Origin: a virus
Taxonomy: Duplodnaviria; Caudoviricetes
IMG/VR virus record: IMGVR_UViG_3300028591_000084
DNA length: 64,000 nt
Strand: one strand, 5' to 3'
Shown here: piece after piece, positions 1 to 64,000 of the stretch
How the letters are laid out: the number at the start of each line of letters is the position of its first letter
How positions within the stretch are numbered: position 1 is the first letter of the stretch
The notes under the pieces: model-generated
The model's database searches: none
Told to the model about the DNA's origin: nothing
What the model saw: the letters and a program-made list of their open reading frames with translations, nothing else
Translations under genes and position numbers: made by a program

Positions 1-170
1 ATTTAGTGATACATTTTTTCGACAAAAACGTCTATATAGTAAATGACATCTGGCGGCTAAAAAATGTATCATTTTTACTGGTTTCATGTCTTCTTTAGAT
101 CCTCTCATCCTGATACTTTTTGAAAAAAAGAAAGAGGCCTGGTCGTTTAAGCGACCATGGTCTCTAATAA
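1..170. repeat. Copy 1 of ~170 bp repeat (13-bp-arm palindrome plus minus-strand terminator); may continue beyond the window
   Basis: TGATACATTTTTT...AAAAAATGTATCA arms around CAAAAACGTCTATATAGTAAATGACATCTG, which is identical in copy 2. Confidence 0.85.
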
Positions 171-174
171 TTAA

Positions 175-231
175 TCATTTAATCTTTAAAATTTCAAATC
201 CTCTATCTCTTCTACCAATTTGATTACTAAT
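175..231 (-). pseudogene. Orphan 3' end of a third SF2-helicase-like paralogue
   Basis: Translates ISNQIGRRDRGFEILKIK*, matching C-termini ISNPKTNKRDPGFEILQVK and ISNKETGKRDSGFEILGLKE; in-frame stop upstream and no start codon. Confidence 0.75.
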
Positions 232-268
232 ATACCCTGATAGTTGTAATTAAATATAAATATAATAA

Positions 269-440
269 ATTTAAATGTACCATTTTTTCGGCAAAAACGT
301 CTATATAGTAAATGACATCTGACGGCTAAAAAATGGTACAATTTTAGTATGAGTGTCTTATTTAGATCCTCTCAGTGCAAACCTTTTTTGAATAAAAAAA
401 GAAAAGAGACCGGGGGCTATGTTGCCCACGATCTCTTAAT
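269..440. repeat. Copy 2 of ~170 bp repeat (palindrome plus terminator of the helicase gene)
   Basis: TGTACCATTTTTT...AAAAAATGGTACA arms with compensatory changes relative to copy 1. Confidence 0.85.
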
Positions 441-447
441 AGGTGTT

Positions 448-2535
448 TTATTTTACCTGCAAAATCTCAAAACCAGGATCTCTCTTATTCGTCTTTGGAT
501 TTGAGATTAAACAATACTTAACTTCAAACCAATTTTCTATTTCACTAGCCTTAGCTTTTTTTGAAATATTATTCTCGTTATATGCTGCTTGGATCTTAGC
601 TTTAATATCGGCCTTAGTATATTTTTCGCCAATAACAAACCTTTTCATTATAGAATCTCTTAGCTTACCTCCTTGTGATCCAATTAAGACTTGCAATTCA
701 TCTCTCAGTCGTTCTCTTCTGTAACCAAGAGCCTTTATTCTCTCCAACCCAAGGACATTATAAAATCCTACAAATTCCGTTGATGAAACTTGAAGAATAT
801 TATCCAATATCCTAGGATCATTAATATCAATAACTGTATCATAGAAAAGTTTCAATTTATCTTCCAAACTCTTCAAGGACTTTAGATCTTCAGCATACTT
901 ATCGACCATTTTACTAACCTCCTGATTGGCGTAATTTAGACCCATAGATTCGAACCTATTAAAAACAGTGAATCTATCTTTATAATCCAGTTGCTGAATA
1001 TCAAATGCCCTTTGTTCTGCTATTAGGACAAGGTTATTAAGGACTGGAGCTGGTTGAGAACCAGAGTGTCTACTTATACCAATATAGTCCTCAGAGTAAG
1101 AAGAATAGTCAATATCATGCGAATATTTCAGGAGTAAAGCTCTTTTACCCTCAATATCATCCTCATTATTGTAGGTTCTCAGTAACTTCTCTGTGATTCT
1201 TTTCTTATTCTTAACAATATCATCAAACTGTTCCTTTGTTATTTCTTTTTTACAGTTAGTGACGATAAACATCTCAGCTCTGTCTTTCCAAGGGTTAATC
1301 TCTAATCTCTGTCTTCCCATAATCTGAGGTAGATCTAGGGTAATATCAACAGACAAAGAATCAATATTAGCATCACTAAAGATAAACGTTCTAGCACAAG
1401 GACTATAAAAATCTGCCCCAAGATAAACGGTTCTAGTACAGAAAGTAAACATCTTTCTTGTTTCATCTTTCTTAGGTACTTTCCCAATAACCTGGACCTT
1501 ATTGTCTGTTATTCTGAATGCTTTTCTTAGTTTAATCTCATTTTCTTTTGTTCTAGCACAAAGAACATTACACTCATCCAGGGTTAGGTGATTAGACTTA
1601 ATAGCGTTACAGATATCCTTTACTGAATTAAGATACAGAACAGCTTCAGTCGACTGAATAGTTATAACTTCCCCATTATCAGCTTTTTGAGAAAACATAT
1701 CACCCCTATTAGCCCTATATCTTCTAACAATCTTCTTCAGTTCTCCCGCTAAGGTTTTCTTGGGAAATTCATTAGGACCACACCAAGTTATCTCTAAGTT
1801 TGGTTTTGTAACTCGATTGGGGTCTTCTTTTATCCAGTCTAACTCAATATAAGGAAGATCTTTAAACTCATCCATCTGATCGAGATAAGACTCAATCATA
1901 GGAGTAGCTGATACAAAACAGACCTTTTGAAGATCTTGAACCTGCTCGACAAACTCTAATTCTGTGTCGGCCTTAAATCTGGCGTCGACGAAAATTGACT
2001 GAAACTCATCGATAACTACTTGAAAATTGGGCAGTACACCAAGTTTGTTCAGTGCTTCCTTAACGTGCCTAAAAGAATCGTAAGTCACGAGAAATTTAAC
2101 AGGTCTTCCTATTCTCTTACATTTTTTGTAATAATCAACTACTTCATTTTTTAGACTAATAACTCTTGTTTTCAGTCCATTAAGTCTTTCTGTCTCAAGC
2201 CGTTCATAATATTCATCCCAGGACTCATCAGGACCCTTCGTACTTGGAATATCTTTCTTCCTTTCCAGATCTTTTTCAAAATTAGCGATCTTTTCATACT
2301 CATTTCTTACATAAAAAACTTCTCCGGGATGTTGATCCTCTTTATTCTCTAATAAAATTCTTCTTGGGGAACAAAGAATAAGATCCTGCTCATTTGTTAA
2401 GCAGTATTCAGTAAATCCACAACCCGTCAAGAGTTTATTGAGAATATGAGGAAAATCATACTTACTCAGAGAATAATCTTTCCAATCACTTAAGTACCTA
2501 ATTCCTCTCGGCACTATTATTTGTCTTTTTTCCAC
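448..2535 (-). CDS. SF2 (DExx) helicase-like protein, possibly origin-binding, with C-terminal putative DNA-binding domain; paralogue A
   Basis: Degenerate Walker A TGCGFT, VIDEFQ, SATP, YLGADFY, LPQIMGRQR; collinear with 46830-48992. Confidence 0.75.
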   Translation of the reverse strand: MEKRQIIVPRGIRYLSDWKDYSLSKYDFPHILNKLLTGCGFTEYCLTNEQDLILCSPRRILLENKEDQHPGEVFYVRNEYEKIANFEKDLERKKDIPSTKGPDESWDEYYERLETERLNGLKTRVISLKNEVVDYYKKCKRIGRPVKFLVTYDSFRHVKEALNKLGVLPNFQVVIDEFQSIFVDARFKADTELEFVEQVQDLQKVCFVSATPMIESYLDQMDEFKDLPYIELDWIKEDPNRVTKPNLEITWCGPNEFPKKTLAGELKKIVRRYRANRGDMFSQKADNGEVITIQSTEAVLYLNSVKDICNAIKSNHLTLDECNVLCARTKENEIKLRKAFRITDNKVQVIGKVPKKDETRKMFTFCTRTVYLGADFYSPCARTFIFSDANIDSLSVDITLDLPQIMGRQRLEINPWKDRAEMFIVTNCKKEITKEQFDDIVKNKKRITEKLLRTYNNEDDIEGKRALLLKYSHDIDYSSYSEDYIGISRHSGSQPAPVLNNLVLIAEQRAFDIQQLDYKDRFTVFNRFESMGLNYANQEVSKMVDKYAEDLKSLKSLEDKLKLFYDTVIDINDPRILDNILQVSSTEFVGFYNVLGLERIKALGYRRERLRDELQVLIGSQGGKLRDSIMKRFVIGEKYTKADIKAKIQAAYNENNISKKAKASEIENWFEVKYCLISNPKTNKRDPGFEILQVK

Positions 2536-2909
2536 TTCAATATTAATCTAAATTTAGTATCTTCTATGAATTTAAACTCCTCTTCAAGGGATCTAATCAT
2601 TTCTCTTTCTCTTTTTACTTTATACTTTGGACAATATTCTACAAAAAAACACCACCATGCAGCAACACGGCCAATGGTTGTATCTTCCTCTGCTAGCTTT
2701 TCTAAACGGACAAATTGGTTAAAATAATGCCAGCCATAATATTTCAAGCTATCCCGAGGTAAGAAATAAATATCATTCTCTTTTAGGAACAAGTAGACAT
2801 TCCTCTTAGAAAAAATCTCCTCTTTGCTAATAAAATATAAAGTTTCTCTTATATTTTCGTCAACAATAGCTTTCGTTCTTGGAAAACTAATCTTATAAAG
2901 CCGTTTCAT
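2517..2909 (-). CDS. hypothetical protein
   Basis: 130 aa ORF in an operon-like run. Confidence 0.6.
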   Translation of the reverse strand: MKRLYKISFPRTKAIVDENIRETLYFISKEEIFSKRNVYLFLKENDIYFLPRDSLKYYGWHYFNQFVRLEKLAEEDTTIGRVAAWWCFFVEYCPKYKVKREREMIRSLEEEFKFIEDTKFRLILKWKKDK

Positions 2910-2915
2910 ATCCTC

Positions 2916-3248
2916 TTACGGCATCATCGGTTCACTGTCTATCTTAAACTTACCTGTCTTTGAATCAATAGAAAATGTACCAATTGAGCTAGGGGAACGA
3001 AGACCTGTACGGCCCTCAAAAAAGTATAGAGTTCTATCTATTACAAATTTTTTACTAGCTATCTTAGATCCCATTAAGAAAACTAACGTATCCTTAATCT
3101 CTTCATAAATAGTCTCTTTGTCTTTCTTATTCAGGCCTAAATACTCTTCTCCCTCTAGAAGTACTGTCTTAGATTTAACACCATTAGGATATAACACACA
3201 AAAGTCTCTATTACCAAAAAGTAAATGATAGTAATATTTCATTTTCAA
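2916..3248 (-). CDS. hypothetical protein, paralogue of 3245-3583
   Basis: Shared IYxExxDxL...SKKF/YxID motif. Confidence 0.65.
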   Translation of the reverse strand: MKMKYYYHLLFGNRDFCVLYPNGVKSKTVLLEGEEYLGLNKKDKETIYEEIKDTLVFLMGSKIASKKFVIDRTLYFFEGRTGLRSPSSIGTFSIDSKTGKFKIDSEPMMP

Positions 3249-3583
3249 GGCACAATGACTTTAAATAACCCAGTTTTTGACAAGAAGTTAAAACTACACT
3301 TCTTAATAAAGGTCGAATCAACACCGTCCCAACCAATCCGAACAGTAAGAGTGTCTATGATATATTTTTTGCTGACAAATTTGTGGCCTCTCTCAACTGT
3401 TAGAAGATCCTCTAGTTCAGCATAAATTAAGCCTATTGACTTTTCTCTTTCATAATTATTAATAAAACTTAGATATATAGGTTTAAGTCCAATTAAGTAT
3501 AGAAATTTTGTTCTATATTGGCAAGGCAAAACAAAATCAACCCCTAAGTAATTATAGAAATAAATTTGATAACACTCCGTCAT
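3245..3583 (-). CDS. hypothetical protein, paralogue of 2916-3248
   Basis: ATGA overlap with the downstream paralogue. Confidence 0.65.
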   Translation of the reverse strand: MTECYQIYFYNYLGVDFVLPCQYRTKFLYLIGLKPIYLSFINNYEREKSIGLIYAELEDLLTVERGHKFVSKKYIIDTLTVRIGWDGVDSTFIKKCSFNFLSKTGLFKVIVP

Positions 3584-3925
3584 ATTAAAAAATCATAGTG
3601 CATTACTAATTTTGGGATCGTTTGAAGCACAAATTTCGCTATTTCTCTGATTCTTAAATTTAATCTGATTTCGTATTAATTTTAAATTTACACTGTTAAG
3701 TAACATTTAGTAAACATATTATTACACAGATAAGGGATTAGGGCCTTAATGATGTGGAAAATATTATCTCAATCTTTTGGTTTTGTGGTGTAAATATCAG
3801 GATCTATTAAACATGATGAGATCATGACTCCTCAGGGCCTTAATAAAAAAGATGATTTGGAACTTTAAAAACTTGATTCTGATTTCTTGCGGAAAAGATA
3901 AAATCAATGACATGGTTCAAATATT

Positions 3926-4378
3926 TTGTTGTATATGAAGCTTTTTAGAGTAATTTTAAAACCCCATATTATTGTCAAGTTTAATTTTAGTGTTTACTGT
4001 GATCATTACTCCACGTACTTTCTCTGTGAAGACGAGCATATACTAAAGGATTCTTCATTGGTATTTAAAACTATTAGTAAGATTGATGAATTATCGCTCG
4101 ATTGTGACTTCACTAACAAGGATTATCGTTTTGAAAAAGTGTGGGAAGAAGGAGAAGTAAGGTGGACTGATGAAAAAGATCATCTTTTAAGGGAGGATCT
4201 TAAACACTTATTTCCAGAAGTAGATATTAGAAAGTTTTTTAACCTTAGCATTATTTATAAAATTCTAAAAGAAAGAAGATCGCATAGCTGTAGCTGTATA
4301 TATAATTATGGTCTCTTACCAAAAGTAAGAAGTATACAAATAACTACGACTATTTTTCTCATTGACAATCAACCTTAA
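3926..4378 (+). CDS. hypothetical protein (probable ATG at 3935)
   Basis: ORF followed by hairpin and T tract. Confidence 0.55.
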   Translation: MLYMKLFRVILKPHIIVKFNFSVYCDHYSTYFLCEDEHILKDSSLVFKTISKIDELSLDCDFTNKDYRFEKVWEEGEVRWTDEKDHLLREDLKHLFPEVDIRKFFNLSIIYKILKERRSHSCSCIYNYGLLPKVRSIQITTTIFLIDNQP

Positions 4379-4434
4379 AGAAATTGCCTGTAACAAGGTA
4401 ATTTTTTTTCAAAACCTATCTCTAAACTCTCCTC

Positions 4435-4450
4435 AAAGCCTTATATATGT
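4435..4450 (+). promoter_or_regulatory. phage promoter motif AAAGCCTTATATATGT
   Basis: Motif AAnnCYTTAnnnnTG recurs upstream of most transcription units. Confidence 0.7.
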
Positions 4451-4525
4451 GACTGAAACGTAGTAAGTTACCTTCCGAAGGATTAGCGGGTTCCGATCCT
4501 AAGGAATGAGAAAAAAAAGGAACCT
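4449..4525 (+). ncRNA. Structured leader RNA motif, copy 1
   Basis: Near-identical to 10366-10440; stems GTRACT/AGTTAC and GGTTCC/GGAACC, possible pseudoknot AGGAT/ATCCT. Confidence 0.55.
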
Positions 4526-4540
4526 GACAACAACAAGTAT

Positions 4541-5434
4541 ATGAGAAACGTTACTATTGTCTACCATAAGGTGGATTTCGACGGACTTGGCAGTGCACTA
4601 ATTGCCAAGGATGTAATGAAGGATTCCGACCATGTAATAGAACTGATCGGTTGGAACTACGGGGATCAGATCCCCAACCTTGACCGGGATGTAGTAGTCC
4701 TGGTTGACATATCATTTCCAAAAGAGATAATGAGAAGTTTAGATCCGAATCGAACAATTTGGATCGACCATCACGTCTCTGCCTTGAAAGACGCAGAGGA
4801 AGGTGGCTACAACAATCTGCCCGGTATTCGCCGGGTGGGAATCGGCGCAATAGCACTGACATGGGAGCTCTTCCATTCTGAGGGGGAACTTCCCGAGGTT
4901 ATCAGTCTTCTGGCCAAGCACGACGTTTGGTTGAAAGACGGGGAATGGGAAAGCAGAACTGTCCCGTTCCAACGCGGATTACGAACTTCATTGGGTATGA
5001 GCCTGGAGAAGCTCGAAAAGATCTGGCCCCAACTCCTCAGGGGCGAAAAAATTGAGGAGTTGATCGACTTAGGCCGTACAATTGATAAGTACGACCAAGA
5101 TCGGTTCAGCGTGGCTTTGAAGCGCTTTAGCTTCGAGGCTAAAATTGGTGATTTGACAGCTATATGCATGATGTCAAACGATTGGGGAGGACATCTGTTC
5201 CGCTCAGTCGAAAGCCAATACCCTGTTCTGGCATGTATCAACGTTGATGCACAGAAAAGCCGGCAGGGTGGAAAGAATATCTATCAGATGAGCCTTTATG
5301 GCACTGACAGATGCGATGCAGATCTTAGCATTATAGCCAAAGCCCATGGCGGCGGAGGACATGCTAGGGCATGTGGGTTCCCCTTGACGGAGGAGGAATT
5401 CATCCATCTCATGACGAGAAGGGAACTCATCTGA
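4541..5434 (+). CDS. DHH/DHHA1 family phosphoesterase
   Basis: YHKVDFDG, LVDIS, WIDHH, GGGGHARACGF. Confidence 0.9.
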   Translation: MRNVTIVYHKVDFDGLGSALIAKDVMKDSDHVIELIGWNYGDQIPNLDRDVVVLVDISFPKEIMRSLDPNRTIWIDHHVSALKDAEEGGYNNLPGIRRVGIGAIALTWELFHSEGELPEVISLLAKHDVWLKDGEWESRTVPFQRGLRTSLGMSLEKLEKIWPQLLRGEKIEELIDLGRTIDKYDQDRFSVALKRFSFEAKIGDLTAICMMSNDWGGHLFRSVESQYPVLACINVDAQKSRQGGKNIYQMSLYGTDRCDADLSIIAKAHGGGGHARACGFPLTEEEFIHLMTRRELI

Positions 5435-5442
5435 AAGGAGGG

Positions 5443-5475
5443 GGCCGAGATGTAAAAGTCTCGGCTTTCTTTTTT
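5443..5475 (+). terminator. intrinsic terminator
   Basis: GGCCGAGA-TGTAAAAG-TCTCGGCT followed by T tract. Confidence 0.7.
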
Positions 5476-5603
5476 AACTGGACTCTGTATTAGAATTCCT
5501 TCGGATCCTTATATATGTGACTGGAAGATGGAGGAGTTTAATTCCCCTTCTCTTTTTATGCCTTAAATTAGGGGGAAAATAAACCTACCTTTGAACTCTC
5601 CTC

Positions 5604-5619
5604 AAAGCCTTATATATGT
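5604..5619 (+). promoter_or_regulatory. phage promoter motif
   Basis: AAAGCCTTATATATGT; upstream ~25 nt duplicates 4411-4434. Confidence 0.7.
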
Positions 5620-6245
5620 AAGATTAGAATATTACCTAAAGGATTAGAACGATGATTCTAATCATTTAGTTTTCTGTAGTTGAAACGTATACTACTAACT
5701 TATGCAATACTAAAGGTGGTTTGGGGGACTTGCATAAGGACAATCAAGAAAAGAGAAACTTGGCTTCGTCAGGGCGAAGTAAAAATATCCAAACAGATTA
5801 GTTCATTATATATAAGAGCTGGTTACTCTTGAACTAATTTATAGGCCCTGAGCGTAATATAAGGAAAAGTAAATATATTGAACACGATAACCAGTGCTGA
5901 TCCTTTTGGTGACGCAAGTGTTATCAATTTTTAGATAAATTTTCTCCAACTGAAAAAGATTGGGGAGCGGTAAGAAGCCACTAAGAGAGGATCTTAGGAT
6001 TAGGACCTTACCAAAACGCAGTAACCGGGGTACCCTGGTGAACTCAGAAGACTTAATGTAATATCTGTATATATTCTTAAGTTGGAGGGAGCGTGGAATG
6101 TCGGGATTAGGGTACAGCCTGATTACAGATAATGATCCTTACCTGGAGAAGGTACGTAAAGTAGGAAATTATCTGTGACATGACAAAAGACCTTAAGAGA
6201 GAAACTTAAGGCAAAGAATTATATTAAGAGACGAAACCAATATTT
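5620..6245 (+). ncRNA. Large multi-pseudoknot non-coding RNA candidate
   Basis: ~620 nt with no ORF of 60 aa or more, after a promoter; many stems and loop-loop complementarities. Confidence 0.65.
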
Positions 6246-6253
6246 ATAATTAT

Positions 6254-6439
6254 ATGAAAAAGGATTTATTAATAGACGTAATGGTTTTGTTAACCATCGT
6301 CTTATTCGTTGGCTCTTTTATGGGAACCAACAGTGGATCAACGGCTGGCGCTACAGCATTTGTTACGCTAGTAGTAATCGTTCGTAAATTATTCTTCAAT
6401 GAAAATTCCCCTGTATACTGGAGGGACGTTGAGGAATAA
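6254..6439 (+). CDS. small two-helix membrane protein
   Basis: Two hydrophobic segments; terminator at 6444-6487. Confidence 0.7.
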   Translation: MKKDLLIDVMVLLTIVLFVGSFMGTNSGSTAGATAFVTLVVIVRKLFFNENSPVYWRDVEE

Positions 6440-6488
6440 ACGAAAAAGGAAGTCTAATCGTAACAATAGGCTTCCTTTTAATTTTTAT

Positions 6489-6573
6489 CATGAGTAATTA
6501 AGTAGACTTTGATTAGAGAAGTTATCTTAATCTGATGAGGCTAGATTCATTTAAGGAAAAGCCGAAACTCATG
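6489..6573 (+). ncRNA. Type III hammerhead ribozyme
   Basis: Stem III CATGAGT/ACTCATG, GUA cleavage triplet 6494-6496, stem I ATTAAG/CTTAAT, CTGATGA core, stem II GGCT/AGCC, GAAA. Confidence 0.9.
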
Positions 6574-6704
6574 GTTAACTTAACGCTAACTAAAGACTTA
6601 ATATTCTAATCTTTGTAACTACTTAATATCCTTAAATTGGAGACGTAGTTTATTTTTTTTTTCATCCCGTTAATTCTTTATTTATGATTAAATAACGCAA
6701 ATAT

Positions 6705-6989
6705 ATGGAAAAAGAACAACTTTCTAAGATTTTTGAGTCAACTTATAAAAGAATTGACGAAAGAATAGAGGATCAGAAGAAGATTCTAGAGTCTATTCAT
6801 GAAAAGACTATTAAAGATCGTGTAAAAAGTTTCTTCCAAAGTGAGGAGGAGAACTGTGACAGAAAACGTCGTGCAGGATTAGTGCATGAGGCAATCAAGG
6901 AAACTCACGAAAGAGAGCTTGAAAATCTACTCTTAGTGCGTGAAGGAGTAGAAATGATTGAAAATGAAATAAACAAAGAAGGGGCTTAG
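6705..6989 (+). CDS. hypothetical coiled-coil protein
   Basis: 94 aa ORF after a promoter motif. Confidence 0.65.
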   Translation: MEKEQLSKIFESTYKRIDERIEDQKKILESIHEKTIKDRVKSFFQSEEENCDRKRRAGLVHEAIKETHERELENLLLVREGVEMIENEINKEGA

Positions 6990-7033
6990 TGCCTCTTTTT
7001 CTTTTCATCCCGCCTAATCACCTTATTCCTGAT

Positions 7034-8413
7034 ATGAAAGAAATATTAAAATTTATTGGAGAAATAGCAGAAGAATTAGGATTGTCTGCTTATGTTGTTG
7101 GAGGTTATGTCCGTGATGAGATACTTGGACGTAACTCTTATGATATTGATATCCTGGTTGTGGGAAAGGGAGTGAAGCTAGCCGAAGAAGTTGGTAAGAG
7201 AACTAATTCTAAGGTTCTAGTTTTTAAGAATTTTGGAACAGCTCAACTCATCTACCAGGAACAAGTTATAGAATTTGTTGGTGCTAGAAAAGAGTCATAT
7301 CAAAGAGGATCCAGAAAGCCTATAGTTGAAGAAGGAACTTTGGAAGACGATTTAACAAGGCGGGATTTTACAATTAATGCTATTGCCAAATCAATAATGC
7401 CAAGAGATTTTGGAACTATTATTGATTTGTTTGGTGGCCAGGAAGATATTAAACTTGGTATTATAAAATCCCCTACTGATCCTTTAATAACCTTTTCTGA
7501 CGATCCTCTTAGAATGCTGAGGGCTATAAGATTTGCCACAACACTAGGCTTTGAAATAGATCCAACTACTTTTGAAGCAATCAAAAAAACTGTTGATAGA
7601 TTAGATATTATCAGTCCAGAAAGGATTACCACAGAATTATGCAAGATTATGTCATCTAATGATCCTGGAACTGGAATAGATTTACTAAAGGAGTCAGGTC
7701 TTTTAAAGAAGATTATACCGGAACTTGATATTCTTGATACCTCAGATAGTGAATGTGGTCGAGGTCATAAGAATAATTACTGGCACTCTGTTCAAGTCCT
7801 AAGAGGTGTTGCTGATAAGTCTAATTCTTTATGGCTTAGATGGGCAGCGCTTCTTCACGATATAGGTAAAGAGCCTACAAAGAAGTTTATAGGTGGGGAC
7901 GAAGGTTGGTCTTTTATTGGTCATGAGGCTATCGGTGCTGATATGGCTGAGGTCATATTTAGAAGATTGAAATTACCATTGGGAGATACAGTAAAGTATG
8001 TTAAAAAGCTAATCAATCTTCATATGAGACCTGCTTATATTAGTACTAGTGAAATAACAGACTCTGGTGTTAGACGGCTCTTATTTGATGCTGGTGATGA
8101 TTTTGATGATTTAATGATCCTTTGTAGATCTGACTTGACAACAAAGAGAGAGGATAAAAGGGAGAGAATTGAAAAGCACTATGATCAACTCCAAAGTCTC
8201 GTTAGTGATCTTAAAGAAAGGGATCAAAGAAGATTATTCCAACCTTGTATAAACGGAAATGATATTAAAGAGCGCTACGGACTTAGAACTGGAAGACTAG
8301 TGGGTCAACTTAAGAATTTTATTAAAGAAGGAGTTTTAGATGGGAGACTAGAAAACACCAGATCCTGTCTATTTAAAGCGCTGGATGAAGAATGGAATCG
8401 GATAAAGAAATAA
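7034..8413 (+). CDS. cca: CCA-adding tRNA nucleotidyltransferase with HD domain
   Basis: VGGYVRD, DIDI, RRDFTINA, DPLRMLRAIRF, LLHDIGK; ATG at 7034 preferred over GTG at 6989. Confidence 0.9.
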   Translation: MKEILKFIGEIAEELGLSAYVVGGYVRDEILGRNSYDIDILVVGKGVKLAEEVGKRTNSKVLVFKNFGTAQLIYQEQVIEFVGARKESYQRGSRKPIVEEGTLEDDLTRRDFTINAIAKSIMPRDFGTIIDLFGGQEDIKLGIIKSPTDPLITFSDDPLRMLRAIRFATTLGFEIDPTTFEAIKKTVDRLDIISPERITTELCKIMSSNDPGTGIDLLKESGLLKKIIPELDILDTSDSECGRGHKNNYWHSVQVLRGVADKSNSLWLRWAALLHDIGKEPTKKFIGGDEGWSFIGHEAIGADMAEVIFRRLKLPLGDTVKYVKKLINLHMRPAYISTSEITDSGVRRLLFDAGDDFDDLMILCRSDLTTKREDKRERIEKHYDQLQSLVSDLKERDQRRLFQPCINGNDIKERYGLRTGRLVGQLKNFIKEGVLDGRLENTRSCLFKALDEEWNRIKK

Positions 8414-9006
8414 AACTTATTGTTTTTGCTATCCAACCAGACTATGAATTTCCTCTAACAATACCAGAAAAGCAGCGGGTACTTCAATCAAATCTAGAAG
8501 ACTGCTCAATTTTAAAAAGAGTTGAAGTCCTTAAAGCCTTCTTTGAAAATCTGAAGGATGATACTCAAACTCAAATTATTAAAACAAAAGATATAGTGCT
8601 GCTTGAGACTATAATCAGATTCTTAGCTTCTCATGAAAAGTATGAGAGTAAGGTAAAGTATGCTCTAGAGACTGTAGATGGTGCTGTCAGTCATAGTAAA
8701 CTCTGGTTTCTTAGTAGCAAGGTGATGTGGATGAGGGTATCCAGTTTATGTGGAAGAAAACACGCCTCTCTATTTCGTGGAATGTGGTCGTGGACTAGGA
8801 CGGAAGATAATTGGAGAGTAGGTAGACGACCACCAAAGAATAAAACTATTCTTGTTTGGAAGAGCGGCATGGGAGAGCCTATTGTCGCTAAAGTCGGACC
8901 AAATCGAGATTTTCAGCCCTTAGATCCTTCGGTTAAACTGGAAGGAAAAGATTATATGTGGAAAGTAATTGATTTTAAAACACCAATAATTTATGAAGAA
9001 CGTTAA
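8392..9006 (+). CDS. hypothetical protein
   Basis: 204 aa ORF. Confidence 0.6.
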   Translation: MESDKEIKLIVFAIQPDYEFPLTIPEKQRVLQSNLEDCSILKRVEVLKAFFENLKDDTQTQIIKTKDIVLLETIIRFLASHEKYESKVKYALETVDGAVSHSKLWFLSSKVMWMRVSSLCGRKHASLFRGMWSWTRTEDNWRVGRRPPKNKTILVWKSGMGEPIVAKVGPNRDFQPLDPSVKLEGKDYMWKVIDFKTPIIYEER

Positions 9007-9145
9007 AAAGATTAGTTTAGCAGCCCTTGGAATAATGGGAATCACAATACTCGGCACAATTGCGGTAGGTTATTATACTGTCATTTCTGCCGTCAAAGGA
9101 ATTCAGGAGATGAAGTTGGAAGATGAAGACCTCTTGGATGGATAA
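8993..9145 (+). CDS. small membrane protein (50 aa, not in the ORF track)
   Basis: MKNVKKISLAALGIMGITILGTIAVGYYTVISAVKGIQEMKLEDEDLLDG fills the gap, overlapping both neighbours. Confidence 0.6.
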   Translation: MKNVKKISLAALGIMGITILGTIAVGYYTVISAVKGIQEMKLEDEDLLDG

Positions 9146-9320
9146 ACTAGTAGGAATCTTATTCTGTGGAGCTGGGTTTATATTTTTAGCATTAGGCCTA
9201 TATCTCCTCAGTGTTCATAGTAGAGTTCTTGGGATTGGAGCTGGCTGCTATGTGATATATAAGATTCTCTATCATATTGGATATTATTTGATCTATGGAG
9301 AAGAAAAAGAACAAAGGTAA
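9123..9320 (+). CDS. small membrane protein
   Basis: Two hydrophobic helices. Confidence 0.6.
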   Translation: MKTSWMDKLVGILFCGAGFIFLALGLYLLSVHSRVLGIGAGCYVIYKILYHIGYYLIYGEEKEQR

Positions 9321-9969
9321 ACACTTAGCATTCCTTTTAAGACATGATACCTCTTATCCTTATAGAGAAGATGGTTGGAGAGAGGTTAGCGATTTGGTGA
9401 AGAACCATGGATTTACAAGAGAAGAACTTGAAACCCTTGTTAAAACTGATGAAAAGGGGAGGTATGAATTTGATCTAGAGAAGAGAAGAATAAGGGCCGT
9501 TCAAGGACACAGTATTCCCGGAGTTAAGCCAGATTCTATTATCTTAGCAACACCTCCAACTATTCTATACCATGGAACAAGTAGTAAGTATATTAGTAGC
9601 ATTATGTCAGGTGGCTTAGAGAAAAGAAACAGAAATCATGTTCATCTATCTGAAGATCCTGATACTGCTAGAAAGGTCGGAGCAAGACATGGAGGGGGAT
9701 TTCCTGTCATCATTTATGTTAAAGCAAAAAAGTTTTTTGATGATGGGCATAAGATATTTAAATCTGCCAATGGAGTATGGTTAACAGAAGATTCTATACC
9801 CTATAAAGACTATTGCTTTTTATTACCTGATACCTTAACACTTGGGACATTAAGTTGTGAAGACTGTACAGCGGCTAAATACTGTAGAAAGGAACATTGT
9901 CAAGCAAATACTTCATTTTGTGATGTTCCTGTTTATTATAATGATTTTGAAAACCAGTCAAATCTTTAA
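9295..9969 (+). CDS. kptA: RNA 2'-phosphotransferase Tpt1/KptA
   Basis: LLRH, DEKGRY, IRAVQGHS, LYHGT, RNHVHLS, SANGVWLT. Confidence 0.93.
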   Translation: MEKKKNKGKHLAFLLRHDTSYPYREDGWREVSDLVKNHGFTREELETLVKTDEKGRYEFDLEKRRIRAVQGHSIPGVKPDSIILATPPTILYHGTSSKYISSIMSGGLEKRNRNHVHLSEDPDTARKVGARHGGGFPVIIYVKAKKFFDDGHKIFKSANGVWLTEDSIPYKDYCFLLPDTLTLGTLSCEDCTAAKYCRKEHCQANTSFCDVPVYYNDFENQSNL

Positions 9970-9973
9970 TACT

Positions 9974-10040
9974 GATAAAAGAAGCGAAGTCATATTAACG
10001 GGGGAGATTGTTCGTGATGAATAATCTCTCTTTTTTTATT
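9974..10040 (+). ncRNA. putative small RNA unit (promoter, variable segment, conserved hairpin terminator)
   Basis: Promoter motif 9960-9975; hairpin GAGATTGTTCGTGATGAATAATCTC almost identical to the 52 kb array hairpin. Confidence 0.5.
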
Positions 10041-10048
10041 TTCCCGTT

Positions 10049-10064
10049 AAAACCTTATATATGA
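10049..10064 (+). promoter_or_regulatory. phage promoter motif
   Basis: AAAACCTTATATATGA. Confidence 0.7.
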
Positions 10065-10086
10065 TAAAATTTATTAATTAAAGAAA

Positions 10087-10323
10087 ATGGAAAAAAAGAA
10101 TTTGACTATTTCAGCCTGGGTAACAGCCCCGGCAGAAGTTCAAAAGCATGGCATAAATCGTTATGCCGTAACTTATGACCCCATGATTGGGGTCGCAAGA
10201 TCGGAAGAGCGTAGGCGCTGGGTCGCCACGCTTGGTTCGTTGGCACTGGCAGCTTATGTTGCCAGGAAGGTCTGCCAGAAATGGTTAGACCCTAAAAAAG
10301 AAGAAAACAAAACCGAGGCGTAA
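10087..10323 (+). CDS. hypothetical protein
   Basis: 78 aa ORF between promoter and terminator. Confidence 0.7.
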   Translation: MEKKNLTISAWVTAPAEVQKHGINRYAVTYDPMIGVARSEERRRWVATLGSLALAAYVARKVCQKWLDPKKEENKTEA

Positions 10324-10365
10324 GCCTTGGTTTTTTTTTTATTTTCCCGTTAAAGCCTTACATAT

Positions 10366-10440
10366 GTAACTGAAAGGTAGTAAGTTACCTTCCGAAGGAT
10401 TAATGGGTTCCGATCCTAAGGAATGAGAAAAAAGGAACCT
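10366..10440 (+). ncRNA. Structured leader RNA motif, copy 2
   Basis: Repeat of 4449-4525 directly after promoter 10352-10367. Confidence 0.55.
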
Positions 10441-10455
10441 AAATTAAGTGCTACT

Positions 10456-10563
10456 ATGAAGAGGGCATTGCAATTTTTGGCATCTTTCACCCTGATATAC
10501 ATCGGGGTGTACATAATGCCAACTCCATCCTGTTTAGCAGATGGAAAAAAGGGGGAGGAGTAA
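10456..10563 (+). CDS. small hydrophobic peptide (35 aa)
   Basis: MKRALQFLASFTLIYIGVYIMPTPSCLADGKKGEE; same spacing from the leader motif as the DHH gene. Confidence 0.45.
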   Translation: MKRALQFLASFTLIYIGVYIMPTPSCLADGKKGEE

Positions 10564-10601
10564 CTCCCCTTTCTTATCTATAACTTAATAAACAGTGTGA
10601 C

Positions 10602-10829
10602 ATGAAGAATGAGTATCTGGGTGAGGTCCTTGAAAAAAGACTCGAGGACGTCTCACAAAAAATTAAAATCCTTCATCTCGTAATAGAGAGTAGAAGGGAG
10701 AAAATGGCCAATTTAATATGGCCAATAAAGGTCCTAGAAAACTGGGACATAGAACGAACTCTTGAGAAGGAATATAATCGCCTTCTTCAAGAGAAACAAA
10801 GTTTGAAAGAAACCTTAGCAATTTGCTAG
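10602..10829 (+). CDS. hypothetical protein
   Basis: 75 aa ORF. Confidence 0.55.
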   Translation: MKNEYLGEVLEKRLEDVSQKIKILHLVIESRREKMANLIWPIKVLENWDIERTLEKEYNRLLQEKQSLKETLAIC

Positions 10830-10875
10830 GATTTCTTTTTTTTCTTTTTGTTCCGCCTAAACCTTTATTATTGAT

Positions 10876-11421
10876 ATGAATTTTAGAATAGCTTATTTTA
10901 TTAGTGATTCAGATCCAACCTGTTTAGAAATGGCTGTTGAATTGCCAAGATTATTATTAAATAAGCGAGGCCAGGAGATGGTACTGATTAAAAGTCCTCT
11001 AAGCGACTATACATACTATCCCTTTTTTGGTAATGATGATACTGAGCCTGAAAAATGGTTAGAAAAGTGGTTAAGGCCTGATAAAAAACAGGAAAAGATA
11101 GAATTAGGGCCTACTACTGTTCGTCTTTATGTTTTAAAGCCATTTGATGAGGGTTATAACGGTAATTTTAAAGTATTATCATCAGGGATTATAAAAAGAA
11201 TATTTGAAAAATGTTCAGCCAAGGTTCCATTGAATCTTCAAGTACCTGGATCTCTTTATAGTATTCCTGTTGAAGACCCACTTATAATCAATAATCCTCA
11301 TTCTACAATTTTGATAGAGGAGAATGACATAGAGTTTGAAAATGTAAAGAAATCGCCATTTACTCCCGAAATCTTCCTCACAATTAAATACTTACTAAGA
11401 TATGGCACGAACAAAATATAG
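10876..11421 (+). CDS. hypothetical protein
   Basis: 181 aa ORF immediately after a promoter motif. Confidence 0.65.
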   Translation: MNFRIAYFISDSDPTCLEMAVELPRLLLNKRGQEMVLIKSPLSDYTYYPFFGNDDTEPEKWLEKWLRPDKKQEKIELGPTTVRLYVLKPFDEGYNGNFKVLSSGIIKRIFEKCSAKVPLNLQVPGSLYSIPVEDPLIINNPHSTILIEENDIEFENVKKSPFTPEIFLTIKYLLRYGTNKI

Positions 11422-11917
11422 AGTCATCGTAGCATTATCAGCAAGAAAAGTAAGAATAGGGCCAGTTGTTATGTTATTTATTGGTCCAATAAAAGGGTGG
11501 TATGAAAAGAGGTATGATAGAATTTTTTCTCCTTCTCCTTCTTTCATTAAGAATCTGGATTTTACTAGTATTAATGAGACAATTAAGTCTTATAGAGAGG
11601 ATTGCTTGAATCCTATAAAAAATGGTCTAAAGAAAACTAACTTTTATATTAGATTTTCGGTTAATCCAAATCGTACTGGAGATATTTCATTTAGAAAAGT
11701 ATTTGGATCAAAGCTTTTGGAGGCTGTCTTAAGAAATAATAAGGTTTATCTCCTAGGGGGTGTAAGACTTGAATGTGAAACAATGCTGGGTAATTGTAAA
11801 GCTATAGGGGAATTTGAAGCTTATCTTGATCTAAAAGAAATCATAGCAGTCAAGAAATCCACTAAAGCGATAGCAGCAGTATCCAGCGAAAGTGTAATTA
11901 ATCAACTTATAATATGA
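11402..11917 (+). CDS. hypothetical protein
   Basis: 171 aa overlapping ORF. Confidence 0.6.
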   Translation: MARTKYRVIVALSARKVRIGPVVMLFIGPIKGWYEKRYDRIFSPSPSFIKNLDFTSINETIKSYREDCLNPIKNGLKKTNFYIRFSVNPNRTGDISFRKVFGSKLLEAVLRNNKVYLLGGVRLECETMLGNCKAIGEFEAYLDLKEIIAVKKSTKAIAAVSSESVINQLII

Positions 11918-12261
11918 TCAGGATTTACTGTTTTATAAATGAAGAGGTGGGATTTAATTCCTTTATAGTTGAAGTTCCTATGTATGTAAGAACGGCTGTA
12001 GGTGGAGCGGTAATTTCTGATAAAATGGACCTTAAGGACCTTAAGAGTGTATTTTTAGTTTATTCTATCTTCTCTGCTCCATCTAAGCTCTTCACTGTTA
12101 GTACTCTCAAAAAATTCCTTATCGATAATAAGTACAACCATAGGATGTTTTTTGTTGACGAGGAGACCGTTAGGGAGTATGATAAATCCCAACTCTACCT
12201 TAAACAGGAATTTAATGAGGAAGATATATTTCCACGTGATAATGCCAAATACTTCTGGTAA
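11914..12261 (+). CDS. hypothetical protein
   Basis: ATGA-coupled ORF. Confidence 0.6.
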   Translation: MIRIYCFINEEVGFNSFIVEVPMYVRTAVGGAVISDKMDLKDLKSVFLVYSIFSAPSKLFTVSTLKKFLIDNKYNHRMFFVDEETVREYDKSQLYLKQEFNEEDIFPRDNAKYFW

Positions 12262-12335
12262 TGGAATAGTTCTAACTTAAAAAATATCAACTTAAGGCCG
12301 TTTAAGTCCTTATACCTGAAAGAAACATAGATAAT

Positions 12336-14456
12336 ATGGATGATAAAAAATTAAAAATTGAAGTTTTAGAAAAAGCTAAAAAAACGCTTAAAGAGGAATT
12401 TGTTGGGCTTGACTCTATTATTGATGAGATTATTGCTGCAGTTACTCCATGGTATATCACCCCGGAAATTATTAAAAGACCGGTAGTGGTATCGCTTTGG
12501 GGAATGACTGGAACAGGTAAATCATCAGTTGTCAAAAGATTAATAGAGTTACTTGACATTAATACCTCGATTTCTTTTGATTGTGGAACTATGGGCAGTG
12601 ATAGGGTTAATATTACATCTTCTATCATGGATACTCTTGGTTTTGACTCAGATGATACTAAGAAGACAGCTAGTGAAACCTTAGTACCCCGTGATCCTAT
12701 TGTTATGGTTTTTGATGAATTTCAATATGCCAGATCCATTAATAGTAGTGGAGAGGAAGAGGTTCAGGGTGGTGTTAGACCTATTTGGACTATATTAGAT
12801 TCTGGTATTTTGGAGGTTGGGGAAAGTTTCTCTTGGTCTTTCAATAGTCTCTGCTCTTTTGCTGAGGATTTGAAAGTATTTTCCGACGAATATCCTGATA
12901 TCAAGGTAAAGAATAATATGATTTATGATCCTGCTGAAATAAAGATCTATAATGACAGCTTAGGATTTCTTTATAAGACAGTACCAGGATTGCCAGGATA
13001 TGATGAAGATGATACTCCGACAACAAGTGATGACTCTAATAAGGATCCTAACAAACCAGTATCAGTTCTTGGTCTTGAGAGTATAAGGACACTAGCAAGA
13101 AGATTATCAAGAGTTAATACAGAAAAACTGAATATCAATATTATTCAGGATCTTTTAAAATCAGAACTAACCATAAAAGAATTATCTGACTGTATTAATA
13201 AGATTATTTCCTTGACAACGAAGAGCGTAAAACTTGATTGCTCTAAGTCACTTGTATTTATAATCGGTAATTTGGACGAGGCATTTGAAGTTCAGGATGA
13301 TATTAGTCCCGATATGGATGCTGATATTTTCTATAATATAACGAAAAATGTAACGATCCATGATATTAAAGAATCACTTTCTAAACGATTCAGGGCTGAG
13401 GAAATTGCCAGATTAGGTAATAACTTGATAAAATATCCAACTTTAAAGAGATCTCACTTTGAAGAAATTATTAAGAGAGAAGTAAGCAGAATAAAGAAAG
13501 ACTTTAAAGAGAGAATTAAGAATATTGACTTAGAGATTGATAAGCCGGTTCTTGATCTTTTGTATTATGAAGGTGTCTACCCAACTCAAGGTGTTAGACC
13601 AATATTTACTTCCATTAATACACTTCTAACCCCAATACTTAGCCAGGTAATACTTAATTGTAGCACTAAAGCTATTATTACTCTGGATAATGCTGAGGAA
13701 GTTGTAAAAAAGAAATTTAGGTTACCGGAAGTTACTATTCTTATTGAATCTCCAGATCTTTCCGAACCTTTAAGAATCAAACAGAACTTAACACTAGGTT
13801 CTTTAAGATATCCAAAGATTAGAAAGAAAGTTTATGCTATTTCTATCCATGAAACTGGACATGCTTTAGTTCAAACTTATCTGACTGGTAAAACTCCAGA
13901 CACTATTATTAGTGTTAGTACTAATCGAGGTGGATTCTGTTCTACGTATGATGAAGGCCTAGATCAAGAGATAGAGTCGATTCGGGATATTAATAACGAG
14001 GTTATGATAGATATGGCCGGTTGGGCTGCTGAAAGACTATTCTTCAGTCCTGAACGATGCTTACTCGGGTCTAATTCTGATATTTCAAAAGCCTGGAAAC
14101 TACTAAGTAACGCTGCTTATAGATCAGGATACTACTTTAATAGATCCTACTCCGATCTCCTTTGTGATGAAAAGGGAGACGGTATTGGACAAGGTATGAA
14201 CCCTGATGAGATTAATTGGAGAGTTAGGTCGACCTTTAATAATTTGGAAAAAGAAACAACAAAGATATTAAAGGAAAATATCGGTCTCCTTAAGAAGACA
14301 GCTTTAATTCTTAGTGAAACAGGCATTATGACTGGGAACGAATTTATGGCCTTGATTGAGAAAAATGAAGGATCATTAACCCTAAGCAGAATAAAACATG
14401 CTTCTGAAATTAATGATCCTGAATACTATAAAAATAAAATAGAGGGAAGAGCTTAG
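12336..14456 (+). CDS. AAA+ ATPase fused to FtsH-like (M41) metallopeptidase
   Basis: GMTGTGKS, MVFDEFQ, HETGH zinc motif, MAGWAAERLFF; no TM segment. Confidence 0.8.
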   Translation: MDDKKLKIEVLEKAKKTLKEEFVGLDSIIDEIIAAVTPWYITPEIIKRPVVVSLWGMTGTGKSSVVKRLIELLDINTSISFDCGTMGSDRVNITSSIMDTLGFDSDDTKKTASETLVPRDPIVMVFDEFQYARSINSSGEEEVQGGVRPIWTILDSGILEVGESFSWSFNSLCSFAEDLKVFSDEYPDIKVKNNMIYDPAEIKIYNDSLGFLYKTVPGLPGYDEDDTPTTSDDSNKDPNKPVSVLGLESIRTLARRLSRVNTEKLNINIIQDLLKSELTIKELSDCINKIISLTTKSVKLDCSKSLVFIIGNLDEAFEVQDDISPDMDADIFYNITKNVTIHDIKESLSKRFRAEEIARLGNNLIKYPTLKRSHFEEIIKREVSRIKKDFKERIKNIDLEIDKPVLDLLYYEGVYPTQGVRPIFTSINTLLTPILSQVILNCSTKAIITLDNAEEVVKKKFRLPEVTILIESPDLSEPLRIKQNLTLGSLRYPKIRKKVYAISIHETGHALVQTYLTGKTPDTIISVSTNRGGFCSTYDEGLDQEIESIRDINNEVMIDMAGWAAERLFFSPERCLLGSNSDISKAWKLLSNAAYRSGYYFNRSYSDLLCDEKGDGIGQGMNPDEINWRVRSTFNNLEKETTKILKENIGLLKKTALILSETGIMTGNEFMALIEKNEGSLTLSRIKHASEINDPEYYKNKIEGRA

Positions 14457-14896
14457 ACTCCTCCTTCTATCTTTTTTATTTCTACACCATGCCACAATCC
14501 AGCGGGTTTGTTAGGACTGGTCAATATATCAACTCTCTTCCTAAACCTCTTGTTCATTGTGTCATGAATTGTGTAGATTCCTGCAATCTCTCTTGGGCCA
14601 CTAATCTTCACCTTATCACCATATTTTAAATGGCCCTGGTTGATAAAGTCTCTACTAACCGCTATCCATTTCAAGCGGCCTCCTTTTAGTTTCGCCAGGT
14701 CAATCTTACTACCATCAGCAGTTATCAAAGGATTATCACTACACTGTCCCTCTACAGGATGATATTGTGTAACTGTAACCTGATGACTTCTGGCTCTGGT
14801 TCTCTTCAGATGACCTTGATGATTCTTAATCTTTGCATCCATCGTCGGATTGGTCGATAAACAAATCATCATCATACTCAATATTAATTTTTTCAT
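14453..14896 (-). CDS. secreted 3D-domain (cell-wall lytic transglycosylase-like) protein
   Basis: Signal-like MKKLILSMMMICL, VTQY, TADG, IAVSRD, HDTMN, RVDIL. Confidence 0.75.
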   Translation of the reverse strand: MKKLILSMMMICLSTNPTMDAKIKNHQGHLKRTRARSHQVTVTQYHPVEGQCSDNPLITADGSKIDLAKLKGGRLKWIAVSRDFINQGHLKYGDKVKISGPREIAGIYTIHDTMNKRFRKRVDILTSPNKPAGLWHGVEIKKIEGGV

Positions 14897-14988
14897 ATCA
14901 TTAATAAGGATTTTAAGGGATAATTTTACATACAATTCAGGCTTAAGTCCTTATTTTTGAAAGTTTAATTAATAAAATAAAAAAAATC

Positions 14989-15735
14989 ATGAACATTCAA
15001 GAATTTAAAAAGAATTACGGTCTTAACACAGGAGATCCTAAGTGGATTATTAACGGTGGAGACTTGTTGAGGTATGTTGGAATGGAAGTAGTCTATATCG
15101 ATTATAAGAAAGATAAGACGACTGGGGAATGGAGTTCTAGAATCGAGAGGGCTATAATTAAAAAGATAGATGACTTCGATCCTATCACCATGACCTATCA
15201 CATTCTCTATGACTTGCTTGACTCAAAACAAACAGACTTAGAGGAGAGAATCATACCAGAGGGATATTCCTTCGATATCATGGGACAAGGTATTCAAGAC
15301 TCAATGAATCGCTTTACACCCTATTCTTATCACCTAATCCTCCAAGAAGAAGACCTGTTTTATAAGCGACTCTTGGAAGGATGGGATATCAATAAGACCC
15401 TTCCTTTTGAAGCCCTAAAAACAATAAATGAAAATAAAGAAAAATCTAAACTTTTAAAATACGCTAAGAATATTGTAGCCCTCATTAGACCATTCAAGGA
15501 TCAAAATGCTGAAGAACTGGAATACTCTGATGAAGTTCTACAATTTAGAATTTTTGACCTCATCTTGAAGCATGAATATAAAGAAGACTGGAGATTGATG
15601 ATTAAAGATAGAACAGGAAAATCTTTTAATATTCTCATTAGCGAAAAAGAAGAGGATTCATACGAATTTAAACTAGGAAAAGATCTGGTTGGGGATCTTA
15701 AAATTATAGATTTGGAAAAATGGTTAGATCATTAA
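14989..15735 (+). CDS. hypothetical protein
   Basis: 248 aa ORF after promoter 14945-14960. Confidence 0.7.
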   Translation: MNIQEFKKNYGLNTGDPKWIINGGDLLRYVGMEVVYIDYKKDKTTGEWSSRIERAIIKKIDDFDPITMTYHILYDLLDSKQTDLEERIIPEGYSFDIMGQGIQDSMNRFTPYSYHLILQEEDLFYKRLLEGWDINKTLPFEALKTINENKEKSKLLKYAKNIVALIRPFKDQNAEELEYSDEVLQFRIFDLILKHEYKEDWRLMIKDRTGKSFNILISEKEEDSYEFKLGKDLVGDLKIIDLEKWLDH

Positions 15736-15766
15736 TCTTAAGCGGCATCTTTATTAGTCTATACCC

Positions 15767-16288
15767 ATGGCTCGGACTAAGAAAATCTTAGCACTTGACG
15801 TTGCTTATAAAGGGTCGCAGTATAAGGGAGTTGGAATAGTCTTCAGTGAGTGGACCCAGGGAGAACCTAATGAAGTGATTGAAATTAAAGGTCGAAATAA
15901 TGCACCTTATATTCCTGGCGAATTCTGGAAAAAAGAAGTGCCAATACTTAAAGAATTGTGCAAAAATCTCGACCAAATAAAAACAATCATAGTGGATGGT
16001 TTCTTGGAGGTCCTAGATGATAGGACTGAGAAACTTAATTCTAGCTTCTATGAGCATCTAATGAAAGAACTTAAAGGGTGGAAAGGACAAGTAATTGGAA
16101 TTGCTAAGAGTGACTTTGGAGAAACGGGAAAGAAAGGATATGCTTTGAGATGGGAAAGGGGAGGTAAACCACTCTGGATCCAATGGAAAAATGGTAAAGA
16201 TCCAACCAAAAATCTCAAGGAAATGAAAGGAGATAAAAGACTTCCTGATCTCTTACAATTTTTGGATGATAAAACTAAAGAAAATTAA
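15767..16288 (+). CDS. nfi: endonuclease V family protein
   Basis: ALDVAY, PYIPGEFWKKE, IIVDG, VIGIAKS, RLPDLL. Confidence 0.8.
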   Translation: MARTKKILALDVAYKGSQYKGVGIVFSEWTQGEPNEVIEIKGRNNAPYIPGEFWKKEVPILKELCKNLDQIKTIIVDGFLEVLDDRTEKLNSSFYEHLMKELKGWKGQVIGIAKSDFGETGKKGYALRWERGGKPLWIQWKNGKDPTKNLKEMKGDKRLPDLLQFLDDKTKEN

Positions 16289-16383
16289 AAACTAATAAAA
16301 GGTGGAGATCCTATGATGGGCCTCCCCTTCTTTTTTTTTCAATTCAATAAATTACTACTAGGATCCCCTTGTATTCTTATTAT

Positions 16384-16563
16384 TGGAGAATTAGAAATTT
16401 AATTTGATATTATCTATTCATATTTATTCCATGGGGATCCATCCTGTCTGTGAAGATAAGGTGGTGCACGTATTAGTTAGTATCGTTTTGTTTTCATAAT
16501 ATACTTGTTGTTGTTTTATTTTTTAATTCTCTAGGTAGTGGTCTGTGAAGATCGCTACTTTTC
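16384..16563 (+). ncRNA. putative two-module antisense small RNA
   Basis: Promoter-like motif ~16370-16386; two GTCT-GTGA-AGAT hairpins; 16499-16514 is the exact reverse complement of 4527-4542. Confidence 0.6.
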
Positions 16564-16624
16564 TTCATCGCTTCAAACCCTTATTAATAAGTATAATTTT
16601 TTTAATTTAATTTAAACAACAAGT

Positions 16625-17950
16625 ATGAAAAAGAAGACAAAAGAAAAAGTGGAATTCTTCAATACTGTAAGAGACGGTATTAAAAGTGGGCTGTTCGTAG
16701 AGGAGCCCGGAAGAGTGAAGAGGGGCGAAATAGTTCCTCTTATTGAAAAACTAGACCAATACAACGGTCTAGAGGTAAAGAGAACCCACAGAGATTGTTG
16801 GAATCTGTGGGCAATAATAAAGAAGAACTTAAAGCTTCTTCGAGTCCAGAATGCATACATACTGCCCAACGAGGCAGTAGCACCTGCAGCAGTACCTGCA
16901 GTAGAGAGTAATTATATCTTGCCCGCCAGCCCAGATAAGATGTTGGCGGAGGCAAGACGGAGATTCAGGCAGCGGCATCCTGAATGTCATAAGGCATTTA
17001 AGATCGAAAGAGGAATTTCTTTCAAGGAAGCCGAATTCGACTTGATTTGGTTGATGGTTTCTGACAGGGTTACAATAGGCAAAACCCTTTGGGCTGTCCA
17101 GGACGCCCACCCGAAAGGATCTGCAAAGACCTGGAATGGATGGGAGAGAATAATCGAGAAGCTAAGTTTCTACAATATCAACAGATTTTCGATTATTAGA
17201 CAGGGCAACAAAAAATACATAAGGATCGAAGGAACTATCCAGGATGCCTTGATCTTGCAGAGGGATCTTTCGAAAGTAGGAAAGAAGCTTCTCAATAAGA
17301 ACTATGAGGTAATTAAAGACCTCAAGCCTGTCGAGAAGCAGGATGATTTTATCGCTCCCACTACAGCATTAAAGAGTGGTATTGACGATAGGGACGGGTT
17401 CATCCTGTTAGTTCTTACAAAACTGGCAGAGAATGAGGGGGTAGGAATTGATGAGGCTAGACAAATTTTAGCCTTGAATCGGTACTACCCGGTGAATTAT
17501 AGTAGCGGGGAAATAAAGGACCTCGTTGCCCGTTTCCCCGAGTATCTTACCATCAACAGTCTGGATGGCAAAATACAATCTGTCATTCAGAACAGATGTC
17601 CAGAAGAATTGAAGAAATTTAGCCCTTATAACAGGGCAATGGAAATCACGCTAATAATCTCATCAAAGCTCCCTTTAGAGGAGATTGAGAAGGTTATCGG
17701 AAAAGTAGTGGTGCACTATTCTTCCGAGGAGGTAATGGTATGTACTTCCTCATTAAGTGAAGGACGAGACGACATAATTAAGCTAGCAAGGCTGAAAGAA
17801 AAGCTTCGATCAACAGACAAGATAGTGGGTCTTCACAGGCCAGAACTGTTGGTAGACGAGATGGATCGTCTCCTGAGGGTGGCCGTAATGCCAACCCAAT
17901 TATTAGGGCGATCGAGAGAGGCATTGATAGAAGCTGCCGTTAGAGTTTAA
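16625..17950 (+). CDS. hypothetical protein
   Basis: 441 aa ORF with GC-richer codon usage. Confidence 0.75.
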   Translation: MKKKTKEKVEFFNTVRDGIKSGLFVEEPGRVKRGEIVPLIEKLDQYNGLEVKRTHRDCWNLWAIIKKNLKLLRVQNAYILPNEAVAPAAVPAVESNYILPASPDKMLAEARRRFRQRHPECHKAFKIERGISFKEAEFDLIWLMVSDRVTIGKTLWAVQDAHPKGSAKTWNGWERIIEKLSFYNINRFSIIRQGNKKYIRIEGTIQDALILQRDLSKVGKKLLNKNYEVIKDLKPVEKQDDFIAPTTALKSGIDDRDGFILLVLTKLAENEGVGIDEARQILALNRYYPVNYSSGEIKDLVARFPEYLTINSLDGKIQSVIQNRCPEELKKFSPYNRAMEITLIISSKLPLEEIEKVIGKVVVHYSSEEVMVCTSSLSEGRDDIIKLARLKEKLRSTDKIVGLHRPELLVDEMDRLLRVAVMPTQLLGRSREALIEAAVRV

Positions 17951-18025
17951 TTTTAAAAGTAAAAGGAAGAACCGGGATATAATGTCCTGGTTTTTCTTTT
18001 GTCCCTTTAATTCTTTATTATTGAT

Positions 18026-18346
18026 ATGAGTATTAAAGTTAGAAGTGTTATTGATGTTATTACTAATAGTAGTAGTGAAACTTTTATAATTAAGAATTCT
18101 GGTGGAGATACAATTGATGATGTCCCTAAGAGATTCTACAACTTTATTGAAAGTCGTTACGGTCAGACTTATGGCACCAGAGACGCCCCGGCATTTTCTG
18201 GTGTATATGATGCTGATTTCTATACTAAGCCTGACGGCTCTATTGTAGTAGACTATCAAGTAATGTGTAATCTTGATGAAGGCCTCGAAATATTAGAAGA
18301 AATCTACGGAAAAGGGAACGTTAGTCGTGAAGAATCTGATTATTAG
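18026..18346 (+). CDS. DVITNSSSE-motif protein
   Basis: N-terminal RSVIDVITNSSSETF. Confidence 0.7.
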   Translation: MSIKVRSVIDVITNSSSETFIIKNSGGDTIDDVPKRFYNFIESRYGQTYGTRDAPAFSGVYDADFYTKPDGSIVVDYQVMCNLDEGLEILEEIYGKGNVSREESDY

Positions 18347-18920
18347 AAGTGTTATTGATGTCATCACTAATAGTAGTAGTGAAACCTTTTTGATTAAACG
18401 AGGTACTAAGACGTTAAAAGAAATAGAGAATGACCTACTAAGTCATAAAAGTGATAAGGATAGGGGTACTGGAATGGGAGGAATCCTAGAGGTTAAAGAT
18501 AGAGTTTGGGAAGATACAGAAAAAATTAGGTCTGACTTGGCCATCGTTGATATTGACCAAGGTTTTAAGGATCTTATGAAATATCTCTTAAAAACCTATT
18601 ACGTTATTGATGTCATGGATTCAACAGCTATTCTAGGACCTGACAATGAAAGGGTTATTTCTATTGGAAAATCTTCAAGCTTAACTGGTGCTAGAAGAGA
18701 GGGCGGTGAGATAGTTGAACTTATTTCATACTATTCTGACATAAAGGAGCAAGAGAGGATCCTTAATGGCCCTAATGGTGAAGAAGAACTATTAAAATAC
18801 TTTAAATGGAATGAAACTTGTGGTTCAAAGGAGGATTTACTCAAACAAGTCAGAGAGTGCATTAAGAAAATTAATAATAATCCAATAGTAAAGAAATATG
18901 CACCAACTAAAGAGTCATAA
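18327..18920 (+). CDS. DVITNSSSE-motif protein (tandem paralogue)
   Basis: Identical RSVIDVITNSSSETF motif. Confidence 0.7.
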   Translation: MKNLIIRSVIDVITNSSSETFLIKRGTKTLKEIENDLLSHKSDKDRGTGMGGILEVKDRVWEDTEKIRSDLAIVDIDQGFKDLMKYLLKTYYVIDVMDSTAILGPDNERVISIGKSSSLTGARREGGEIVELISYYSDIKEQERILNGPNGEEELLKYFKWNETCGSKEDLLKQVRECIKKINNNPIVKKYAPTKES

Positions 18921-19647
18921 AGGGATGAAAGCTTATTGTTTTAAGCTGACAGATCCTGAGAGTACAAGAATAGAACTTGAATTTAATATATTAGATACTC
19001 CATACTTCTGTCTTAAAACTGAGAGCCTAACCGATATTAGAGAGCAAGTTTGTAAAAAGAATTATTGGTCTTGGGATGCAGATTGGATAGCTTGTGATAA
19101 TGATACCTCTTCATTTCCGATGCCGAGAGTTGATTCTCTAGGATTCGGATCAGATAAAAAGAATTTGGAAGAAGCATTATCAGACTATGAACCAGTAGTA
19201 GGATATTATTACTGCTGTGTTCCAATAGACTCAATAGAAAATAAAATAATTGAGGATAAATTTAGCATTCTCAATATTTTTGATTCTTTAACACCAGGAG
19301 ATTATATAGTCTATAATACAATAGGTGCAGAAAAGAATTCTCTAACGATGCTTTATGGTGGTAAAGGAGACTTTATAGCTCTTTATAGTGAAGCCTTTAG
19401 GAAAGTAGCTTCACCGTCAGCAGACCCATTAAAAAGTGGTTTTATAGGGTCTCTAGACTTAGTACCTGGGGATTGGTTGATAATGCTAAGCTCCTTAGAT
19501 TTGAAGACTAGAAGAAGAGCATCACTTCAGGAGATTATGATTATGAATCGTGAAATAGAAAGGGTCGGTTATCGACTCAGTAGGAATTCTAAAACTATAA
19601 AAATAGTAAAGGATGAGCAACCTGAGCGTAATTTTAAATCGCAGTGA
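18898..19647 (+). CDS. hypothetical protein
   Basis: 249 aa ORF. Confidence 0.65.
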   Translation: MHQLKSHKGMKAYCFKLTDPESTRIELEFNILDTPYFCLKTESLTDIREQVCKKNYWSWDADWIACDNDTSSFPMPRVDSLGFGSDKKNLEEALSDYEPVVGYYYCCVPIDSIENKIIEDKFSILNIFDSLTPGDYIVYNTIGAEKNSLTMLYGGKGDFIALYSEAFRKVASPSADPLKSGFIGSLDLVPGDWLIMLSSLDLKTRRRASLQEIMIMNREIERVGYRLSRNSKTIKIVKDEQPERNFKSQ

Positions 19648-20083
19648 TGTCCCAAAATCACATCAAGCGGAATATTTTGATTGGGACGGTATAATATCAG
19701 GAGAAGATACTTTTTGTACCAGAGATGAAATGATAATAATCATTGAAGTCGGCCTAAAAGAGAAGTTAAGGGATAATCCTCTTCTCGGTCAATCATGGGA
19801 TTTCAGTGCTCAACTTAGGGGAAGCACTAAGGAATGGTTGAATAAAGAATGGCTTGATCTAACTCACCGCAACAAAACTATCTTCAAAAAGCTCTTAGGT
19901 CTGGCCTACATAACAAGTAAGCCCAGAGAATATTTTAAGAGCGATGGGGAATATGAAGAGTATATTTCCTATCTGAAGTCCAAAGCCGTTTTGAGGTGTG
20001 AAGGAACAAAAGATTTTCTAATGACTTATAAAAATTTAATATTCAATAAAGAAGAGCTGAAAAAATTGCAGCAATTCTTCTAA
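19613..20083 (+). CDS. hypothetical protein
   Basis: 156 aa ORF. Confidence 0.65.
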   Translation: MSNLSVILNRSDVPKSHQAEYFDWDGIISGEDTFCTRDEMIIIIEVGLKEKLRDNPLLGQSWDFSAQLRGSTKEWLNKEWLDLTHRNKTIFKKLLGLAYITSKPREYFKSDGEYEEYISYLKSKAVLRCEGTKDFLMTYKNLIFNKEELKKLQQFF

Positions 20084-20155
20084 GGTAGTACTTGTTACAG
20101 TACTACTTTTTGTTTTATCTCCTCAAATCCTTACAGTTGATTAAGTATTTAAATT

Positions 20156-21172
20156 ATGGAACTATTAAAGAAACTTATTGAAACCCCGAGCCCAACAGGT
20201 AGAGAGGGCGCGATTGCAAATTTATTTATTAAAGAATTACCAGAGGGAACTGGTACAATTGATGCAATGAATAATGCCTACTATTTACAAGGCTCAAGTA
20301 ATTTACTTCTATCAGCTCACCATGATGAAATAGCTTTTGCTGTTTCCTATATTGAAGAATCTGGCCTGATTCGTATAATGAGGACGAGCGGTGAGGATCC
20401 TAGAGTATTACCTGGATTAAGATTGGAGGTTATAACAGATAGCGGTGACCTAGTAAAAGGTATTATCTGTATGAGACCTATTCACGTAGTTGAAACTAAA
20501 GACCGTGATACCTTACCTAAGCTTGAAACACTAGCTCTTGAGGTTGGAGCCACAAGTAGAGAGAATGTCGAGAAGATGGGAATTCATATTGGTTCCCCAG
20601 TTATCTTTGAGAGATCCTTCCTAATACTCGGGGATTTGATTATTGCCCCTGGCCTTGATGATAAAATAGGTGTTTATATCGTCATGGAAGTCCTGAGACA
20701 GTGTAAGGAAATAAATCAAGTCGCTGGTTGTTTAATGGCAGCCGAAGAGACTGGTACTAGGGGAGCTAAGGTTGCAGCAAGAAAACTAAATCCTCTTCAT
20801 TCTCTGGACTTTGATGTGACTTTTACAACCGATGATGGTAGTGGCTTGTCCCCAGCTAGATTTGGTGGAGAGGTTAAATTAGGCGCGGGACCAATTATTG
20901 AATATGGTCCAGATAAGAATGCTAAGGGCTGTGACTTTTTGATTGATCTAGCAAAACAAAACGATATTCCTTATCAGATAGCCGTAAGTAGAGCTGGAGG
21001 AACAAATACTGCTAGAATTCAAGAGTTTTCAAATAATGGTTGTTTGTGTAACCTCTTATCTATTCCTTGTCGAAACCTTCACCAGCCGAATGAGATTGTT
21101 AGTAAAAAGGATGTTGAGGCTGCAATCAAACTAAGCGTTTTATGGACAAAGGCCCTTGGGACGAAAGATTGA
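20156..21172 (+). CDS. M42 family aminopeptidase
   Basis: SPTGRE, SAHHDEI, LDDKIG, AEETGTRGA, DFDVT, GGTN, LHQPNE. Confidence 0.9.
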   Translation: MELLKKLIETPSPTGREGAIANLFIKELPEGTGTIDAMNNAYYLQGSSNLLLSAHHDEIAFAVSYIEESGLIRIMRTSGEDPRVLPGLRLEVITDSGDLVKGIICMRPIHVVETKDRDTLPKLETLALEVGATSRENVEKMGIHIGSPVIFERSFLILGDLIIAPGLDDKIGVYIVMEVLRQCKEINQVAGCLMAAEETGTRGAKVAARKLNPLHSLDFDVTFTTDDGSGLSPARFGGEVKLGAGPIIEYGPDKNAKGCDFLIDLAKQNDIPYQIAVSRAGGTNTARIQEFSNNGCLCNLLSIPCRNLHQPNEIVSKKDVEAAIKLSVLWTKALGTKD

Positions 21173-21480
21173 TGAAGAGTAGAATAATAGAGTTTTGTAT
21201 CTTCGCCATACTAGTTCTAGTTCTATATTGGACGATATATTCTTATATTCAAACCGTAGAAGCTAGAGATAGAATTTCAAAGAGTTTCTATGCATTTTCC
21301 CAGGAGTATGAAGACAGCTTACTATCAAGAGAAATGGAAGGCTATCGGAGAGGAAAAGCTGAAGTTCTTGATTCCCTAAGAGAAATGAAATTAAAATTAG
21401 AGGAAGAAAGAAAGCGTAGGAAATATTTTGAGCATCTTAAAACTGAGAGTGAAGATACTTTAAATATTGGAGGAGATTAA
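21142..21480 (+). CDS. membrane-anchored coiled-coil protein
   Basis: N-terminal TM helix. Confidence 0.6.
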   Translation: MDKGPWDERLMKSRIIEFCIFAILVLVLYWTIYSYIQTVEARDRISKSFYAFSQEYEDSLLSREMEGYRRGKAEVLDSLREMKLKLEEERKRRKYFEHLKTESEDTLNIGGD

Positions 21481-21501
21481 TTTCTCCTCTTTTCTTTATT
21501 A

Positions 21502-22668
21502 TTGATGATGAAAAAATACAAATTTACTAAATTTATTGAGTACGGTTATTTAGACCAACACACCGTAAGTTTCAAAATTCCAGGTATATCATATGTAGAA
21601 GAAATAGCCTGGACTGCTTCACTGGATCCTTCTCTACCTAATTTTAAAACCTTAGAGAATAATCCGACAAAGGGATTCAAAATTCGTCAAGAAGCATCGG
21701 GAACTATATTATTAGAGGATCCTAGAGGTATTGCGTTGAGTATTGATCCTGGTTATGCAAGTCAGTTACTTTTATCATATGGTTCTAAACTGGGAGAGAT
21801 AGAATTTCAGTATTTGTTCAAAGAGGATCATCCAATTATTGTTCCAGCCGAATTTATAAATAACTATTCAGTGAAATCTTACAAAAGAATACCAGGATAT
21901 TGGTATAGATCTTTAATAAATAGAGATTCACTATACTGCATTAATATCGAGGTGATTTCACTAGGTCCAAACAAAAGGCAAATCTGTTATTTATTCTGGG
22001 ACAAAATGAGTGACGATTTTTTAATTTGTCCGGAAGAAGTAGTGAATATTTATGTTGATACTCTTGGAAGTGAATATATACCCGATTCATCTGAAGAAAA
22101 GTTAAGTAGAAGTGAATGTTCATGTCTTCAGGAAGAGTTAAGGCTAATAGCCCCTGTTTGTATGAACAACGTTATTGGAGACCTTAAATCTCTAAAGTCA
22201 GCTTATCAAAATGATGAAGGTAGTAATGTTTATCTCGACTATATTCCAGAAATTCTCTTAATGACAAAAGAGATTAACCGGGATTTTAGAAATCTCGAAT
22301 TACCGACTACATTTGCTGTCAGAGAAAGTGTCCAGCATTTTAGTATTGTCCAATATGATCCAGTGTCAAAAAGAGCCTGGAAGAGATATATGGTAAATTG
22401 TAAGAAAGGAAAAATTATATACACTACTTTAAACCCAAGTCAGGTCTCTATTGAGGATGTTTTAAAGGTTGGAGTACCTCTTTCGGTTGGAGATAATCAG
22501 ATAGCTACAATAGGGACAACAACACTAAATTCCTACTTCGTTACTCCTTGGTTATCAAATTACGATCTAACTAGTGCCCTTGTTTTAAAGCCAGAGGCAA
22601 TGAATAAGAAGGAACTCGAGCAGACCTTGAGAAGCGCCGATATTCATTATAATTATGCTAGACTTTAG
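21502..22668 (+). CDS. hypothetical protein
   Basis: 388 aa ORF. Confidence 0.7.
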   Translation: MMMKKYKFTKFIEYGYLDQHTVSFKIPGISYVEEIAWTASLDPSLPNFKTLENNPTKGFKIRQEASGTILLEDPRGIALSIDPGYASQLLLSYGSKLGEIEFQYLFKEDHPIIVPAEFINNYSVKSYKRIPGYWYRSLINRDSLYCINIEVISLGPNKRQICYLFWDKMSDDFLICPEEVVNIYVDTLGSEYIPDSSEEKLSRSECSCLQEELRLIAPVCMNNVIGDLKSLKSAYQNDEGSNVYLDYIPEILLMTKEINRDFRNLELPTTFAVRESVQHFSIVQYDPVSKRAWKRYMVNCKKGKIIYTTLNPSQVSIEDVLKVGVPLSVGDNQIATIGTTTLNSYFVTPWLSNYDLTSALVLKPEAMNKKELEQTLRSADIHYNYARL

Positions 22669-23449
22669 GGGAGATAGAGGTAAATGTAATAAATATTATA
22701 AGAACTTTTCTAAGCGACGTAAATGGATCAATGAGAAATATGGTGGTACAAAAATAGGACATAGGAAATTACTAAGAGCTTTAAATTCCTATGAAGATTG
22801 CCACTATCGTCCTTATATTAATATGCGGAAGATAGAGAAATTCCTATTAAAGAGAGTAGGGCATCCAATTGAAGAGGTAGCTGAAGATTTTGTTAAGAGG
22901 ATGAAATTAGAAAAATGCTTACTTGTATCAAATCCTATAAGATACTTCTATTCAAATTGCTTATTTGTACTACCACCTAGTGGGTATATATCTCTAAATT
23001 ACTTCTATATTAGTAAACCACGTAGTAGGAAAGGTCAAGTAATAGCACGAAGGATCAGATATAATAAATTTTGGATCAATCCAGAAACTATGACTCTAGA
23101 GTTTGGAGAAAATCCGAATTATATTAGTAGAAGTTCGGAACTAAACTATGATGTCAGAAAAGCCCCAAAAAGAATAGTAGAGTATAATGATAAACCAATA
23201 CATAGGGGTAAAGAGAATGGATTCTTTACTTCTATTGGTAGGTTCTATTATTTTCTTTTGGGGTTTGATTCTAAGATCTTAGGCCCAGATGATATTTATG
23301 CCATTAATACTAGGGCTTTTAATGATCCGGACGATAAACTGTACTATTTTATAAAACGGCATAATTTGAAGAGGGTAATTTTAGCAGGAGGACAAAAATA
23401 CTTAGATAATGGAGACATGTGTTTTGTTATTCCTTTCAAATCCCCCTAA
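22655..23449 (+). CDS. hypothetical basic protein
   Basis: 264 aa ORF. Confidence 0.65.
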   Translation: MLDFRGDRGKCNKYYKNFSKRRKWINEKYGGTKIGHRKLLRALNSYEDCHYRPYINMRKIEKFLLKRVGHPIEEVAEDFVKRMKLEKCLLVSNPIRYFYSNCLFVLPPSGYISLNYFYISKPRSRKGQVIARRIRYNKFWINPETMTLEFGENPNYISRSSELNYDVRKAPKRIVEYNDKPIHRGKENGFFTSIGRFYYFLLGFDSKILGPDDIYAINTRAFNDPDDKLYYFIKRHNLKRVILAGGQKYLDNGDMCFVIPFKSP

Positions 23450-23469
23450 ATCCTTATCGTTGTAAAGAT

Positions 23470-23938
23470 AGACTAGTAGCTCAGCCGGACAGAGCAACAG
23501 CCTTCAGCTCAAAGTAGGGCTAGCTTTATTTCCTAAATATATGATAAATTGGGAAAAGAGAAGGCCGACTTCGAGAAACTGATTCTTGAGGAAGGTAAGT
23601 CCTATGAGCCTATCTATAGGAAAAATATATAACTGTTCTGAATCTATAAGATTAGGAATGGCGATAGATATTACTATAGATATAGGAGCGTACTCAGGAA
23701 ACTGATGATACTGAAGATCCCCTAAACGACGAAAGCTAAGTCAGAGATGATATGCCAACGACGTGCCAAGCTTGAAAAAGAAAGTGCATAGAGACTATAC
23801 AGGGATCACCTACGTCAAAAAATTGATATGGTTATGAAATAGTCCAGACCACAAACAAATGTCTGTTGATATTTGGCAGTGAAAACTGTAGTTGGTAAGC
23901 TAAGCTGTGGGTCATGGGTTCGAATCCCATCTAGTCTA
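23470..23938 (+). tRNA. tRNA-Arg(TCT) split by a group I intron (exons 23470-23504 and 23900-23938); CCA not encoded
   Basis: Acceptor AGACTAG/CTAGTCT, D arm GCTC/GAGC with A20, anticodon stem ACAGC/GCTGT, joined loop CTTCTAA, T arm ATGGG-TTCGAAT-CCCAT. Confidence 0.85.
23505..23899 (+). mobile_element. group I intron in the tRNA anticodon loop, with decayed ORF
   Basis: P3 GATCCC/GGGATC, P7 AGAGACTA...AAATAGTCC, IGS AGGGCT, terminal G. Confidence 0.85.
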
Positions 23939-24005
23939 CACGATTAGAGATTAGAGATGAATAATCTCTTTTCTTTTTTTGTCCCTTTAATTCTTTATTA
24001 TTGAT

Positions 24006-24611
24006 ATGGGAACAAATTATTATGCGAGGATTATACCTACGCGAGAAAAGAAGAATAAACTAATAGAGCTTATTGAAAATGATGAATTTAATGCAATCAA
24101 AGACACTGTTGACCTTTATTACCGCTCTCCCAACTCTTATAATTGGAGGGGTGGAGAGATACATTTGGGGAAGCAGTCAGGCGGTTGGAAATTTCTTTGG
24201 AATCCGAATTGGTGGAAAGTAAATGAAGGATCCTATGACTCTAAAATACATAAGTATATTGATAAATGGGTTGTTCGAAAATATTATGATTTAAATAAAA
24301 ATTCAATTCTAAGATTCCTCCAACGCCCAGACATTAGACTCTTTGATGAGTACGGTGATGAGGTTAACAATAAAAAAGAGTGGTTTGACGATATAATCAA
24401 AAGAGATTCTGGAACTTGGTGCGGAAAACCACTATTAGACAATAAGCTCTATTTTGAAACTACTGAAGGGGGTAAAGATGAATGGAGGAGAAGTATATTC
24501 CGGGTACGAAGTGAAGAGAAACAGTTCTGGGAAGATCAAGGCTTTGATGCTGAATACTTAGATTTCTACTCTGATGGCCTTAGATTCAGTAGTTCGTGCG
24601 AGTTTTCATAA
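24006..24611 (+). CDS. hypothetical phage protein
   Basis: MGTNYY...IHLGKQSGGWKF motif; 201 aa. Confidence 0.7.
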   Translation: MGTNYYARIIPTREKKNKLIELIENDEFNAIKDTVDLYYRSPNSYNWRGGEIHLGKQSGGWKFLWNPNWWKVNEGSYDSKIHKYIDKWVVRKYYDLNKNSILRFLQRPDIRLFDEYGDEVNNKKEWFDDIIKRDSGTWCGKPLLDNKLYFETTEGGKDEWRRSIFRVRSEEKQFWEDQGFDAEYLDFYSDGLRFSSSCEFS

Positions 24612-24653
24612 TACAGGGGGAAGTAATACCCCCTTTTCCTTATTTTTGAAACA

Positions 24654-25181
24654 ATGGAACCATTTTTTATATGTGAATTAAGTAAAGAAGATATTGCATT
24701 TTTAAAAGCAGTACAAGATAAAGATTATTATAATTTATTTAAACTAAGAAGACAACAGCCTACTGCACTGATCTATGGTTTTATTGGCCAACTCTTGACA
24801 AAAGCTGATTTCATTAATACTATTGGAGTAATTATTTTTGCACAGATCAATATTACCTACTTAAAGAACTTAGCTTTTGATTCTCATGATTCTGATAGTC
24901 AGTGTATAGCTCTTGCCGTCCTGAAACTGATGGGGATAACAATTAGTGAATCTGGCATGACTTATGGGACATACGGTTCTCAGGATTTTATAGACTCCAC
25001 AGAAGAATGGATTAAGTTTTTAGATAGAAAAACGGATGATGTTAAGGAAGCGATTAAGAACTGTTATATTATAAGAATCAACGTTAATAGTACTCTTCGT
25101 TCTCTTTATAAAAATACTAAAGATTTCTTTTTTAATGAGGATAATAGTTGTAAGAAAAATAAGTTTATAATCCTAGAATGA
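24654..25181 (+). CDS. hypothetical protein
   Basis: 175 aa ORF. Confidence 0.65.
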   Translation: MEPFFICELSKEDIAFLKAVQDKDYYNLFKLRRQQPTALIYGFIGQLLTKADFINTIGVIIFAQINITYLKNLAFDSHDSDSQCIALAVLKLMGITISESGMTYGTYGSQDFIDSTEEWIKFLDRKTDDVKEAIKNCYIIRINVNSTLRSLYKNTKDFFFNEDNSCKKNKFIILE

Positions 25182-25540
25182 ACACTTATATTATATCTTA
25201 TAAAGTCCTATTGAAAGCTGAAAATATTATTTACCCAATACCAATAGATAATTTAGATCTTTGGAAACCAGAAAGAATAAATTGGGATTGGATCAAAACA
25301 AAAGGAAGATTATATTGGATGGCTATACTTGATATCCTAAAACTTCCTTATACCCAAGTATCAGTGAGTGGTGAAATACCGGCTGAAAAAAGATGGGAAG
25401 AATTCATCAAAGAAAATACATCTCGTCTTCAATCAAAAATTCAAGGTAAATACTTTATAGAGATTGATGATAAATTTTCAAAGAAAGATATGGTTAATGA
25501 TTTATTAAAGAAAAATAACTCTTGGCATGAGGAACTCTAA
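25178..25540 (+). CDS. hypothetical protein
   Basis: ATGA-coupled ORF. Confidence 0.6.
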   Translation: MNTYIISYKVLLKAENIIYPIPIDNLDLWKPERINWDWIKTKGRLYWMAILDILKLPYTQVSVSGEIPAEKRWEEFIKENTSRLQSKIQGKYFIEIDDKFSKKDMVNDLLKKNNSWHEEL

Positions 25541-25913
25541 ATGTTATGTTTATATTCTAAGAAGAAAAACTAAGTCTATCTACTTAACACTTAGTGATTT
25601 TAATGAAATAAGAGACTGGTTTTTAGACAGAATTTCTGAAGCTCAAATCAAAAATACTAAGGTTTTTGTAGTAGATAACCCTGAGATTTTTAGTTTATCA
25701 ACAACTATACCTCTCCAAACCAATGATATCATAATAGCCATTGATAATGCAGACAATGTTTATAAGTTCTTAGAACAAGTTTTAAGTACATTTATTACTT
25801 CCGGGGTCTATTCATTTTGTTATAATAATGAAGAAGTGATAATAGGTCCAGTATCTTGTGAATTAGATCTAAAAACAGGAGAAAATGAAAACATGTTGGA
25901 CGACCTCTTCTAA
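25527..25913 (+). CDS. hypothetical protein
   Basis: Overlapping ORF. Confidence 0.6.
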   Translation: MRNSKCYVYILRRKTKSIYLTLSDFNEIRDWFLDRISEAQIKNTKVFVVDNPEIFSLSTTIPLQTNDIIIAIDNADNVYKFLEQVLSTFITSGVYSFCYNNEEVIIGPVSCELDLKTGENENMLDDLF

Positions 25914-26949
25914 GCTAGGTATTAAGGTAAGAAGAAATCCAGATTATAATTATGAATCAATCTGGTTTAATCTCAAAACATACAGACTAGGGGAAGGAGA
26001 GAGTAAAGAATTACCACCAACAAAGGCAGAATTTTATGATGTGGCCTTAGGAACGAAGTGTAATGCTAATTGCCCAGATTGTTATGCCTCAGCTAGCCAG
26101 TCTGGTGAGCTATTTGAAAATATTTGTGAAACCTGGTTAAGGTTTATTAGTACTATGGCGCCAGATATTGAATTAAATCCAAAAGATGATCCTGTTCTGA
26201 AAGAAATCTTATTGGATCCTATTGATATTAGTGCCCCATACGATGTTTTAAGCCTTCAAGTTGGTGCTAGAGAGAATTATACACTCTATCACAAAATTAT
26301 ATTAACTGAGAAACCGACGCAAATAGCTATAGGATCAACAGGAGAGCCAACAATACATCCAGATTTCATCAAGTTTCTTCAGACCGTTTTTGAAACAGAA
26401 GTAGTTCCTAATTATACAACAAATGGTATAATTCTGGGAGGTAAAGAAGAACCTACTGATCTTTTGGATGCTACTGAAAAATGGGTTGGCGGAGTTGCTG
26501 TATCTTTTGGTAATAGGGCCCTTAGAAACTATGCTGTTAAGGCTATAGATAGGTTACAAGGAGTTACGAAAGTCGTTATTCACCATATCATTAAAGATAA
26601 GAATAGTGTTGATGAGGTATTCAAATATGCCGAGGATTATGGAGATAAGATTCACTATCATGTCCTCCTACCTTTGATGGCACACGGGAGATCTAAAGAA
26701 GGTATGAAGGATGATGGAACTTATCAATACCTGGCGGAGAGGGTTGAAAAAACTGGTATAAAGAATTTAGCTTTTGGGGCTAATTTTACTCCCTGGATGA
26801 AGAAATATCCAAACTTATTACCAGTATATGACTATCCGCAAGAAACCTATAGTAAAAATATTCTCTTAAAACCAGAGGGAATAGTAATAACAAAATCATC
26901 ATTTAATTTAGAAACTGTATATGCTGAAGTTAAAAAAGATAACGATTGA
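25885..26949 (+). CDS. radical SAM protein
   Basis: CNANCPDCY (CxxxCxxC), GEPTIHPDF, NYTTNG. Confidence 0.88.
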   Translation: MKTCWTTSSKLGIKVRRNPDYNYESIWFNLKTYRLGEGESKELPPTKAEFYDVALGTKCNANCPDCYASASQSGELFENICETWLRFISTMAPDIELNPKDDPVLKEILLDPIDISAPYDVLSLQVGARENYTLYHKIILTEKPTQIAIGSTGEPTIHPDFIKFLQTVFETEVVPNYTTNGIILGGKEEPTDLLDATEKWVGGVAVSFGNRALRNYAVKAIDRLQGVTKVVIHHIIKDKNSVDEVFKYAEDYGDKIHYHVLLPLMAHGRSKEGMKDDGTYQYLAERVEKTGIKNLAFGANFTPWMKKYPNLLPVYDYPQETYSKNILLKPEGIVITKSSFNLETVYAEVKKDND

Positions 26950-27688
26950 AAATTTTTTAGGAAGTGGTAAAGACTTGACTGTTGGGCTAAGCTGTTATAC
27001 TAATTATCTAGCTTATGAAGATCATTACCATAACGAAAGTAAGGTTGTAGCTGACGACTTATTGACAGCCTTAACGACAGAAAGTAATAAGGACCTGCCA
27101 AAGCTCAACTGTGGTTCGGCGATGATGATTGACTTTTCTATTGAAGGATCCTGGATATTATGGAAGGATGGACAGAACAAGAGAGCTGGATATGAAGCTG
27201 ATATCTTAAGAAAAAGTATTGTTTACTGGAATACGGAGGAATTACTTCAATTTAGTACTATTCCTGACTTAAGAGATAATTTAAAGAGTATAATAAAAAA
27301 TAAATATATTCCAAACAATAATGCAGCTATTAAAGAGGAAATTATTGAGGCTGTTAACTACTTCTTAGGATATAAAGAAGAAGAAGTGTTATTGATTCTA
27401 GAGAACGGACTCCGCTTAAGAGGCGGGAAATTGGTTGGTATTGATGCCTTGTCCACTGAGGTTGTGATAGGCCTTTCAATCATCTTAACTGTTCCGGCTT
27501 ATGGAGAATCGATAGTTATTATCTGGAATCCATCTTTTGGAATAACAGATAATGGATTGAGATCTAGAATAGTAACTTGCTTAGAGAGACTGAATTATGG
27601 TAACCAGAATATTGTTTTTACTAATGATAGAAAATTATATAAACACTGGGATGCCATAACAGAAAAAATAAAAATAGAGGACCTATAA
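26921..27688 (+). CDS. hypothetical protein, degenerate ABC/AAA ATPase-like N-terminus
   Basis: LKKITIENF start but no Walker A. Confidence 0.5.
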   Translation: MLKLKKITIENFLGSGKDLTVGLSCYTNYLAYEDHYHNESKVVADDLLTALTTESNKDLPKLNCGSAMMIDFSIEGSWILWKDGQNKRAGYEADILRKSIVYWNTEELLQFSTIPDLRDNLKSIIKNKYIPNNNAAIKEEIIEAVNYFLGYKEEEVLLILENGLRLRGGKLVGIDALSTEVVIGLSIILTVPAYGESIVIIWNPSFGITDNGLRSRIVTCLERLNYGNQNIVFTNDRKLYKHWDAITEKIKIEDL

Positions 27689-27708
27689 AAGTCCTCTTTA
27701 TTTTTTTT

Positions 27709-28284
27709 TTACAAAATATTCTTGCTATTAAAAATTGTCTTGATCTTATTAATAGCCTCAACAACATCCTCTTCATCTCCGACATAGTTTTTAAAGTTGG
27801 GGGAGACAAAGACATGAATAATATTATCATTCATAAACAATACCTTTACCCTGAACTTAGCCAACCAAGCATCAGGATCTGTCTCAAACTCTAGATCAAA
27901 CCAAGTAGTGACTGGTTTAATGTCGGGTGCATTTCTACTACTCTTAATAACAATCCAACCACCGCTACAATCTTTTGATGGTTTCTCGACTAATTTCAAA
28001 AAAGCCTTATCTTCAATAATTTTCAAGGCCTCCTTTGCACTATCATAGGTTTCGGTCAAAGTTGTTGAATCAACCGTATATGTAGTTGGTATCGTAGTAG
28101 ACCAGGTCGTTTTAATAAGATTATCAGCCCAGTTAGAATTTTCCCAGACAGTACTATTATCAATAATAGTAGCAGTGGAGATGTTATCTAAACCTGTCAC
28201 TGTTTCCCAATCGTTATTCCAGATTGATTTTGACCAAGAAGAAGCTGCTGAATCTGCTGTTGCTTTATTATTATCCATTATCAC
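27709..28284 (-). CDS. hypothetical protein with Trp/Thr-rich low-complexity N-terminus
   Basis: 191 aa ORF coupled to the upstream gene. Confidence 0.65.
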   Translation of the reverse strand: MIMDNNKATADSAASSWSKSIWNNDWETVTGLDNISTATIIDNSTVWENSNWADNLIKTTWSTTIPTTYTVDSTTLTETYDSAKEALKIIEDKAFLKLVEKPSKDCSGGWIVIKSSRNAPDIKPVTTWFDLEFETDPDAWLAKFRVKVLFMNDNIIHVFVSPNFKNYVGDEEDVVEAINKIKTIFNSKNIL

Positions 28285-31043
28285 TTCATTTCAATTTGAG
28301 TTACACCACTTTCATTTAGATTAAGCTTAAGAGATTTATTATTAAATGCAGGTATAGACTCCATATGACTACTTATCAATGTCAGTCCAATATCCATCTG
28401 TGCTATCATATCAAGCACAACATCATGGTTACCAGCATCTAAGTGCTTCAAGAACTCATCCATAATTAAGAGTCCCATCCTTGTAACAACTTTACTTAGG
28501 AAGTCGATATCAAGAAGGGTTCTTTGACCATCAGAGCAGTTAACGTATCTTACATTATTACCACTCAAATTATAATATGATTCAAGATTGAGATGTTCTT
28601 TATTTCTAAAGGTACTCTCGACGACCTCATACTTAATCATATTATCGCTGAATTGATTAGCTAACTTAGTCATAATTTCCTTATAAATTAAGCCAGTAGA
28701 ACCGGTCAGCTTTATATATGTGTTATAAGCTTCCACAGTCTCTCTCATCTTTTCTAATTCAGCTTCACAAGTTTCAATAGTCTTTAATGCTTGCTGTTTA
28801 TCTCTATTAAGAGAATTCCATTGACTCCATATTGAAAGATCATAATCAGCCTTTCTCATATTCTCCAAGAATCCACTAGGGAGTTCAACTTTCTCAGGCT
28901 CTTCACCAATGCACGATAAGGCCTGTTCAATTTCTTTAATTTTTCTAATCTCCTCAGTCTGTTCTCTTGTTAGTCTGGCACCCTCTGATTTCTCTGCCAT
29001 CAGCTTAGACACCTCTTGATTATAAGAAGTCAGTGTTGTTCTACAACCAGAATCAATCTCAGCCTTATCTTGAATTCCATAATTCCAGAACTCATTATAT
29101 AAAGTATTCTGAACTTCTAAGAGACTATTAATCTTTTCGCTTAACTCAGCTTTATGTGCCTCAAGATGCTCATCAGATTTAATTGGTTGTTTACAAGTCG
29201 GGCAAAACTTAACTTCACTCAGTCGTTGTCTATCAAAGTATAATCTCCTACCCTCATTTTTTATTTCCATCAGCTTCGTATATCTCTCAGTAATCCAGTT
29301 AATCTTATCTTGAATAACTTGAATATCTTGATCAATAACATCATCTGATCTTTGTTGTCTGAGTTTAGGTCGAATAACACTATTTAGACGATCTTGGCAG
29401 GCCTCCTTCTGAGCTTGAAGATTAGCAGTTCTAGTTACAAAGTCATTATAAGAGAACCATTTCTCCTGTAAAATTCTCCCTGCTTCTCTTTTATTTATCA
29501 GGTCAACTTCTGACTCTTTAGGTAAGTCTAATGATCCTAATCTACCATCAATATACTTTAGGAGTTCGTTAGTCTTATCTCTTTCTTCTTTCCAATTACC
29601 AGCGTTATCAAAATAGTTAGATAATAGCTCTTGAGCCTGTTCATTATAGGCATCAATTCTATCCATCTTATAAAATTTACTAATAATCTCGCTTTTTCTT
29701 TCTGGAGTTATATCACCAATTAATTTAGGGTGATCAGAGTCGAAGAAATAGACATCCATATAATCAATGAAGGGGAATCTCAAGTGCATTTCCTTGATAA
29801 ACTCCTGCTTACCACCAAATCTTTGCGGCTCCCCATTAATCCAAAACCCATACCTCTTTGAACCTCGCTGAATTCTATACTCATTACCTTGATATAGGAA
29901 ATCAACTTCGGCCCAACACTCTTTAGTTCCAAATTGAATCAAATCTTTAGGGTGTGGATTTTCTAAGAAGGCATACTTGATGGCACTAAGAAGACTAGAT
30001 TTACCTGAACCATTCTCTCCAGTTATTAAAACTCTATCGTGATCCCCAAAGTATAACTCACATTCTTCTATACTTCTCCAGTTTCTACAATAAAACCTAG
30101 TTATTACAAAGTTAAAGTCAACCTCTTTAGCATCAATATCTTTAATACTCTGAAGGACCTCACCATGAACTTTCTCTAGGTGATGAGCCTTTATTATATT
30201 ATCGATCAGATTACCTATTTCTTCCCAGGCAGGTACATTGATAGATTTAAGACCACCAGCAATACTCTGATTCTGGGGCTTATAAACCCACCAGGTCAAA
30301 TTATCTTCATCAAATCCTTCTTTATCCCTGTCTTCTGTATAAACAAATTTCAAGAGATTATCATGAGGGTTAAGATCAATTCTCTTCCACTCATGTCTTT
30401 GAGGATCAAGAACAATAGCAGTTTGTGTAGGAGAATCGGAGATCTTACATTGCTGAGGAACTCCAATACTAACATACTTCCCTAATTGTGATGGTTTATG
30501 AATATCACCACAAATTGCTAAGTCAAACTTTGATTCGTCCAAATATTGATTGAGAAATTTATCTTCTGGAGTATAACAGATTGTAGCATGTGTAAACAAA
30601 ACATCTACTTTGTCAGGAATCCAGGTAAGATCAAACTCAGGTCTCCAATTATAGAAGCCAATACTACAGCCATCAATATTAATGATAGTACGATCAGCAT
30701 AGTGGAGATTATCGGGAAGCATGACAGATAAAACTGAATCAGTCATCTCCGAATTTATACCTTTATTATCTTGATCGTGATTACCCCAGATAATATAACC
30801 TTCCCTAAAGTGACTCATCAAAGTATCAAGGAACAGTTTGACTTCGTGCTGGACATAAGGTCTGACGAGGAACTTTTCAATCGTATCACCCGCCAAGACG
30901 ATTATGTCACAGCCTTCATTCTGTCCTGCCTCAATTATATTCTGACATACCGTTCTACTCTGGTATAGTCTAAATTTCTCTGTTGGGTTTCTTTGTGGAT
31001 AATCATGAATATGAATATCTGCTACTGCTAAGATCTTACTCAT
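28281..31043 (-). CDS. fused Mre11/SbcD nuclease - Rad50/SbcC ATPase
   Basis: DIHIH, AGD, GNHD, GDIH; Walker A GENGSGKS; CPTC zinc hook; CSDGQ signature; LIMDE. Confidence 0.9.
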   Translation of the reverse strand: MSKILAVADIHIHDYPQRNPTEKFRLYQSRTVCQNIIEAGQNEGCDIIVLAGDTIEKFLVRPYVQHEVKLFLDTLMSHFREGYIIWGNHDQDNKGINSEMTDSVLSVMLPDNLHYADRTIINIDGCSIGFYNWRPEFDLTWIPDKVDVLFTHATICYTPEDKFLNQYLDESKFDLAICGDIHKPSQLGKYVSIGVPQQCKISDSPTQTAIVLDPQRHEWKRIDLNPHDNLLKFVYTEDRDKEGFDEDNLTWWVYKPQNQSIAGGLKSINVPAWEEIGNLIDNIIKAHHLEKVHGEVLQSIKDIDAKEVDFNFVITRFYCRNWRSIEECELYFGDHDRVLITGENGSGKSSLLSAIKYAFLENPHPKDLIQFGTKECWAEVDFLYQGNEYRIQRGSKRYGFWINGEPQRFGGKQEFIKEMHLRFPFIDYMDVYFFDSDHPKLIGDITPERKSEIISKFYKMDRIDAYNEQAQELLSNYFDNAGNWKEERDKTNELLKYIDGRLGSLDLPKESEVDLINKREAGRILQEKWFSYNDFVTRTANLQAQKEACQDRLNSVIRPKLRQQRSDDVIDQDIQVIQDKINWITERYTKLMEIKNEGRRLYFDRQRLSEVKFCPTCKQPIKSDEHLEAHKAELSEKINSLLEVQNTLYNEFWNYGIQDKAEIDSGCRTTLTSYNQEVSKLMAEKSEGARLTREQTEEIRKIKEIEQALSCIGEEPEKVELPSGFLENMRKADYDLSIWSQWNSLNRDKQQALKTIETCEAELEKMRETVEAYNTYIKLTGSTGLIYKEIMTKLANQFSDNMIKYEVVESTFRNKEHLNLESYYNLSGNNVRYVNCSDGQRTLLDIDFLSKVVTRMGLLIMDEFLKHLDAGNHDVVLDMIAQMDIGLTLISSHMESIPAFNNKSLKLNLNESGVTQIEMK

Positions 31044-31561
31044 TATAATGATTTCATTACATGTGTATAATTACTAAAAAGCCACTGAATTGCAGCAAAA
31101 GAATGCTTACACAAGAGAGTTACGCCTTTCTTACCCTTTGGAATATCGGTAAGAGCTGCGCCGAGTCTAATCTGAGTATGATCATTACTGAATAAAGAAT
31201 CTCTCTTTCCCAGTAAGTATGCCGACCTATATTTAAAATCTGGGCAATCACAGTAAACTCGAATCTTATTACCCATCAAGTTACTGGCATCATAATCAGG
31301 ATCTAGCTGAATAAATACAGTATGTGTATTACCAGTATCACTAGTGACATTCAGTTTAAGAGTTAGATAAGCTACCTTAATATTCATCTTATTGAAAAAC
31401 TTCTTAAACTTATCTGCCAAAGTTTCTTCTTTAAGTGTCAGAAAGGTATTAACTAGACTAACACTGCACATACCTGCCTTAGTTTGCCTCTGACCATCAA
31501 TATTCATCAACTCCGACAGAGTATATCTCTCGCCGAAGATATTATTTAATAAGCTTGGCAT
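31043..31561 (-). CDS. SWIM zinc-finger protein
   Basis: CDCPDF...LCKH. Confidence 0.75.
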   Translation of the reverse strand: MPSLLNNIFGERYTLSELMNIDGQRQTKAGMCSVSLVNTFLTLKEETLADKFKKFFNKMNIKVAYLTLKLNVTSDTGNTHTVFIQLDPDYDASNLMGNKIRVYCDCPDFKYRSAYLLGKRDSLFSNDHTQIRLGAALTDIPKGKKGVTLLCKHSFAAIQWLFSNYTHVMKSL

Positions 31562-31564
31562 ATA

Positions 31565-31795
31565 CTATTTAATAGAGTTAAATTCTACAACTTTCTTCAT
31601 ATTTCCCGCCAAAGTTAAGACGGAATCATTAGCTACGATATAAAGACCTGCAAACATAGGAAGGTGATTTTTTCCATTACCACAAAAAACTGGCTCTGCT
31701 ACTTCCTTACCTACTTTTTCGCCATTCTTATATACCTCATCTGTATCTGGATTATAGTGATATACTCCTCCAGTTGGTGAAAATAATCTAATCAT
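31565..31795 (-). CDS. hypothetical protein
   Basis: 76 aa ORF in operon. Confidence 0.65.
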   Translation of the reverse strand: MIRLFSPTGGVYHYNPDTDEVYKNGEKVGKEVAEPVFCGNGKNHLPMFAGLYIVANDSVLTLAGNMKKVVEFNSIK

Positions 31796-32853
31796 ATTCT
31801 TTCAGTGTAAAGTGTTGGATCAAACCTACTAATAAAAGTTGTAAAGAATGAATCAGATAAGCCATGAATTTCATACTTATCTAAAAAATCATGCCATTCT
31901 TTTAAAGTTCCAAGCCTTCCACAAGTAGGAAGTAAATCTGTTATATTACGCTTAGCTTCCTCAAATCTTGGATACTTACTAATATCAAAAGTTGATAATT
32001 GTTTCTTAAACAAATCAACGTCTTCAACATTAGTATAGTCTCCGTGTAAGATTTCCTGGATAACTTGATTAGCGTCACAATACTGCTTCTTTGTTCTACG
32101 CATACCATTGTGACTCCCTGTAGCTCCTAATGAATCCCAATAAGATTTATAAGCATAAAGACTTATTTGGTCCCTTAGATCTTCAGGTATCTCATTATAC
32201 ATCTCGTCATAAGTTATAATCTGAGGATCCTGACCAGATCTTGGAAGCTTTAAGACAGGGCATTTTGGAGTAGTCGAGTAGTTCAAATCCGAATCTTGTG
32301 TTACTATGATGGAAGGTTTATCATCAATACTAAATAGCATCATACTGGCTAGATAAGCTAAGTTATCAAACTCCCATCCAGGTACACTAAGACTAGGAAC
32401 ACCAAACAACTTAAGATTTTGTGCTATTGCTCTCTTAGCTGCTTGACGAACATCATTCTTATAAAGCTTCTCATAGGCCTCATCAAGATCCTCCTTACTT
32501 ACTGTTGGATCAGACTTCATTGCCTCATATTTCTCTTTGGTCATATAAGTCCCAAGAGGATTAGCTTTACCTTTCTCTGATTCAATATCTCCTCTACTAT
32601 CCTTGTACGCTCCCCCTAAGATTTGAGTAGTAATATATCCTTTACCACCATCCCATTTATCAAGGAGCAGTACCATTTTATCTGCACTAACACCAAAGTC
32701 ACGATAGATTTTATTAAAGGTATAAATGCAGCTTCTTATTAAATCCCCTGCTGTATATTCTCCGGGTTTCTTATCCTTACTAACACCAAATAGGTTCTTT
32801 TGAAGGATTCCGGAAAAATCAACAAAAGCGTATTTATATTTATTACTGATCAT
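31792..32853 (-). CDS. FEN/PIN-like 5'-3' exonuclease (T4 RNase H-like)
   Basis: FVDFS, LLDKW, YKDSR, WEFDN, TQDSDL. Confidence 0.75.
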   Translation of the reverse strand: MISNKYKYAFVDFSGILQKNLFGVSKDKKPGEYTAGDLIRSCIYTFNKIYRDFGVSADKMVLLLDKWDGGKGYITTQILGGAYKDSRGDIESEKGKANPLGTYMTKEKYEAMKSDPTVSKEDLDEAYEKLYKNDVRQAAKRAIAQNLKLFGVPSLSVPGWEFDNLAYLASMMLFSIDDKPSIIVTQDSDLNYSTTPKCPVLKLPRSGQDPQIITYDEMYNEIPEDLRDQISLYAYKSYWDSLGATGSHNGMRRTKKQYCDANQVIQEILHGDYTNVEDVDLFKKQLSTFDISKYPRFEEAKRNITDLLPTCGRLGTLKEWHDFLDKYEIHGLSDSFFTTFISRFDPTLYTERI

Positions 32854-32921
32854 GACTATTCTAAAAAGAAGAGGCAAGAGTCTAAGCTCCTACCCCTTAA
32901 AGTTATTTAAGTTCCCCTCAA

Positions 32922-34265
32922 TTAGAAGGGAGCCTCTGAACTACCAGATCCACCAAACCCACTAGCAAAAGAGGGTTGAGTGAACGGTGCCTTTCTTACT
33001 TCTTGGCTCTTCTGTTGTTGTTGACCGCCATTATCTGGAGCCATAGGAGCGCCAGAAATAGGATCAAGATGACTAGCTGCTGGGTTCTGGAAGGGATTCG
33101 TATTATTTTCTACGATCCTTTGACTATTCTCGTTGGTTACGAAGTTATTTCCTCCACCGAAACCTCCAGCCCAAGAACCTTGACCCTGCTGTTGCATAGC
33201 TTCACGAGCCATATCAGCGAGAATTGGGTCATTTGTCTCTACACCACCAGCATTAGTGGGCTTCTGATGAGCCAATACTGTTTGATTAGTAGCTTCAATT
33301 GCTTCTTCAATACTTGTTCCGCTTTCCTTAGCCAGTCTCGTTTTAGCAAGAATATTTGTCATATAATCAATAGCCTCACGAATTAGATTTCTATTGAAAA
33401 GACGAGCCTGATCGGCAGGAACATCATCATCCTCTCTATTAGCTTGCCAACCGAGGAACAGTTTTACAGGATTTTGCATGATTTGAGCATCTTCCTCTGG
33501 AATTACTACATCCTTGAGATATTGGCCAGCATTAAGAGAGTGTTGAACAGAGATACTAAAGCCCGGAGAGTCTGACTTACTAATACTGAAAATCAGAAAT
33601 CCCTTACGACCGGATAGCTCTCTGTTGTAGATGTCGTTAACCCATTCAGAATCACCCATACCACTGGTCAAGTTAATATCAGAAATATTATTACCAATAA
33701 TATCGGGGAATCCTTTACTAGTTACTACAAGAAGACCACTAAAGTTCTGCCTAATAGGATTGCGAGAATCACCAAGACCCCAATAATTCAATACACGGGC
33801 CATAACTAGGGTGTAACACTTTCTACGAATCAAACCACCAATAGTTGGATCCATAGCTTTATTTCTCACATCAAGTTCCTTATACAACTCTTCATAAATC
33901 TGATAAGCTTGATCAAGTAACTCTTCATCAGCAGCTGTAAGGCTAGAAACCTCACGGCCGGTTGAAGGATCCTTAATTGTATAAGCACTCTTAGGCAAAA
34001 GTTTGATCCAGGCAGAATAAGTCTGCTCTGTTCCATCACTCATCACATTTCGACGGGGCATCTTAATCTCTCTCGTATTCTGGAGGACAACGAAAGGAAA
34101 ATCGTTAATCACACTAGTCAACGGGAGGAGCTGATACTTGCCAAAATTGCTTTTTGCATTAGTAAAAATAGTCTCCACTGTACGACGCTTCACAAACTGT
34201 TTCTTCTGTTTTGTAGGTGAAATTGTCTGAAGTTTTTCCAAAAACGAATCTACATTCTGAATCAT
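32922..34265 (-). CDS. putative single-stranded DNA-binding protein
   Basis: Replication context; G/Q-rich disordered tail ending EAPF like SSB tails. Confidence 0.45.
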   Translation of the reverse strand: MIQNVDSFLEKLQTISPTKQKKQFVKRRTVETIFTNAKSNFGKYQLLPLTSVINDFPFVVLQNTREIKMPRRNVMSDGTEQTYSAWIKLLPKSAYTIKDPSTGREVSSLTAADEELLDQAYQIYEELYKELDVRNKAMDPTIGGLIRRKCYTLVMARVLNYWGLGDSRNPIRQNFSGLLVVTSKGFPDIIGNNISDINLTSGMGDSEWVNDIYNRELSGRKGFLIFSISKSDSPGFSISVQHSLNAGQYLKDVVIPEEDAQIMQNPVKLFLGWQANREDDDVPADQARLFNRNLIREAIDYMTNILAKTRLAKESGTSIEEAIEATNQTVLAHQKPTNAGGVETNDPILADMAREAMQQQGQGSWAGGFGGGNNFVTNENSQRIVENNTNPFQNPAASHLDPISGAPMAPDNGGQQQQKSQEVRKAPFTQPSFASGFGGSGSSEAPF

Positions 34266-34454
34266 AATTAAATAAATAAAATAAATTAAATAATATAAAT
34301 AAATAAATTAATCACTAGTGAGGGAAACTTAATCTTCCCTCAATAATAAGAATTTAAGGGGACGTTAGGTAACTTTTTTACATTTCAGAAAGAAAAATTG
34401 AGAAAGCAATATTATACTTTCTCTGTTTGATTTTTGACGAGATTTCAAGGGAAG

Positions 34455-34805
34455 TAAAAAAAAAAGGTCCAGGATTTTACTCCTAGACCTAAAACACTCA
34501 ACTAAGCAGCCTTGACGATGAGGCCGAGGGTACAACTGCAAAACCTCTACACTGGTTTGTGTACGTCGTTGAACCAAGGATTTTATCTATCTTTGATCTT
34601 TCGTCTTTCATCTTTGATAATAAAAATCTTTGATCTTTGATCTTTTCATCTTTGAACTTTCAGCTTTAAGGTAAAATTACATCTGAAACATATGGAATGT
34701 AACAAATCTAACTATTAATTCCGCTTAGTTTAATCCTAATAAGAAATCTACCTTTTTAGCCTCTAGTAGAAAGAGAGCGTTATTTTTAGCCTCTTTCGCT
34801 TAGTA
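34455..34805 (-). ncRNA. structured RNA with ten 7-nt periodic AAAG repeats
   Basis: Closing stem ACTAAGC/GCTTAGT, repeats 34591-34667, terminator 34457-34490. Confidence 0.6.
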
Positions 34806-34812
34806 AATATTT

Positions 34813-35436
34813 TTATATCTCAATTTTTGTGGTGCTATTGCTTTCTGACAGGGCATAGTCAATATTAGAGTTGAAATCCTCAATATACTCTTCCAGATCC
34901 TTGATCATCTTGTTAATATTGCAGGGATCAACCATAGCCACCTCCTTGCTCTTTTCAATATACCTTTCAGCCTCCTCTTTTGCGGCGGCCTTATTTTTAT
35001 CGCTGGTGGCGTCTATTCCACTTATCAGTCTCTCTACTTGAAGGTCATTCTCCCTCAAGGCTTTGTCAAAATCCTCAGTAGCACTCAAAGCTTGTGCCTT
35101 TAGCTTCTTGAGAATCATCATCTTGTATTCGATGAGATTCTTCTTGTTCAGGGCTTCCTGAATAGTCATCTCCTCGTTACAGACTGTTATTGTCGTAATG
35201 CTATTTGACTTATCAATAGCACACTTTATGGCATTGATCCTCTCATAAAGATCCATAACGCTTTGATATCTTTCCTTAGCTTGAGAGATGAAATCCTCCT
35301 TCTTAATTGAAGAATAAGGACTTCTCAGCTTAGTACCATGAGATACAGCAACGATGTTCATATCGTTCACTTCTTTTGTAACTCTCGCTTTTAACAGTTT
35401 CAACTCTGCTAATGCTCTAGTAATTGTTAGTTCCAT
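34813..35436 (-). CDS. DIP1984-like coiled-coil protein
   Basis: TITRALAELKLL, MTIQEAL, IDYALSESN..T.IEI pattern. Confidence 0.65.
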   Translation of the reverse strand: MELTITRALAELKLLKARVTKEVNDMNIVAVSHGTKLRSPYSSIKKEDFISQAKERYQSVMDLYERINAIKCAIDKSNSITTITVCNEEMTIQEALNKKNLIEYKMMILKKLKAQALSATEDFDKALRENDLQVERLISGIDATSDKNKAAAKEEAERYIEKSKEVAMVDPCNINKMIKDLEEYIEDFNSNIDYALSESNSTTKIEI

Positions 35437-35476
35437 AAACTTTAAAAAATTAATTAATATCTTTAATATAAGTTTG

Positions 35477-35547
35477 TTGGGCCAGGAGGAGTCGAACCCC
35501 CATCCTTAGAGCCAAATTCTAATGTAATTCCGTTATACCATGGTCCA
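35477..35547 (-). tRNA. tRNA-Gln(TTG); CCA not encoded
   Basis: Acceptor TGGACCA/TGGCCCA, anticodon arm TTAGA-ATTTGGC-TCTAA, T loop GGTTCGACTCC. Confidence 0.85.
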
Positions 35548-35785
35548 TTAACAATTATAAAGATTTGACGGGATTATATTTTCCAAATATAAAAAAGAAA
35601 GGGAGGGTTAGGCTAATTAAACTTTTTGTCTTTAATTCAAAAAACAAGCAAAAACAATTAAAGATGATTGCGGTACCTTTCAATCAAAGTTTCAGCACGA
35701 CCTCCCCGACAGTCTTTATCATACTAACTCGCCTCTCTTGCGCCGTGATTGGTTGATCAGTACTTTCAGACTGTTATTTCTATTA

Positions 35786-36055
35786 TTAAGACCCTGACCG
35801 GGTTCTAAGAGTATTTTTCTCCTTTTCAACGATACCCTCTGCTTTTTTTAAGAAATCACTAATACTTTTCTTTGCTTCTTCTGGCAAAAGTTCTGTTGTT
35901 GGTAATGCTGTTTTAAATTCTTTAATTATGTCTTTCGATTTTTCACATTCTTCTATTGACACTAAAGAATCAGCACTTACTAAACACCCAAGTACTAACC
36001 AAAGCGCTTCATTTTTATATAACTCATCAAGAATATTTATACCCATAAGCTCCAT
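35786..36055 (-). CDS. hypothetical protein
   Basis: 89 aa ORF. Confidence 0.6.
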   Translation of the reverse strand: MELMGINILDELYKNEALWLVLGCLVSADSLVSIEECEKSKDIIKEFKTALPTTELLPEEAKKSISDFLKKAEGIVEKEKNTLRTRSGS

Positions 36056-36107
36056 TAAAAAAGTCCTGAAGTGCTTAATTAATTAAACACCCCAAGACCG
36101 ATAGTTA

Positions 36108-36752
36108 TTATTCTTCGTTTCTGAGATCTCTAAGTCTGAAATATCTATCTACACTATGATTATGAGTAATGTCATGAACATCATATTCTTTCGAATTATC
36201 TCGATCATAGGAAATAATAAAATCTTCAAAATGAACATAAGAGTCTCTCAAAACTTTCTTCAATGTTTCATTCTCTACATACTTCGAACTAGTACCTGGC
36301 TCAACTTCAGCCAAAGTAAGATGTGGCGTATAAGTAGGAAATTTTGATTTAATCTTGTAATACTCCGATAAGGATTTATTTAATTTACTCATTGAAGTAT
36401 ACCAAAAGTTATCATGTTTCAATTTCAAAACTACATAACCACTATCATTTTCAAAATTATCAAGTTCAAATAGATCAAGCACGGGGACAGCATTTTCCTC
36501 AAAACTCTTCTGTCTCTCTAGGTAATCAAATATAGATTCTTTGACAGGAGGATTTGATTTCCACCAACACTTATCAATAGTATCAAAAATATCACCTTTC
36601 TCTAGGAACTTATCAGCAGCATAAAGAACTGTGATATGAGAATCAAACTCAATTCCAGTATCCTTCAGATCAATTTCATCAAAAATAACATTAAGAGATA
36701 CTGGAGTTTCTAAATTCGCTGCTAGCATTAAACAAGAAGTTATACTTTCCAT
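36108..36752 (-). CDS. 2H phosphoesterase, Acb1/T4 gp57B-like
   Basis: Two HxT motifs, SHITVLY and PHLTLA. Confidence 0.75.
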   Translation of the reverse strand: MESITSCLMLAANLETPVSLNVIFDEIDLKDTGIEFDSHITVLYAADKFLEKGDIFDTIDKCWWKSNPPVKESIFDYLERQKSFEENAVPVLDLFELDNFENDSGYVVLKLKHDNFWYTSMSKLNKSLSEYYKIKSKFPTYTPHLTLAEVEPGTSSKYVENETLKKVLRDSYVHFEDFIISYDRDNSKEYDVHDITHNHSVDRYFRLRDLRNEE

Positions 36753-36760
36753 ACCGCTTA

Positions 36761-38615
36761 TTATTTCTGATTCTTAAGTCTGAATTTAACCTTCATCTCG
36801 TTAACTCTATCCTTAAGAGCTGAACCACCTTGATTATAACCCTTAGAGTCTGTTATAGTTAGACCTAATCCAAGTAAGTGATTGAGGAAGGTTTGGTTGT
36901 CTACTATAGAGGTATCCCCTCTAGCAGACTCGATAAATCCCTTAGCGCCTCTAGCCAATAAAGCAGTAAGCTCCATTTCACCAACAATCTGGCCAGTAAC
37001 TCTATAACGACCACGGCCCATTATTGGACTATCCTTCCACTCATTGACATCCACGCCAAACATAGAGGAAGTTACTTTATTGCTATAAGAAGGAATATGA
37101 TAAAGTTGAAGCAAAGTGAGAGGACCACAGTTAAGAGGCTTATCAATCTCAGTATATTTGCCTTCCATGTCCTTTGTTACCTTCAAATATTCCTCTTCAC
37201 CTAAGGCATCTTTTAATTCTTTAAGATCTGCTACTGTCTTTGTAGGAATGAGAATCCTACTTTGAGGCTTAACCCCTAGCTCATTTGCCCATTCATCCAG
37301 AAGTTGAGGTGTATATTTCAAACTATAGGATCCTACATTAAAGTAGTACATATCCTCTATTTTTGAATTATTATGCATCTCAATTACTTCTTCTACAGTC
37401 TTGCCGTTAAATCTACCTGGATAGTACTTTTCAAGCAAGGGAAGAATCTCCTTCTGTTTTATTTTTGATGTTTTATATGATTCTACTAAGTCATGGATTC
37501 TATAAGCTATTTTAGATAAGAGCTGTTCCATGTTTACTCCAGGAATTTTACGATTGACTGTTGAATAAGGGTTCATTACAACTTCAACAACTCTCTTTTC
37601 TCCAGTAGAATCATCAATCATAACGGGCATTTCGTCATCGGGCAAAATCTTACTGATAACACCCTTACCTCCAAATCGATTAGTAATTTTCGAACCGACC
37701 AAAAGATCTGTTCTCTTGATTAATCTTACTCTAACCTTATATACGAGTTTGGGGCTAGCATCATCCAAAACAATAGGACGAAGTCTATCAGCGGCTACAT
37801 AATCAGGTAATCTACTGTAAATCTCTTTCTTTCTAGACTCTTCTAATTTATCTTGATAGCCTTTAACAAGATCTTTAGCCATATAAGCCAGTGTTCTATC
37901 TGGAAGCTTAACGCCGCCTTTGACTTTCGGATTTACATTCTCCTGAATCAAAACATCAGAAACATAAGCTTCATCAATATTATTAGGTACAATAAGATCA
38001 TTAGCAATAGTATATTCACTAAGATTCTTACCCGCACCAAACATAGAACCTAACTGTCCCTGAATAACTTGATTAGCTTTATCTAACTCGATAACTTTAT
38101 AGGTCTTCACAACAGACTCCTTACTCTTAACCTTACTACCGATGGGTGCTATCCACTTAATTATTTCAGTGTTTTTAACATCCATACAGAGATCGATAAT
38201 ACTGTAAGAACACATCTTGCTTGCAAAGGACCTGCTTACTACTAGGGCGTCCTCATTAACGTATCCAAACATAGCGTGGAATAGTACAAGTGCATTAATA
38301 CCAGACTTATACGTATCCTTCTCTAAATTAACAGCTCCCACAATAACGTCGCCCTTCTTAACTTTATCACCTACCTTAACTTTAGGTTGGGTATAAACAT
38401 CGACATCATTAACTGACTGAATTGCAGATCTTCTTGGGATCTCAACTGTATCTTTATTCGGGAGCTCAATGACTACATTCTCCTCGGTAATTTCTTTAAC
38501 AACACCAGACTCCTCACGGAATCTATCGTTCAGGACATTTGATGATAGTTCTTCATAATTACCGGTATCAACAAGCGGTCGTTCTGCATTCGGTAAGGGG
38601 ATTGATTGTTTTAAC
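36761..38615 (-). CDS. rpoB: RNA polymerase beta subunit, exon 2 (spliced product 1060 aa)
   Basis: LKQSIPL..AERPLVDTG, GYVNEDA, GSKITNRFGGKGVIS, VMNP, GQIVGEME; frame open from 38614. Confidence 0.92.
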
Positions 38616-38787
38616 CGTTGGATTTTAGAAATTATCTTTCTAAGTTAGACTATATCATCGAGTTATAGGTATAGTCGTTGAACACTGAAAGGATTTGTAT
38701 GCCCGGGCTGTTTTCATCCAATCAATGCTGCCGATTTGTTTTCTTACTTTCCGGCAATTCTTATAATTTTTAGAGCACATTAATACT
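38616..38787 (-). mobile_element. minimal group I intron (172 nt) in RNAP beta
   Basis: P1 GAGCAU/GUGCUC with U-G pair, P10, AAUUGCCGGAA, AAUCGGCAG, GUUCAACGACUA, GAUAUAGUC, terminal G; splicing restores HMGSSMLKQ. Confidence 0.9.
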
Positions 38788-40115
38788 ATGCTCGATCCCA
38801 TGTGAATACGAACTGAATCTGAATAGTTAATAAAAGGTATTTGTCTGACCTCTTCCGACAACCTATAGTCAGGATGTTTATCAACAAGCTCCACTTCATT
38901 AGCAGGAACCATGATTTTTTTCATCCTATACTTTACCATGACCTCGCCCTTTTCATTTGGCTTAATCACATTATTGTCATAATCTACAAATTCAGAAGCA
39001 CAAACCTTCTTGTTTAAGTAGTCAAGATAAGGAATTGTGATAGGCTCAAAATTAGGAGTCATCACGTCAAATAATACATCTTCATCTGTTACATGAGTAC
39101 TAACCGTCAAAGCATTTTGTTTGTTCATGTTTTGGTTATTAGGTGTTGCCCCTACACAGATGAGATCACTAAAGGTTGAGTTATAGGCTACACTCAGAGG
39201 AACAGTAATCTTATTAGTGATAGATTCAATATTGATGGCATTAATACCTGTCGAAATCTGAATATCTTGCTCACCTTCCGATTTAGTTGAAGATCCTTTC
39301 CAGAACTTGGCACATAACATCGTAAGTACCTTAATACCGCCCTTCTCTGGCTCCATCAGTTTGCCCTGATTAGTCCAGTAATTTCGAATCTTCTTCTTTG
39401 TTCCATAAAAATTCTTTCTATTACCTCCATTAAAGATAAAATCCATAAAACCTGCTGGAACAGACTCAATTTTCTTATCAATAATCAAATCCTTAATCCA
39501 ATCATCACCAAAGGCTATACAATCCTGAATAAGCTTTCTGGTGATATACTCAGGTTTATAGTCCAGATCTAATTTAATCTGGAGCTTTTTAACTTGTCTA
39601 TCGGTAAGTCTGAGTGCCTCTTTTTCAAGACCGGAGACTTCATCAATGGCGTCGTAAGGATATTCTTTAACCCTTTCAGAAAAACCCAATAGAGGATTAT
39701 TTCGTCTAATCTTCAGAATTTGTTTGTCTATGTCATATTGATGGTCATAGTCAAAATTTATATAACGCTTCTTCCCCGCTAGGTTAATACGACAATCATA
39801 ATCGTTTCCTAGTGTGTTAGTTGCAATTCTAAAAGCACCCTCGATAATAAAAACACCATCGATCTCTCGAGGAACCTCAAATTCTGAATATCTAACAACG
39901 TCATCATAGTTGATCGTATACTCAAGTACTACCTTGTGAGTAGCAGTTAGACCATTCTCCACATAATATGAAGCTGGTTCACTCGGCTCTTCCGCTAAGT
40001 GCCACTTGAGATCCGTTAGTTTATTAGAACTGTAATCATCAATTCCATAACTAAAGAACCGCTCAACCATTATTTGTGCTCCTTTGTTCTTGAAATACTG
40101 ATTAAAATTACTCAT
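38788..40115 (-). CDS. rpoB: RNA polymerase beta subunit, exon 1
   Basis: DGVFIIEG, ICVGATP, IPFINYSDSVRIHMGSS. Confidence 0.9.
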
Positions 40116-40116
40116 T

Positions 40117-40488
40117 TTATAATAGAATTTTTAAATTTATCTGCTTAAAATCGCAGTCCATTGAATTAAAATATTCCTCTAACTCTTTCTTAGCTGCTTC
40201 CTTAATCTTAGAGGCCTCCACATATTCTTCCATGGGTAGACCAACAGTAGACAAGAAATATGCCTCAAAAGTAATTAAATAATTAAATGAGTCCTTTCTT
40301 TGATACATACTGAGCTTTACAAAAAACTTATCATATCGGTCCTCGCTAACTAAAGAACTAAGTCTTTCATACAACGTCTCCCTGGCACTAAGTTTATCTG
40401 GCTCAGTACTTTCTAAAACATTATAAGGAACTTCATAAGTTAGAATTATTCTATAGTGATAATCACTTTCGTTGTTCTTATCTAACAT
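40117..40488 (-). CDS. hypothetical protein within the RNAP operon
   Basis: 123 aa ORF. Confidence 0.7.
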   Translation of the reverse strand: MLDKNNESDYHYRIILTYEVPYNVLESTEPDKLSARETLYERLSSLVSEDRYDKFFVKLSMYQRKDSFNYLITFEAYFLSTVGLPMEEYVEASKIKEAAKKELEEYFNSMDCDFKQINLKILL

Positions 40489-40493
40489 AACAC

Positions 40494-40712
40494 TTAAAAT
40501 TCCATTTCCATCATGTTTCCACTACTAACCATTGGTGTAGCGGCCTCTTTTTTCTTTTTTCCTGACTCTTTAATGGGTTTGGGCGTTACAGCCACCGGAG
40601 AAGGAGTGCTGACTGCTGATTTAACAATCTTGCCATCCTTCTTCAGTGTGACTATAATCTCTAGCTCATTCTCAAATTCAGGAACCTCAAATTCTATTTT
40701 AAGATTTCCCAT
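40494..40712 (-). CDS. hypothetical protein within the RNAP operon
   Basis: 72 aa ORF abutting the beta' stop. Confidence 0.65.
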   Translation of the reverse strand: MGNLKIEFEVPEFENELEIIVTLKKDGKIVKSAVSTPSPVAVTPKPIKESGKKKKEAATPMVSSGNMMEMEF

Positions 40713-41925
40713 TTACTTTTTTGTAGCATTATCCAGTTTATCGTGTAATAACAGACCAAGAACAACGTTAGTCATAATGTCATCCTTAATCTTCATATCA
40801 CCCCTAACAGCACGATCAATAATCTTACCTGCCCAACCAAATGATAAGGTTGTAAAGAAAGATTCACGATCCAAGATAGCCTTCTGAGTACCTAAATAAT
40901 CAATCTCTTCAACCTGATCTGTTCTAGGATTTCTGACAATACGAGTAAGACCAGCAAATACCATTTCAAGAATTTCTTCAGGCATATCGCCAGGACTAAC
41001 AATACCAGTTTTACTAAAATCAGAAGACATCAACATATAGTATTGATTTCTAAATATATTAAAGGCTGAAGAAATATCATCACCGAGATCTGAGGTTACT
41101 TGTCTCATATTGACAACTCCTGAACAGATTCTCTGAAGTGGTTTGATTTCAGTTCCTTCTGGATAGTAATATAGGGAGTTTGGAGAGTAGACATATTGAG
41201 TATCTCCGACAAATACTTCAATCTCACCCCTCTTATTCTCCTCATATCTGATCTTTCCACCAAAGTAAGCATAACAGTCGGCGTTAATGACTTGATCCTT
41301 CTCAAAATACTTAGTTCCATTGCTTCCCTTAGCATTCATAAGCTTAATAACAGCATTAAGGGCATAAACGGGACTAGTAGTGTGATAAGCCGAACCAATC
41401 AAATCGCCTTCTTTATAGCTCTCTTGAGGAATGCCAACCCAATTATCAGGGCGAGGATATTTCATCTCAGTTCTACCTGATTTAAGAATAAGCCACTTTC
41501 CATCCTCAATGAGAGTGCAATTCTTTGGTGCATATAGATTTCCACTAGTATCTGCTACACGTTCATGACCACCATGTTTAAGACCAAGAATTCCCTGTGT
41601 AGTACTTTCTGAAAATGAAGTACCAGCACTAAGACCTACAGCAGATCCTTCCGGGAACGATGCCTTAAGGAATCTATTGCTAAATAAGTCGGGAGTAATG
41701 ATATCAAGGTCGCCCTTAGTCTTTGTTATAATTGATCGGACGGGTACTAAGTCAAATTCGTTTCTCTTTGATACTTCAGGATAAACCTTTCCGTTAGGAG
41801 CTGTTCTACCTGATGCTACATATCTAGGAATCAAAATACCTTCATTATCGGGATCCTGACCTGTTTTGAATATATAGTTTTGTAACAAGAAACCCATTTG
41901 TCTGTTTGTATATCCGCCAAGTGGT
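40713..41925 (-). CDS. rpoC: RNA polymerase beta' subunit, exon 3 (spliced product ~1124 aa)
   Basis: PLGGYTNRQ (SGYLTRR equivalent), VGLSAGTSFSESTTQGILGLKHGG trigger loop. Confidence 0.88.
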
Positions 41926-42272
41926 TGATCCCCACCAGTTAAGTAAGTGGGGACTTTGATAACAGAAATTTCTTTCTGATCTAGACTATACCTTGAGCTT
42001 CTACGCTCTCATTACATATAGTCGTTGAGCTCGCTTTTATTTTCCTCTGTCTGTGTTTTGACTTTGTTTGCTTTTGCTGGATCTTCTGTATTTCCAAGAT
42101 CCCAACTACGACTGCACCAACAGAGGCAACGAGTTTTGTCACTGCATTGATAACTGAAATTACTGAATCTACTTTCATAAGCGAGTTGCTGATTAAATTA
42201 AATTAAATTTTATCCTTCCAGCAATAATTAATGATTTTATACTGGAGCACCATTTTACCACAATTATAATTT
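41926..42272 (-). mobile_element. group I intron 2 in RNAP beta'
   Basis: P1 CUGGAGU/GCUCCAG, UUGCUGGAA, AAUCAGCAA, CUCAACGACUA, GGUAUAGUC; 3' splice site ambiguous (see findings). Confidence 0.85.
41981..42178 (-). CDS. intron-encoded 65 aa hydrophobic/basic peptide
   Basis: ORF lies in the P6 loop position of intron 2. Confidence 0.4.
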   Translation of the reverse strand: MKVDSVISVINAVTKLVASVGAVVVGILEIQKIQQKQTKSKHRQRKIKASSTTICNESVEAQGIV

Positions 42273-43295
42273 ACTCCAGAATTTTTCAGAGACAACAAAG
42301 ATCTATTCTCAATTGCATGAGAAATATAATTAGTCTCAGAGAATCCCGATAAGAGAGTTTCACCTCTCGTAATAATTGGTTTCTCCTCTGGACCACTAAC
42401 GATCAATGAAGGTGATGCCATTGACATAATAGATGCTAGTTTTACACGACCAGCTCTATCAAGCTCGTTCTTCAAGTCATCACTAAACTCTGCTTCTATT
42501 TCTTTTTGGTATTTACCATAAGATTCAGTAAGAAGTAGAAGTTTTTGTTTATCTGTGAGATCCTTATTATCACAGATTTTTTCAATTTCTTTATAAGTCT
42601 TAGTGTTAATATCAGCGTATAAGGTTTTAGTGTCGAAAGTAACCACACCTCGACGCGTTACTACTTTTAAAGCAAATTTTTGTAACTCATTCGCCTTTTC
42701 AACCCAATCCTCAAATCCATAAAGATAGGTCATTAATTTAGCTGCTGACTTACCACTAAGTCTCTGATAAGGTTTCAATATCGGTTCTCCACCAACTTGA
42801 ATCAAATCCAAGTCAGCATCAATGATCTTTGAAATCCTAAGTCTACCATAAGTCGTTGTTTTAGACTTATACTCTACATTTCCAAGTTTACCAGTAAAAA
42901 CAATTGGGGTTCCATAGTTAATAACTCTGTTTACCTCAACATCCTTAACAAGTTTAGCCCAGTCATCATAAAAATATTTGGGATTCTTTAAGTCGTCTTC
43001 ACCGTTCTCAGGTACAAACTCTGATGCATTAGCTAAGCCATCCAATGTCTCATGATTAAATTCAAAGATATTCTTTAAATTCTTTTTGTAGATATTATTA
43101 TATCTAGGAGACATTTTCTTTAGAGTTTCATCTCTCTCACTCTCTGGCACTAAGATCAAACTGACCGTATCGCCATCAAAATCAGCATTAAGAGGACCAC
43201 AAAGCTCAATAGGATAGTGAATAACGTAGTCATCAAATAGCTTAATTTTGTTACAGTAGATGCTATACTCGTGAAGAGTAGGCTGTCGATTAACT
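42273..43295 (-). CDS. rpoC: RNA polymerase beta' subunit, exon 2 (catalytic)
   Basis: VNRQPTLH and NADFDGD (43169-43189), in frame upstream of the ORF-track start. Confidence 0.95.
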
Positions 43296-44045
43296 CAAAG
43301 ATTAAAAACAAATTGTCCTTAATCCCTAGACTATATCTTTTTCAATTTGCACATAGTCGTTGAACCAATACTAAGATAAATTTTGTATTTCAAATTTCAA
43401 ATTAGGATCCTCAGCTACACGATCTTTTAAATACTTGTAAATATCACGTTTCTTTGATTTTTCTAAGAATTCCGTGTACCTAGTACCTTCATCATTTAAT
43501 TTTGTGTATTTCTGAAATTTTATTAGAGTATCAAACTCTAAATCTGCTAAGATGTCTGTGGGACCGCTAATAATTGCAATCACACGACCACCTAAAATCT
43601 GTTTTGGGAGCTGCTTGTTTATCCTTCTTTCCCAATCCTTAGAAAACCCTATTTTAACACTCATAGGGAAATCTAAGAAATAGATATAGCCGGAATCACC
43701 CTGAAACTTATTGTGAAGCAAGGTTCTATCAGCAACTCTCATTGCGTACTCCGATCCGTACCCATGAGAAGATTTGTCTAGAACATTTCTTGCTCGTATC
43801 TGGGCCATTTTATCATGCTTAGCCTCTGATCTATTCCATTCACCTATTCTACTAGTCCCAGTATATCTACCTTGGCTATGTAAAAGTTTCATGTGTTCTG
43901 ATCTAGACCAGGGAATTTGAGGATCGGAGGGCTTAAGTATCGTCATAGGCAATTTCTCCTTTCCTTCAATCTTTCTTAGTGTTGGCTGCTGATTAGGTCT
44001 CATACCTTTCCAGCAATTCTCAAATTATTAGTACCAGTTATACCT
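43296..44045 (-). mobile_element. group I intron 1 in RNAP beta', carrying an endonuclease gene
   Basis: P1 AGUGCU/GGUACU, P10 UAACU/AGUUA, P/Q/R/S elements, terminal G; splicing restores AVLVNRQPTLH. Confidence 0.92.
43371..44003 (-). CDS. intron-encoded homing endonuclease, GIY-YIG/T5orf172-like
   Basis: GYIYFL...VKIGFSKDWERRI...LE...TEF. Confidence 0.75.
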   Translation of the reverse strand: MRPNQQPTLRKIEGKEKLPMTILKPSDPQIPWSRSEHMKLLHSQGRYTGTSRIGEWNRSEAKHDKMAQIRARNVLDKSSHGYGSEYAMRVADRTLLHNKFQGDSGYIYFLDFPMSVKIGFSKDWERRINKQLPKQILGGRVIAIISGPTDILADLEFDTLIKFQKYTKLNDEGTRYTEFLEKSKKRDIYKYLKDRVAEDPNLKFEIQNLS

Positions 44046-45184
44046 AGCACTGCCTGTTCCTCTGCATATTCCTTGAACATCTTCTGTATTTCAGGATTTT
44101 CAAACTCCTCCTGAGTAGACTTCTTAGCTTCCTCAACAGTAAAGTTAAGCTCTTTAACCAAATAGTTAATAAACCCTTCTCTACACATTTCATAAGCAAT
44201 GGAAATAGGAACACCAATTCTATCGACAGGTAATTCAGCGTCGGGAACAATAGGGAGTCTAGCCGAATTCTTCACACGAACTGAATATAAATCACGAGCC
44301 TCATTCTTTTTACTGGTATTTAACAGATCAGTGGCCTGCTTCTTACCAGCATTAAGTAACGCCCTGAGAAGAGCAGTATAACGAACCTTTTCACCTGGGG
44401 TGTCAAATTGCTCAATAACTTTACTGTATCTCTGAATAGACTCTTCATCCTTATCACTGCAAAATCTAGTAATAATACCATACCAAGTCGTGAGTGGATT
44501 AGAAGTAATTTTTTTCTTACCACCAATCATCATCGCTGATATAGGCCTCATTGCAGCAGGGAGAACTAAGTATTCTTTATTGACTAATCTCTTAAATTCA
44601 GGAACGTAACCAGGGAAATGCTTCTCAAGGATCGCTAAAAGACCCTCATAAGAACACTTCTTCTCGTCCGTTATAAACTCAGAGACCTTCAATTCATTCT
44701 TTGCCTTACTGTACGTAAATTGACAAGTATCAAAAGCTTTAATACCTAGTTTCTTAGCACTACGACCAGCATAACCATTTCTCCTAAGATCGTTACCGAA
44801 AAACTCTAACTTAATCTTAGTATCCTTGAATATCTGATCGAACAATTCTTTGAAGACATTAAATCTCAACTCATTCAAATAATAGAAAGCTAAATCAATT
44901 CTTGCAAATCTTCTTAAAGCCTCCTCTTTCGAATAAACTCTTGCACCACAATTAGGACAAGGAACACTACTTTCCTGTTTAATATGACCACAAATACACT
45001 GACCTACAAAAGGAGAGCCAAACATATCTAAGTCATATAAACCACCATTAACTGGAGTTAGTGTTGTTGAGAAACGAAGGTTGTAGTCTCCGTGATCAGT
45101 GATGACACGCTCTTTACCACCTTCAGATTTAGTATAATCCAAAATGTCCTCGTCAGTTAATAATTCAAGACTTACTTCTGCCAT
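44046..45184 (-). CDS. rpoC: RNA polymerase beta' subunit, exon 1
   Basis: GGLYDLDMFG, CICG...CPNCG zinc finger, VLPAAMRP, RVKNSAR. Confidence 0.9.
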
Positions 45185-45196
45185 GATATTATAAAA

Positions 45197-46318
45197 TTAA
45201 TTCACACGTAAATCTTTCCAGATGATCTTGTTGGCGAAACTAGAATCAATAGGATTCTCCTCCGACCATTCTTTGTAAACCTGCTTGACATCCTCAATCG
45301 CTAAGGCTCTCGTCTTAGTCTTCTCACCAAGATTCTCGTAGATCTTACCCGGCTCAATGACCACTTCAATAAATTCACTGATCAACTCCTGAGTAATACT
45401 TCTTGATGCATTGGTAAATTTAGGACGAAATTCCCTATAATCCTGAATATCTTCATAGGTTAACTCCAAATCTGCATAACCAGCTCTGTTTCTAATCTCA
45501 GCAGGCTCGTTCTTCTTATCAAACCACTCTAAACCCATCTTTCTAACACGATCAGCAACCTTCTGACGACCCTTAGACTCATAGCGTTGAGCTAGTTGTT
45601 CAACTATTTCATACTGTAAGTCTTGAATCTTACTAAATGCTGCATTGATCTGCTTGTCATACTCCTCAGGCATTGTGGGACAATTAAGAATTAAGTCATA
45701 AAGATTAGAAGAGAATAAGAAAATTATAAAAGCAGGCAATTGACGCTGCTTACGTCTCTTACTGGTAATACTATCCTTGCTGAGATCTCGATTAGCTAAG
45801 TATTCAACAAACTTAGCAATATGTTCACGTGCTGCTTTGGCAAACTCCTCATTAAAGCCGTTATCACCAGTACCACCAAACTCCTCAGGCAAATCACTAG
45901 CACTGAGAGGCTTGTCCGGAACATATACACTCGAAGGAATACGGTTGTGAGACTGAGTATTGAAAACCTCGTTAGTCATGAAAGTAACAGTAGCAGAAGA
46001 AGTATTGGCAGGAATAGCATTCAGCACATTAGTAACTGCATCAACTAGATTCCCGTCAAAAATACCACTATCAAAACTTACCCTGTTCTTATTCTTACGA
46101 CTAGAAGCAGATATATTGTCATAAAACGTAGACATATCTATCTCCCTCTTAGTCATTTTACCTTCATAATTACTATTATCTACTTCTATATCTTCACCTT
46201 CATCCTCGAAATCTATATCTTCATCTTCTTCTTCTTCCTTGGAATCATCCTCTGGTTCCTCGTAATAAGAAGCAGCAAGACCATCTTCTTCATCTAATAA
46301 ATAATCATCATCATACAT
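45197..46318 (-). CDS. hypothetical protein with very acidic N-terminus, first gene of the RNAP operon
   Basis: 373 aa; D/E-rich first 50 aa. Confidence 0.7.
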   Translation of the reverse strand: MYDDDYLLDEEDGLAASYYEEPEDDSKEEEEDEDIDFEDEGEDIEVDNSNYEGKMTKREIDMSTFYDNISASSRKNKNRVSFDSGIFDGNLVDAVTNVLNAIPANTSSATVTFMTNEVFNTQSHNRIPSSVYVPDKPLSASDLPEEFGGTGDNGFNEEFAKAAREHIAKFVEYLANRDLSKDSITSKRRKQRQLPAFIIFLFSSNLYDLILNCPTMPEEYDKQINAAFSKIQDLQYEIVEQLAQRYESKGRQKVADRVRKMGLEWFDKKNEPAEIRNRAGYADLELTYEDIQDYREFRPKFTNASRSITQELISEFIEVVIEPGKIYENLGEKTKTRALAIEDVKQVYKEWSEENPIDSSFANKIIWKDLRVN

Positions 46319-46447
46319 AATCCATAATTATTAAAATTTATTAAAATAATTAAACCTGAAATTTATTATTTTACTCATATATTAAGGAGCAGGTTGGATA
46401 TTATCGGTAAAATTAACATTTGGGGAAAGAAATTGAAAGAAAATTTT

Positions 46448-46767
46448 AGTGATAGGCAGTAGCAAACAGGGAGTCTCGCCTTCCCCTATTCGGCCATTCC
46501 TTCCTTCACTAAACGTTTCAGAAGGAAAACCCGAAACTCCCTGGATACGCCCCACGCTCGGCCCAAAAATTACAGGGGCCTCGCTCTTTATGGGGCTACG
46601 CTTTTGACAATATACCCCTGAATTTTAACTGTAATATTTTTTAGTAAAATATATGAGATAAGCGTTTTCTTAGTATATATACGAAAATGGAACAAAAATA
46701 TTACACTTTTTACTGGTAAATTCAGTCAAAAACCTAATATTTGAGGGGTTTGCTATTGCCTATCACT
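46448..46767. repeat. origin-like region: 20-bp inverted repeats enclosing GC-rich hairpins and a palindrome
   Basis: 46448-46467 vs 46748-46767 match 19/20; TGTAATATTTTT/AAAAATATTACA palindrome. Confidence 0.6.
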
Positions 46768-46829
46768 CAAAAAAGGTGTGCGACCGTTAGGGAGATAACC
46801 TTTATTTAATCTTTAATTTATAATTTATT

Positions 46830-48992
46830 ATGAATATTAAGTACTATCGTACTGAAAATTTATTTAATGATTCAGAGAAAGAGATGTTATTGGGGGCTTA
46901 TTATAAAAATTTTAATTGTTCTGAGATCCTAGTAACACCAGAAAATGGGGAGCCTATAAAAAAATTAGTAGTAAAAATTAGTGAGGGCCATAAGTATGTT
47001 GATGATAGTTGGTACGAATTGCCCAGAGGAAGAGTAGTTCTTGATAAAGGAATAACAGGTTGTGGGATGACTGAATTAGCCTTAACCTGTAAAAATAGAA
47101 ATGTAATAGTACTCAGCCCTCGTCTTTTACTTTTAGAAAATAAGGCCGAACAGCATAAACAAGATCCAAATATTCTTTACTTAGATGTGACTTATGAGAA
47201 GGATACGGTTAATCTGGCAACTGGTGAAGTAAAGAAATCTAAAAAGAATAAGATAACTTATGAGGAGTTTCTTTCTATAACCAGGGATCGTATATCTAAT
47301 CATATAATTTCCTGTGCTCAACATAAGATGTGCGTAAAGTTCTTAGTTACTTACGATTCTGCTCATTATATTATTGATTTTTTAAGAGAGTATAATGCTT
47401 TAGGTAACTATACTTTTGTTGTAGATGAGATGCAGTCGCTACTGACCGATGCCTTTTTTAAACCAGAAATTGAGAATGAATTAATTACTCAATTATCTCA
47501 ACCAGACATAAGTAATGTTATTTATCTATCAGCTACTCCAATGATGGATGAGTATCTCTATCAGTTAGACGAGTTCAAAGAAATACGATATTATATGGAA
47601 CTAGATTGGACAGAGTCAGGGTTTGTAAGTAAGGTTACTGTCAATAAGAGTCAAACTACAGATCTAATGAGAGAGATGAGATCGATCATTGAAAAATATC
47701 AGAAGGGTATTTATCCTACATATACGGATCCTAATACTGGACAAGTATATATATCGACTGAGGCTGTTTTTTACGTTAACTCGGTAAAACAGATAGTGAA
47801 TACAATAAAAAGAATGAAACTTCTTCCTGATCAAGTAAATATTCTTATTTCTAAAACTCCAGAAAATCAGAAAAAGTTGTATACAATCGGTTTAAGGGAT
47901 GAAAATGATAAAAAATATTCCTATAAGTTTGGTACAATTCCTGGTAAAGGGGAACCACATAAGATGTTTACTTTCTGCACTTCAACTGTATATGTCGGAG
48001 CGGATTTTTATTCAACTTGTGCATCTACTTTTATTTTCGCAGACAGTAATATTAGTTGCTTGGCTCTAGATATTAGTACTGATCTCCCTCAAATTGTAGG
48101 GCGCCAAAGACTTGTTAGTAATGTCTTTAAAAATCAAGTAACTTTGTTCTTTAAAGTTACAAGAGAGTCGGGGTTTGCAAGTAGGGAAGACTTTGATGCT
48201 CTTCAGGAAGAACGCATGAAAGAGACAAAAATAATGATCAGGGTCTGGGAAAACCTAGATGAAGAAGCACGTAGAGTTATTTTATCTAGATACTTAGTGG
48301 CTATTAAGTATTTACAGTATGAAAAAGACTTTCTAGGATATTCAAAGACGACTGGCAAGTGTGTTGTTAATAAATTAGTTCGATTAGCTGATGAGAGAGC
48401 TTTTGAGCTTCAACAACGACTATATTCTAGTACTTTGATGGTAGTTAAAACTATTGAGGATCTTGATATAGTAGAGCAGGTTCAGAACGTTGATGAGGAA
48501 TTGAAAAGTAGGTTAGACCAGTTCCTAGCTTGTTTTTATAGTTTTGGACTTTTTACAGATCGGCTAAAATATCTTTGTGAGTTTTTGGATCTTTTTGATG
48601 ATTTCCCAGAAAATAAGCAGAGATTAATAAGTATTTTGAGTTATAGATTACCTAAAGATGTTTACTTATCGGCTTATCTTGCTTTAGGTACTAAAGGCTG
48701 CTCGGCTAGAAAGTATAGAGAAAAAGATATTAGGAAATTACTTTATAGTAGTACTAAAGAAGTTACAGTTTCTTTGAAAACTAAAGTTCTTGAAACTTTT
48801 GAGATAGGTAAAAAATATACGAAAGAAGGAATTAAAAAGACACTGGGAGATATTTATGATAGTGTTGGTAATAAAAGAAGGCCTAAAGCATCTGATCTAT
48901 TAAACTATTTTGAATTAAAAGATTGTTTAATTAGCAATAAAGAAACTGGCAAAAGAGATAGTGGTTTTGAAATATTAGGATTAAAAGAGTAA
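46830..48992 (+). CDS. SF2 helicase-like protein, paralogue B
   Basis: TGCGMT, VVDEMQ, SATP, YVGADFY, LPQIVGRQR. Confidence 0.75.
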   Translation: MNIKYYRTENLFNDSEKEMLLGAYYKNFNCSEILVTPENGEPIKKLVVKISEGHKYVDDSWYELPRGRVVLDKGITGCGMTELALTCKNRNVIVLSPRLLLLENKAEQHKQDPNILYLDVTYEKDTVNLATGEVKKSKKNKITYEEFLSITRDRISNHIISCAQHKMCVKFLVTYDSAHYIIDFLREYNALGNYTFVVDEMQSLLTDAFFKPEIENELITQLSQPDISNVIYLSATPMMDEYLYQLDEFKEIRYYMELDWTESGFVSKVTVNKSQTTDLMREMRSIIEKYQKGIYPTYTDPNTGQVYISTEAVFYVNSVKQIVNTIKRMKLLPDQVNILISKTPENQKKLYTIGLRDENDKKYSYKFGTIPGKGEPHKMFTFCTSTVYVGADFYSTCASTFIFADSNISCLALDISTDLPQIVGRQRLVSNVFKNQVTLFFKVTRESGFASREDFDALQEERMKETKIMIRVWENLDEEARRVILSRYLVAIKYLQYEKDFLGYSKTTGKCVVNKLVRLADERAFELQQRLYSSTLMVVKTIEDLDIVEQVQNVDEELKSRLDQFLACFYSFGLFTDRLKYLCEFLDLFDDFPENKQRLISILSYRLPKDVYLSAYLALGTKGCSARKYREKDIRKLLYSSTKEVTVSLKTKVLETFEIGKKYTKEGIKKTLGDIYDSVGNKRRPKASDLLNYFELKDCLISNKETGKRDSGFEILGLKE

Positions 48993-49096
48993 TCCTTAGG
49001 AGAGTATAATGCTCTCCTTTTCTTTTTATTTCGAGAAAAAAAATAAAAAAAGAAGTTATTCATCACGAACCACTTCTTTCTTCCCTTAAAACTCTC

Positions 49097-50488
49097 TTAT
49101 TTGATTATTCTGATTATTTTGATAGAAGGCTTGTTGTTGAGAGTACAATCTTTGACTTCAAACCAGTTTCTAATATCAGAGCTTTGTGGATTTCTGATAT
49201 ATCCCATTTGTTTGTATATGGTTCTAAGTTTTTTCTCTAGATCTTTCTTAATTATTTTAGTTCCAGGCGAAAATAGTGGCCAAATTAAATGGCCCATCAT
49301 TTCTTTTATTCCTATACCATTAATCCATTCGATTCGATACACATTGTTTAACTTTCTATCTTTTGTTCTCACTATTTTTATATTATACTCTTCAAAATCC
49401 ACTAATTGATCTATTCCGGTATAGTAATTTAGGGATCTAAAGGCGTTATTAGCCCTGTCTATAAGATCTATCCTACTCATTGAATCTCCTGGTTTTAAGA
49501 ATTTTTTAAGTTTTTCTTCCAGGCATTTTCTTTGCTGTTCTTTTATGGTTCCAGGTATAGCCTCATCTCTTATACCCAGGATCTTTATACACAGTACCGG
49601 TCTTTTATTATTTAGTGTTTTTCTTTTTATTTTTTCCAAGATGAAGTATTTATCTAGCTCTCCTAATCTTGGTTTTTGTGGATAATCAACTTCTGAGTAG
49701 ATATTGGCTAAGATATTAAAAATTGTAGTTTGTGGAATACAGTCATTAATTTTCAATCTCAGAATTAGTTTCTCTCTTATTAAGTTGAAATCGTTAAATA
49801 CTTCTAGTCTATAGTTTTTATAGAGTATTCTAATATTATAATCTTTTTTTATAATTTCTTCTGTGTTATAATATTGGAGGACATCTTTATATCTTTTATC
49901 AGTTATATGTGTAATTAGATCTAGTATTTCCTTATCATCTTTATATTTCACTGCATATCTTAAGATCGTTGTGAAGTCATAGGATGAAATTTTACTTATT
50001 TTTTCATATACTTTTTTAATTTTCCCACCAGGTAACTTCCCTCCGTATTGGTCAAGGAAGTAGATTATATTATCAGCTTCATTAGGAAACAGAACTTTTA
50101 TTAATTTTTTATAATTTTCTTCTGTTTGCTGAATATTATAGTAGAGGATCCTTCCATATATCTCCTCTTCTGTCATTCTGTCCCTAAATGCGATCTTAAT
50201 AGCATTCATAATAGGCTCTGGATTATAGGACGTATCAGAAGTTTTAATATCAGGCAGATTACTACAATCTGTTTTTAGAAATTTTTCAACTTCATTCGGC
50301 CCTATAAATCCATCCCCTGTTCTGCTGAAGAGAATATTTATTTTATCGTAAGTGTCATCAGGCAAATCATATTCTTTCCAAATAATCTCTAGATTTGGAT
50401 TAAATTTTGTGATTAGTCTGAGTTCTCTTTCATCCTTAAGTTTTTCAAGCAAAAAACTTGAATCACTAAGTTTTCCAAGTACTATCAT
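49097..50488 (-). CDS. protein with three copies of the helicase C-terminal domain
   Basis: Last repeat FSPGTKIIKKDLEKKLRTIY...SDIRNWFEVKDC aligns with the helicase C-termini. Confidence 0.65.
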   Translation of the reverse strand: MIVLGKLSDSSFLLEKLKDERELRLITKFNPNLEIIWKEYDLPDDTYDKINILFSRTGDGFIGPNEVEKFLKTDCSNLPDIKTSDTSYNPEPIMNAIKIAFRDRMTEEEIYGRILYYNIQQTEENYKKLIKVLFPNEADNIIYFLDQYGGKLPGGKIKKVYEKISKISSYDFTTILRYAVKYKDDKEILDLITHITDKRYKDVLQYYNTEEIIKKDYNIRILYKNYRLEVFNDFNLIREKLILRLKINDCIPQTTIFNILANIYSEVDYPQKPRLGELDKYFILEKIKRKTLNNKRPVLCIKILGIRDEAIPGTIKEQQRKCLEEKLKKFLKPGDSMSRIDLIDRANNAFRSLNYYTGIDQLVDFEEYNIKIVRTKDRKLNNVYRIEWINGIGIKEMMGHLIWPLFSPGTKIIKKDLEKKLRTIYKQMGYIRNPQSSDIRNWFEVKDCTLNNKPSIKIIRIIK

Positions 50489-50840
50489 TAATAAATTTGA
50501 TTACATCTTTCAGATTTAGGTTTCTAGTACCCATCTTTCTTAGAATGAGAGCTCCTATTGATTTATAAGCTTGCTCCAATCTAAAATCATCTCTAATATT
50601 AATAAAGTCCTTAAGTTCTTTCTTTACTTTCTTTATAATTTTTAAGTCAGAATCTTCAAGACTTTCAGTATTTGATAAAACTGTAAATCCACAATCTTCA
50701 CATTTAAATATTGCGGTTTTAAAGGGTCCGACATCTTCAATAAAATGTGGAATATCATTGGAGTCTCTTTCTATAATTTTTAAGATTCCAGTTTTTCCAC
50801 AAACAGGACATTTTATTATTTCAACTTCGTATTCTTTCAT
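50466..50840 (-). CDS. zinc-ribbon protein
   Basis: CPVCG...CEDCG. Confidence 0.65.
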   Translation of the reverse strand: MKEYEVEIIKCPVCGKTGILKIIERDSNDIPHFIEDVGPFKTAIFKCEDCGFTVLSNTESLEDSDLKIIKKVKKELKDFINIRDDFRLEQAYKSIGALILRKMGTRNLNLKDVIKFINDSTWKT

Positions 50841-51907
50841 TTGTTTTTAGCTATTATAGCATCAGGACTAAGAATAATTGTTTCTACTTCACCAATAAAT
50901 TCTTTTAGGGTTTTCTTTCCAGTATAAGACATAGCAGACTTAAGATAGTCAGTCATATTAGTAGTCCAACTTTCAAGAGTGTATTCAACATTAAGAAATA
51001 CTCTTATTCCTTCTGCAGTTTTTGTCTTAACTCCAAACAAAGCAGTTTGACCTTCTCTACTAGCCATTCCATAGAATGTTGCAGTAATATCACCCAAGAA
51101 TATCTTTTTATTATTAAAGGTGCCGTACCAAGCCTTCCCCTCTCTGTGAATATCTGTAAGGTCTGATAACTCAGTTTCTATTGGTAGAGAAAACCATTCA
51201 TCACTATTACACGTTTTTGGCGCAGCAGATTCAAGCGCCTTAGCAAACACACTGCCAATCATAACGTAATCAGCACCAAGGGCCAAGGCTTTAATAACAT
51301 CTGCATAACCTCTAACTCCTCCATCAGCAATAATCTTAGTATTACCTTTGATTGATTTCTTAATCTCGGCTGTCTCTTTAATTAGAGATCCCATAGCATA
51401 GTGAACTCCCAGATTACTACTACTAATACACCCTCTTCCTGAGCCTATTCCAAGTCGAATATAATCAACTCCGGCTTCATTAGCAATTCGATAGGTTTCA
51501 GGATTAGCAATATTACCAGCCATTATAATAAGTTCGGGACAAATTTCTTTTGCTTTTTTGATATAGTCGTATAGAATTTTCATATGTCCGTTAGCAATAT
51601 CAATCAGAACCTTACCCTTCCTCGGTTTAAAGTCTTTAAATTCCTCCAAAGATAAAGCAATCCAGGTTCCCTTATCGAACTGTCTCATTCTAAGTTCAAG
51701 TGCATAGGTTCTAGGAATGATTGGAATAATCCCAACTTTCTTATATTCCTCAATATTCTTCAAGCCAACAACAGTATCCATTGGGGCTGTAAAGATAGGT
51801 AAGGATCCTTCTTCAGTTAAGACACTACAATCACTTCTATGCTCTATCTCACTGATGATTGCAGGTACAATAGAGACATCATTGTATGAAAACTTAATAT
51901 TACCCAT
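50837..51907 (-). CDS. guaC: GMP reductase / IMPDH family
   Basis: APMDTV, DIANGH, GIGSGRGC, IADGG, FYGMAS, SAMSY; no CBS domains. Confidence 0.8.
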   Translation of the reverse strand: MGNIKFSYNDVSIVPAIISEIEHRSDCSVLTEEGSLPIFTAPMDTVVGLKNIEEYKKVGIIPIIPRTYALELRMRQFDKGTWIALSLEEFKDFKPRKGKVLIDIANGHMKILYDYIKKAKEICPELIIMAGNIANPETYRIANEAGVDYIRLGIGSGRGCISSSNLGVHYAMGSLIKETAEIKKSIKGNTKIIADGGVRGYADVIKALALGADYVMIGSVFAKALESAAPKTCNSDEWFSLPIETELSDLTDIHREGKAWYGTFNNKKIFLGDITATFYGMASREGQTALFGVKTKTAEGIRVFLNVEYTLESWTTNMTDYLKSAMSYTGKKTLKEFIGEVETIILSPDAIIAKNK

Positions 51908-51984
51908 AAAATAGTAGTTTATATTCAACTTTAAGGGTAGGGAGGGAGGATAGAGGCATTTTTTATTGAAGTGGACTCTGTATT

Positions 51985-52500
51985 AAAAAAAAGAGAGAGA
52001 CTATCCATCACGAACAATCTCTCTTTAAAAAGGAAAACATTTAATAAGAGGTCCATAATTGATTTTTCTCTCGCATATAAGGTTTTGATGGGAAAATAAA
52101 AAAAGAGAGACCATTTATAATAAATAGCCTCCCTCTTGACAAAATCAGGACTTGGTTCTCAAGCCATAATTAAGGTATTGGGTTGAGTGTAAATAAAAAA
52201 AAGAGACTATTCATCACGAACAATCTCTTTGTGAAACCAATTAAATCTTTGCCAATCCAATGTAAAAGGTCAATTGACATTTAGTCATATATAAGGTTTT
52301 GATGGGAAAATAAAAAAGAGAGAGACTATCCATCTCGGACTATCTCTCTACAAAATAATAAATATGTCAATAAATCATATATAAGGTTTTGATGGGAAAA
52401 TAAAAAAGAGAGACTATCCATCTCGGACTATCTCTCTTAGCGAAAAAAAAATAAAATATGGAAAAAAATTATCTACAATTTCAATTTTAAGGTATTGAGG
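51985..52500 (-). repeat. array of five promoter-variable segment-hairpin terminator units (putative small RNAs)
   Basis: Repeated CCCATCAAAACCTTATATATG or CAATACCTTAA promoters and GAGAT.GT.CG.GATG.ATAGTCTC hairpins with T tracts; no ORFs. Confidence 0.8.
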
Positions 52501-52572
52501 TGATATGAGGAGTAAAATTTACTTTCCTAAGACTCTTAATTCTTTATTACTAGATAAAATGCTTAAATTAAT

Positions 52573-54432
52573 ATGGTTAACGAAAGTAGTAATTATTTTG
52601 ACTTAGTATTAGCTATGTTTAACCAATACCTCTTTCAGGAGTGTAAGTCTAACATTGATGACATTATGTATGCTTATCAGGTTACTCCCTCGACAAGTGA
52701 TAATGCCTTCGTGGAACAATTGCTTAGTGCAATTAAGAATTACAGCCTAGATAGTATTGGTTATCCCTTGTTTCAGAGTATTTTTAGTAGGACCGGTAAG
52801 ACGCAGGCCGAATCAACTGAAATACTAAATAAGATTGTTGAATATAAAAAATACACTAAGGATCAGATTGCACCGTTCCGAACTTTGATTCGTGATATTG
52901 TAGCTCATTCTTATATTATTCGAGCTAATAATCTATATGGTGATAGTCCTAGTGAATTTATTAGTTATCTCAAGAATACTACATTTAAGTCGTCTGAAGA
53001 GGACTATTTTGTGACGACGAAATTTAAGGATCTTGATATTAACACTATAATAGCAGAAAGAGCTGACGGTGGCATCCCCAGTGCTTTTAACTGGATTAAT
53101 CAAACTTTTAGACCAGAATGTTGTTATCCTACCTCTGGTTTGATGTGTATTGCTATGCCACCAGGATGTATGTCGGGAGATACTGAGGTATTCCTAGCAG
53201 ACGGGACTGTAGATACTTTAGAGAATCTATATAAGAAGAAGGTTGAAGGTATTACAGTTTATTCTTGTGATGGAGAAACATCAAAAGTCTCCGTTGCTGA
53301 AAATTGTCAGATTTCTAAGTATGTGAGTGAGTGGTATGTTGTGGAGGTTGATGGTAAAAGAGAATATAGAGTAACTGAAAATCACCCACTATTATTAATG
53401 GGTGGGGAATGGAAAAGAGCTGATAAGTTAAAGATTGGTGATACTTTAATGTCATTCAATATTAAGTCAGCAGATAAAACAACTCACACAATCACTAATG
53501 TTTATCTTGAAAAATTAGATACTCCTCATCCAGTATATGATCTAGTAAATGTAGCTCTTTATCATAATTATGCAGTTAAGTTTGATGATGAGTCTGGATT
53601 CTTCAGTCATAATACAGGTAAGACTCTGTTTTGTATGCAGGAGTGTTTAAATATGTGTTTGATGGGTAAAAAGTGTCATTATCTCTGTATGGGTGATATG
53701 ACAGAAGAGGATTTTATTATTAGAATGTCGGCTCAGTATTTAGGGATCCCATTTTATGAGGTTAAACGTAATATCCTTCAGTGTTACAATGAGTTAGCGA
53801 AAGCGATAGGTGATAATTTGTCTATTTCCTGTATTCCTGCCTCAGCAATGACGGTAGATGACTATGTTGAAGAGATGAAGAATAAGCCTTATGATGTTTT
53901 GTTTATTGATTATGATAGTCAATTTAAATCAAATGTGGCTACAGAATCTATGTACTTAACTTATGGCGATATCTATGCCAAGCTATCAGAACTGACAGTT
54001 TCATATAAAAAGCTTGTTTTCATCCTAGCCCAACCAATGAAAGCTGCTTGGAGTTTACCCGTTATCGAGATGGATCAAGTTGGTGAATCTGCCCGAAAGA
54101 TTCATACCGTCGATTGGTGCTTAACTAGGGCTAGACTTCCAGAGAATCTCAATGGTTTAGGAACTAGTAAAATTGTTAAGTCTAGACGAGGTGAGGAACA
54201 AGTTATAGATTATAATATCCGTTTATCTAATGGCAGATTTAAGTCAGTTCCAAAGAGCGTGTTTGAGAAATTGGCTGAGATAAAGGATAAGCAAGAGTTT
54301 AAGGAGGCTGAGATTGATCATTTTATTGAGTCTTATTATAGAATCAATAAGGAAATTCAGTCAGATATTAAAAAGAAAACAACAGCACCAGGGTCAAGTT
54401 CTGGAAAGGATGCTTTGCCTTGGGAAAATTAA
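52573..54432 (+). CDS. dnaB: DnaB-like replicative helicase containing an intein
   Basis: P-loop MPPG|TGKT split by the intein; LFIDY, ILAQP, KSRRG. Confidence 0.85.
   Translation: MVNESSNYFDLVLAMFNQYLFQECKSNIDDIMYAYQVTPSTSDNAFVEQLLSAIKNYSLDSIGYPLFQSIFSRTGKTQAESTEILNKIVEYKKYTKDQIAPFRTLIRDIVAHSYIIRANNLYGDSPSEFISYLKNTTFKSSEEDYFVTTKFKDLDINTIIAERADGGIPSAFNWINQTFRPECCYPTSGLMCIAMPPGCMSGDTEVFLADGTVDTLENLYKKKVEGITVYSCDGETSKVSVAENCQISKYVSEWYVVEVDGKREYRVTENHPLLLMGGEWKRADKLKIGDTLMSFNIKSADKTTHTITNVYLEKLDTPHPVYDLVNVALYHNYAVKFDDESGFFSHNTGKTLFCMQECLNMCLMGKKCHYLCMGDMTEEDFIIRMSAQYLGIPFYEVKRNILQCYNELAKAIGDNLSISCIPASAMTVDDYVEEMKNKPYDVLFIDYDSQFKSNVATESMYLTYGDIYAKLSELTVSYKKLVFILAQPMKAAWSLPVIEMDQVGESARKIHTVDWCLTRARLPENLNGLGTSKIVKSRRGEEQVIDYNIRLSNGRFKSVPKSVFEKLAEIKDKQEFKEAEIDHFIESYYRINKEIQSDIKKKTTAPGSSSGKDALPWEN
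53167..53613 (+). mobile_element. mini-intein (149 aa) in the DnaB Walker A motif
   Basis: CMSGDT start, VTENHP block B, VYDL...HNY, terminal SHN then +1 Thr; no endonuclease domain. Confidence 0.92.
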
Positions 54433-54435
54433 AGT

Positions 54436-55251
54436 ATGAATAAGGAAATTAACTTAATAATAACTCTTGAAAAGATTAAATTGATCTCTGTTAATGCTCT
54501 TTATAATGCAGGGTTAACATATAAAGGGGTTAAACCAGTACCTTATATCTATAAAACCCCATTAGCTAAGAGGTTTGAAGCTATTATGGATGAGCAATTA
54601 AGGGCTATTAATTGGGAGGAGCATATTGGTTGGATTTCGGAAACAAAACAATTCACTATGACTCAGCAATATATCTTCAAGAGTGGTATAAAGCGCAGAG
54701 ACGTAGGAAATGTTGAGAAGCTAAGTACGGATTGTTTAGTTCGGTTTATAAGAAATGAGCTTGGGGTTTTAACTTTTGATGATGCCTTAATTTCAGATGC
54801 TCACCTTTATAAATCAATTATTCCAGGATCTCAAAATGAGTATCTCTGTATTAAGCTTACACCTTCTGATTTTAATATGAGATTTGATCAGATAGATAAG
54901 CCTGAGCAGATTCTAATTCATACTTCTGGCGATACTTCTTGGGAGAATAAAGATTTTAAGAAGGCATTTAAAGATTTAGGTCTTAAGTATCAATTATCAA
55001 CGACAGATAAGAAAATAAAAGATCATAATACTGATGTTTATTTTCTTAACTCTTCTAGTGAAAATTTTACTGAGGATCTTATTGACGTTATGGACTTTTT
55101 ATATTCCCATAAAGATTCTGGTTTCTGTTATGTTGGTATTTTTGGGGATCCTAAACCAGAAATAGTAAAGAAACTTAATGATTTAGGGGGTAGTAATATA
55201 AAAGCCGGCCCTATTAAAGATTATATTGATATTATAAACTTTTTCAAATAA
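54436..55251 (+). CDS. RusA-like Holliday junction resolvase with C-terminal extension
   Basis: SVNALY, RRDVGNVEKLSTD, FDDALI. Confidence 0.7.
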   Translation: MNKEINLIITLEKIKLISVNALYNAGLTYKGVKPVPYIYKTPLAKRFEAIMDEQLRAINWEEHIGWISETKQFTMTQQYIFKSGIKRRDVGNVEKLSTDCLVRFIRNELGVLTFDDALISDAHLYKSIIPGSQNEYLCIKLTPSDFNMRFDQIDKPEQILIHTSGDTSWENKDFKKAFKDLGLKYQLSTTDKKIKDHNTDVYFLNSSSENFTEDLIDVMDFLYSHKDSGFCYVGIFGDPKPEIVKKLNDLGGSNIKAGPIKDYIDIINFFK

Positions 55252-55640
55252 TGAATACTAATGAGTTTAGAGTAATTATTTCTGGTGCTAAGGAATTTGA
55301 TGATTATGAGTTATTGAAAGAGAAGTGTGACTATTACCTATCAAGAAAAGCTGCAGACCCAACCTGTAAGATTATTATAATGTGCGGTCATGAGCCTGGA
55401 GCTGAAGTTCTTGGTGAGCGGTATGCCTTAGAGAAAAAGTACGAATTAGACCTATTCATTCCTAATCGGGGAAAGAATGGTAAATCAGCAGTATTTATTC
55501 GAAATAAACAGATGGCAAAAGTTGCTAATTGTGCTATTATATTTAAGAGTGCTTACGGTAATAATTTCCCAGCTGAGGCTTTAGAGAAGTGTGTCAGATG
55601 GTTTCACTTATTAGTTAGAGTAGTTGAAGAAGAAGCATAA
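55251..55640 (+). CDS. SLOG family (DUF2493/YspA-like) protein
   Basis: RVIISG..F.DY, GAEVLGERYA, IRNKQMA. Confidence 0.75.
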   Translation: MNTNEFRVIISGAKEFDDYELLKEKCDYYLSRKAADPTCKIIIMCGHEPGAEVLGERYALEKKYELDLFIPNRGKNGKSAVFIRNKQMAKVANCAIIFKSAYGNNFPAEALEKCVRWFHLLVRVVEEEA

Positions 55641-55643
55641 TTT

Positions 55644-55922
55644 ATGGAGATAGGATATTTTAGAAAAGAAGTAGAGTCTGCTGTTAAGAGTTTAGGAATG
55701 AGAGATAATCTATTACTAGATATCTTAAAAAATTTGCTAATTAAGGCAGGAGGTGAAATTAGATTATCAGAAGAGGCTGGAGGCCCTTATGCCTTCACAT
55801 TAACTTATCTGGATGGTAATCTTATTTATAAAGCAGGAGGAACTGAAAGAATAGTTGATGAGGGTTATGCAAGACCTATCATCAGCATTATTGGAACTTT
55901 TAAAGATGATATAACAATATGA
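55644..55922 (+). CDS. hypothetical protein
   Basis: 92 aa ORF. Confidence 0.6.
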   Translation: MEIGYFRKEVESAVKSLGMRDNLLLDILKNLLIKAGGEIRLSEEAGGPYAFTLTYLDGNLIYKAGGTERIVDEGYARPIISIIGTFKDDITI

Positions 55923-56635
55923 TTAAGTGTTGTGCAATTAGTGATTTGCATGGGAGATTTCCAAGATTAAGTAAGGATCTTGATTATCTCTTTATTGCTG
56001 GTGATTTTATTGATATTAGTGTTCAGCATGATGACAAGGCCTCTCTAAACTGGGCTAAAAAGTATTTTATGCCTTGGCTCAATGGTTTAGGTGTGAGAAA
56101 GAGAATTATTCTAGTGGCGGGAAATCATGATTTTTATCCTTATCGTTGCTCAGCTGAATTTAGAAAAGAAGTTATTAGGCCGTATAATAAGCTTGTAACC
56201 TATTTGGACAATGAACAATATAAAGATGAGCATGTAAATGTTGTTGGCGTTCCTTGGTGTAAGCCTTTTTATAATTGGGCTTATATGAAACCACTTGAAA
56301 AGATCAAAGGGGATTTAGATGCTTTGTTTCCTGATAATATTTTTGAAGGAGATCAATATTCCATTCTCTTATCTCATGACGCCCCTTATGGTGTTAGTGA
56401 TGTTCTTGATCCTACTCAAGCCCATATTTCCTACGTACCAGGAACTCATATTGGAAATACAGTCCTTGCTGAATTTATTGAAAGAACAAAACCCAATTTG
56501 AATTTACATGGGCATCTTCACTCAACAAATCATGAGGCTGAATTTTTAGGTCAGACGGAGGTTAGGAATGTTAGTATCTTAGATGAAAAATATAAAGAGA
56601 CTTATCCATCACACTATTTTGAAGTAAATGGATAA
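55919..56635 (+). CDS. calcineurin-like metallophosphoesterase
   Basis: SDLHG, AGD, GNHD, SHDAP, HGHLH. Confidence 0.9.
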   Translation: MIKCCAISDLHGRFPRLSKDLDYLFIAGDFIDISVQHDDKASLNWAKKYFMPWLNGLGVRKRIILVAGNHDFYPYRCSAEFRKEVIRPYNKLVTYLDNEQYKDEHVNVVGVPWCKPFYNWAYMKPLEKIKGDLDALFPDNIFEGDQYSILLSHDAPYGVSDVLDPTQAHISYVPGTHIGNTVLAEFIERTKPNLNLHGHLHSTNHEAEFLGQTEVRNVSILDEKYKETYPSHYFEVNG

Positions 56636-57221
56636 AAATAGTGTTGTAGAGTTTAAGTGTCTTGGAGAATATAAGGATCTAGAAGAGATAATAAAATTAT
56701 CTCAAGGTAAACTAGTTCTTCCATCTCTCACGGAAGTCACGGCTCTTTTTTTGAATCATTTCTTTAGTGTATATGGTCCAGTTAATATAAAAGAAGATAG
56801 AGGTATTCCATTTATTGGTTTCAGTTATTCTGGTCAAAATGCTAGTAATATCCTTACAGATATAAAAATATTGTTTGATAATTATCTATCTAAAGTATTT
56901 TATATCTATACTGCAACTAGAGTTACGGATTTTCAAAAACATTATTTTGTGACTAATGACATCTTAGGGGACGCTTTTCCGAATCGTTATAGATTAATAG
57001 GATCTATCCCCGATTATGATGGAAGAACTGAGTGGCCAGATTTTAAATCTTGCTGGTCAGACATTTTAACGATACCTTTCATATCCTATACGTCTAATTG
57101 GTCTTTACTTAAAGATTACAATCTTGCTTTAAAATATGGTAAACAAGATTTAATTAATGATTTTTTTGATCAGATGTATATTGAGGCTAATATAATCTGT
57201 TACGATCTTAGGTGGGGATGA
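56628..57221 (+). CDS. hypothetical protein
   Basis: 197 aa ORF. Confidence 0.6.
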   Translation: MDKNSVVEFKCLGEYKDLEEIIKLSQGKLVLPSLTEVTALFLNHFFSVYGPVNIKEDRGIPFIGFSYSGQNASNILTDIKILFDNYLSKVFYIYTATRVTDFQKHYFVTNDILGDAFPNRYRLIGSIPDYDGRTEWPDFKSCWSDILTIPFISYTSNWSLLKDYNLALKYGKQDLINDFFDQMYIEANIICYDLRWG

Positions 57222-57254
57222 ATTCCCTGCCTTTCTTTTCCTTATTGTTGAGAT

Positions 57255-58355
57255 ATGAAAAGAATAAAATTTGATATTCGATTGAATATGCCTGAAACTA
57301 ACAGTAGTTCATCACATGCTGTTGTGATTGATAGGCTAAGTAATGAAGTGTCTGCCCCAGGATCCCCATACTGGGATTTACCTATTAGTGAAGATGGTTG
57401 TCTTCACGTACCCTCTTCAATTTCTAATTTTGGTCAGAGATTTGATATAATTAACAGTGTAAAAAGTAAAGTGCACTATGCAATGGGCCAAGCATTATCA
57501 CAAGACTATCAGACTGTATTTAACTGTCTGGATAAGATTAAAGTCTTGAAAGAGGTACTAATTGAGGTAAGTGGGGCTAAGGACGTTATTTTTGATGCTT
57601 TCCCAGAGTACTTTAATAAGCTAAAGGAGATTCATGATCTAAAAGATTGGGAAGAATTAGTTTATTACTATGATTATGATTGTATTTTTGGATTACCAAC
57701 AATAGATCATGACTCTAAGGACAAGTATCCAGAAATATTTAATTCCAAGGAAACTCTTAGACAGTTTTTGTTTAATCCAAGATCGATGGTATTTATTGGA
57801 GGAGACTGTGAGAAGGAGACCAGGGAGGATTATTATAAAGTCTTAGAGGGCTCTGGACTAATACCGCCTAATGAAAATCCAAAAGCTATACTTCAGATAA
57901 TGTTCCCAGAGCCAATAGGGAGAATAGATTTTGAGCTAGATCGATATCCCTTGGAAAGTACTACTACTGAGGTCAATAAGATATTAGGGTTATTGTACTA
58001 TGATATCCAAGAGAAGAGATTCGTTCAGGATTTTGAATGGGATACATTTAATGCAAATAGGTATGCTAAGTACGTAGATGATGTCTCTATTGATGTAAAA
58101 TATTTACCCAAACTTAAGGAACATTTTGGGAAATCATTTTTATTAGTAGATGGTTATACTTGGATAACAACAAGGCTAAATGATGATTTGCTGAAGCTTT
58201 ATTTAAATAGTATAACTAAAAATAGTGGTGATAATGATACAGGATATCTTAATTCTCTTATTCAACTTTTAGAAGAAAATAAGGAATCCTGGTATTGTCT
58301 GAAGAGTAAAATAATATCGGAGGAATTCGGCGAAATTAGCGGACAAGATGAGTAG
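57255..58355 (+). CDS. ETNSSSSH-motif protein
   Basis: IRLNMPETNSSSSHA N-terminus, IDHDS. Confidence 0.7.
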   Translation: MKRIKFDIRLNMPETNSSSSHAVVIDRLSNEVSAPGSPYWDLPISEDGCLHVPSSISNFGQRFDIINSVKSKVHYAMGQALSQDYQTVFNCLDKIKVLKEVLIEVSGAKDVIFDAFPEYFNKLKEIHDLKDWEELVYYYDYDCIFGLPTIDHDSKDKYPEIFNSKETLRQFLFNPRSMVFIGGDCEKETREDYYKVLEGSGLIPPNENPKAILQIMFPEPIGRIDFELDRYPLESTTTEVNKILGLLYYDIQEKRFVQDFEWDTFNANRYAKYVDDVSIDVKYLPKLKEHFGKSFLLVDGYTWITTRLNDDLLKLYLNSITKNSGDNDTGYLNSLIQLLEENKESWYCLKSKIISEEFGEISGQDE

Positions 58356-59406
58356 TAGTTATATAAATGGTAATTATATTGTAACGTTTGATAGGAGTGG
58401 GACAAGGTTTAGAAGAGCTTTGAGAGTAGGTGAAAATTTTAATCCTATTTTTCCAGACTCTATAGATCTTAAAGTTAGTAATATTTGTGACATAGGTTGT
58501 CCATTCTGTCATGAAAATTCTGTTCCTACAGGTAAAACTTGTTCTTGGGAAAATTTAGAACAAGTACTTTCTCCGATTAAGGATTATCCAATTGAGATAG
58601 CCATAGGAGGTGGAGATCTTACTATGATTGTTCCTCAGGTTCTTGATTTTGGAAGTTGGTGTTCAATGAATACCCGGTTTCAGCTAAGAATAACTATAAA
58701 TTCTAAGAGTATAATTAAGAGGCCTGGAGAAAAATCTGAAATTGTGTTTAATAGGCATAGTACTAGTCATAAGGATAGGTATACAAGAAATGTGGGTTCT
58801 GGATCTGCCGCATTACTCAGCGAACGTCATTATTTTCAAGCTATCGGTATTAGTATTTCCTCTTTTGATGATCTTCATAATTTGATAAGTAATGACGGGG
58901 AAGAGGGGTCATTACTATATAGGCTTGGTGGAGAGGTGAATCAAGTTGTTTGGCATATCGTGATTGGTGTAATGCCAGTATCAGATTTTGCTAGGATCTT
59001 AAAAGAATACACAAATAATTCTGACATTTACTTCGGATTTAGTAGACTTCGATTTCTTATTCTAGGGTTTAAACAATATGGTAGAGCCTCTAATGTTAAA
59101 GAAATAAATGAATTAGACGAATGGAGATCTATAGTCAAACAAACTCTATGGACAGCCCGTCATGTATATTCTATGGAGAGACTCAAGTGTATTTTTGCTT
59201 TTGATAATCTCGCCATAGAACAATTGGGAATAAAAGAGTCATTGTCAGTAACAGAGTGGTCAGAATTATACCTAGGAGATGAATTTTCTTCTTCAATGTA
59301 TATTAATGCTGTTGATGGATATTTCGGTCATAATAGCAGATCTAAAGAGGGTATTAGGTCTTGGGATGAAATAAGTATTTTAGATTATTTTAAAGATCAT
59401 GCCTAA
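58348..59406 (+). CDS. radical SAM protein
   Basis: CDIGCPFCHE, EIAIGGG, FDNLAIEQL. Confidence 0.88.
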   Translation: MSSSYINGNYIVTFDRSGTRFRRALRVGENFNPIFPDSIDLKVSNICDIGCPFCHENSVPTGKTCSWENLEQVLSPIKDYPIEIAIGGGDLTMIVPQVLDFGSWCSMNTRFQLRITINSKSIIKRPGEKSEIVFNRHSTSHKDRYTRNVGSGSAALLSERHYFQAIGISISSFDDLHNLISNDGEEGSLLYRLGGEVNQVVWHIVIGVMPVSDFARILKEYTNNSDIYFGFSRLRFLILGFKQYGRASNVKEINELDEWRSIVKQTLWTARHVYSMERLKCIFAFDNLAIEQLGIKESLSVTEWSELYLGDEFSSSMYINAVDGYFGHNSRSKEGIRSWDEISILDYFKDHA

Positions 59407-59974
59407 GATTTATATAGTTAGTAAGGAGGCTTATTATAAAGTATTGGGAGAGGACATATATAAAGATTATGTTCCAACACAGGTTATAGTTGATTTTCCA
59501 AGCGATAAGCTCCCCTTTATTAAAAGTTTGGATACTTATCCTTATTTTGTTACTGAGGATTTTATATCACTAGCTTACCTTCCTAGTGACTGTTATGATA
59601 TTGATCGATATTTTGTTCCTAGGAAGTTCGCAGATAGAAATATAGCCCCTAGGTATGAAATCTCGTTAGATAATTGGAAAATTACTCCTATTAACGACCC
59701 TGATCCTTATATATTGAATGAGTATTATAAGTCTGATCTTTATTATGGTGAGAAGTTTTCAATAAAGGAATCAGGATACTTAGTAGAGGATATAGTTAAT
59801 GGTTGGAGTGAGAAAGTATTTGTTCATGAAGATAAAGAATACTTTAGCAGCTATTATATTTGTTATCCTTATAAAACTGTTTGTAGAAGAGACAGTACTT
59901 TATTTGCTGAGAGAGAGGAGTTATTTAAATTTGTAATGGTAAATTTATTAGGTAGTGAAAAAAGCAAAAATTAG
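59399..59974 (+). CDS. hypothetical protein
   Basis: 191 aa ORF. Confidence 0.6.
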   Translation: MPKIYIVSKEAYYKVLGEDIYKDYVPTQVIVDFPSDKLPFIKSLDTYPYFVTEDFISLAYLPSDCYDIDRYFVPRKFADRNIAPRYEISLDNWKITPINDPDPYILNEYYKSDLYYGEKFSIKESGYLVEDIVNGWSEKVFVHEDKEYFSSYYICYPYKTVCRRDSTLFAEREELFKFVMVNLLGSEKSKN

Positions 59975-60374
59975 AGAGATTATTCGAGATGTAAACCAGA
60001 GCTTAATTCATTATAAGAGAGGTGGTTGCATCGACTGTAGAAGAACTCCTAATTCCTCTATCAATATGGTCAACACAATAGAAGAGTATGTTGATGCTAG
60101 ATTTAATAGAGAGTGTTGGGAGGTTCCAGAGTTAAGAGAGGCTTGTGATCTGTTAGAAGGTCATCTGTTTATCTGTACTTTGGAAGGTGTTGATGAGGTC
60201 CGGAAAAGATATAAGACGGCTACTCTTAAATTAGTTAGTCCTACTGACATTCTGGATCCTACTCCAGAGCTTGAAAATCTACTTAAAGAAGTTAAAATCT
60301 TTCTTGGTGGAAATAAAATTAAATTTAATGGTTTAAAGTATAAAGTAAAATTTGAAATCCTTTTCGAAGAATGA
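59955..60374 (+). CDS. hypothetical protein
   Basis: 139 aa ORF. Confidence 0.6.
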   Translation: MKKAKIREIIRDVNQSLIHYKRGGCIDCRRTPNSSINMVNTIEEYVDARFNRECWEVPELREACDLLEGHLFICTLEGVDEVRKRYKTATLKLVSPTDILDPTPELENLLKEVKIFLGGNKIKFNGLKYKVKFEILFEE

Positions 60375-61858
60375 GTTGGAGATTAGTTTGTGATATTGAT
60401 GCCTATATTGGTGATGATAATACAGTAGTTTTCGCACCAACAGTAGAGACAAAGAGAGTATTATCGAAGTATATTAAACATATTTCAGGACATACAAAGA
60501 AAGTTATTCTAGAGGATCCTCAGTTTAGTTTATCTATTACAGACGATTTAAAGATTCTCTGTAAGTCTGACGAGCTGCCTGAATGGTGTACTGTAAAGAA
60601 TTTTGCTGACTCTACTGTAGGAAGAATTATTAGTCAGAACTTAATCTCTAAGACTCAAGGCCAGTTTGATAGCCAAGAGTTTGAGATTATAATTAATAAT
60701 GATGAGGGCTTCGTTAGCTTTGTTACAAGTGAAATGAAAGAATATGATGATTGTTACGATGAAATGAATCGTCAACTCTATTTTTCTATTGGAAAGAAAG
60801 TAAAGAAGCTGATTGTAGGTCATAAGTATTATAGTTCTGAGGATTCGTTTTATTATCTAGGAACTTTTCTTAGCAGAAAAACCGGAGGAGATGTTATATC
60901 TGATTTTGAAACAAATGTAGATAGTCTTCAGAAAGTATATCTGATTTACAAAGGTGTAGCCCCCAGAGATGGTTCAGGAAAGATCAGTGATATTCTTAAG
61001 TCTAACTATCCATCCGCCCTTGGTAATTTAAGACTTGTTTTTAAACTTGGTAGCGTTGTAGATGGTGGAAAGGGACTTATTGATGATGTTCCTGATATTA
61101 GACCTTATTTTGAGTGTATTATTCAGAATGCCTTAGGACAACCTGGAGTTAACCCTCTTGAAATTTTATCAATCTGGAAAAAAGATTGGGAAGCTAAGTT
61201 GTCAGAAGATATAGTTGAACTGATTCTTAAGTATTACAAGGATCTCTGTGTTAGTACTTTAATTAGTGAATGGGATGTTGTAAAGTCTAATATGATTTCT
61301 AAAGCTAATACAGAGAAAGATAATCTTAATAATCTCCAGTCAAAGACCTGTGCACTCATTGATACTAATAATGTTTGGTCAGGACCTTTCTATCAAAACC
61401 TATTTCAGTATTTTGGGATCGATATACAGGCGATTACATCACAAGTCTTAAAGACAATTGAAAATCCTATTAACTATGTTTTTAGTAGTTGGGAAACCTA
61501 TTCTAAGTACTATGAGATTTTCTTTGCTAATCATTTTGTAGTTAATAATAGAGACTTGGATCAAACTGTAAAAAAGTCAAATAAGATCCAGCCAATTACT
61601 GAATTATTGGGAGAAGGGCCTTTATCGGAGGCAATTAAATTCCTACTAGATGAGGCAAGAGAAAATAAAGTAATTTTATCATCTTTTGTCTTTTTACCTA
61701 AAGCTGAGGGAGATGGTTATTTTATTAGAGCCAGAGTAACCTTAGCTGACATCATTAATAATATCAACTTGACGGATGATCTCAAGAAGGATATTATTAA
61801 GAAGAAGTTTAATTACATTAACGTCAGTTTTGACGAGAATGCAGAAATCATTTTATGA
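60371..61858 (+). CDS. hypothetical protein
   Basis: 495 aa ORF. Confidence 0.7.
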   Translation: MSWRLVCDIDAYIGDDNTVVFAPTVETKRVLSKYIKHISGHTKKVILEDPQFSLSITDDLKILCKSDELPEWCTVKNFADSTVGRIISQNLISKTQGQFDSQEFEIIINNDEGFVSFVTSEMKEYDDCYDEMNRQLYFSIGKKVKKLIVGHKYYSSEDSFYYLGTFLSRKTGGDVISDFETNVDSLQKVYLIYKGVAPRDGSGKISDILKSNYPSALGNLRLVFKLGSVVDGGKGLIDDVPDIRPYFECIIQNALGQPGVNPLEILSIWKKDWEAKLSEDIVELILKYYKDLCVSTLISEWDVVKSNMISKANTEKDNLNNLQSKTCALIDTNNVWSGPFYQNLFQYFGIDIQAITSQVLKTIENPINYVFSSWETYSKYYEIFFANHFVVNNRDLDQTVKKSNKIQPITELLGEGPLSEAIKFLLDEARENKVILSSFVFLPKAEGDGYFIRARVTLADIINNINLTDDLKKDIIKKKFNYINVSFDENAEIIL

Positions 61859-62142
61859 AACAAGAAAATATAAAATGTGATGGTGAAGTAGTACAAGAAC
61901 TAGGTAATTCTATGTTTAATGTGATGTTAGACTTAAAGGGAGAAGATCATACTGTTATCTGTACTATATCTGGTAAGATTCGTAAAAATTTTATCAGAAT
62001 TATGACAGGTGATAAAGTTACTATTGAAATGAGTCCCTATGATCTAACGAGAGGACGTATTGTTTTTAGATATCCTCCTATTGCTTCACGACAGGTAGAT
62101 TCAGAGTTAATTAATAATAAGTCTAACAAAAAGAAAAAGTAA
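61855..62142 (+). CDS. infA: translation initiation factor IF-1
   Basis: ISGKIRKNFIRIMTGDKVTIEMSPYDLTRGRIVFR. Confidence 0.95.
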   Translation: MKQENIKCDGEVVQELGNSMFNVMLDLKGEDHTVICTISGKIRKNFIRIMTGDKVTIEMSPYDLTRGRIVFRYPPIASRQVDSELINNKSNKKKK

Positions 62143-62145
62143 GTA

Positions 62146-62844
62146 ATGAAAAGACCTAAAATTTCAGATACTCCTATTGGAAAGTTGTATCCATTTTACT
62201 TAGAGAACAAAGTGCTTAGAGATCATTATCTCTATCAAGTAGTAACCCCAGAAATGCTCCCAGATTATACACCACTCCTAACTTTGGTGAAGATTTCTGA
62301 GAGAGTTCATCCCAATGAAAAGCTGCAGGCAACCAAAAATAATATGTACCATGGTGATTTGCTTGCTATGATGATGCGTGGATCAAGAAAGGATCTCAGC
62401 AAGAAGGCAGCAGCTTTCATTGAGAAGTCCTTTAGTGGAAAGATGGGTTCTCACATCTACGAGTCTAGTGAAAAAGCTCCCGCTGTTTTTGAGAATGGTA
62501 CTGATTTTCCTCTTTACGAGATGGACCCTTTTGGCACCAGACTAATCGTTTGCGGTATTCGTGATTTGATTAGAAAGACAAAGTATCAGATTCGTGATGG
62601 TGCTTTGATTGATATTTTGTTAACTCAAGATACTTTTGGTGTTTTCAAGATTGTCGGAGTAGGGGAAGGAGTAAAACTTCAGATCCAGGGTGTTTATAAT
62701 ATGGCAGATATTGCTAGACAAAACCCCCTTAATCTGGATCTTTCAAAAGTAGTCAATTACCCCAAGAAGACTTTTACTGGAGAGACTAAGAATTATGATC
62801 TCTTTCGTGCTATTAGATCTTGTGAGTGGCGATCTTTTGAATAA
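62146..62844 (+). CDS. hypothetical protein
   Basis: 232 aa ORF. Confidence 0.7.
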   Translation: MKRPKISDTPIGKLYPFYLENKVLRDHYLYQVVTPEMLPDYTPLLTLVKISERVHPNEKLQATKNNMYHGDLLAMMMRGSRKDLSKKAAAFIEKSFSGKMGSHIYESSEKAPAVFENGTDFPLYEMDPFGTRLIVCGIRDLIRKTKYQIRDGALIDILLTQDTFGVFKIVGVGEGVKLQIQGVYNMADIARQNPLNLDLSKVVNYPKKTFTGETKNYDLFRAIRSCEWRSFE

Positions 62845-62895
62845 CCTAAATCAAACGGGGATTGGTGATGAGCCTTTCCCCTCTTTTTTAATTTT

Positions 62896-63321
62896 ATGAT
62901 GCAGGAATATTTTTCAGGGAAAAAGAAAATATTAAAGTCCCTATATCTTCTTTATTTTTTGATATGCGGGACTTTCTCTTACTTTATATTTCTTAAGACG
63001 GGTTTTAGTATATTATTAGGTTTGGTATGCCTTTGCTCTATTGTAGGGTTTGTAGTATTTCACGATCTTTTAGTATTGTGGATCTTTAAGCAGTCTGTAA
63101 TAGTAGCAACACAAACCTTACTGAATGAGATAAGAAAATATATAAGAGATAATATTATTCTAGATTGTTTAGAAAAAGAAGATATATCAGGAATTCGTTA
63201 TGGTGAATTAAGAGATAAGATTGAACTAATTTTTGATAGCATTGAAACCCCTGAATTAAAGGAGTTTGCCGATCTCTTGGCTGATAGAAAGAGGTTTATT
63301 CGGGAAAAAGAAAAGAAATAA
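62896..63321 (+). CDS. membrane protein
   Basis: Two TM helices. Confidence 0.6.
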   Translation: MMQEYFSGKKKILKSLYLLYFLICGTFSYFIFLKTGFSILLGLVCLCSIVGFVVFHDLLVLWIFKQSVIVATQTLLNEIRKYIRDNIILDCLEKEDISGIRYGELRDKIELIFDSIETPELKEFADLLADRKRFIREKEKK

Positions 63322-63350
63322 GGAGCCGTTAAAAGCTCCTTTTATTTTTT

Positions 63351-63860
63351 TTATTTAACAAGTCTAAGAAATAGTCCGGTTAATTCTTCTATTTCTTGTC
63401 GATTGTAAGTCTCGTTTTCATCCTTGAACTTTAAATCTACAAAGTAAGCAGCAAAATCTAGATAATTGCTGTGAGAATTTGAAGTTTCTTTTAGGATTAA
63501 TTCTTCAGATTCCTTGAGAAAATCTTTCACTATTATTATTTTACTAAATAAAGGATATGCATTATTATTACATAATAACTTTCTTATAAAATTTGAAGTA
63601 AGATATTTCTCATTAAACATAGAATCTTTCCCTACTAATTTCTGCTTATTTTTAAAACATATATAGGCAGGCCCGTATTCATCATAGAACTTTGTATTAT
63701 ATAGTCCTGAAGATCCTATCAGTTTCTGATTAAAATCAAAATGAGGGTCAGTGTAAAATTTTTCTATTTTTACTTTAGATAGTACTGGAATATAAATTGA
63801 ATGTGAAATCGCCTTATATGCACCTTTATCAATCTTAGTAACTATGACTATACATTTCAT
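63351..63860 (-). CDS. hypothetical protein
   Basis: 169 aa ORF; convergent terminator 63320-63350. Confidence 0.6.
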   Translation of the reverse strand: MKCIVIVTKIDKGAYKAISHSIYIPVLSKVKIEKFYTDPHFDFNQKLIGSSGLYNTKFYDEYGPAYICFKNKQKLVGKDSMFNEKYLTSNFIRKLLCNNNAYPLFSKIIIVKDFLKESEELILKETSNSHSNYLDFAAYFVDLKFKDENETYNRQEIEELTGLFLRLVK

Positions 63861-64000
63861 TCTTTAATACTTTCAATTATATCAATTTTGATATTACTAT
63901 TACTTAGATTTTTCATTTCCTGCCTACTGCAAGTGCCTTTATATCCTTTAAATTTTAAATCTACAGTATAAGTATAAAAGATTTGAAATCTTTGACAGCC
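63857..64000 (-). CDS. partial hypothetical CDS (3' end)
   Basis: Open frame ending ...IDIIESIKE* with ATGA overlap. Confidence 0.4.
   Translation of the reverse strand, partial: GCQRFQIFYTYTVDLKFKGYKGTCSRQEMKNLSNSNIKIDIIESIKE

Follow-up and report, generated by a model that had tools for sequence, protein, structure and literature searches.

The first 440 nt of the window, by which we mean the whole 64-kb stretch of DNA analysed here, carry two copies of one unit, about 269 bp apart. The overall reading, to which we assign a probability of about 0.55, is that this region is a duplicated unit from the 3′ flank of a helicase-like gene, and that the hairpin of this unit belongs to a composite helicase-linked element serving as a cis site at the DNA level. 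The covarying palindromes formed by the two hairpins are functional-looking members of this helicase-linked, probably DNA-level element. The stacked ends themselves are ordinary, yet they led to a helicase-linked element that seems to be undescribed; a full-text literature search returned no description of the helicase-like family or its elements.

The plus strand of the unit consists of TATACCCTGA, an AT spacer, a hairpin with a 13-bp stem and a 39-nt loop, a T tract and a 31-nt promoter-like motif; the remaining part, on the minus strand, comprises a terminator and the last 13–18 codons of the helicase family. Read along the minus strand, positions 1–560 comprise the last part of a 695-aa gene, a U-tailed hairpin, the conserved motif, a palindrome (340–276), an AT-rich stretch, TCAGGGTAT (232–240), an 18-codon frame with its stop codon (231–175), another U-tailed hairpin, a further copy of the motif and the other palindrome (71–7). 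The window starts 6 nt before the first hairpin, W1, and the left copy is incomplete. W1 occupies positions 7–71 and is not assigned to a strand; its arms are TGATACATTTTTT (7–19) and AAAAAATGTATCA (59–71), its loop spans 20–58, its DNA fold has an energy of −10.8 kcal/mol (z −3.6) and its stem shows covariation. It is adjoined by the T tract TTTTTACTGGT (72–82, plus strand); such a tract is conserved behind the second hairpin (W2), behind a third copy on another contig (G001a), behind the hairpin of helicase paralogue B and behind most hairpins of the family, where it is of the TTTTGC type. The following motif M′ (ATGTCTTCTTTAGATCCTCTCATCCTGATAC; 86–116, plus strand) resembles the upstream half of a helicase promoter. 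An intact version is located upstream of the helicase in locus L026 (AGATCCTCTCAAGTCCTTATGTATG), and the motif behind the hairpin (AGATCCTCTCA...) corresponds to the upstream half of that L026 promoter. Since the copy at 86–116 points toward a terminator, it is probably a decayed promoter-like motif. This terminator is intrinsic (122–165, minus strand; RNA fold −17.3 kcal/mol, z −4.7, then a U tract) and lies behind the orphan 18-codon end (ISNQIGRRDRGFEILKIK and stop; 175–231, minus strand; E 0.006) of the family's C-terminal winged-helix domain.

The second copy opens with TATACCCTGA and its AT-rich spacer (231–275, plus strand), the 3′ end of the element's GC-rich part; in relatives, its counterpart is the ...YTGAAT with which the GC-rich part ends. 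Hairpin W2 follows (276–340, not assigned to a strand), with the arms TGTACCATTTTTT (276–288) and AAAAAATGGTACA (328–340), a loop at 289–327, a fold of −12.1 kcal/mol (z −5.1) and covariation. Then come the second copy of M′ (353–383, plus strand) and the intrinsic terminator of helicase A (393–436, minus strand; RNA fold −20.7 kcal/mol, z −5.4, then a U tract). A terminator at each stacked end, as reported in the preliminary description of this DNA, is thereby borne out; a simple scanner overlooked both because their stems are bulged. The palindromes themselves do not look like intrinsic terminators: their stems are AT-rich, their loops are 39 nt long and the terminator scanner found none there. 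As genome-wide motifs, M′ and TCAGGGTAT are not enriched in the window. An Rfam 15 covariance-model scan of positions 1–3000 and of the G001 contig ends gave chance-level matches only, with nothing near gathering scores, and positions 1–3000 had no match in a phage genome collection.

The orphan frame at 175–231 is real. Comparison with the C-terminal 22 residues of helicase A gives 58% of 19 aa (E 0.006); within the window, only the protein itself and paralogue B match this tail better, and the next, a chance match, has an E value of 0.72. Its nucleotides can also be aligned with the 3′ ends of the genes for helicases A and B and for a homologue in another phage. The claim of an 18-codon helicase C-terminus holds as far as the frame is concerned, but secure homology is confined to the last 13 codons, and the first five overlap a motif common to the element and G001.

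The repeat finder gave arms of 13 nt, 100% complementary, around 39 nt for both W1 and W2, along with direct repeats 267–269 bp apart in positions 1–440. The arms of the two hairpins differ at 4 positions, each of them compensated, which agrees with the original observation of palindromes whose arms differ and yet stay complementary. Their loops are identical at 37 of 39 positions; by our own reading, the two differing positions are opposed in the fold, A·G in W1 and G001a and G·A in W2. The invariant core, given earlier as 30 bp, is exact in both copies but measures 29 nt. It occurs nowhere else in the 64 kb (0 expected), where a hairpin variant is present at paralogue B. Collections were scanned with the 29-nt core (viral contigs) or with a 22-nt part of it (metagenomes), and the two scans returned only one further contig, the same record in both collections. 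This 109-kb contig (G001; loci L001/L009) contains the third copy, with the same loop and a third stem variant, TGTATTATTTTTT/AAAAAATAATACA; it shares nothing else with the window parts compared with it, yet the loop is kept. An 18-mer match in a giant-virus MAG lacks the palindrome and was rejected as a chance match.

Taken together, the three copies (W1, W2 and G001a) have 39/39 stem cells paired, with 4 pairs changed on both sides. The observed percent paired and covariation score were reached in 1/500 shuffles and the number of pairs changed on both sides in 4/500; sliding the register of the stem alignment lowers pairing to about 50%. The arm cores are different in every copy (ATAC, TACC, TATT, TAAT) and across the family, and complementarity alone is kept. 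In window-type stems, pairing is the sole requirement and the sequence is free. The loop and the flanking motif are more constrained than their surroundings, because, in the copy-to-copy alignment, conservation is visibly lower in the terminators than in the loop and the orphan codons have also diverged: over its final 42 nt, the orphan shares about 67% identity with helicase A and about 76% with helicase B (own counts on the alignment, the gap between the two values not being meaningful). Within the core of M′, 14 nt (TTTAGATCCTCTCA) are identical between the copies.

Helicase A (P0001, 695 aa; 448–2535, minus strand) is predicted to have an SF2 helicase fold and a C-terminal winged helix. 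Paralogue B (720 aa; 46830–48992, plus strand) is 34% identical to it, and an accessory protein carrying the family's C-terminal domain is encoded at 49097–50488 on the minus strand (tblastn match 49273–49133, E 3e-5). Sequence searches with helicase A gave no match in Pfam, PHROGs, NCBIfam or the PDB. In metagenomes, the family exceeds 5,000 proteins, and several of its members can share one contig of 370–400 kb; paralogues are 34–50% identical. The AlphaFold (AF2) model of P0001 has a pLDDT of 83, and Foldseek matched it to Brr2, Hel308/Hjm, RecQ, BLM and WRN (E about 1e-7, probability 1.00). According to this model, P0001 has an SF2 fold with two tandem RecA-like domains. HSV-1 OBP appears at rank 48 among generic SF2 structure matches, and the comparison with UL9 suggested earlier gives no specific closeness.

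The Walker A site of P0001 departs from the GxGK[ST] pattern: it reads TGCGFTE, and the lysine is missing. Across 34 sequences, G38, C39, G40 and T42 of this site are invariant and none has the lysine; an invariant K34 is located four residues upstream of the site. Motif II, DEFQ (D176 and Q179), motif III, SATP (S209–P212), and motif VI, GRQR (G407–R410), are likewise invariant in the 34 sequences. Considering the predicted structure, 'helicase-like' seems a fair label for this protein. Its last 65 or so residues fold, in the model, as a winged helix with weak matches to the RFX DNA-binding domain (Z 5.9), the NrS-1 C-terminal region (5.0), Cdt1 (4.9), the phage P4 origin-binding domain (1ka8; 4.3) and the MCM8 winged helix (4.2).

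A complete element is found upstream of paralogue B (46441–46767, plus strand) and consists of an outer inverted repeat, GC-rich hairpins, AATATACCCCTGA, a hairpin and CTTTTTACTGG. The hairpin (46630–46705; arms TGTAATATTTTT / AAAAATATTACA) is located 124 nt upstream of the gene, within a 330-nt nested inverted-repeat region with GC-rich hairpins, and is flanked by the W1/W2 motifs in the same order, AATATACCCCTGA ahead and CTTTTTACTGG behind. This element stands between divergent transcription units. A 376-kb relative (G002, a phage contig within a MAG) encodes nine paralogues, and all nine have a conserved structured upstream region of about 400 nt; these upstream modules are of two types, present on five and four paralogues, and a BLAST search with either type finds those nine places only in this genome.

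A further sample of 80 loci was collected from IMG/VR by an alignment-based search, after a locus search with one protein alone had returned nothing, and most homologues in it have 500–900 nt of ORF-free DNA upstream and little downstream. A strict search for the hairpin pattern (5–8 variable nt and a T run, a 31–52-nt AT-rich loop, an A run and the complement) detected it in 15 of 55 distinct homologue upstream regions and in none of the other 40, with controls of 0.3 in shuffles, 0/53 inside genes and 3/42 far upstream. The family hairpins are followed by TTTTGC and then by a promoter-like CCTTA..TG box, the promoter lying within about 25–35 nt of the hairpin in canonical copies. Every stem is different, and every one is complementary. 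The hairpin is part of a composite non-coding element made up of GC-rich hairpins, an AT-stemmed long-loop hairpin, a T tract and a promoter, and this element is linked to one SF2 helicase-like family in a large clade of jumbo phages from rumen and gut. The link between palindromes and the helicase family that was proposed at the outset is supported by the variant upstream of paralogue B, the 15/55 homologues and the 9/9 paralogues of G002; a one-off duplication unconnected to the gene family, held out as the refuting case, does not account for hairpins that precede many paralogues elsewhere. The element is usually located 5′ of the gene; in positions 1–440 and in locus L041 it is found behind the helicase, and there it precedes no gene on the strand to which it belongs. 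In the 1–440 copies, the promoter-like part has degenerated, with the spacing and the CCTTA box lost.

Nine distinct hairpins of the GC-rich class, whose loops start with CCCACC or CCCTCC and end with GCC, comprise 104 stem pairs with 0 G·T and 1 A·C, wobble having been permitted in the search. The W1, W2, G001a and paralogue-B hairpins have perfect stems over 12–13 bp; in contrast, bulges and a wobble pair do occur in the real terminators of the phage. The 45-nt hairpin of one G002 paralogue (L015) is the exact reverse complement of the hairpin of two others (L014 and L016); the loop therefore exists both ways round relative to the same flanks. Set against L026, the L041 loop also seems to be turned round with respect to the GC-rich part, by our own reading and not by a formal alignment. 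Perfect stems and flipped loops favour a structure that is selected or self-corrected at the DNA level. On the basis of the nine wobble-free hairpins, which belong to another module class, three window-type perfect stems and the flipped loops, it seems about twice as probable that the element works at the level of DNA, folding into a hairpin or cruciform when single-stranded or supercoiled, as that it works at the level of RNA.

The RNA-level alternative is a composite terminator–promoter cassette, in which, as in the PeSL of T4-type phages, the hairpin and T tract end transcription arriving from the GC-rich region or from neighbouring genes just before the helicase promoter; the stack would then be due to recombination between cassettes. 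In nearly all copies, a T tract does follow the 3′ arm on the promoter side, with the promoter about 25–35 nt further on, and the hairpin takes the place where the phage's other genes have a terminator hairpin before the promoter's T-rich start; the promoter consensus of the window opens with a T-rich tract that is elsewhere the tail of the preceding terminator. PeSLs are, moreover, composite terminator/promoter motifs that mediate indels (PMC4122927). The hairpins themselves, however, have AT-rich stems and 31–52-nt loops, whereas the terminators of this phage are GC-rich and short-looped, and it is the loop sequence that is conserved while the stems are free to vary. The absence of G·U from the 104 pairs of the companion hairpins, the occurrence of flipped loops, which would alter an RNA, and the confinement to one gene family rather than to the surroundings of many unrelated small ORFs also make such a cassette unlikely, although the T tract leaves some room for an RNA-level terminator or insulator role.

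The units recur every 40–55 kb in G002 and in a 367-kb IMG/VR genome (G004). With each contig treated as a circle, the nine gaps of G002 have a coefficient of variation of 0.196 (p = 3e-5; 3/100,000 random placements) and the seven gaps of G004 one of 0.177 (p = 1.5e-4). A third complete genome has two copies only, and 46 kb separate helicase A from helicase B in the window. The even spacing suggests a role at chromosome scale. In the proposed mechanism, the element would be a cis site bound by the neighbouring helicase-like protein via its predicted winged helix, and this binding would control the protein's own promoter and/or load the protein for replication or recombination. Given the conserved loops, the copies in 1–440 are probably still used as sites.

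More specifically, the units could be replication origins, each served by its own initiator paralogue in a UL9/oriS-like or P4 alpha/ori-like arrangement, with 1–440 as a duplicated origin core. Even spacing in two genomes, DNA-like and perfectly Watson–Crick stems, the position of the paralogue-B element between divergent transcription units and an SF2 fold with a winged-helix tail, weakly similar to the P4 origin-binding domain, Cdt1 and MCM8 among others, all point in this direction. The units of G002, however, lie inside long same-strand gene blocks and not at divergence points, and the GC skew of this genome is correlated with the coding strand (r 0.91); with this dependence removed, no reversal remains around the units, the skew being transcription-dominated and the test weak for a phage. 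Nor do the arms form conserved boxes for protein binding; the protein lacks the Walker A lysine, and HSV OBP reaches only rank 48 among generic SF2 matches. The origin reading is improbable. It is equally improbable that the units are evenly spaced initiation sites of a multi-replicon or multi-domain jumbo-phage chromosome with private, co-evolving, Walker-A-degenerate winged-helix SF2 paralogues. If true, this arrangement would parallel, in a phage, a multi-origin chromosome whose initiators are private, and the doubled hairpins in 1–440 and L041, with one loop and two stems, would be two addresses at one site.

As judged from the sequence, a local tandem duplication of a unit of about 269–273 bp from the 3′ flank of helicase A explains positions 1–440. 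Because one such duplication accounts for the stack, neither a third paralogue nor a mobile element is needed, and nothing indicates that the orphan derives from a third helicase paralogue, as had been supposed. The duplicated segment would run from TATACCCTGA to about 13–18 codons inside the helicase; the left copy would retain the codon stub only, which is the orphan, and the right copy would run on into the intact gene. On the plus strand, the first block reads W1, T tract, M′, terminator and codon stub, and the second reads TATACCCTGA, spacer, W2, T tract, M′, terminator and helicase A, the terminators and coding parts of both being on the minus strand. The copies align in register over codons, terminator, M′ and hairpin, with a spacing of 269 bp from hairpin to hairpin and 273 bp from stop codon to stop codon. 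The duplication junction is located within about 216–232, at or just left of TATACCCTGA, which the codon stub abuts. The stub has diverged from helicase A to the extent expected of a non-coding copy of the same age. Hairpin-prone DNA would have favoured the slippage that duplicated the unit, and both copies would then have stayed under selection.

A parallel case is found on an unrelated contig (L041), where two hairpins about 305 bp apart are located behind a helicase and its terminator. They have identical 38–39-nt loops and different, compensated stems (GAACATTTTTT and ATGTAACATTTTTT), and one arm, together with 24 nt of its flank, is present at the locus a further time on its own, ahead of the GC-rich part. 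Local duplication around these hairpins therefore recurs. The G001 contig contains a further, more eroded unit that keeps the T run of a lost terminator and adjoins a complete element running off the contig end; both ends of G001 are inverted copies of the element's GC-rich part. An HMM search of the 80 loci for further orphan C-termini found no second case like 175–231, the hits being intact accessory genes with the domain and one partial antisense fragment (L030). An apparent orphan C-terminus in G002 turned out to be a frameshifted accessory gene.

The sole other contig with helicase A stops 22 nt past the stop codon, and several family contigs start just upstream of a helicase. Contigs ending at these repeats are expected if assemblies break there, and the start of the window is probably an assembly break at a repeat. 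G001 was considered as the missing third of the window's genome, the lengths adding up to 313 kb; the idea is weak, the 10-kb end of G001 being higher in GC and without the window's promoter motif. Several contigs, among them this one and G001 at both ends, begin or end at elements.

The preliminary description offered, as one of two readings, a mobile module of helicase plus end structure that inserts into, or replaces, the 3′ ends of its paralogues and leaves nested ends. Such a module is very unlikely. Stacked ends do recur in L041, where a 24-nt direct repeat also flanks a lone hairpin arm, and contig ends do coincide with elements in the window, at both ends of G001 and elsewhere; assembly breaks, however, are expected at any repeat. 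The stack matches a plain tandem duplication of about 270 bp, the usual place of the element is 5′ of the gene, and the paralogues are old (34–50% identity) and evenly spaced. As stated originally, no transposase or HUH motif is seen among the neighbouring proteins tested, which gave no matches in Pfam or PHROG (P0001 and paralogue B none in NCBIfam either); no transposase, HUH/Y1 protein or integrase was seen in or near the unit in the 64 kb, although an absent match cannot exclude one, and a target duplication was not seen.

A neutral relic, in which a one-off duplication left the 1–440 copies without function, is highly improbable, since, despite the lack of an own-strand gene after either copy and the degenerate promoter-like part, the loop and M′ have been preserved much better than the adjoining terminators and codons, stem changes are compensated throughout and the same loop is present on G001, which is otherwise dissimilar to the window parts compared. 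As a separate point against the overall reading, the two copies could be relics kept alike by gene conversion.

The genomes examined in this rumen and gut jumbo phage clade contain from two to nine diverged paralogues each, and in the one fully checked genome (G002) every paralogue has a private structured non-coding element. The regular 40–55-kb spacing points to a chromosome-scale function, be it replication, recombination or domain organisation. The elements and their proteins form a natural set of matched protein/DNA-hairpin pairs for studying structure-specific DNA recognition. On the practical side, several contigs begin or end at these elements.

Among known systems, HSV-1 UL9 with oriS/oriL also combines an SF2 helicase that has a C-terminal DNA-binding part, here predicted, with a palindromic AT-centred element beside or between genes, present in several copies per genome. 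UL9, however, binds conserved arm boxes and has a normal Walker A motif, whereas here the arms vary with pairing kept, the lysine is missing, each element has its own paralogue and there is no specific structural closeness (rank 48). The alpha protein of phage P4 is likewise a helicase with a winged-helix tail near a cis site, and the tail fold matches weakly (1ka8, Z 4.3); unlike the present family, it is an SF3 primase–helicase with a normal ATP site that binds direct iterons and serves one ori (ori/crr), and no sequence relation was found. Integron attC sites, the ends of IS200/IS605 elements and the promoters of the N4 virion RNAP share with the window-type hairpins a conserved pairing and a free stem sequence. 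Such freedom of the stem sequence under conserved pairing implies that single-stranded DNA is recognised in its folded form. These systems differ in stem size, loop size and core motifs, and no integrase, HUH/Y1 transposase or N4-type polymerase context was found here. The PeSL (promoter-early stem-loop) cassettes of T4-type phages consist of a stem-loop and a promoter, repeated in a large genome, and are linked to local duplications, deletions and gene shuffling; they surround many unrelated small ORFs in hyperplastic regions and contain ordinary terminators and sigma-70 early promoters (PMC2839356, PMC4122927). A stem-loop followed directly by a promoter is present in canonical copies of the element as well and is degenerate in 1–440. 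Unlike PeSLs, the element is tied to one gene family, the G002 modules being located upstream of the nine helicase paralogues only, and it has AT stems, conserved 31–52-nt loops, companion GC-rich hairpins and stems of a DNA-like character.

The two hairpins near the start of the window, W1 (7..71) and W2 (276..340), have loops that differ at only two positions, A at 22 and G at 53 in W1 and G at 291 and A at 322 in W2. In the predicted fold, these two positions lie opposite each other and would form a swapped purine–purine mismatch adjoined by two C–G pairs. The loop of G001a, a third copy of the hairpin found on the 109-kb viral contig G001, has the W1 state at both variable positions. In another phage, a hairpin upstream of a helicase gene (L033, 2841–2896) shares the arm TGTACCATTTT with W2, but its loop is unrelated to that of W2.

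The winged-helix domain of the helicases also occurs outside them. Many helicase paralogues are followed on the 3′ side by an accessory gene, the C-terminal end of which is the same winged-helix domain; such genes are located in L032 (4968–6014), L036 (5806–6069), L042 (5132–6154), L050 (5007–6446), G002:C18 (75899–76899) and the window (49097–50488). One accessory gene of G002, a 376-kb relative, is split by a frameshift ahead of this domain. Besides the orphan C-terminus at 175–231 of the window, a single stray piece of this domain turned up in 80 loci: it comprises 39 aa and is situated at a contig start (L030, 666–785, minus strand), antisense to and just upstream of a helicase gene. About one sixth of the helicase homologues are 950–1,090 aa long instead of the usual ~680 aa (L027, L035, L038, L043, L075, L078, L079, L085–L088, L099, L103 and L105). 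They contain a 0.8–1.2 kb in-frame insertion without stops, possibly an intein; an intein-like gene is also present in the window (52573–54432).

The common promoter of the window consists of a T-rich tract, CCC, N7, C(C/T)TTA, N4 and TG, and is found at 6654, 10031, 10334, 10841, 17991, 23971, 52318, 52408 and other positions. Its start often lies in the U tract of the terminator before it; composite terminator–promoter junctions are therefore the rule in this phage.

Both ends of G001 carry the same GC-rich element of ~220 nt (L001, 8090–8330, and L004, 1–240), inverted relative to each other and terminating in TATACCCTGA and an AT spacer. Since G001 (109,071 bp) and the longest contig with helicase A (204,228 bp) add up to ~313 kb, they might be parts of one genome, but their unlike GC content and promoter motifs count against this.

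Paralogue spacing is strikingly regular in both G002 and G004, a 367,385-bp genome. G002:C18 (376,162 bp; loci L014–L025 and L106–L124) has nine helicase-like copies separated by 28–60 kb (coefficient of variation of the gaps 0.196, p = 3e-5), and G004 has seven, separated by 38–68 kb (0.177, p = 1.5e-4). Three G002 paralogues have a 45-nt hairpin, AAAATCATATA ... TATATGATTTT, on their upstream side (~231.5 kb, 29.2 kb and 109.8 kb of G002:C18). Its 23-nt loop has one orientation at two of them (L014 and L016), whereas at the third (L015) it is the exact reverse complement; the two forms are a flip/flop pair.

Follow-up and report, generated by a model that had tools for sequence, protein, structure and literature searches.

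The plus strand of a 64,000-nucleotide stretch of Caudoviricetes DNA (IMG/VR virus record IMGVR_UViG_3300028591_000084; hereafter the window) encodes, at positions 5620–6232, a real, conserved and highly structured RNA with about 20 helices and two long-range pseudoknots. It probably belongs to a class of large functional RNAs not described before. The RNA family itself is new; the broader phenomenon of ornate large RNAs encoded by phages close to tRNA genes is already known. The RNA lies in a gene-free stretch of about 820 bases (5435–6253) between a DHH phosphoesterase gene (4541–5434) and a 61-aa ORF (6254–6439), and the unit of which it appears to be part has the following features.

5608–5619, plus strand: phage promoter motif, the 12-mer CCTTATATATGT, abutting the 5′ side of the RNA; a second copy is at 5507–5518.
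5620–6232, plus strand: large structured RNA of about 610 nt with a structured core at 5636–6231, identified by covariation and nhmmer.
6254–6439, plus strand: 61-aa ORF, a predicted two-helix membrane protein with positional homologues in other lineages.
6444–6487, plus strand: terminator-like hairpin (6444–6479) followed by a U-rich run, located as inverted repeat I19 and invariant among strains.
6487–6575, plus strand: type III hammerhead found by descriptor search, with predicted cleavage after 6496.

The preliminary description of this DNA had stated that the RNA region contained no long ORF, and no ORF of more than 50 aa was found in 5435–6253 with code 11, code 4 or TAG read as Q. A 99-codon stop-free stretch on the minus strand (5842–6138) was considered as a protein and rejected. 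It has no start before its last 36 codons, is broken in a second lineage (L011, longest run 50 codons), and its translations are unrelated between lineages (E 0.032 over 15 aa), so that it is not a conserved protein. This antisense stretch probably reflects the purine-rich sense strand.

The window carries jumbo-phage genes, including those for the DHH phosphoesterase, a CCA-adding enzyme, Tpt1, a fused SbcCD and a phage RNA polymerase beta-like subunit. Homologues of the RNA were reached via relatives of the CCA-adding enzyme, a 20-nt DNA pattern and an nhmmer profile, and were found in three other jumbo-phage lineages (L011, L012 with its twin L016, and L026) and in two strain variants (L007 and L008), whose contigs cover the 3′ part of the RNA. 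Identity of the RNA between the four lineages was 53–64%, with nhmmer E-values of 1e-154 to 1e-178. Relatives of the CCA-adding enzyme comprised, in order, a 99% identical strain form, forms with 57–62% identity on large contigs, and Bacteroidales enzymes at about 52%. In L011, which has a 62% CCA relative, a 937-nt gene-free gap is followed by a 61-aa ORF and then the CCA gene, and the gap sequence is visibly homologous to that of the window. L012 was recovered with the 20-nt pattern, taken from the most conserved hairpin, and is located on a 353-kb IMG/VR contig. With the nhmmer profile a truncated copy was detected in L025; the full copy is in L026, downstream of a DHH gene. The carriers form a jumbo-phage clade with a CCA-adding enzyme most similar to Bacteroidales enzymes. 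Genes of RNA metabolism lie around the unit in every lineage (window 4541–9969; L012 5177–8812; L026 2396–3319): a DHH/DHHA1 phosphoesterase in the window, L012 and L026, a CCA-adding enzyme with an HD domain in the window, L011 and L026, Tpt1/KptA in the window, and a Glu/Gln-tRNA synthetase in L012.

Other searches added no lineage. Locus searches of genome and viral contig collections with the DHH and CCA proteins returned no relatives, and a search of the phage nucleotide collection returned no match. Neither the gap nor the RNA was present beside the gene for the closest DHH relative (41% identity, L001–L005), and the unit was not beside the gene in the CCA relatives L009, L010, L022–L024 and the P0099 contig (gene table only). 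Matches to the 20-mer pattern in metagenome and genome contigs were due to chance, except for L016. Further DNA patterns likewise gave chance matches only (L018–L021, L027–L039) or no new locus, indicating that the RNA family is rare in the collections searched, with four lineages.

Folding of 5600–6260 as a single sequence gave a z-score against shuffles of -6.3 for the plus strand and -3.7 for the minus strand. Homologues in L012 and L026 gave z-scores of -6.1 and -3.1, and the same helices were recovered from them by single-sequence folding. A curated alignment was built by locating the helices in each lineage by coordinates and fitting them by hand to the structure. It comprised 21 helices and 124 pair columns, with standard pairs in 97.9% of 473 cells. 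Sixty-six columns were fully paired and changed on both sides, compared with 16.1 ± 3.3 when the 3′ letters were permuted within columns (0 of 2000 shuffles reached 66). Sliding the partner by 1–3 nt lowered pairing to 31–43%. Because this alignment was fitted by hand, the helices of the window were also projected onto a structure-blind MAFFT alignment (A4). Here 86.0% of cells were paired (75.4 ± 1.1 in shuffles) and 47 pairs were changed on both sides (21.3 ± 3.1 in shuffles, 0 of 500 reaching 47), with only 7–13 such pairs for slid partners. P2, P4, P5, PK1, P10b, P10c, P11 and P15 were 100% paired on the MAFFT alignment and P3 was 96.9% paired. These counts come from four independent lineages, too few to give power in formal R-scape-type statistics. 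Thirty G·U cells would be mismatches if read from the other strand, which supports reading of the RNA from the plus strand. The preliminary description had seen a large ornate non-coding RNA and named homologue collection and covariation as a check; the two-sided changes in both alignments, well above their shuffles, bear out a structured RNA in all four lineages.

The individual elements of the fold are as follows.

5636–5669, plus strand: P1, the 5′ hairpin, 13 bp with one G·A mismatch; left out of the statistics.
5676–5695, plus strand: P2, GUAGU/ACUAC with a near-invariant 10-nt loop, UGAAACGUAU; a U-A pair becomes C-G in L026.
5699–5738, plus strand: P3, 9 bp with a near-invariant 22-nt loop and compensatory changes in 5 of 9 columns.
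5744–5779, plus strand: P4 (5744–5763) and P5 (5764–5779), 100% paired with compensatory changes.
5846–5851, plus strand: PK1, CCCUGA pairing with the P5 loop (5769–5774), 100% paired in four lineages.
5797–5838, plus strand: long hairpin P6a/P6b, with compensatory changes in 6 of 8 columns of P6a and 3 of 4 of P6b.
5819–5825 with 5888–5894, plus strand: PK2, formed by the P6b loop, with an invariant GUU/AAC core.
5943–5966, plus strand: P9 hairpin with a conserved purine loop, UGAAAAA, and compensatory changes in 6 of 8 columns.
5969–6012, plus strand: P10a/c/b arm with a terminal GANRA pentaloop.
6016–6019 with 6091–6094, plus strand: junction helix X (tentative), enclosing P11 and P12.
6016–6094, plus strand: P11 (6020–6044) and P12 (6051–6082), inside helix X.
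6105–6176, plus strand: P13 (6105–6124) and P14 (6125–6176), directly abutting in all four lineages.
6191–6211, plus strand: P15 hairpin with a conserved loop, AGAGAAR, and 3 of 7 pairs changed on both sides.
5671–5675 with 6227–6231, plus strand: closing helix P0 (tentative), supported in three lineages only.

PK1 is the strongest single feature of the fold. It joins the whole 6-nt loop of P5 to the six bases just 5′ of an invariant GCGUA, reading UCAGGG/CCCUGA in the window, UCUGGU/ACCAGA in L011, UCUGAG/CUCAGA in L012 and UCAGGG/CCUUGA in L026. This pairing had been proposed from the window alone, and it covaries at 3 of 6 positions while remaining fully paired. The second proposed pseudoknot, CTGGTTA/TAACCAG, corresponds to PK2 and combines its invariant core with one swap from G-C to U-A. 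A third, GTACCCT/AGGGTAC, can form in the window and L011 but in neither L012 nor L026, and competes with the covariation-supported hairpins P11 and P13; it was rejected because it is unconserved and would break these two covarying hairpins. Five of the six stems first read by eye recur as P3 (CTTATGCAA/TTGCATAAG), P6a (ATTAGTTCA/TGAACTAAT), P10a (GGTAAG/CTTACC), P14a (ACAGATAAT/ATTATCTGT) and P15 (CCTTAAG/CTTAAGG), each with its pairing kept by compensatory changes in the four lineages. The stem GATTAGAAT/ATTCTAATC also exists, but its register was wrong: P1 is formed by the second copy, GATTAGAA (5642–5649), with 5656–5663. The position of P1 holds a hairpin in all four lineages, with differing sequences (by eye).

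Two-sided changes on the MAFFT alignment affected 5 of 6 pairs of P10b and 1 of 2 of P10c. P14 ends in a GGAGA-type pentaloop, and compensatory columns numbered 8 of 9 in P14a and 4 of 5 in P14c. Helix X changes from CGC/GCG to CAC/GUG in L026. A long-range helix P7 (GCGU/ACGC) was also considered and set aside; it is weakened by a C·A in L026, where the alternative, helix X, gains a compensatory change. P0 ends about 20 nt upstream of the AUG of the small ORF in three lineages, and its 5′ strand could pair with the start codon only in L026 (by eye).

The P11 loop (6030–6033) consists of 4 nt that read GUAC, GAUC, ACGU and GAUC in the four lineages and is always its own reverse complement. Its letters thus change while the palindrome is kept, as in the loops of OLE- and GOLLD-type homo-oligomers. 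Adjacent bases of a loop are unable to pair within one chain, and the palindrome was taken as a lead to a homodimer. The same covariation pattern has been used in support of intermolecular kissing contacts in OLE (GGCC, GAUC, AGCU) and GOLLD (PMC12286853). The RNA probably forms a homodimer by way of the P11 loop, which is only 4 nt long if the closing G-C pairs form and is then short for a kissing contact.

No Rfam 15 family matched the large RNA in any of its four copies, either at gathering scores or at E up to 10, in keeping with the earlier suggestion of a possible new class. The covariance models for ROOL (RF03087), GOLLD (RF01998, including its conserved 3′ domain) and OLE (RF01071) found no counterpart, and group I and group II introns, RNase P RNA, tmRNA and 6S RNA were absent from the matches at E up to 10. 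These permissive scans cover the families that the preliminary description had listed for comparison (ROOL, GOLLD, OLE, RNase P, group I/II). Weak matches to microRNAs, snoRNAs and Pistol were treated as noise; the Pistol match in L012 scored 19 bits (E 0.84) and was absent elsewhere. No paper describing this RNA was found in the literature collection searched.

OLE (RF01071) is carried by Bacillota extremophiles. The RNA described here resembles it in having about 610 nt and many helices and in lying immediately upstream of, and apparently being co-transcribed with, a gene for a small membrane protein (OapA in the case of OLE). There is no match in sequence or structure, however, and the RNA is carried by a jumbo phage, whose hosts are probably Bacteroidales, rather than by a Bacillota chromosome. 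The small protein has two helices, 58–82 aa and no Pfam or PHROG family, and the likeness to oapA is one of arrangement only. OLE forms dimers, and in a loop at one of the dimer contacts the four central nucleotides change from one palindrome to another (PMC12286853), as in the P11 loop here. ROOL is a large pseudoknotted phage RNA, often located beside tRNA genes, that forms homo-oligomers via kissing loops (PMC12286853). The present RNA has a comparable context in being encoded by jumbo phages, with a tRNA-like element directly upstream in L011 and L026 and not in the window or L012, but its helix layout is unlike that of ROOL, which lacks a linked membrane-protein ORF and a hammerhead. GOLLD is an ornate RNA of phages and prophages found near tRNAs, in which a covarying palindromic loop supports an intermolecular contact (PMC12286853). 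It differs in its length of more than 800 nt, in its unrelated sequence and structure and in having no linked small membrane-protein ORF.

The small proteins of the unit (61, 62, 61, 58 and 82 aa) have MKK, two hydrophobic helices, an RKLF motif and an acidic tail in common. They belong to no Pfam or PHROG family. A word-index search with the 61-aa protein found nothing, an exhaustive HMMER search found only the strain form, at 72% identity, and an Atlas look-up gave generic membrane hairpins only; across lineages the small proteins have diverged beyond the reach of HMMER. An A/U-rich spacer separates RNA and ORF; it measures 21–27 nt from the last conserved pairing in three lineages and, in L026, 48 nt from P15. 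In all four lineages the ORF adjoins the RNA and no terminator was found between them, which is consistent with the earlier prediction of co-transcription with a 61-aa membrane protein; because no terminator separates them, RNA and ORF are treated as one putative unit. Comparison with the strain variants L007 and L008 showed nucleotide identities of 96–98% for the RNA, 98.5–98.9% for the non-coding sequence after the ORF and 80–87% for the ORF, and the small protein was 74% identical at the amino-acid level. Non-coding identity therefore exceeds that of the ORF among strains, which indicates that selection is strongest on the non-coding parts.

The promoter motif CCTTATATATGT occurs in three exact copies in the window (4439, 5507 and 5608) and in copies with one mismatch at 10053, 10356, 52285 (minus strand) and 52375 (minus strand). 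All copies are intergenic, are oriented with the adjacent genes and have their upstream context in common, and the motif precedes the unit in all four lineages. A scan for sigma-70 promoters found none at 5600–5620. The consensus promoter reported earlier at the start of the RNA is thus present as a promoter motif, but one specific to the phage and not of the sigma-70 consensus. Across the phage group the recurrent promoter-like motif can be written as (A)AAGCCTTATATATG(T/A) and is often located right behind the T-rich tail of a terminator; it probably drives a single temporal class of genes.

Between the tandem promoters, positions 5519–5607 form a short unit with a hairpin at about 5543–5578 (UUCCCCU/AGGGGAA), which may be a small RNA. 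A similar promoter-plus-hairpin unit precedes the tRNA-like element in L011. The first bases of the large RNA (5620–5634) have a perfect 15-nt complement at 6599–6613, the longest in 200 shuffles being 13. The 6599–6613 copy is invariant in the strain contigs L007 and L008, neither of which extends to 5620–5634. As a family feature this complement was rejected, being without counterpart in L011 or L012.

Downstream of the small ORF, terminator-like hairpins equivalent to that at 6444–6479 were read in L011 and L012. The descriptor search identified exactly one hammerhead each in the window, L011 (7817–7903), L012/L016 (11576–11497 on the minus strand of L012), L007 and L008, always 3′ of the small ORF, and none in 13 kb of L026. 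These elements have CUGANGA and GAAA cores, stems I–III with an open stem III, and a GUA triplet at which cleavage is predicted. Their stems of 6/4/9, 7/5/11 and 7/4/5 bp differ in sequence between lineages while the core is kept. The match to Rfam RF00008 reached 17.6 bits against a gathering score of 48.5, with a different stem III aligned by the model; the low score is attributed to a long loop carried by stem I. Hammerheads of RF00008 are found between bacterial and phage genes, and the element at 6487–6575 has the same cores, three stems and GUA triplet; it is an accessory of the unit and distinct from the large RNA. The sequence that follows the hammerhead (window 6576–6665, L011 7904–7995, L012 11496–11400) contains a common AACTAAAG in three lineages. 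It is closed by a second terminator-like hairpin bearing a long run of T and is invariant among strains. Cleavage at the hammerhead would yield a small RNA of about 165 nt with a 5′-OH and the ribozyme at its start.

On the upstream side, tRNA-like elements are located between promoter and RNA in L011 (6841–6923) and L026 (3548–3628) and end directly at the 5′ side of the RNA. Each scored 49 bits with the Rfam tRNA model, with normal acceptor, D and T arms and an over-long anticodon arm for which ARAGORN gave the odd anticodons AUA and AAU. These elements may serve as signals for processing and not in decoding, or may be tRNAs that contain small introns. No such element was present upstream of the RNA in the window or L012. 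With no hammerhead in the 13 kb of L026 and no tRNA-like element in the window or L012, neither of the two is obligatory.

Taken as a whole, the observations are best explained by a conserved new RNA that is the main functional product of a promoter–RNA–ORF unit and that possibly dimerises and forms a ribonucleoprotein, a reading we favour on balance. The RNA would start at the phage-specific promoter and form one unit with the two-helix membrane protein, and this unit would be bracketed by RNA-processing signals, with tRNA-like elements upstream in two lineages and a terminator and hammerhead downstream in three. It would act as a folded molecule and not as an ordinary mRNA leader. Its 5′ end may be set by the promoter or by tRNA-type processing and its 3′ end by termination or hammerhead cleavage. 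The RNA may act alone or, by analogy with OLE and OapA, as a ribonucleoprotein with the co-encoded membrane micro-protein. A point against this reading is that RNA and ORF are separated by neither a terminator nor a recognisable processing site, an arrangement that fits a leader role too. A more far-reaching version is rather doubtful: a self-dimerising RNA, cut out by tRNA-type and hammerhead processing, would form a membrane-tethered ribonucleoprotein with the micro-protein, as an independently arisen phage counterpart of OLE–OapA whose target would be the host envelope or the timing of infection.

The main rival reading is that of a giant leader acting in cis, which as a riboregulator or sensor would solely control translation or stability of the mRNA for the small membrane protein; this protein could be holin-like or another toxic membrane peptide. 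Such a leader would account for the position of the ORF beside the RNA, unseparated by a terminator, in all four lineages, and for a structured core that stops, via the tentative P0, about 20 nt before the AUG in three lineages; in L026 the P0 5′ strand could even pair with the start codon, as judged by eye. Class II holins are typically small two-helix proteins with charged tails, and the small proteins of the unit have this form. However, with 20 helices, two pseudoknots and numerous invariant loops in about 610 nt, the RNA goes far beyond known cis-regulators, and it is conserved much better than the ORF that it would regulate. No consistent expression platform is apparent, no endolysin or lysis cassette lies nearby, and processing signals of the tRNA-like and hammerhead kinds point to a separate RNA product. 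Purely cis-acting control is thus considered unlikely. A further rival is an RNA-only homo-oligomer or cage of the ROOL/GOLLD type, with no protein partner and the ORF as a passenger. A phage-encoded, pseudoknotted RNA of about 600 nt beside tRNA-like genes in two lineages, with a P11 loop that is palindromic in every lineage, has traits common to ROOL and GOLLD (PMC12286853). The RNA shows no similarity to either family, however, and an assembly of this kind leaves the strict linkage of the small ORF in all four lineages unexplained, which makes it quite improbable.

A new ribozyme, or an element that processes its own transcript (by cleavage, ligation or capping, for instance), would explain the many invariant unpaired nucleotides (the P2 and P3 loops, GAGCGUA, CUGUAUA, UACAG and AGAGAAR). 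GNRA-like pentaloops are typical of large ribozymes, and the RNA has three of them; its neighbourhood is rich in RNA-end chemistry (the CCA enzyme with its HD domain, Tpt1 and DHH). No exon or junction context is recognisable, however, no RNA ligase was found nearby, and there is no match to known ribozymes apart from the Pistol match of 19 bits (E 0.84), in L012 only. A catalytic role of this sort is very unlikely. Still less credible is that the region does not act as RNA at all. On that reading the fold would have arisen by chance, the sequence would serve at the DNA level (for example as an origin or as palindromes bound by proteins), or a coding region would have been missed. In its favour, hairpins abound in this AT-rich genome, the antisense stop-free stretch of the window is matched by one in L012, and P11 is also a DNA palindrome. 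Against this stand the compensatory changes in nearly every helix and the strand-specific G·U pairs, and other genetic codes open no frame.

Very few large, intricate non-ribosomal RNA classes are known in bacteria and phages, among them OLE, GOLLD, ROOL, HEARO and raiA, and each new class has opened questions about what RNA is able to do with few proteins or none. The RNA described here is unrelated to these five in sequence and fold. To the ornate large phage RNAs the unit adds a linked membrane micro-protein and punctuation by ribozyme and tRNA-like elements. It also offers testable handles, in that it has a gene for a candidate partner membrane protein, flanking elements that predict its ends and a palindromic loop that predicts dimerisation, and the RNA lends itself to cryo-EM through its compact size. 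Jumbo phages of gut or rumen hosts of the Bacteroidales type appear to carry unexplored RNA machinery.

Follow-up and report, generated by a model that had tools for sequence, protein, structure and literature searches.

Directly upstream of a 441-aa gene, the genome of a jumbo phage from the rumen contains a compact unit which appears to specify a non-coding RNA antisense to the start of this gene. Our tentative proposal, to which we give slightly less than an even chance, is that this RNA, transcribed from a promoter of its own (P1), conceals the start of the neighbouring gene in cis on RNA that reads through, and perhaps also in trans, a DHH-family phosphoesterase gene being an unproven second target. 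According to this proposal, P1 would start an RNA near 16389-16390 that contains a first hairpin, a mostly open U/G-rich stretch (16491-16514) and a second hairpin, and the open stretch would be antisense to the start region AACAACAAGUAUG. Incomplete termination at hairpin 2 would give rise to a read-through RNA with both the anti-start element and, about 100 nt further on, the start of the 441-aa gene. On such an RNA the element and the start would pair and the start would be hidden from ribosomes, while RNA started at a second promoter (P2) would lack the anti-start element and would be translatable. The RNA stopping at hairpin 2 (approximately 178 nt) could pair in trans with the P2 messages and with the DHH message, which have a common leader. 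The effect on translation and any action in trans are what we purely infer.

The window analysed here, a stretch of 64,000 nt, is an AT-rich piece (approximately 35% GC) of an uncultured giant (312-kb) rumen jumbo phage, and its proteins are also carried by a contig of 311,995 nt in public assemblies. It encodes a split RNA polymerase beta subunit with distant likeness to the AR9/PBS1 enzymes and, further, an SbcCD-like nuclease, a DnaB-like helicase, a CCA-adding enzyme and an FtsH-like protease. A Shine-Dalgarno (SD) sequence is absent from most of its genes. The recurrent promoter motif of the window, a CCC box followed by C/T-TTAT-NNN-TG, resembles the -7 box TAnnTTTG of Bacteroidota (PMC7366714). 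At positions 10864-10878, 18014-18028, 23994-24008 and 7022-7036 an ATG follows just 3 nt past the last G of this motif, and the genes in question would have leaderless messages or their true starts would be elsewhere. Another observation concerns the tRNA at 35547-35477, which is preceded by two tandem promoter motifs (35552-35593, minus strand). Since the last G of the proximal motif precedes its first base by 5 nt, transcription starts are placed at about G+4/5.

The unit, all features of which are on the plus strand, is preceded by a 173-aa (Endonuclease V-like) gene with an intrinsic terminator at 16299-16338, a hairpin of -14.1 kcal/mol followed by nine T (U9) without a single substitution in comparison to a relative lineage (see below). 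P1 (16354-16389) is of the genome-wide class, with a CCC box followed by CTTATTATTG at 16376-16385, and is close in sequence to the promoter at 34350 on the minus strand. P2 (16558-16593), with CTTATTAATA at 16580-16589 and a predicted start near 16594, is identical in the relative lineage and leaves a leader of 31 nt in front of the ATG of the 441-aa gene (16625-17950). A position weight matrix (PWM) trained on 22 promoter copies, with this locus left out, gave P1 a score of 17.3 and P2 a score of 17.1. Both are among the 28 sites with a score of at least 15 in 128 kb, the next best site having 13.4, and a second promoter class was not recognised. Because P1 and P2 share one motif class, there is no sign of a T4-like timing switch.

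The RNA of approximately 178 nt which is predicted to start at P1 (16389-16567) does not contain an ORF of at least 60 aa and is a candidate for a small RNA or for the 5' part of a long leader. Reading of its sequence revealed a candidate small ORF of 22 codons (MGIHPV..., 16431-16499). Hairpin 1 (16439-16464; -12.5 kcal/mol, z -3.2) has a GUGA loop and no U tract. The anti-start element (16491-16514), recognised by its complementarity to two gene starts, consists of TTTTCAT (anti-AUG) and ATATACTTGTTGTTGT and is partly unpaired in the predicted fold of the RNA. Hairpin 2 (16533-16567) has a stem of 12 bp (-15.5 kcal/mol, z -4.4); the U tract with which the RNA had been said to end is indeed found behind it, although it is weak (UUUUCUUC). 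The plus strand of the whole RNA folds far better than shuffled sequences (z -3.9), the minus strand having a z of -0.46. A reading of the unit on the minus strand was rejected, since this strand has only a 6-codon frame, no promoter motif and no fold signal. Rfam searches of 16250-16700 (E up to 10) and of the whole window (E up to 1) returned only one tRNA. An inverted repeat, GGATCCCCTTG / CATGGGGATCC (16361-16371 and 16430-16440), flanks P1 and the predicted RNA start; as its left arm is located upstream of the RNA start, a role, if there is one, would be played by the DNA, for instance through binding of a protein.

The locus had been singled out in a first-pass annotation of the window by the complementarity of the RNA to two gene starts, and here the description was exact. 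The sequence 16499-16514 (ATATACTTGTTGTTGT) is the precise reverse complement of 4527-4542, which comprises the last 14 nt of the DHH leader and the AT of the DHH ATG, and 16501-16512 is the precise reverse complement of 16615-16626, the last two bases of which are the AT of the start codon ATG in the 441-aa gene. In the latter gene, the start region predicted to pair with the element is AACAACAAGTATGAAAA (16615-16631). The leader shared by the two genes is real as well: ACAACAAGTAT was found exactly three times in the window, before both ATGs and once inverted at the locus. Within the window the element thus matches the DHH start over 16 nt and that of its neighbour over 12 nt (plus 7 nt with a bulge).

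By its length alone, a 16-nt inverted match is unremarkable in this window. There are ten exact inverted matches of at least 16 nt, five of which represent a real repeat family and approximately four of which look accidental, and in random sequence of the same composition about 0.27 16-mer complements to any of the 67 start regions are expected. The position of the complement was assessed by scanning a seed (16485-16522) against every 40-nt segment on both strands. Apart from self-matches, it paired best with the DHH start (-26.2 kcal/mol), followed by the start of the 441-aa gene (-24.3 kcal/mol) and an internal site (-24.0 kcal/mol), and the best values of reversed or shuffled seeds were between -21.6 and -23.0 kcal/mol. 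Start regions made up about 2% of the targets scanned. Since both start regions share ACAACAAGTAT, their complementarity counts as one event and not as two, which corresponds to a p of roughly 0.02. The position of the complement at two gene starts moderately exceeds chance.

The first-pass annotation also placed the locus in a wider antisense-guide model, for which the other candidates gave no support. The RNA had been divided into two modules, each with an anti-ATG segment and a hairpin; module 1 (TTCATATTT) is without matches to start regions and performs no better than its reversed control. The same was found for the cassettes near 9965, 52491, 52385 and 52295: the top six pairing sites of these four cassettes and of module 1 were never start regions and were no better than those of reversed controls. 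Because the other cassettes have no preference for start sites, the present locus stands alone in the window, and the idea of guide RNA cassettes in this genome is not borne out by them.

The gene with the longer match, DHH (4541-5434), is NrnB-like. Its Pfam DHH hit (E 1.2e-5) is below the curated cutoff, and one source names the gene oligoribonuclease NrnB/DHH superfamily. As had been remarked earlier, DHH and the 441-aa gene are GC-richer than their surroundings; with a GC content of 0.49 and 0.44, respectively, they are the two GC-richest genes of the window, all others being between 0.27 and 0.41. Together with the shared ACAACAAGTAT leader, the high GC content may point to recent acquisition. 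A structured leader of 57 nt is duplicated ahead of unrelated genes in the window (4460-4516 and 10377-10433). The shared part stops just before ACAACAACAAGTAT, so that the DHH target site is outside this repeat.

If the complementarity is taken at face value, a discrete small RNA of about 180 nt could end at hairpin 2 and repress DHH through the 16-nt duplex and the 441-aa gene through the 12-nt duplex in trans, read-through being irrelevant. We regard this as unlikely. In line with it, the unit is equipped with a promoter of its own and with a terminator in use elsewhere, the two targets are the two GC-richest genes, and the small RNAs GibS and FopS of Bacteroides act in this manner on SD-less start regions (PMC7366714, PMC11697453). 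Furthermore, the DHH site, which gives the best duplex in the window, is 83% unpaired in the predicted DHH 5' end, and its cofold gain with the RNA amounts to -23.7 kcal/mol; for the P2 message the gain is -19.3 kcal/mol. However, the inverted match is of a length that arises by chance in the window, and no DHH leader was found for the relative lineage. In L006, a natural variant of DHH, the site is without TA (2 nt), so that 14 nt are left, and in a distant phage (L021), whose DHH homologue has 41% identity, the gene is inside an operon and ACAACAAG is present nowhere. In addition, none of the other cassettes has start-site complementarity, and contigs cross hairpin 2 (see below), so that the RNA is not only short. 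DHH is a purely putative, unproven second target of the anti-start element.

The preferred reading, the masking of the neighbour's start in cis, involves RNA that continues beyond hairpin 2. The 12-mer GTCTGTGAAGAT has exactly two copies in the window, at 16446 and 16541, each topping a GUGA-loop hairpin. As had been described, the tops of hairpins 1 and 2 have 12 nt in common (GTCT-GTGA-AGAT). Their proposed kinship to the hairpin of the 52 kb array extends to the GUGA-type loop and a few flanking bases, with nothing further in common. Hairpin 1 is identical in the relative lineage. For hairpin 2 (16532-16562) we found an exact copy of 30 nt in the same phage, behind a ClpB-like gene of 924 aa (L017:5816-5848), where it has a better T tract. 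A search of IMG/VR with the 18-nt hairpin top gave three matches, and only that in contig L020, which belongs to an unrelated phage, is a true hairpin, in which the 18-nt top is carried by another lower stem, likewise complementary, and a T tract is present. The other two matches were dismissed as chance in GC-rich DNA. The reuse behind the ClpB-like gene and the recurrence of the top in L020 identify hairpin 2 as a terminator module. The contig ends described below suggest that this terminator is leaky and that termination is incomplete.

The 30-nt repeat also has consequences at the level of assemblies. It accounts for an erroneous link between the ClpB-like gene and the 441-aa gene in the Logan contig L013; we considered L013 as evidence for a second gene order and rejected it as a chimera through this repeat. 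For the same reason, the contigs of the relative lineage break exactly at hairpin 2, with an overlap of 29 nt. Other elements are reused in a similar manner. A second terminator module (GGTCTnGGA-GUAAAA-UCCUGGACC) is found at 34465-34490 on the minus strand of the window and at L017:5785-5808, and the sequence GGACTCTGTATTA is located behind three different terminators, namely after DHH (5480-5492), at the edge of the 52-kb array (51972-51984) and after the ClpB-like gene (L017:5860-5872).

Several public contigs have ends that resemble those of transcripts. In the JGI sample 3300024345, contigs corresponding to 3798-5472 (L009), 14971-16301 (L015) and 16397-27679 (L012) of the window all have their start +12/+13 from the final G of a promoter motif and their end at a terminator hairpin. 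L015 ends in the terminator of the 173-aa gene, and the gap of 95 nt between L015 and L012 corresponds exactly to this terminator and P1. A contig from a different sample, L014, covers 16402-17976. L012 and L014 begin at +12 and +17 from G16385 of P1, respectively, and both continue across hairpin 2 into the 441-aa gene. The start of contig L003, at 16610, is downstream of P2. The starts of five DHH contigs, which come from five samples, fall at 4460-4464 (+11 to +15 from G4449), where there is also a repeat boundary. Separately, we observed that the first 25 nt of the Logan contig L010 (L010:1-25) are an Illumina adapter fused to window position 4463, near the predicted 5' end of the DHH message. 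The contigs L004 and L005 of the relative lineage run across promoters, terminators and an oppositely oriented gene and are interrupted at repeats alone, which is typical for DNA assemblies.

The contig ends suggest that L009, L015, L012 and L014 are derived from RNA and that the samples are metatranscriptomes, strand and abundance being not visible in contigs. They further suggest that P1 is active, that transcription proceeds rightward and that there is some read-through of hairpin 2 into the 441-aa gene.

For a P1 transcript of this kind (16392-16680), partition function calculations predict that every base of AACAACAAGUAU is paired to the anti-start element, with a P of 0.9-1.0. The 441-aa gene start is predicted to be mostly open on the P2 transcript. 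In silico, the start is thus paired when the transcript is long and unpaired when it is short, and P2 is located between the upstream arm and the start codon, as in start masking of the T4 type. The outer and inner promoters of different temporal classes that belong to T4-type masking are not seen here, since P1 and P2 are of one motif class. Because contigs read through hairpin 2 and the start is predicted to pair in cis with a P of about 1.0, a role in cis on the neighbour is at least as likely as action in trans over 12 kb. The view of the locus as a repressor RNA, put forward in the first-pass annotation, therefore stands in part: it is a self-contained unit on the plus strand with a genome-type promoter (P1) and a reused terminator, and the two starts named as targets are the best ones, but the contigs read through hairpin 2.

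The locus could be compared in two distinct lineages only, that of the window phage and one relative lineage. Homologues of the 441-aa protein, which could not be assigned to a Pfam, PHROG or Atlas family, were found at 98% and 87% identity, the latter representing the relative lineage. Relatives were found neither by a protein search of IMG/VR, nor in JGI metagenome contigs by protein or by the hairpin 2 word, nor by a DNA search of the INPHARED phage collection, and a search of IMG/VR with the anti-start word gave no match. In the relative lineage the leader of the 441-aa gene reads AACAATAACAACAAGTATTATG, and the anti-start element has one extra GTT with an identical core. The complementarity to the start of the neighbouring gene is kept and is longer; the helix is predicted to extend over about 28 bp, with the AUG included, and P is about 1.0 there too. 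Cognate pairs of element and start from the two lineages sum up to -49.1 kcal/mol, compared to -40.5 kcal/mol for swapped pairs. The differences between the lineages avoid both hairpins and the anti-start core. The body of the RNA differs by 3.6% substitutions and 16 gap columns, third codon positions by 4.6-8.4%. With only two lineages and a near-neutral rate in the RNA body, this conservation proves little. Moreover, the element and the leaders vary in the manner of simple repeats, by GTT slippage and by TA units, respectively.

These comparisons bear on the possibility that the locus has no antisense function and is a shuffled promoter/terminator module, the complement being left over from a gene start that was duplicated in inverted orientation. 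We consider this somewhat unlikely. The minus strand of the element indeed looks like a gene start, with a leader, an ATG and six codons, and the true leader in the relative lineage reads GTATTATG, like this minus strand. Verbatim reuse of modules is common, as exemplified by hairpin 2, the GUAAAA-loop terminator (34490 on the minus strand, and L017), the 57-nt DHH leader at 10377-10433 and the promoter arrays. There is also a mosaic boundary at approximately 16597 in the comparison to L001/L004: sequences to the left are 96-100% identical, and the leader and the 441-aa gene to the right are 87% identical, which suggests exchange of alleles at the promoter/leader junction. A near-neutral rate and many indels in the RNA body would be in agreement with a relic, too. 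On the other hand, the structure is specific to the plus strand and the top two targets are start regions. A relic also fits poorly with the advantage of 8.6 kcal/mol of cognate over swapped pairs in the two lineages and with changes that spare both hairpins and the anti-start core.

The comparison of the lineages is also relevant for the 22-codon frame at 16431-16499. It could be a micropeptide gene, or it could encode a leader peptide that gates the pairing of the element by translational attenuation of the ermC type; we find both improbable. The frame from ATG to TAA is kept in the relative lineage, where it has 21 codons, and there are no substitutions inside it and both indels (+3 and -6) are in frame. 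However, two indels would both be in frame by chance in about 1 of 9 cases. The stop codon TAA overlaps the first base of the 16-nt element, which would suit attenuation. At the other end, the ATG is in a palindrome directly before hairpin 1 and is without the A-rich context seen at the starts of this phage. Further, part of the frame coincides with the hairpin top, and this top is preserved at the RNA level in hairpin 2, which is non-coding. It is tempting to combine these elements and to speculate that a dedicated RNA silences two acquired GC-richer genes, DHH and the 441-aa gene with their foreign-looking shared leader, the 22-codon ORF serving as an ermC-like switch operated by ribosomes in an SD-less host, but to us such a combination seems highly improbable.

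We return to masking of the 441-aa gene start by the P1 transcript, as proposed at the outset. To our knowledge, very few lytic phages have been found to control their own genes by RNA pairing, and we know of almost nothing on such control in jumbo phages of rumen or gut bacteria with SD-less messages. The locus described here is a compact case, with two promoters, one leaky terminator, a 24-nt element and two candidate targets. Masking of start sites on long transcripts was described for the genes e, soc, 49 and I-TevI of phage T4 (PMC3014915). There, too, the start is locked with an upstream sequence on transcripts coming from far upstream, and a promoter between the two arms gives rise to a shorter, translatable message (PMC3014915). 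In T4, however, a local hairpin forms and the promoter between the arms belongs to the late class (PMC3014915), whereas in the present locus a terminator lies between the arms, which are separated by approximately 100 nt, the two promoters share one class and a Shine-Dalgarno sequence is absent.

Among antisense RNAs of phages, c4 of phages P1/P7, reportedly described by Citron and Schuster in 1990, is said to be located upstream of its target and to be cut out by RNase P. Like c4, the RNA described here would be a small antisense RNA with the same direction and transcript as its target; c4 pairs with the ribosome-loading region and can act in trans. Unlike c4, it has its own terminator and no evident immunity function, and the Rfam C4 covariance model did not match 16250-16700 (E up to 10) or the whole window (E up to 1). 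GibS and FopS of Bacteroides thetaiotaomicron repress SD-less messages by pairing across the start codon, and a FopS-like sequence was seen in a Bacteroides phage (PMC7366714, PMC11697453). The likeness to these RNAs consists in the AT-rich sequence, the open seed and the terminator hairpin. The differences are that the seed is here in the 3' half and not at the 5' end and that the putative targets are phage genes; the FopS (RF04319)/GibS covariance models gave no match in 16250-16700 (E up to 10) or in the whole window (E up to 1).

Finally, the unit can be compared to the promoter-early-stem-loop (PeSL) cassettes of T4-type phages, which were reportedly taken as recombination modules by Arbiol et al. 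in 2010. Repeated promoter and hairpin modules between genes in variable regions are a common feature, and exact reuse and a mosaic boundary are found here as well. PeSL cassettes are without an antisense segment, whereas the unit described here carries the 24-nt anti-start element. In summary, start masking by RNA is a known type of control, while the sequence itself is new, and if masking in cis is true, the principle known from T4 extends to an unrelated phage and to an unrelated translation system.

Follow-up and report, generated by a model that had tools for sequence, protein, structure and literature searches.

Organization of the locus

In the window (the whole 64,000-nt stretch of viral DNA that we analysed, IMG/VR record IMGVR_UViG_3300028591_000084), a gene for a 207-aa helical protein is followed on the same strand by a structured RNA, which starts 7 nt past the stop codon and is closed off by an intrinsic terminator. 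The features of the locus are, in the direction of transcription:

35476..35547, minus strand: tRNA-Gln(UUG), 40 nt upstream of the protein gene (ARAGORN; Rfam tRNA, 49.8 bits)
34813..35436, minus strand: ORF of the 207-aa helical protein (phrog_1491; homologue of T5.085/T5p083; DIP1984 fold)
34501..34805, minus strand: structured noncoding RNA core of 305 nt, spanning the P1 5' arm to the P1 3' arm
34798..34804, minus strand: P1 5' arm ACUAAGC, adjoined by the conserved junction GAAA at 34794-34797
34789..34793, minus strand: P2 5' arm GAGGC, with its partner GCCUC at 34520-34524
34779..34784, minus strand: AAUAAC, with a predicted partner GUUGU/GUUAU in the 14-nt loop of P5 (34530-34543)
34747..34777, minus strand: H-type pseudoknot; stem 1 CUCU (34774-34777) with AGAG (34761-34764), loop UCUAC (34766-34770) with GUAGA (34747-34751)
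34670..34746, minus strand: variable region, with lineage-specific length and hairpins (columns 100-250 of RNA alignment A2, poorly aligned)
34626..34669, minus strand: heptad block 1, with six U-Y-A-A-A-G-N units in the window and 8-nt spacing at one of these
34590..34617, minus strand: heptad block 2, with four units that keep a fixed register (column logo)
34575..34587, minus strand: near-invariant GAUAAAAUCC that continues into the P3 5' arm CCUUG at 34575-34579 (A2 columns 476-487)
34559-34562 with 34549-34552, minus strand: P4 hairpin, ACAC/GUGU (RNAalifold, seven close relatives)
34544-34547 with 34526-34529, minus strand: P5 hairpin, GAGG/CCUC, with loop UUUUGCAGUUGUAC (RNAalifold, seven close relatives)
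34510-34514, minus strand: P3 3' arm CAAGG, pairing with CCUUG at 34575-34579
34501..34511, minus strand: conserved GGCUG (34507-34511), which leads into the P1 3' arm GCUUAGU (34501-34507)
34456..34490, minus strand: intrinsic terminator directly after P1, with a 10-bp stem, five G-C pairs and a T10 run

P4 and P5 together make up the 3' domain (34526..34562). An initial annotation of this DNA had placed the unit just downstream of a tRNA-Gln gene and in front of a terminator, and both were recovered (terminator stem 34490-34465, T-run to 34456). A hairpin with a T-run also ends the close relatives L006, L007, L009 and L010 and the Brevibacillus loci. In relatives, the module usually lies among phage tRNA genes, and tRNAs flank many of the loci.

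The protein is a distant DIP1984 relative that probably self-associates

The protein belongs to phrog_1491 (E = 6.3e-51, residues 2-207 on positions 4-209 of the 211 in the profile). The label of this family, "tail fiber protein", looks unsafe, because the gene lies in an early/tRNA region, the fold is DIP1984-like and most records call the protein hypothetical. When viral contigs were scanned, a single-protein query found nothing, and homologues were recovered with the family alignment. One search gave 327 homologues, and the protein family comprises 3464 clusters at 50% identity.

The AlphaFold model of the protein (pLDDT 91) is all-helical with a small sheet. The DIP1984-like character proposed in the initial annotation held at the level of the fold: PDB 3kdq aligned with 150 of 152 residues at Z 11.6 (VIA-align rmsd 6.9), the next unrelated match reached Z 7.6, and Foldseek ranked 3kdq at the top (E = 0.017). 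By sequence, the NCBIfam model DIP1984 (NF038048) scored 19.9 bits, with the cut-off at 70 (E = 6e-4), and covered only residues 51-120, a Pfam search of the protein gave no match to DUF6847 (PF20935), and hhalign against nine DUF6847 proteins yielded a probability of 19% (E = 1.2e-3). We conclude that the protein is a distant relative of DIP1984 and not a member by the curated rule. A domain search detected no recognized RNA-binding domain, and the protein is slightly acidic, with a median pI of 5.7 and a net charge of -2.

Structure prediction with four copies suggested self-association, with an ipSAE of 0.56 compared to 0.00 for the best control, agreement between runs in at least 93% of contacts and a partner pLDDT of at least 81. 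In our calibration on solved structures, 20 of 30 pairs attained the ipSAE mark, as did 1 of 23 single chains; these counts apply only roughly here because four copies and an alignment of our own making were used. The predicted interface involves the same residues on both chains. Based on these models, the protein probably self-associates, and the interface would suit a symmetric dimer better than a ring or a filament. The oligomer expected by the initial annotation is in line with the prediction, which is less suggestive of its ring with one AAAG bound per subunit; a symmetric interface does not imply one protomer per heptad. Conserved residues outside the interface include R7, K13, R18, R66, K99 and a C-terminal LSESN motif.

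A conserved, multiply pseudoknotted RNA follows the gene

To describe the RNA across the family, we used an alignment of the window's RNA with 33 relatives (A2, 34 RNAs). RNAalifold found compensatory changes in 18 of the 21 pairs predicted on this alignment, and the predicted fold is stabler than that of shuffled sequences (z = -4.0). For the helices P1 and P3 together, 94.4% of the cells are paired, in comparison to 60.3% in shuffles and 34-47% in slid controls. These two helices contain 47 G-U cells vs. at most 20 non-standard cells, an excess that fits only the strand of the gene. The RNA is therefore real, structured and strand specific.

P1 closes the molecule. It was recognized in nearly all loci as a helix of 7-20 bp between GAAA and GGCUG, the sequence of which differs entirely from locus to locus, and 13 of its 14 pairs covary. 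The closing stem ACTAAGC/GCTTAGT of the initial annotation is thus a true helix, but comparison with the 33 relatives shows that its conserved 5' arm is the copy at 34798-34804 and not the one at 34722-34728, so that the RNA begins ~78 nt further 5' than first proposed. The second ACUAAGCG copy (34722-34729) lies in the variable region and could form an alternative closing helix. P3, the CCTTG/CAAGG helix noticed earlier, was also substantiated, with 97.6% of cells paired and covariation in three of five pairs. Two further helices in the initial annotation (GTACA/TGTAC and CAAACC/GGTTTTG) lack support from relatives, which instead keep ACAC/GUGU and GAGG/CCUC with a conserved 14-nt loop.

P2 crosses P3 and is therefore a pseudoknot. 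Read by eye and unscored, it is apparently kept in all seven members of the window's clade (as GCGGC/GCCGC, GUGGCU/AGCCAC or ACACU/AGUGU, for example); in the wider family its equivalent was likewise read by eye, as the register varies too much for a formal count. In the H-type pseudoknot, 81% of the stem 1 cells pair and all three pairs covary. Stem 2 differs in sequence by lineage and exceeded shuffled sequences in 15 of 30 RNAs taken singly (P < 0.05). A per-sequence search for duplexes between the P5 loop and the 5' domain often returned the same two sites with varied sequences (CUUUAACC/GGUUAAA, CUUCAAUC/GAUUGAA and, in T5, AUCUUAC/GUAAGAU). The shuffle statistic for this contact is weak (mean z = -0.7), and we therefore treat the pairing as a prediction.

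In two loci (L068 and L084), whole tRNA genes are embedded in the variable region. A hairpin with a 7-nt CYUGAAA loop was considered as a family feature and dropped, as it occurs in only 7 of the 34 RNAs.

An array of heptads with a fixed register

The initial annotation had listed ten CTTT positions (AAAG on the minus strand), and all of them are exact (34591, 34598, 34605, 34612, 34628, 34635, 34642, 34650, 34657 and 34664). The pattern AAAG-N3-AAAG-N3-AAAG occurs five times in the window, four of these within the heptad tract, when 0.04 would be expected from shuffles. TRF reports a period-7 array at 34589-34660. The 7-nt spacing of AAAG was thereby confirmed, while the conserved unit turned out to be the full heptad U-Y-A-A-A-G-N and not AAAG alone.

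Period-7 autocorrelation holds across the family. Block 1 comprises seven units in 29 of the 34 aligned RNAs, with a column logo of U (97%), Y, A (100%), A, A, G and N and a register nearly devoid of indels. The family count is therefore 7+4, i.e., eleven units, with 6+4 (10 units) in the window's clade. Register and number are kept across RNAs whose partner proteins are 30-55% identical. RNAalifold predicted no conserved pairs inside the tract, and conservation of sequence in the absence of conserved pairs matches what is expected of a recognition site. Single-sequence folding gave the tract a pairing probability of 0.5-0.6, an uninformative value; the heptads may not be fully single stranded. 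Each heptad leaves just one or two letters free to vary. Among 20 distinct T5-like RNAs these letters showed no hypervariability, and changes were concentrated in the variable region.

Gene and RNA are obligately linked

If gene and RNA form one module, the tract and the closing stem should recur downstream of homologous genes, as the initial annotation had foreseen, and the outcome was strongly positive. Nearly all of the ~120 homologous loci examined, in viral contigs as well as bacterial genomes, contain both gene and RNA. Across most of the 80 viral loci, AAAG is most densely clustered 100-250 nt downstream of the gene; a script or inspection by eye located P1, with its GAAA and GGCUG, in nearly all of these viral loci and also in 42 loci from bacterial genomes. 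The order of gene, then RNA, is the same in all loci, with the RNA 300-500 nt downstream of the gene in some of them (L021, L038 and L232). In the reverse direction, a scan with GAUAAAAUCC as the only probe returned 10 true RNAs, all 10 with the gene 230-321 nt upstream. Another 61 chance matches with enough upstream sequence had neither the gene, nor a properly spaced GGCUG, nor the combination of features. Gene and RNA are thus obligately linked in both directions. No other ORF cluster around the module is common to the lineages.

The pair is present in T5-like and rV5-like phages, Bacillus phages, jumbo phages and Bacillales chromosomes, with hosts among Bacteroidota, Bacillota, Proteobacteria and, apparently, the hosts of actinobacteria-like GC-rich phages. 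In T5, the RNA is expected in the gap between T5.085 and T5.084 (DT57C 33124-33565, minus strand). Deposited phage genomes with the protein number 694. The 440 T5-like genomes that carry the RNA do not annotate it as an RNA, and a few of them show hypothetical-protein calls in its place.

The RNA is also absent from the catalogues that we consulted. In an Rfam 15 scan of the window, only tRNA scored above the gathering threshold; a permissive scan of 34300-34900 gave a snoRNA as the top match (21 bits, threshold 44); and twenty related loci yielded nothing beyond tRNAs. Families without a match include ROOL, GOLLD, YrlA/Y RNA, tmRNA, 6S and ToxI, and blastn of the region against deposited phages returned no match. 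In the literature, we found no description of the RNA or of a function for T5.085/T5p083, DIP1984 or DUF6847, and a large catalogue of candidate structured phage RNAs (PMC10690425) may list the RNA. As a genomic module, the uncharacterized protein-noncoding RNA system suggested by the initial annotation thus has good support from the downstream comparison, the reverse scan (10 of 10), the DIP1984-like fold and the absence from Rfam. Gene and RNA look like an undescribed protein-RNA particle.

Cellular DUF6847 genes have an RNA of their own

Cellular DUF6847/DIP1984 genes also have a conserved structured RNA downstream, which shares the GGUYAA pseudoknot and the closing helix with the phage RNA and has no heptads. 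It is shorter (~190-205 nt) and ends in a G-rich GUGAGGGYGGG..GGGG tail. The proteins of the two branches have the same fold and a common motif ([ST]-N ... T-[IL]-x-[ED]-A), and the phage protein exceeds DUF6847 by ~55 residues. The RNAs of both branches carry insertions, either whole tRNAs or T-arm-like hairpins, at a shared position. No further neighbor is conserved at the cellular loci. As the cellular RNA has no heptads, the link between protein and RNA need not run via the heptads.

A proposed phage ribonucleoprotein and its alternatives

We propose that the locus is a two-part phage module, whose protein and RNA form a ribonucleoprotein seated on the heptads that serves as a trans-acting accessory factor in infection; we hold this at about even weight against all other readings taken together. 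The 207-aa gene and the ~305-nt RNA would be cotranscribed up to the terminator. A compact core (P1, P2, P3, the H-type pseudoknot and the contact between loop and 5' domain) would then hold out the long heptad strand, most of which is conserved in sequence, and the protein, probably self-associated, would sit on this strand in a constant 7-nt register. As the number of units is fixed, it would set a defined stoichiometry, and the particle would act in trans during infection. We infer the physical binding of protein and RNA, the heptads as binding sites, the stoichiometry and the biological role from this combination of features. For that role, host takeover or counterdefense at the level of RNA or tRNA is the likeliest candidate, given the tRNA-rich setting and the fact that in T5 the corresponding region is deletable and holds antidefense genes. 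The tRNA-rich region of T5-like phages has been described as an antidefense island, and tRNA-targeting defenses as well as tRNA-based countermeasures of the phage are documented for T5 (bioRxiv 10.1101/2023.03.15.532788). T5.085 lies ~4 kb from T5.076, the homologue of the antiretron protein Rad of T5-like phages. The window's protein is not Rad itself, which is a 189-aa primase/TOPRIM-like protein, and the F7 ORF pair that blocks Retron Ec83 is found on the other side of Rad.

The heptads could also serve another partner. They would then act as a decoy that soaks up a single-strand-binding factor of the host or the phage (with a site of ~7 nt, like T4 gp32), ribosomal protein S1 or an RNase, and the adjacent protein would only fold, process or stabilize the RNA, e.g., via the core. 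The cellular RNAs, which keep core-like elements without heptads, argue for such a division, since the ancestral contact of the protein was then probably with the core; the acidity of the phage protein and the T4 gene 32 operator, in which a pseudoknot is combined with unstructured UUAAA/UAAA repeats, point the same way. However, a host partner would need to be universal, given the range of hosts listed above, the ~55 extra residues of the phage branch parallel the gain of the heptads, and the module shows no linkage to a second phage gene; we regard a decoy as rather unlikely. We consider it more doubtful still that the RNA is a cis-acting operator in the 3' UTR through which the protein autoregulates the stability or translation of its own mRNA. 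The start of the RNA 7 nt past the stop codon, on the same transcript, and the invariable order of gene and RNA would suit an operator, but a ~300-nt fold with several pseudoknots and 11 conserved repeats exceeds the needs of known 3' operators. Moreover, the RNA lies 300-500 nt away in some loci, the tRNAs embedded in L068 and L084 would, if processed out as expected, cut the RNA from the mRNA, and the 12-20 bp of the closing helix point to an RNA that is excised as a discrete molecule.

Residence in tRNA clusters and the insertion of tRNAs or T-arm-like hairpins at the same place in both RNA branches invite a reading in which the RNA works by itself, either as a self-assembling ornate RNA of the ROOL and GOLLD kind, which are phage borne and RNA-only in cryo-EM (PMC12286853), or by mimicking anticodon loops and so distracting a nuclease or modification enzyme that the host directs at tRNA. 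For the mimic, U-N-A-A-A matches U33-N34-A35-A36-A37 of tRNAs that read UUN codons, seven of the 34 RNAs have the hairpin with the 7-nt CYUGAAA loop, and the tRNA-directed conflict documented for T5 (10.1101/2023.03.15.532788) provides a context. Yet the match depends on five letters, position 38 is G and not A, and the heptads are contiguous without stems, whereas anticodon nucleases generally read a stem-loop. An RNA-only function would also leave the strict linkage to the protein unexplained, and we see only a slim chance for either version. The heptads might alternatively be a programmable, noncontiguous guide like the vrRNAs of VIPR, with the protein holding the constant letters and the variable ones reading a target. 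The layout is similar, with a phage protein, an adjacent noncoding RNA with short repeats and a pseudoknotted constant part (10.64898/2026.04.26.720920), but the variable letters are not hypervariable in the 20 T5-like RNAs, there are only one or two of them per heptad, and the protein fold is not RAMP/RRM, which makes a guide very improbable. Even less credence is due to repeats that act as DNA, as origin iterons or as sites for a DNA-binding protein, with no functional RNA. The window's copy does have short direct repeats with GATC cores, and replication genes lie nearby. Against this, long-range helices are preserved through compensatory changes, the gene's strand alone is rich in G-U pairs, the terminator is on the same strand, and the GATC cores are not conserved in relatives.

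Relation to known systems

The Bacillus attenuation proteins TRAP, at the trp leader, and HutP, at the hut mRNA, are oligomers that read evenly spaced short repeats on a single strand. TRAP recognizes 11 (G/U)AG triplets and HutP recognizes UAG-N4 with a 7-nt period in two blocks, and the array described here likewise has 11 units, a 7-nt period and two blocks. TRAP and HutP act on cis-acting leaders that control termination of host operons, whereas the heptads belong to a stand-alone pseudoknotted RNA 3' of its own gene; the folds are unrelated, and our models do not favor a ring. The T4 gene 32 operator shares the combination of a pseudoknot with an A/U-rich repeat run: a 5' pseudoknot is followed by an unstructured UUAAA/UAAA run that gp32 coats cooperatively with a site of ~7 nt. 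In contrast, that operator is a 5' leader repressing translation of gene 32, whereas the RNA described here is 3' of the gene and has long-range helices, and its partner is not an OB-fold single-strand-binding protein.

A precedent is VIPR, in which a phage protein multimerizes on short tandem repeats of an adjacent noncoding RNA (bioRxiv 10.64898/2026.04.26.720920). Both are minimal phage-encoded loci of a protein and an adjacent noncoding RNA, and vrRNAs consist of 9-16 short tandem units with a constant motif and a structured cap that includes a pseudoknot. Vipr is a RAMP/RRM protein, unlike the all-helical DIP1984 fold of the phage protein. The VIPR units are 5 nt long (YNNGG, with hypervariable NN) in comparison to 7 nt (UYAAAGN, with free letters that are not hypervariable), and vrRNAs measure ~100 nt as opposed to ~300 nt. 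The ribonucleoprotein has been demonstrated for VIPR, while for the module with the DIP1984 fold we infer it.

ROOL and GOLLD, which form RNA-only complexes according to cryo-EM (PMC12286853), resemble our RNA as large, intricate RNAs without a known function that occur in phages and prophages, often beside tRNA genes. They are, however, cages of 580-800 nt without a dedicated protein, in contrast to ~300 nt strictly paired with one gene, and their Rfam models do not match it. A type III toxin-antitoxin system (ToxIN-like) was also considered. Such systems have repeat units of ~34-36 nt upstream of an endoribonuclease toxin gene; here the RNA is downstream of the gene, the units are 7 nt long and the protein has no ToxN/Kid-like fold.

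Implications for DIP1984 proteins and T5

A broader reading is that proteins with the DIP1984 fold form a previously unrecognized superfamily with RNA partners, in which every branch is encoded together with a pseudoknotted RNA of its own. The phage branch would assemble on an 11-unit heptad "ruler" into a particle of fixed stoichiometry that neutralizes RNA- or tRNA-directed defense or otherwise rewires translation. We offer this as speculation that is more probably wrong than right; if it were true, it would define a new class of phage ribonucleoproteins. DIP1984/DUF6847 has had a crystal structure (PDB 3kdq) since 2009 and no known role, and the association described here would give it a first functional handle, namely a partnership with an adjacent structured RNA.

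If a real particle underlies the pairing, it would be a new and very widespread phage ribonucleoprotein, present in thousands of phages including T5. The fixed 7-nt register and unit number would make it a rare clean case of an RNA seemingly built to count or space protein subunits. Its closeness to the antidefense island of T5-like phages makes the module a concrete candidate for unexplained counterdefense or host-takeover activity, and T5 is a classic model phage, for which knockouts, pull-downs and structures are routine.

A gene and a structured RNA form a conserved module

Ten AAAG motifs had been placed downstream of a protein gene by the initial annotation, and all ten were found at exactly those positions on the minus strand. 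The 64-kb window contains five series of three AAAG spaced 7 nt apart, of which four fall in this tract (0.04 expected from dinucleotide-preserving shuffles), and Tandem Repeats Finder reported a period-7 array at the same place. Compared with 200 shuffles, the predicted fold of the 286 nt at 34450-34735 shows greater stability (z = -4.0). The neighbouring elements were also confirmed, with a terminator behind the tract and a tRNA-Gln(UUG) upstream, 40 nt past which the 207-aa ORF starts. The features of the locus are as follows:

34813-35436, minus strand: protein gene (207-aa ORF), upstream of the AAAG tract
34805-34501, minus strand: structured RNA containing the AAAG tract
34490-34456, minus strand: strong intrinsic terminator after the tract
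36108-36752, minus strand: 214-aa ORF near the tRNA
32922-34265, minus strand: 447-aa ORF just past the terminator

The 214-aa ORF is weakly similar to the 2H phosphoesterase / 2'-5' RNA ligase superfamily (Pfam, E 0.004; phrog_755 'RNA ligase', E 2e-6); it is possibly an RNA-repair gene adjoining the module. The 447-aa ORF had no Pfam or PHROG match. Its C-terminal tail is Gly/Ser-rich with an acidic and aromatic tip, reminiscent of the tails of single-strand-binding proteins.

We investigated 80 loci around homologous genes taken from viral contigs. In most of them, the densest gene-strand AAAG cluster lay 100-250 nt past the stop codon, and reading the sequences revealed a common RNA plan. 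A simple finder picked out a closing helix of 7-20 bp with GAAA at its 5' side, GGCUG at its 3' side and 240-370 nt enclosed; in the loci that it missed, the plan recurs but its anchors vary or it lies a few hundred bases farther downstream. The plan was also present in 42 bacterial-genome loci, many of which are Bacillales chromosomes, so that the expected recurrence of tract and stem downstream of homologous genes held in both sets. For the reverse direction, viral contigs were scanned with a 16-letter RNA motif alone, which gave at least 120 matching stretches, with 80 loci analysed. Among the matches listed, 10 carry the other RNA features, and in 10/10 the gene lies 230-321 nt upstream. 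A further 61 of the matches listed have enough upstream sequence but no gene; these also lack a correctly spaced GGCUG and the combination of features, and therefore appear to be chance matches. With this linkage in both directions, the proposed protein-ncRNA system is real as a gene-RNA module. Clustering of all ORFs from 53 non-redundant loci yielded no second gene common to the lineages, and we conclude that the conserved unit is exactly one gene plus one RNA.

Copies of the module were additionally seen on contigs binned as archaeal MAGs (L216 and L227; Bathyarchaeia, Methanosarcinales). Since the layout of the L216 copy is nearly identical to that of Brevibacillus copies, they likely represent mis-binned phage or bacterial DNA.

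The RNA has a pseudoknotted core

RNA elements were defined from an alignment of 34 diverse copies. The closing helix P1 showed compensatory changes in 13 of its 14 aligned pairs, a statistic that is partly circular, as P1 helped to set the ends of each sequence. P3 (five pairs, 97.6% paired, three covarying) is independent of how the ends were chosen. Taken together, P1, P3 and the first pseudoknot stem had 94.4% of cells paired, compared to 60.3% in column shuffles and 34-47% with slid partners. G-U pairs are frequent (47 cells), and the opposite strand would have an A-C mismatch in place of each; together with the terminator, they fix the functional strand.

The 5' arm of P1 is followed by the junction GAAA, directly after which P2 starts. 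Its partner segment immediately precedes the P3 3' arm, and P2 therefore crosses P3. Read by eye, P2 is apparently kept through changed sequences in seven close relatives, and apparently also in the wider family, in a register too variable for a formal count. An H-type pseudoknot comprises a C-rich/G-rich stem followed by GGUUAA; the sequence of its second stem differs in every lineage, and in 15/30 RNAs, tested singly, this stem was better than shuffles at p<0.05. The motif GAUAAAAUCC is near-invariant in the alignment, and the variable region carries lineage-specific hairpins. There are one or two local hairpins. The loop of one is repeatedly complementary to the stretch immediately 5' of the pseudoknot; as the shuffle statistic is weak, we only infer a contact between the two.

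The closing stem of the initial annotation is present as P1, but with its 5' arm at 34798-34804 instead of 34722-34728, and two of the inner helices gave way to hairpins that relatives keep. A second copy of ACUAAGCG (34722-34729, minus strand) could pair with the 3' arm of P1 at 11/12 positions. The resulting alternative closing helix would exclude the 5' pseudoknot domain and might constitute a conformational switch. GAGGCUAAAAA is likewise present twice on this strand (~34793 and ~34763).

Two RNAs contain whole tRNA or tRNA-like genes in the variable region, between pseudoknot and heptads (L068:3197-3271 and L084:3213-3287). Removal of these embedded tRNAs by processing would leave the RNA in two pieces, joined by P1 and P2. 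A hairpin with the 7-nt loop CYUGAAA or GUUGAAA was observed in the variable region of 7/34 RNAs (L008, L009, L029, L037, L045, L068 and L078); it resembles an anticodon arm and shows the letters U-N-A-A-A, as do the heptads.

The heptads are conserved in letters, number and register

Autocorrelation across the RNA family has maxima at lags 7, 14 and 21, and column counts define the repeat unit as U (97%), Y, A (100%), A, A, G, N. The first block has seven units in 29/34 RNAs and six in the clade of the window; the second block has four. Indels are almost absent within the blocks, although the partner proteins are only 30-55% identical to that of the window, and a GC-rich relative (L072) retains the period with CUCAGGA-type units. 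RNAalifold predicted no conserved pairs in the heptad tract. Conservation of letters, number and register, and not of pairing, looks like the pattern of a repeated recognition site.

The protein has a DIP1984 fold and is predicted to self-associate

The 207-aa protein matched no Pfam family above threshold but belongs to phrog_1491 over its full length (E 6e-51). One search gave 327 homologues and an exhaustive search 3464 clusters at 50% identity, nearly all of 205-215 aa. The protein is encoded in 694 deposited phage genomes, including T5-like (T5.085/T5p083 in T5), rV5-like, Bastille-like Bacillus, Vibrio, Pseudomonas and Erwinia phages. Some records label it 'tail fiber', which looks like an annotation passed between records.

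The AlphaFold model (pLDDT 91) consists of a long helical bundle and a small sheet. Its sole standout structural relative is 3kdq (Z 11.6, 150/152 residues; next match Z 7.6), the DIP1984 protein of Corynebacterium diphtheriae, which has no assigned function. The protein is therefore DIP1984-like in fold, as initially annotated, but not by family membership: the sequence signal is weak, with 19.9 bits against NCBIfam DIP1984 (cut-off 70) and an hhalign probability of 19% against DUF6847/DIP1984.

Self-association was predicted with an ipSAE of 0.56 (best control 0.00), contact agreement of at least 93% and partner pLDDT of at least 81. This mark was reached by 20/30 solved pairs and 1/23 single chains, counts that are only rough for this protein, for which four copies and a purpose-made alignment were used. 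The initial annotation had proposed a ring reading one AAAG per subunit; since the predicted interface is symmetric, the model favours a dimer. Conserved residues outside the interface, several of them basic, cluster at the N-terminus, a beta-hairpin and the C-terminal LSESN motif.

Cellular DUF6847 genes are followed by a different RNA

True DUF6847/DIP1984 genes were found in 19/301 sampled genomes of the same class as Brevibacillus fortis. In Bacilli, a conserved structured RNA, 190-205 nt long, lies ~20-230 nt downstream of them (L249-L261, from G001 and other bacterial genomes; e.g. L250:1967-2160). Its elements are a closing helix, a long-range helix that covaries, a GGUYAA pseudoknot and a G-rich 3' tail (GUGAGGGYGGG..GGGG) able to pair with the C-rich pseudoknot strand; a T-arm-like GGUUCRAnYCC hairpin is often present as well. 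Neither an Rfam match for this RNA nor another conserved neighbour gene at these loci was found. In contrast to the phage RNA, it lacks heptads. That two distant branches of the fold are each tied to an RNA of their own raises the likelihood of a physical partnership between protein and RNA. It also suggests that the protein originally contacted the RNA core; the heptads and ~55 extra residues of the phage protein would then have been added jointly at a later stage.

Relation to known systems and proposed role

Rfam 15 gave no match to the RNA, whether in the window, in 20 related loci or when the region was scanned permissively. None of 440 T5-like records has an RNA feature at the stretch; in a few of those sampled, hypothetical proteins are called at this place. 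In phage DT57C, five other 'stable RNAs of unknown function' are annotated nearby, but not the module RNA; they lie in the same tRNA region (KM979354.1 26408-31627, L269) and are named RNAI, RNAIII, RNA2H, RNA3 and the 636-nt RNAX. A description of the RNA was not found in the literature searched. The module is widespread, with no curated RNA or protein family match or paper found.

TRAP binds 11 triplets, HutP sites have a 7-nt period in two blocks, and the T4 gene 32 operator combines a pseudoknot with UUAAA repeats at a 7-nt site size. These are functional analogies to the module, not relatives. The nearest concept is VIPR, in which a phage RAMP protein forms multimers along the 5-nt repeats of a neighbouring ncRNA, with hypervariable dinucleotides as guide (10.64898/2026.04.26.720920). 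Since the module protein has a different fold and the free letters of its heptads are not hypervariable (20 T5-like RNAs), a guide function appears unlikely.

Our best reading, which we consider evenly balanced between right and wrong, is that protein and RNA form a ribonucleoprotein with the protein on the heptad strand, acting in trans. The pseudoknotted core would present this strand, and the self-associating protein would sit on it at fixed register; the resulting particle, of defined size, would be an accessory factor. The mildly acidic overall character of the protein counts against the ribonucleoprotein. The T5 tRNA region has been described as an anti-defence island (10.1101/2023.03.15.532788), and T5.085 lies ~4 kb from a Rad homologue. 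This island, the location of the module among phage tRNAs and the tRNAs embedded in two of the RNAs point to RNA- or tRNA-level takeover or counter-defence as its likely role, and the module is directly testable in T5.
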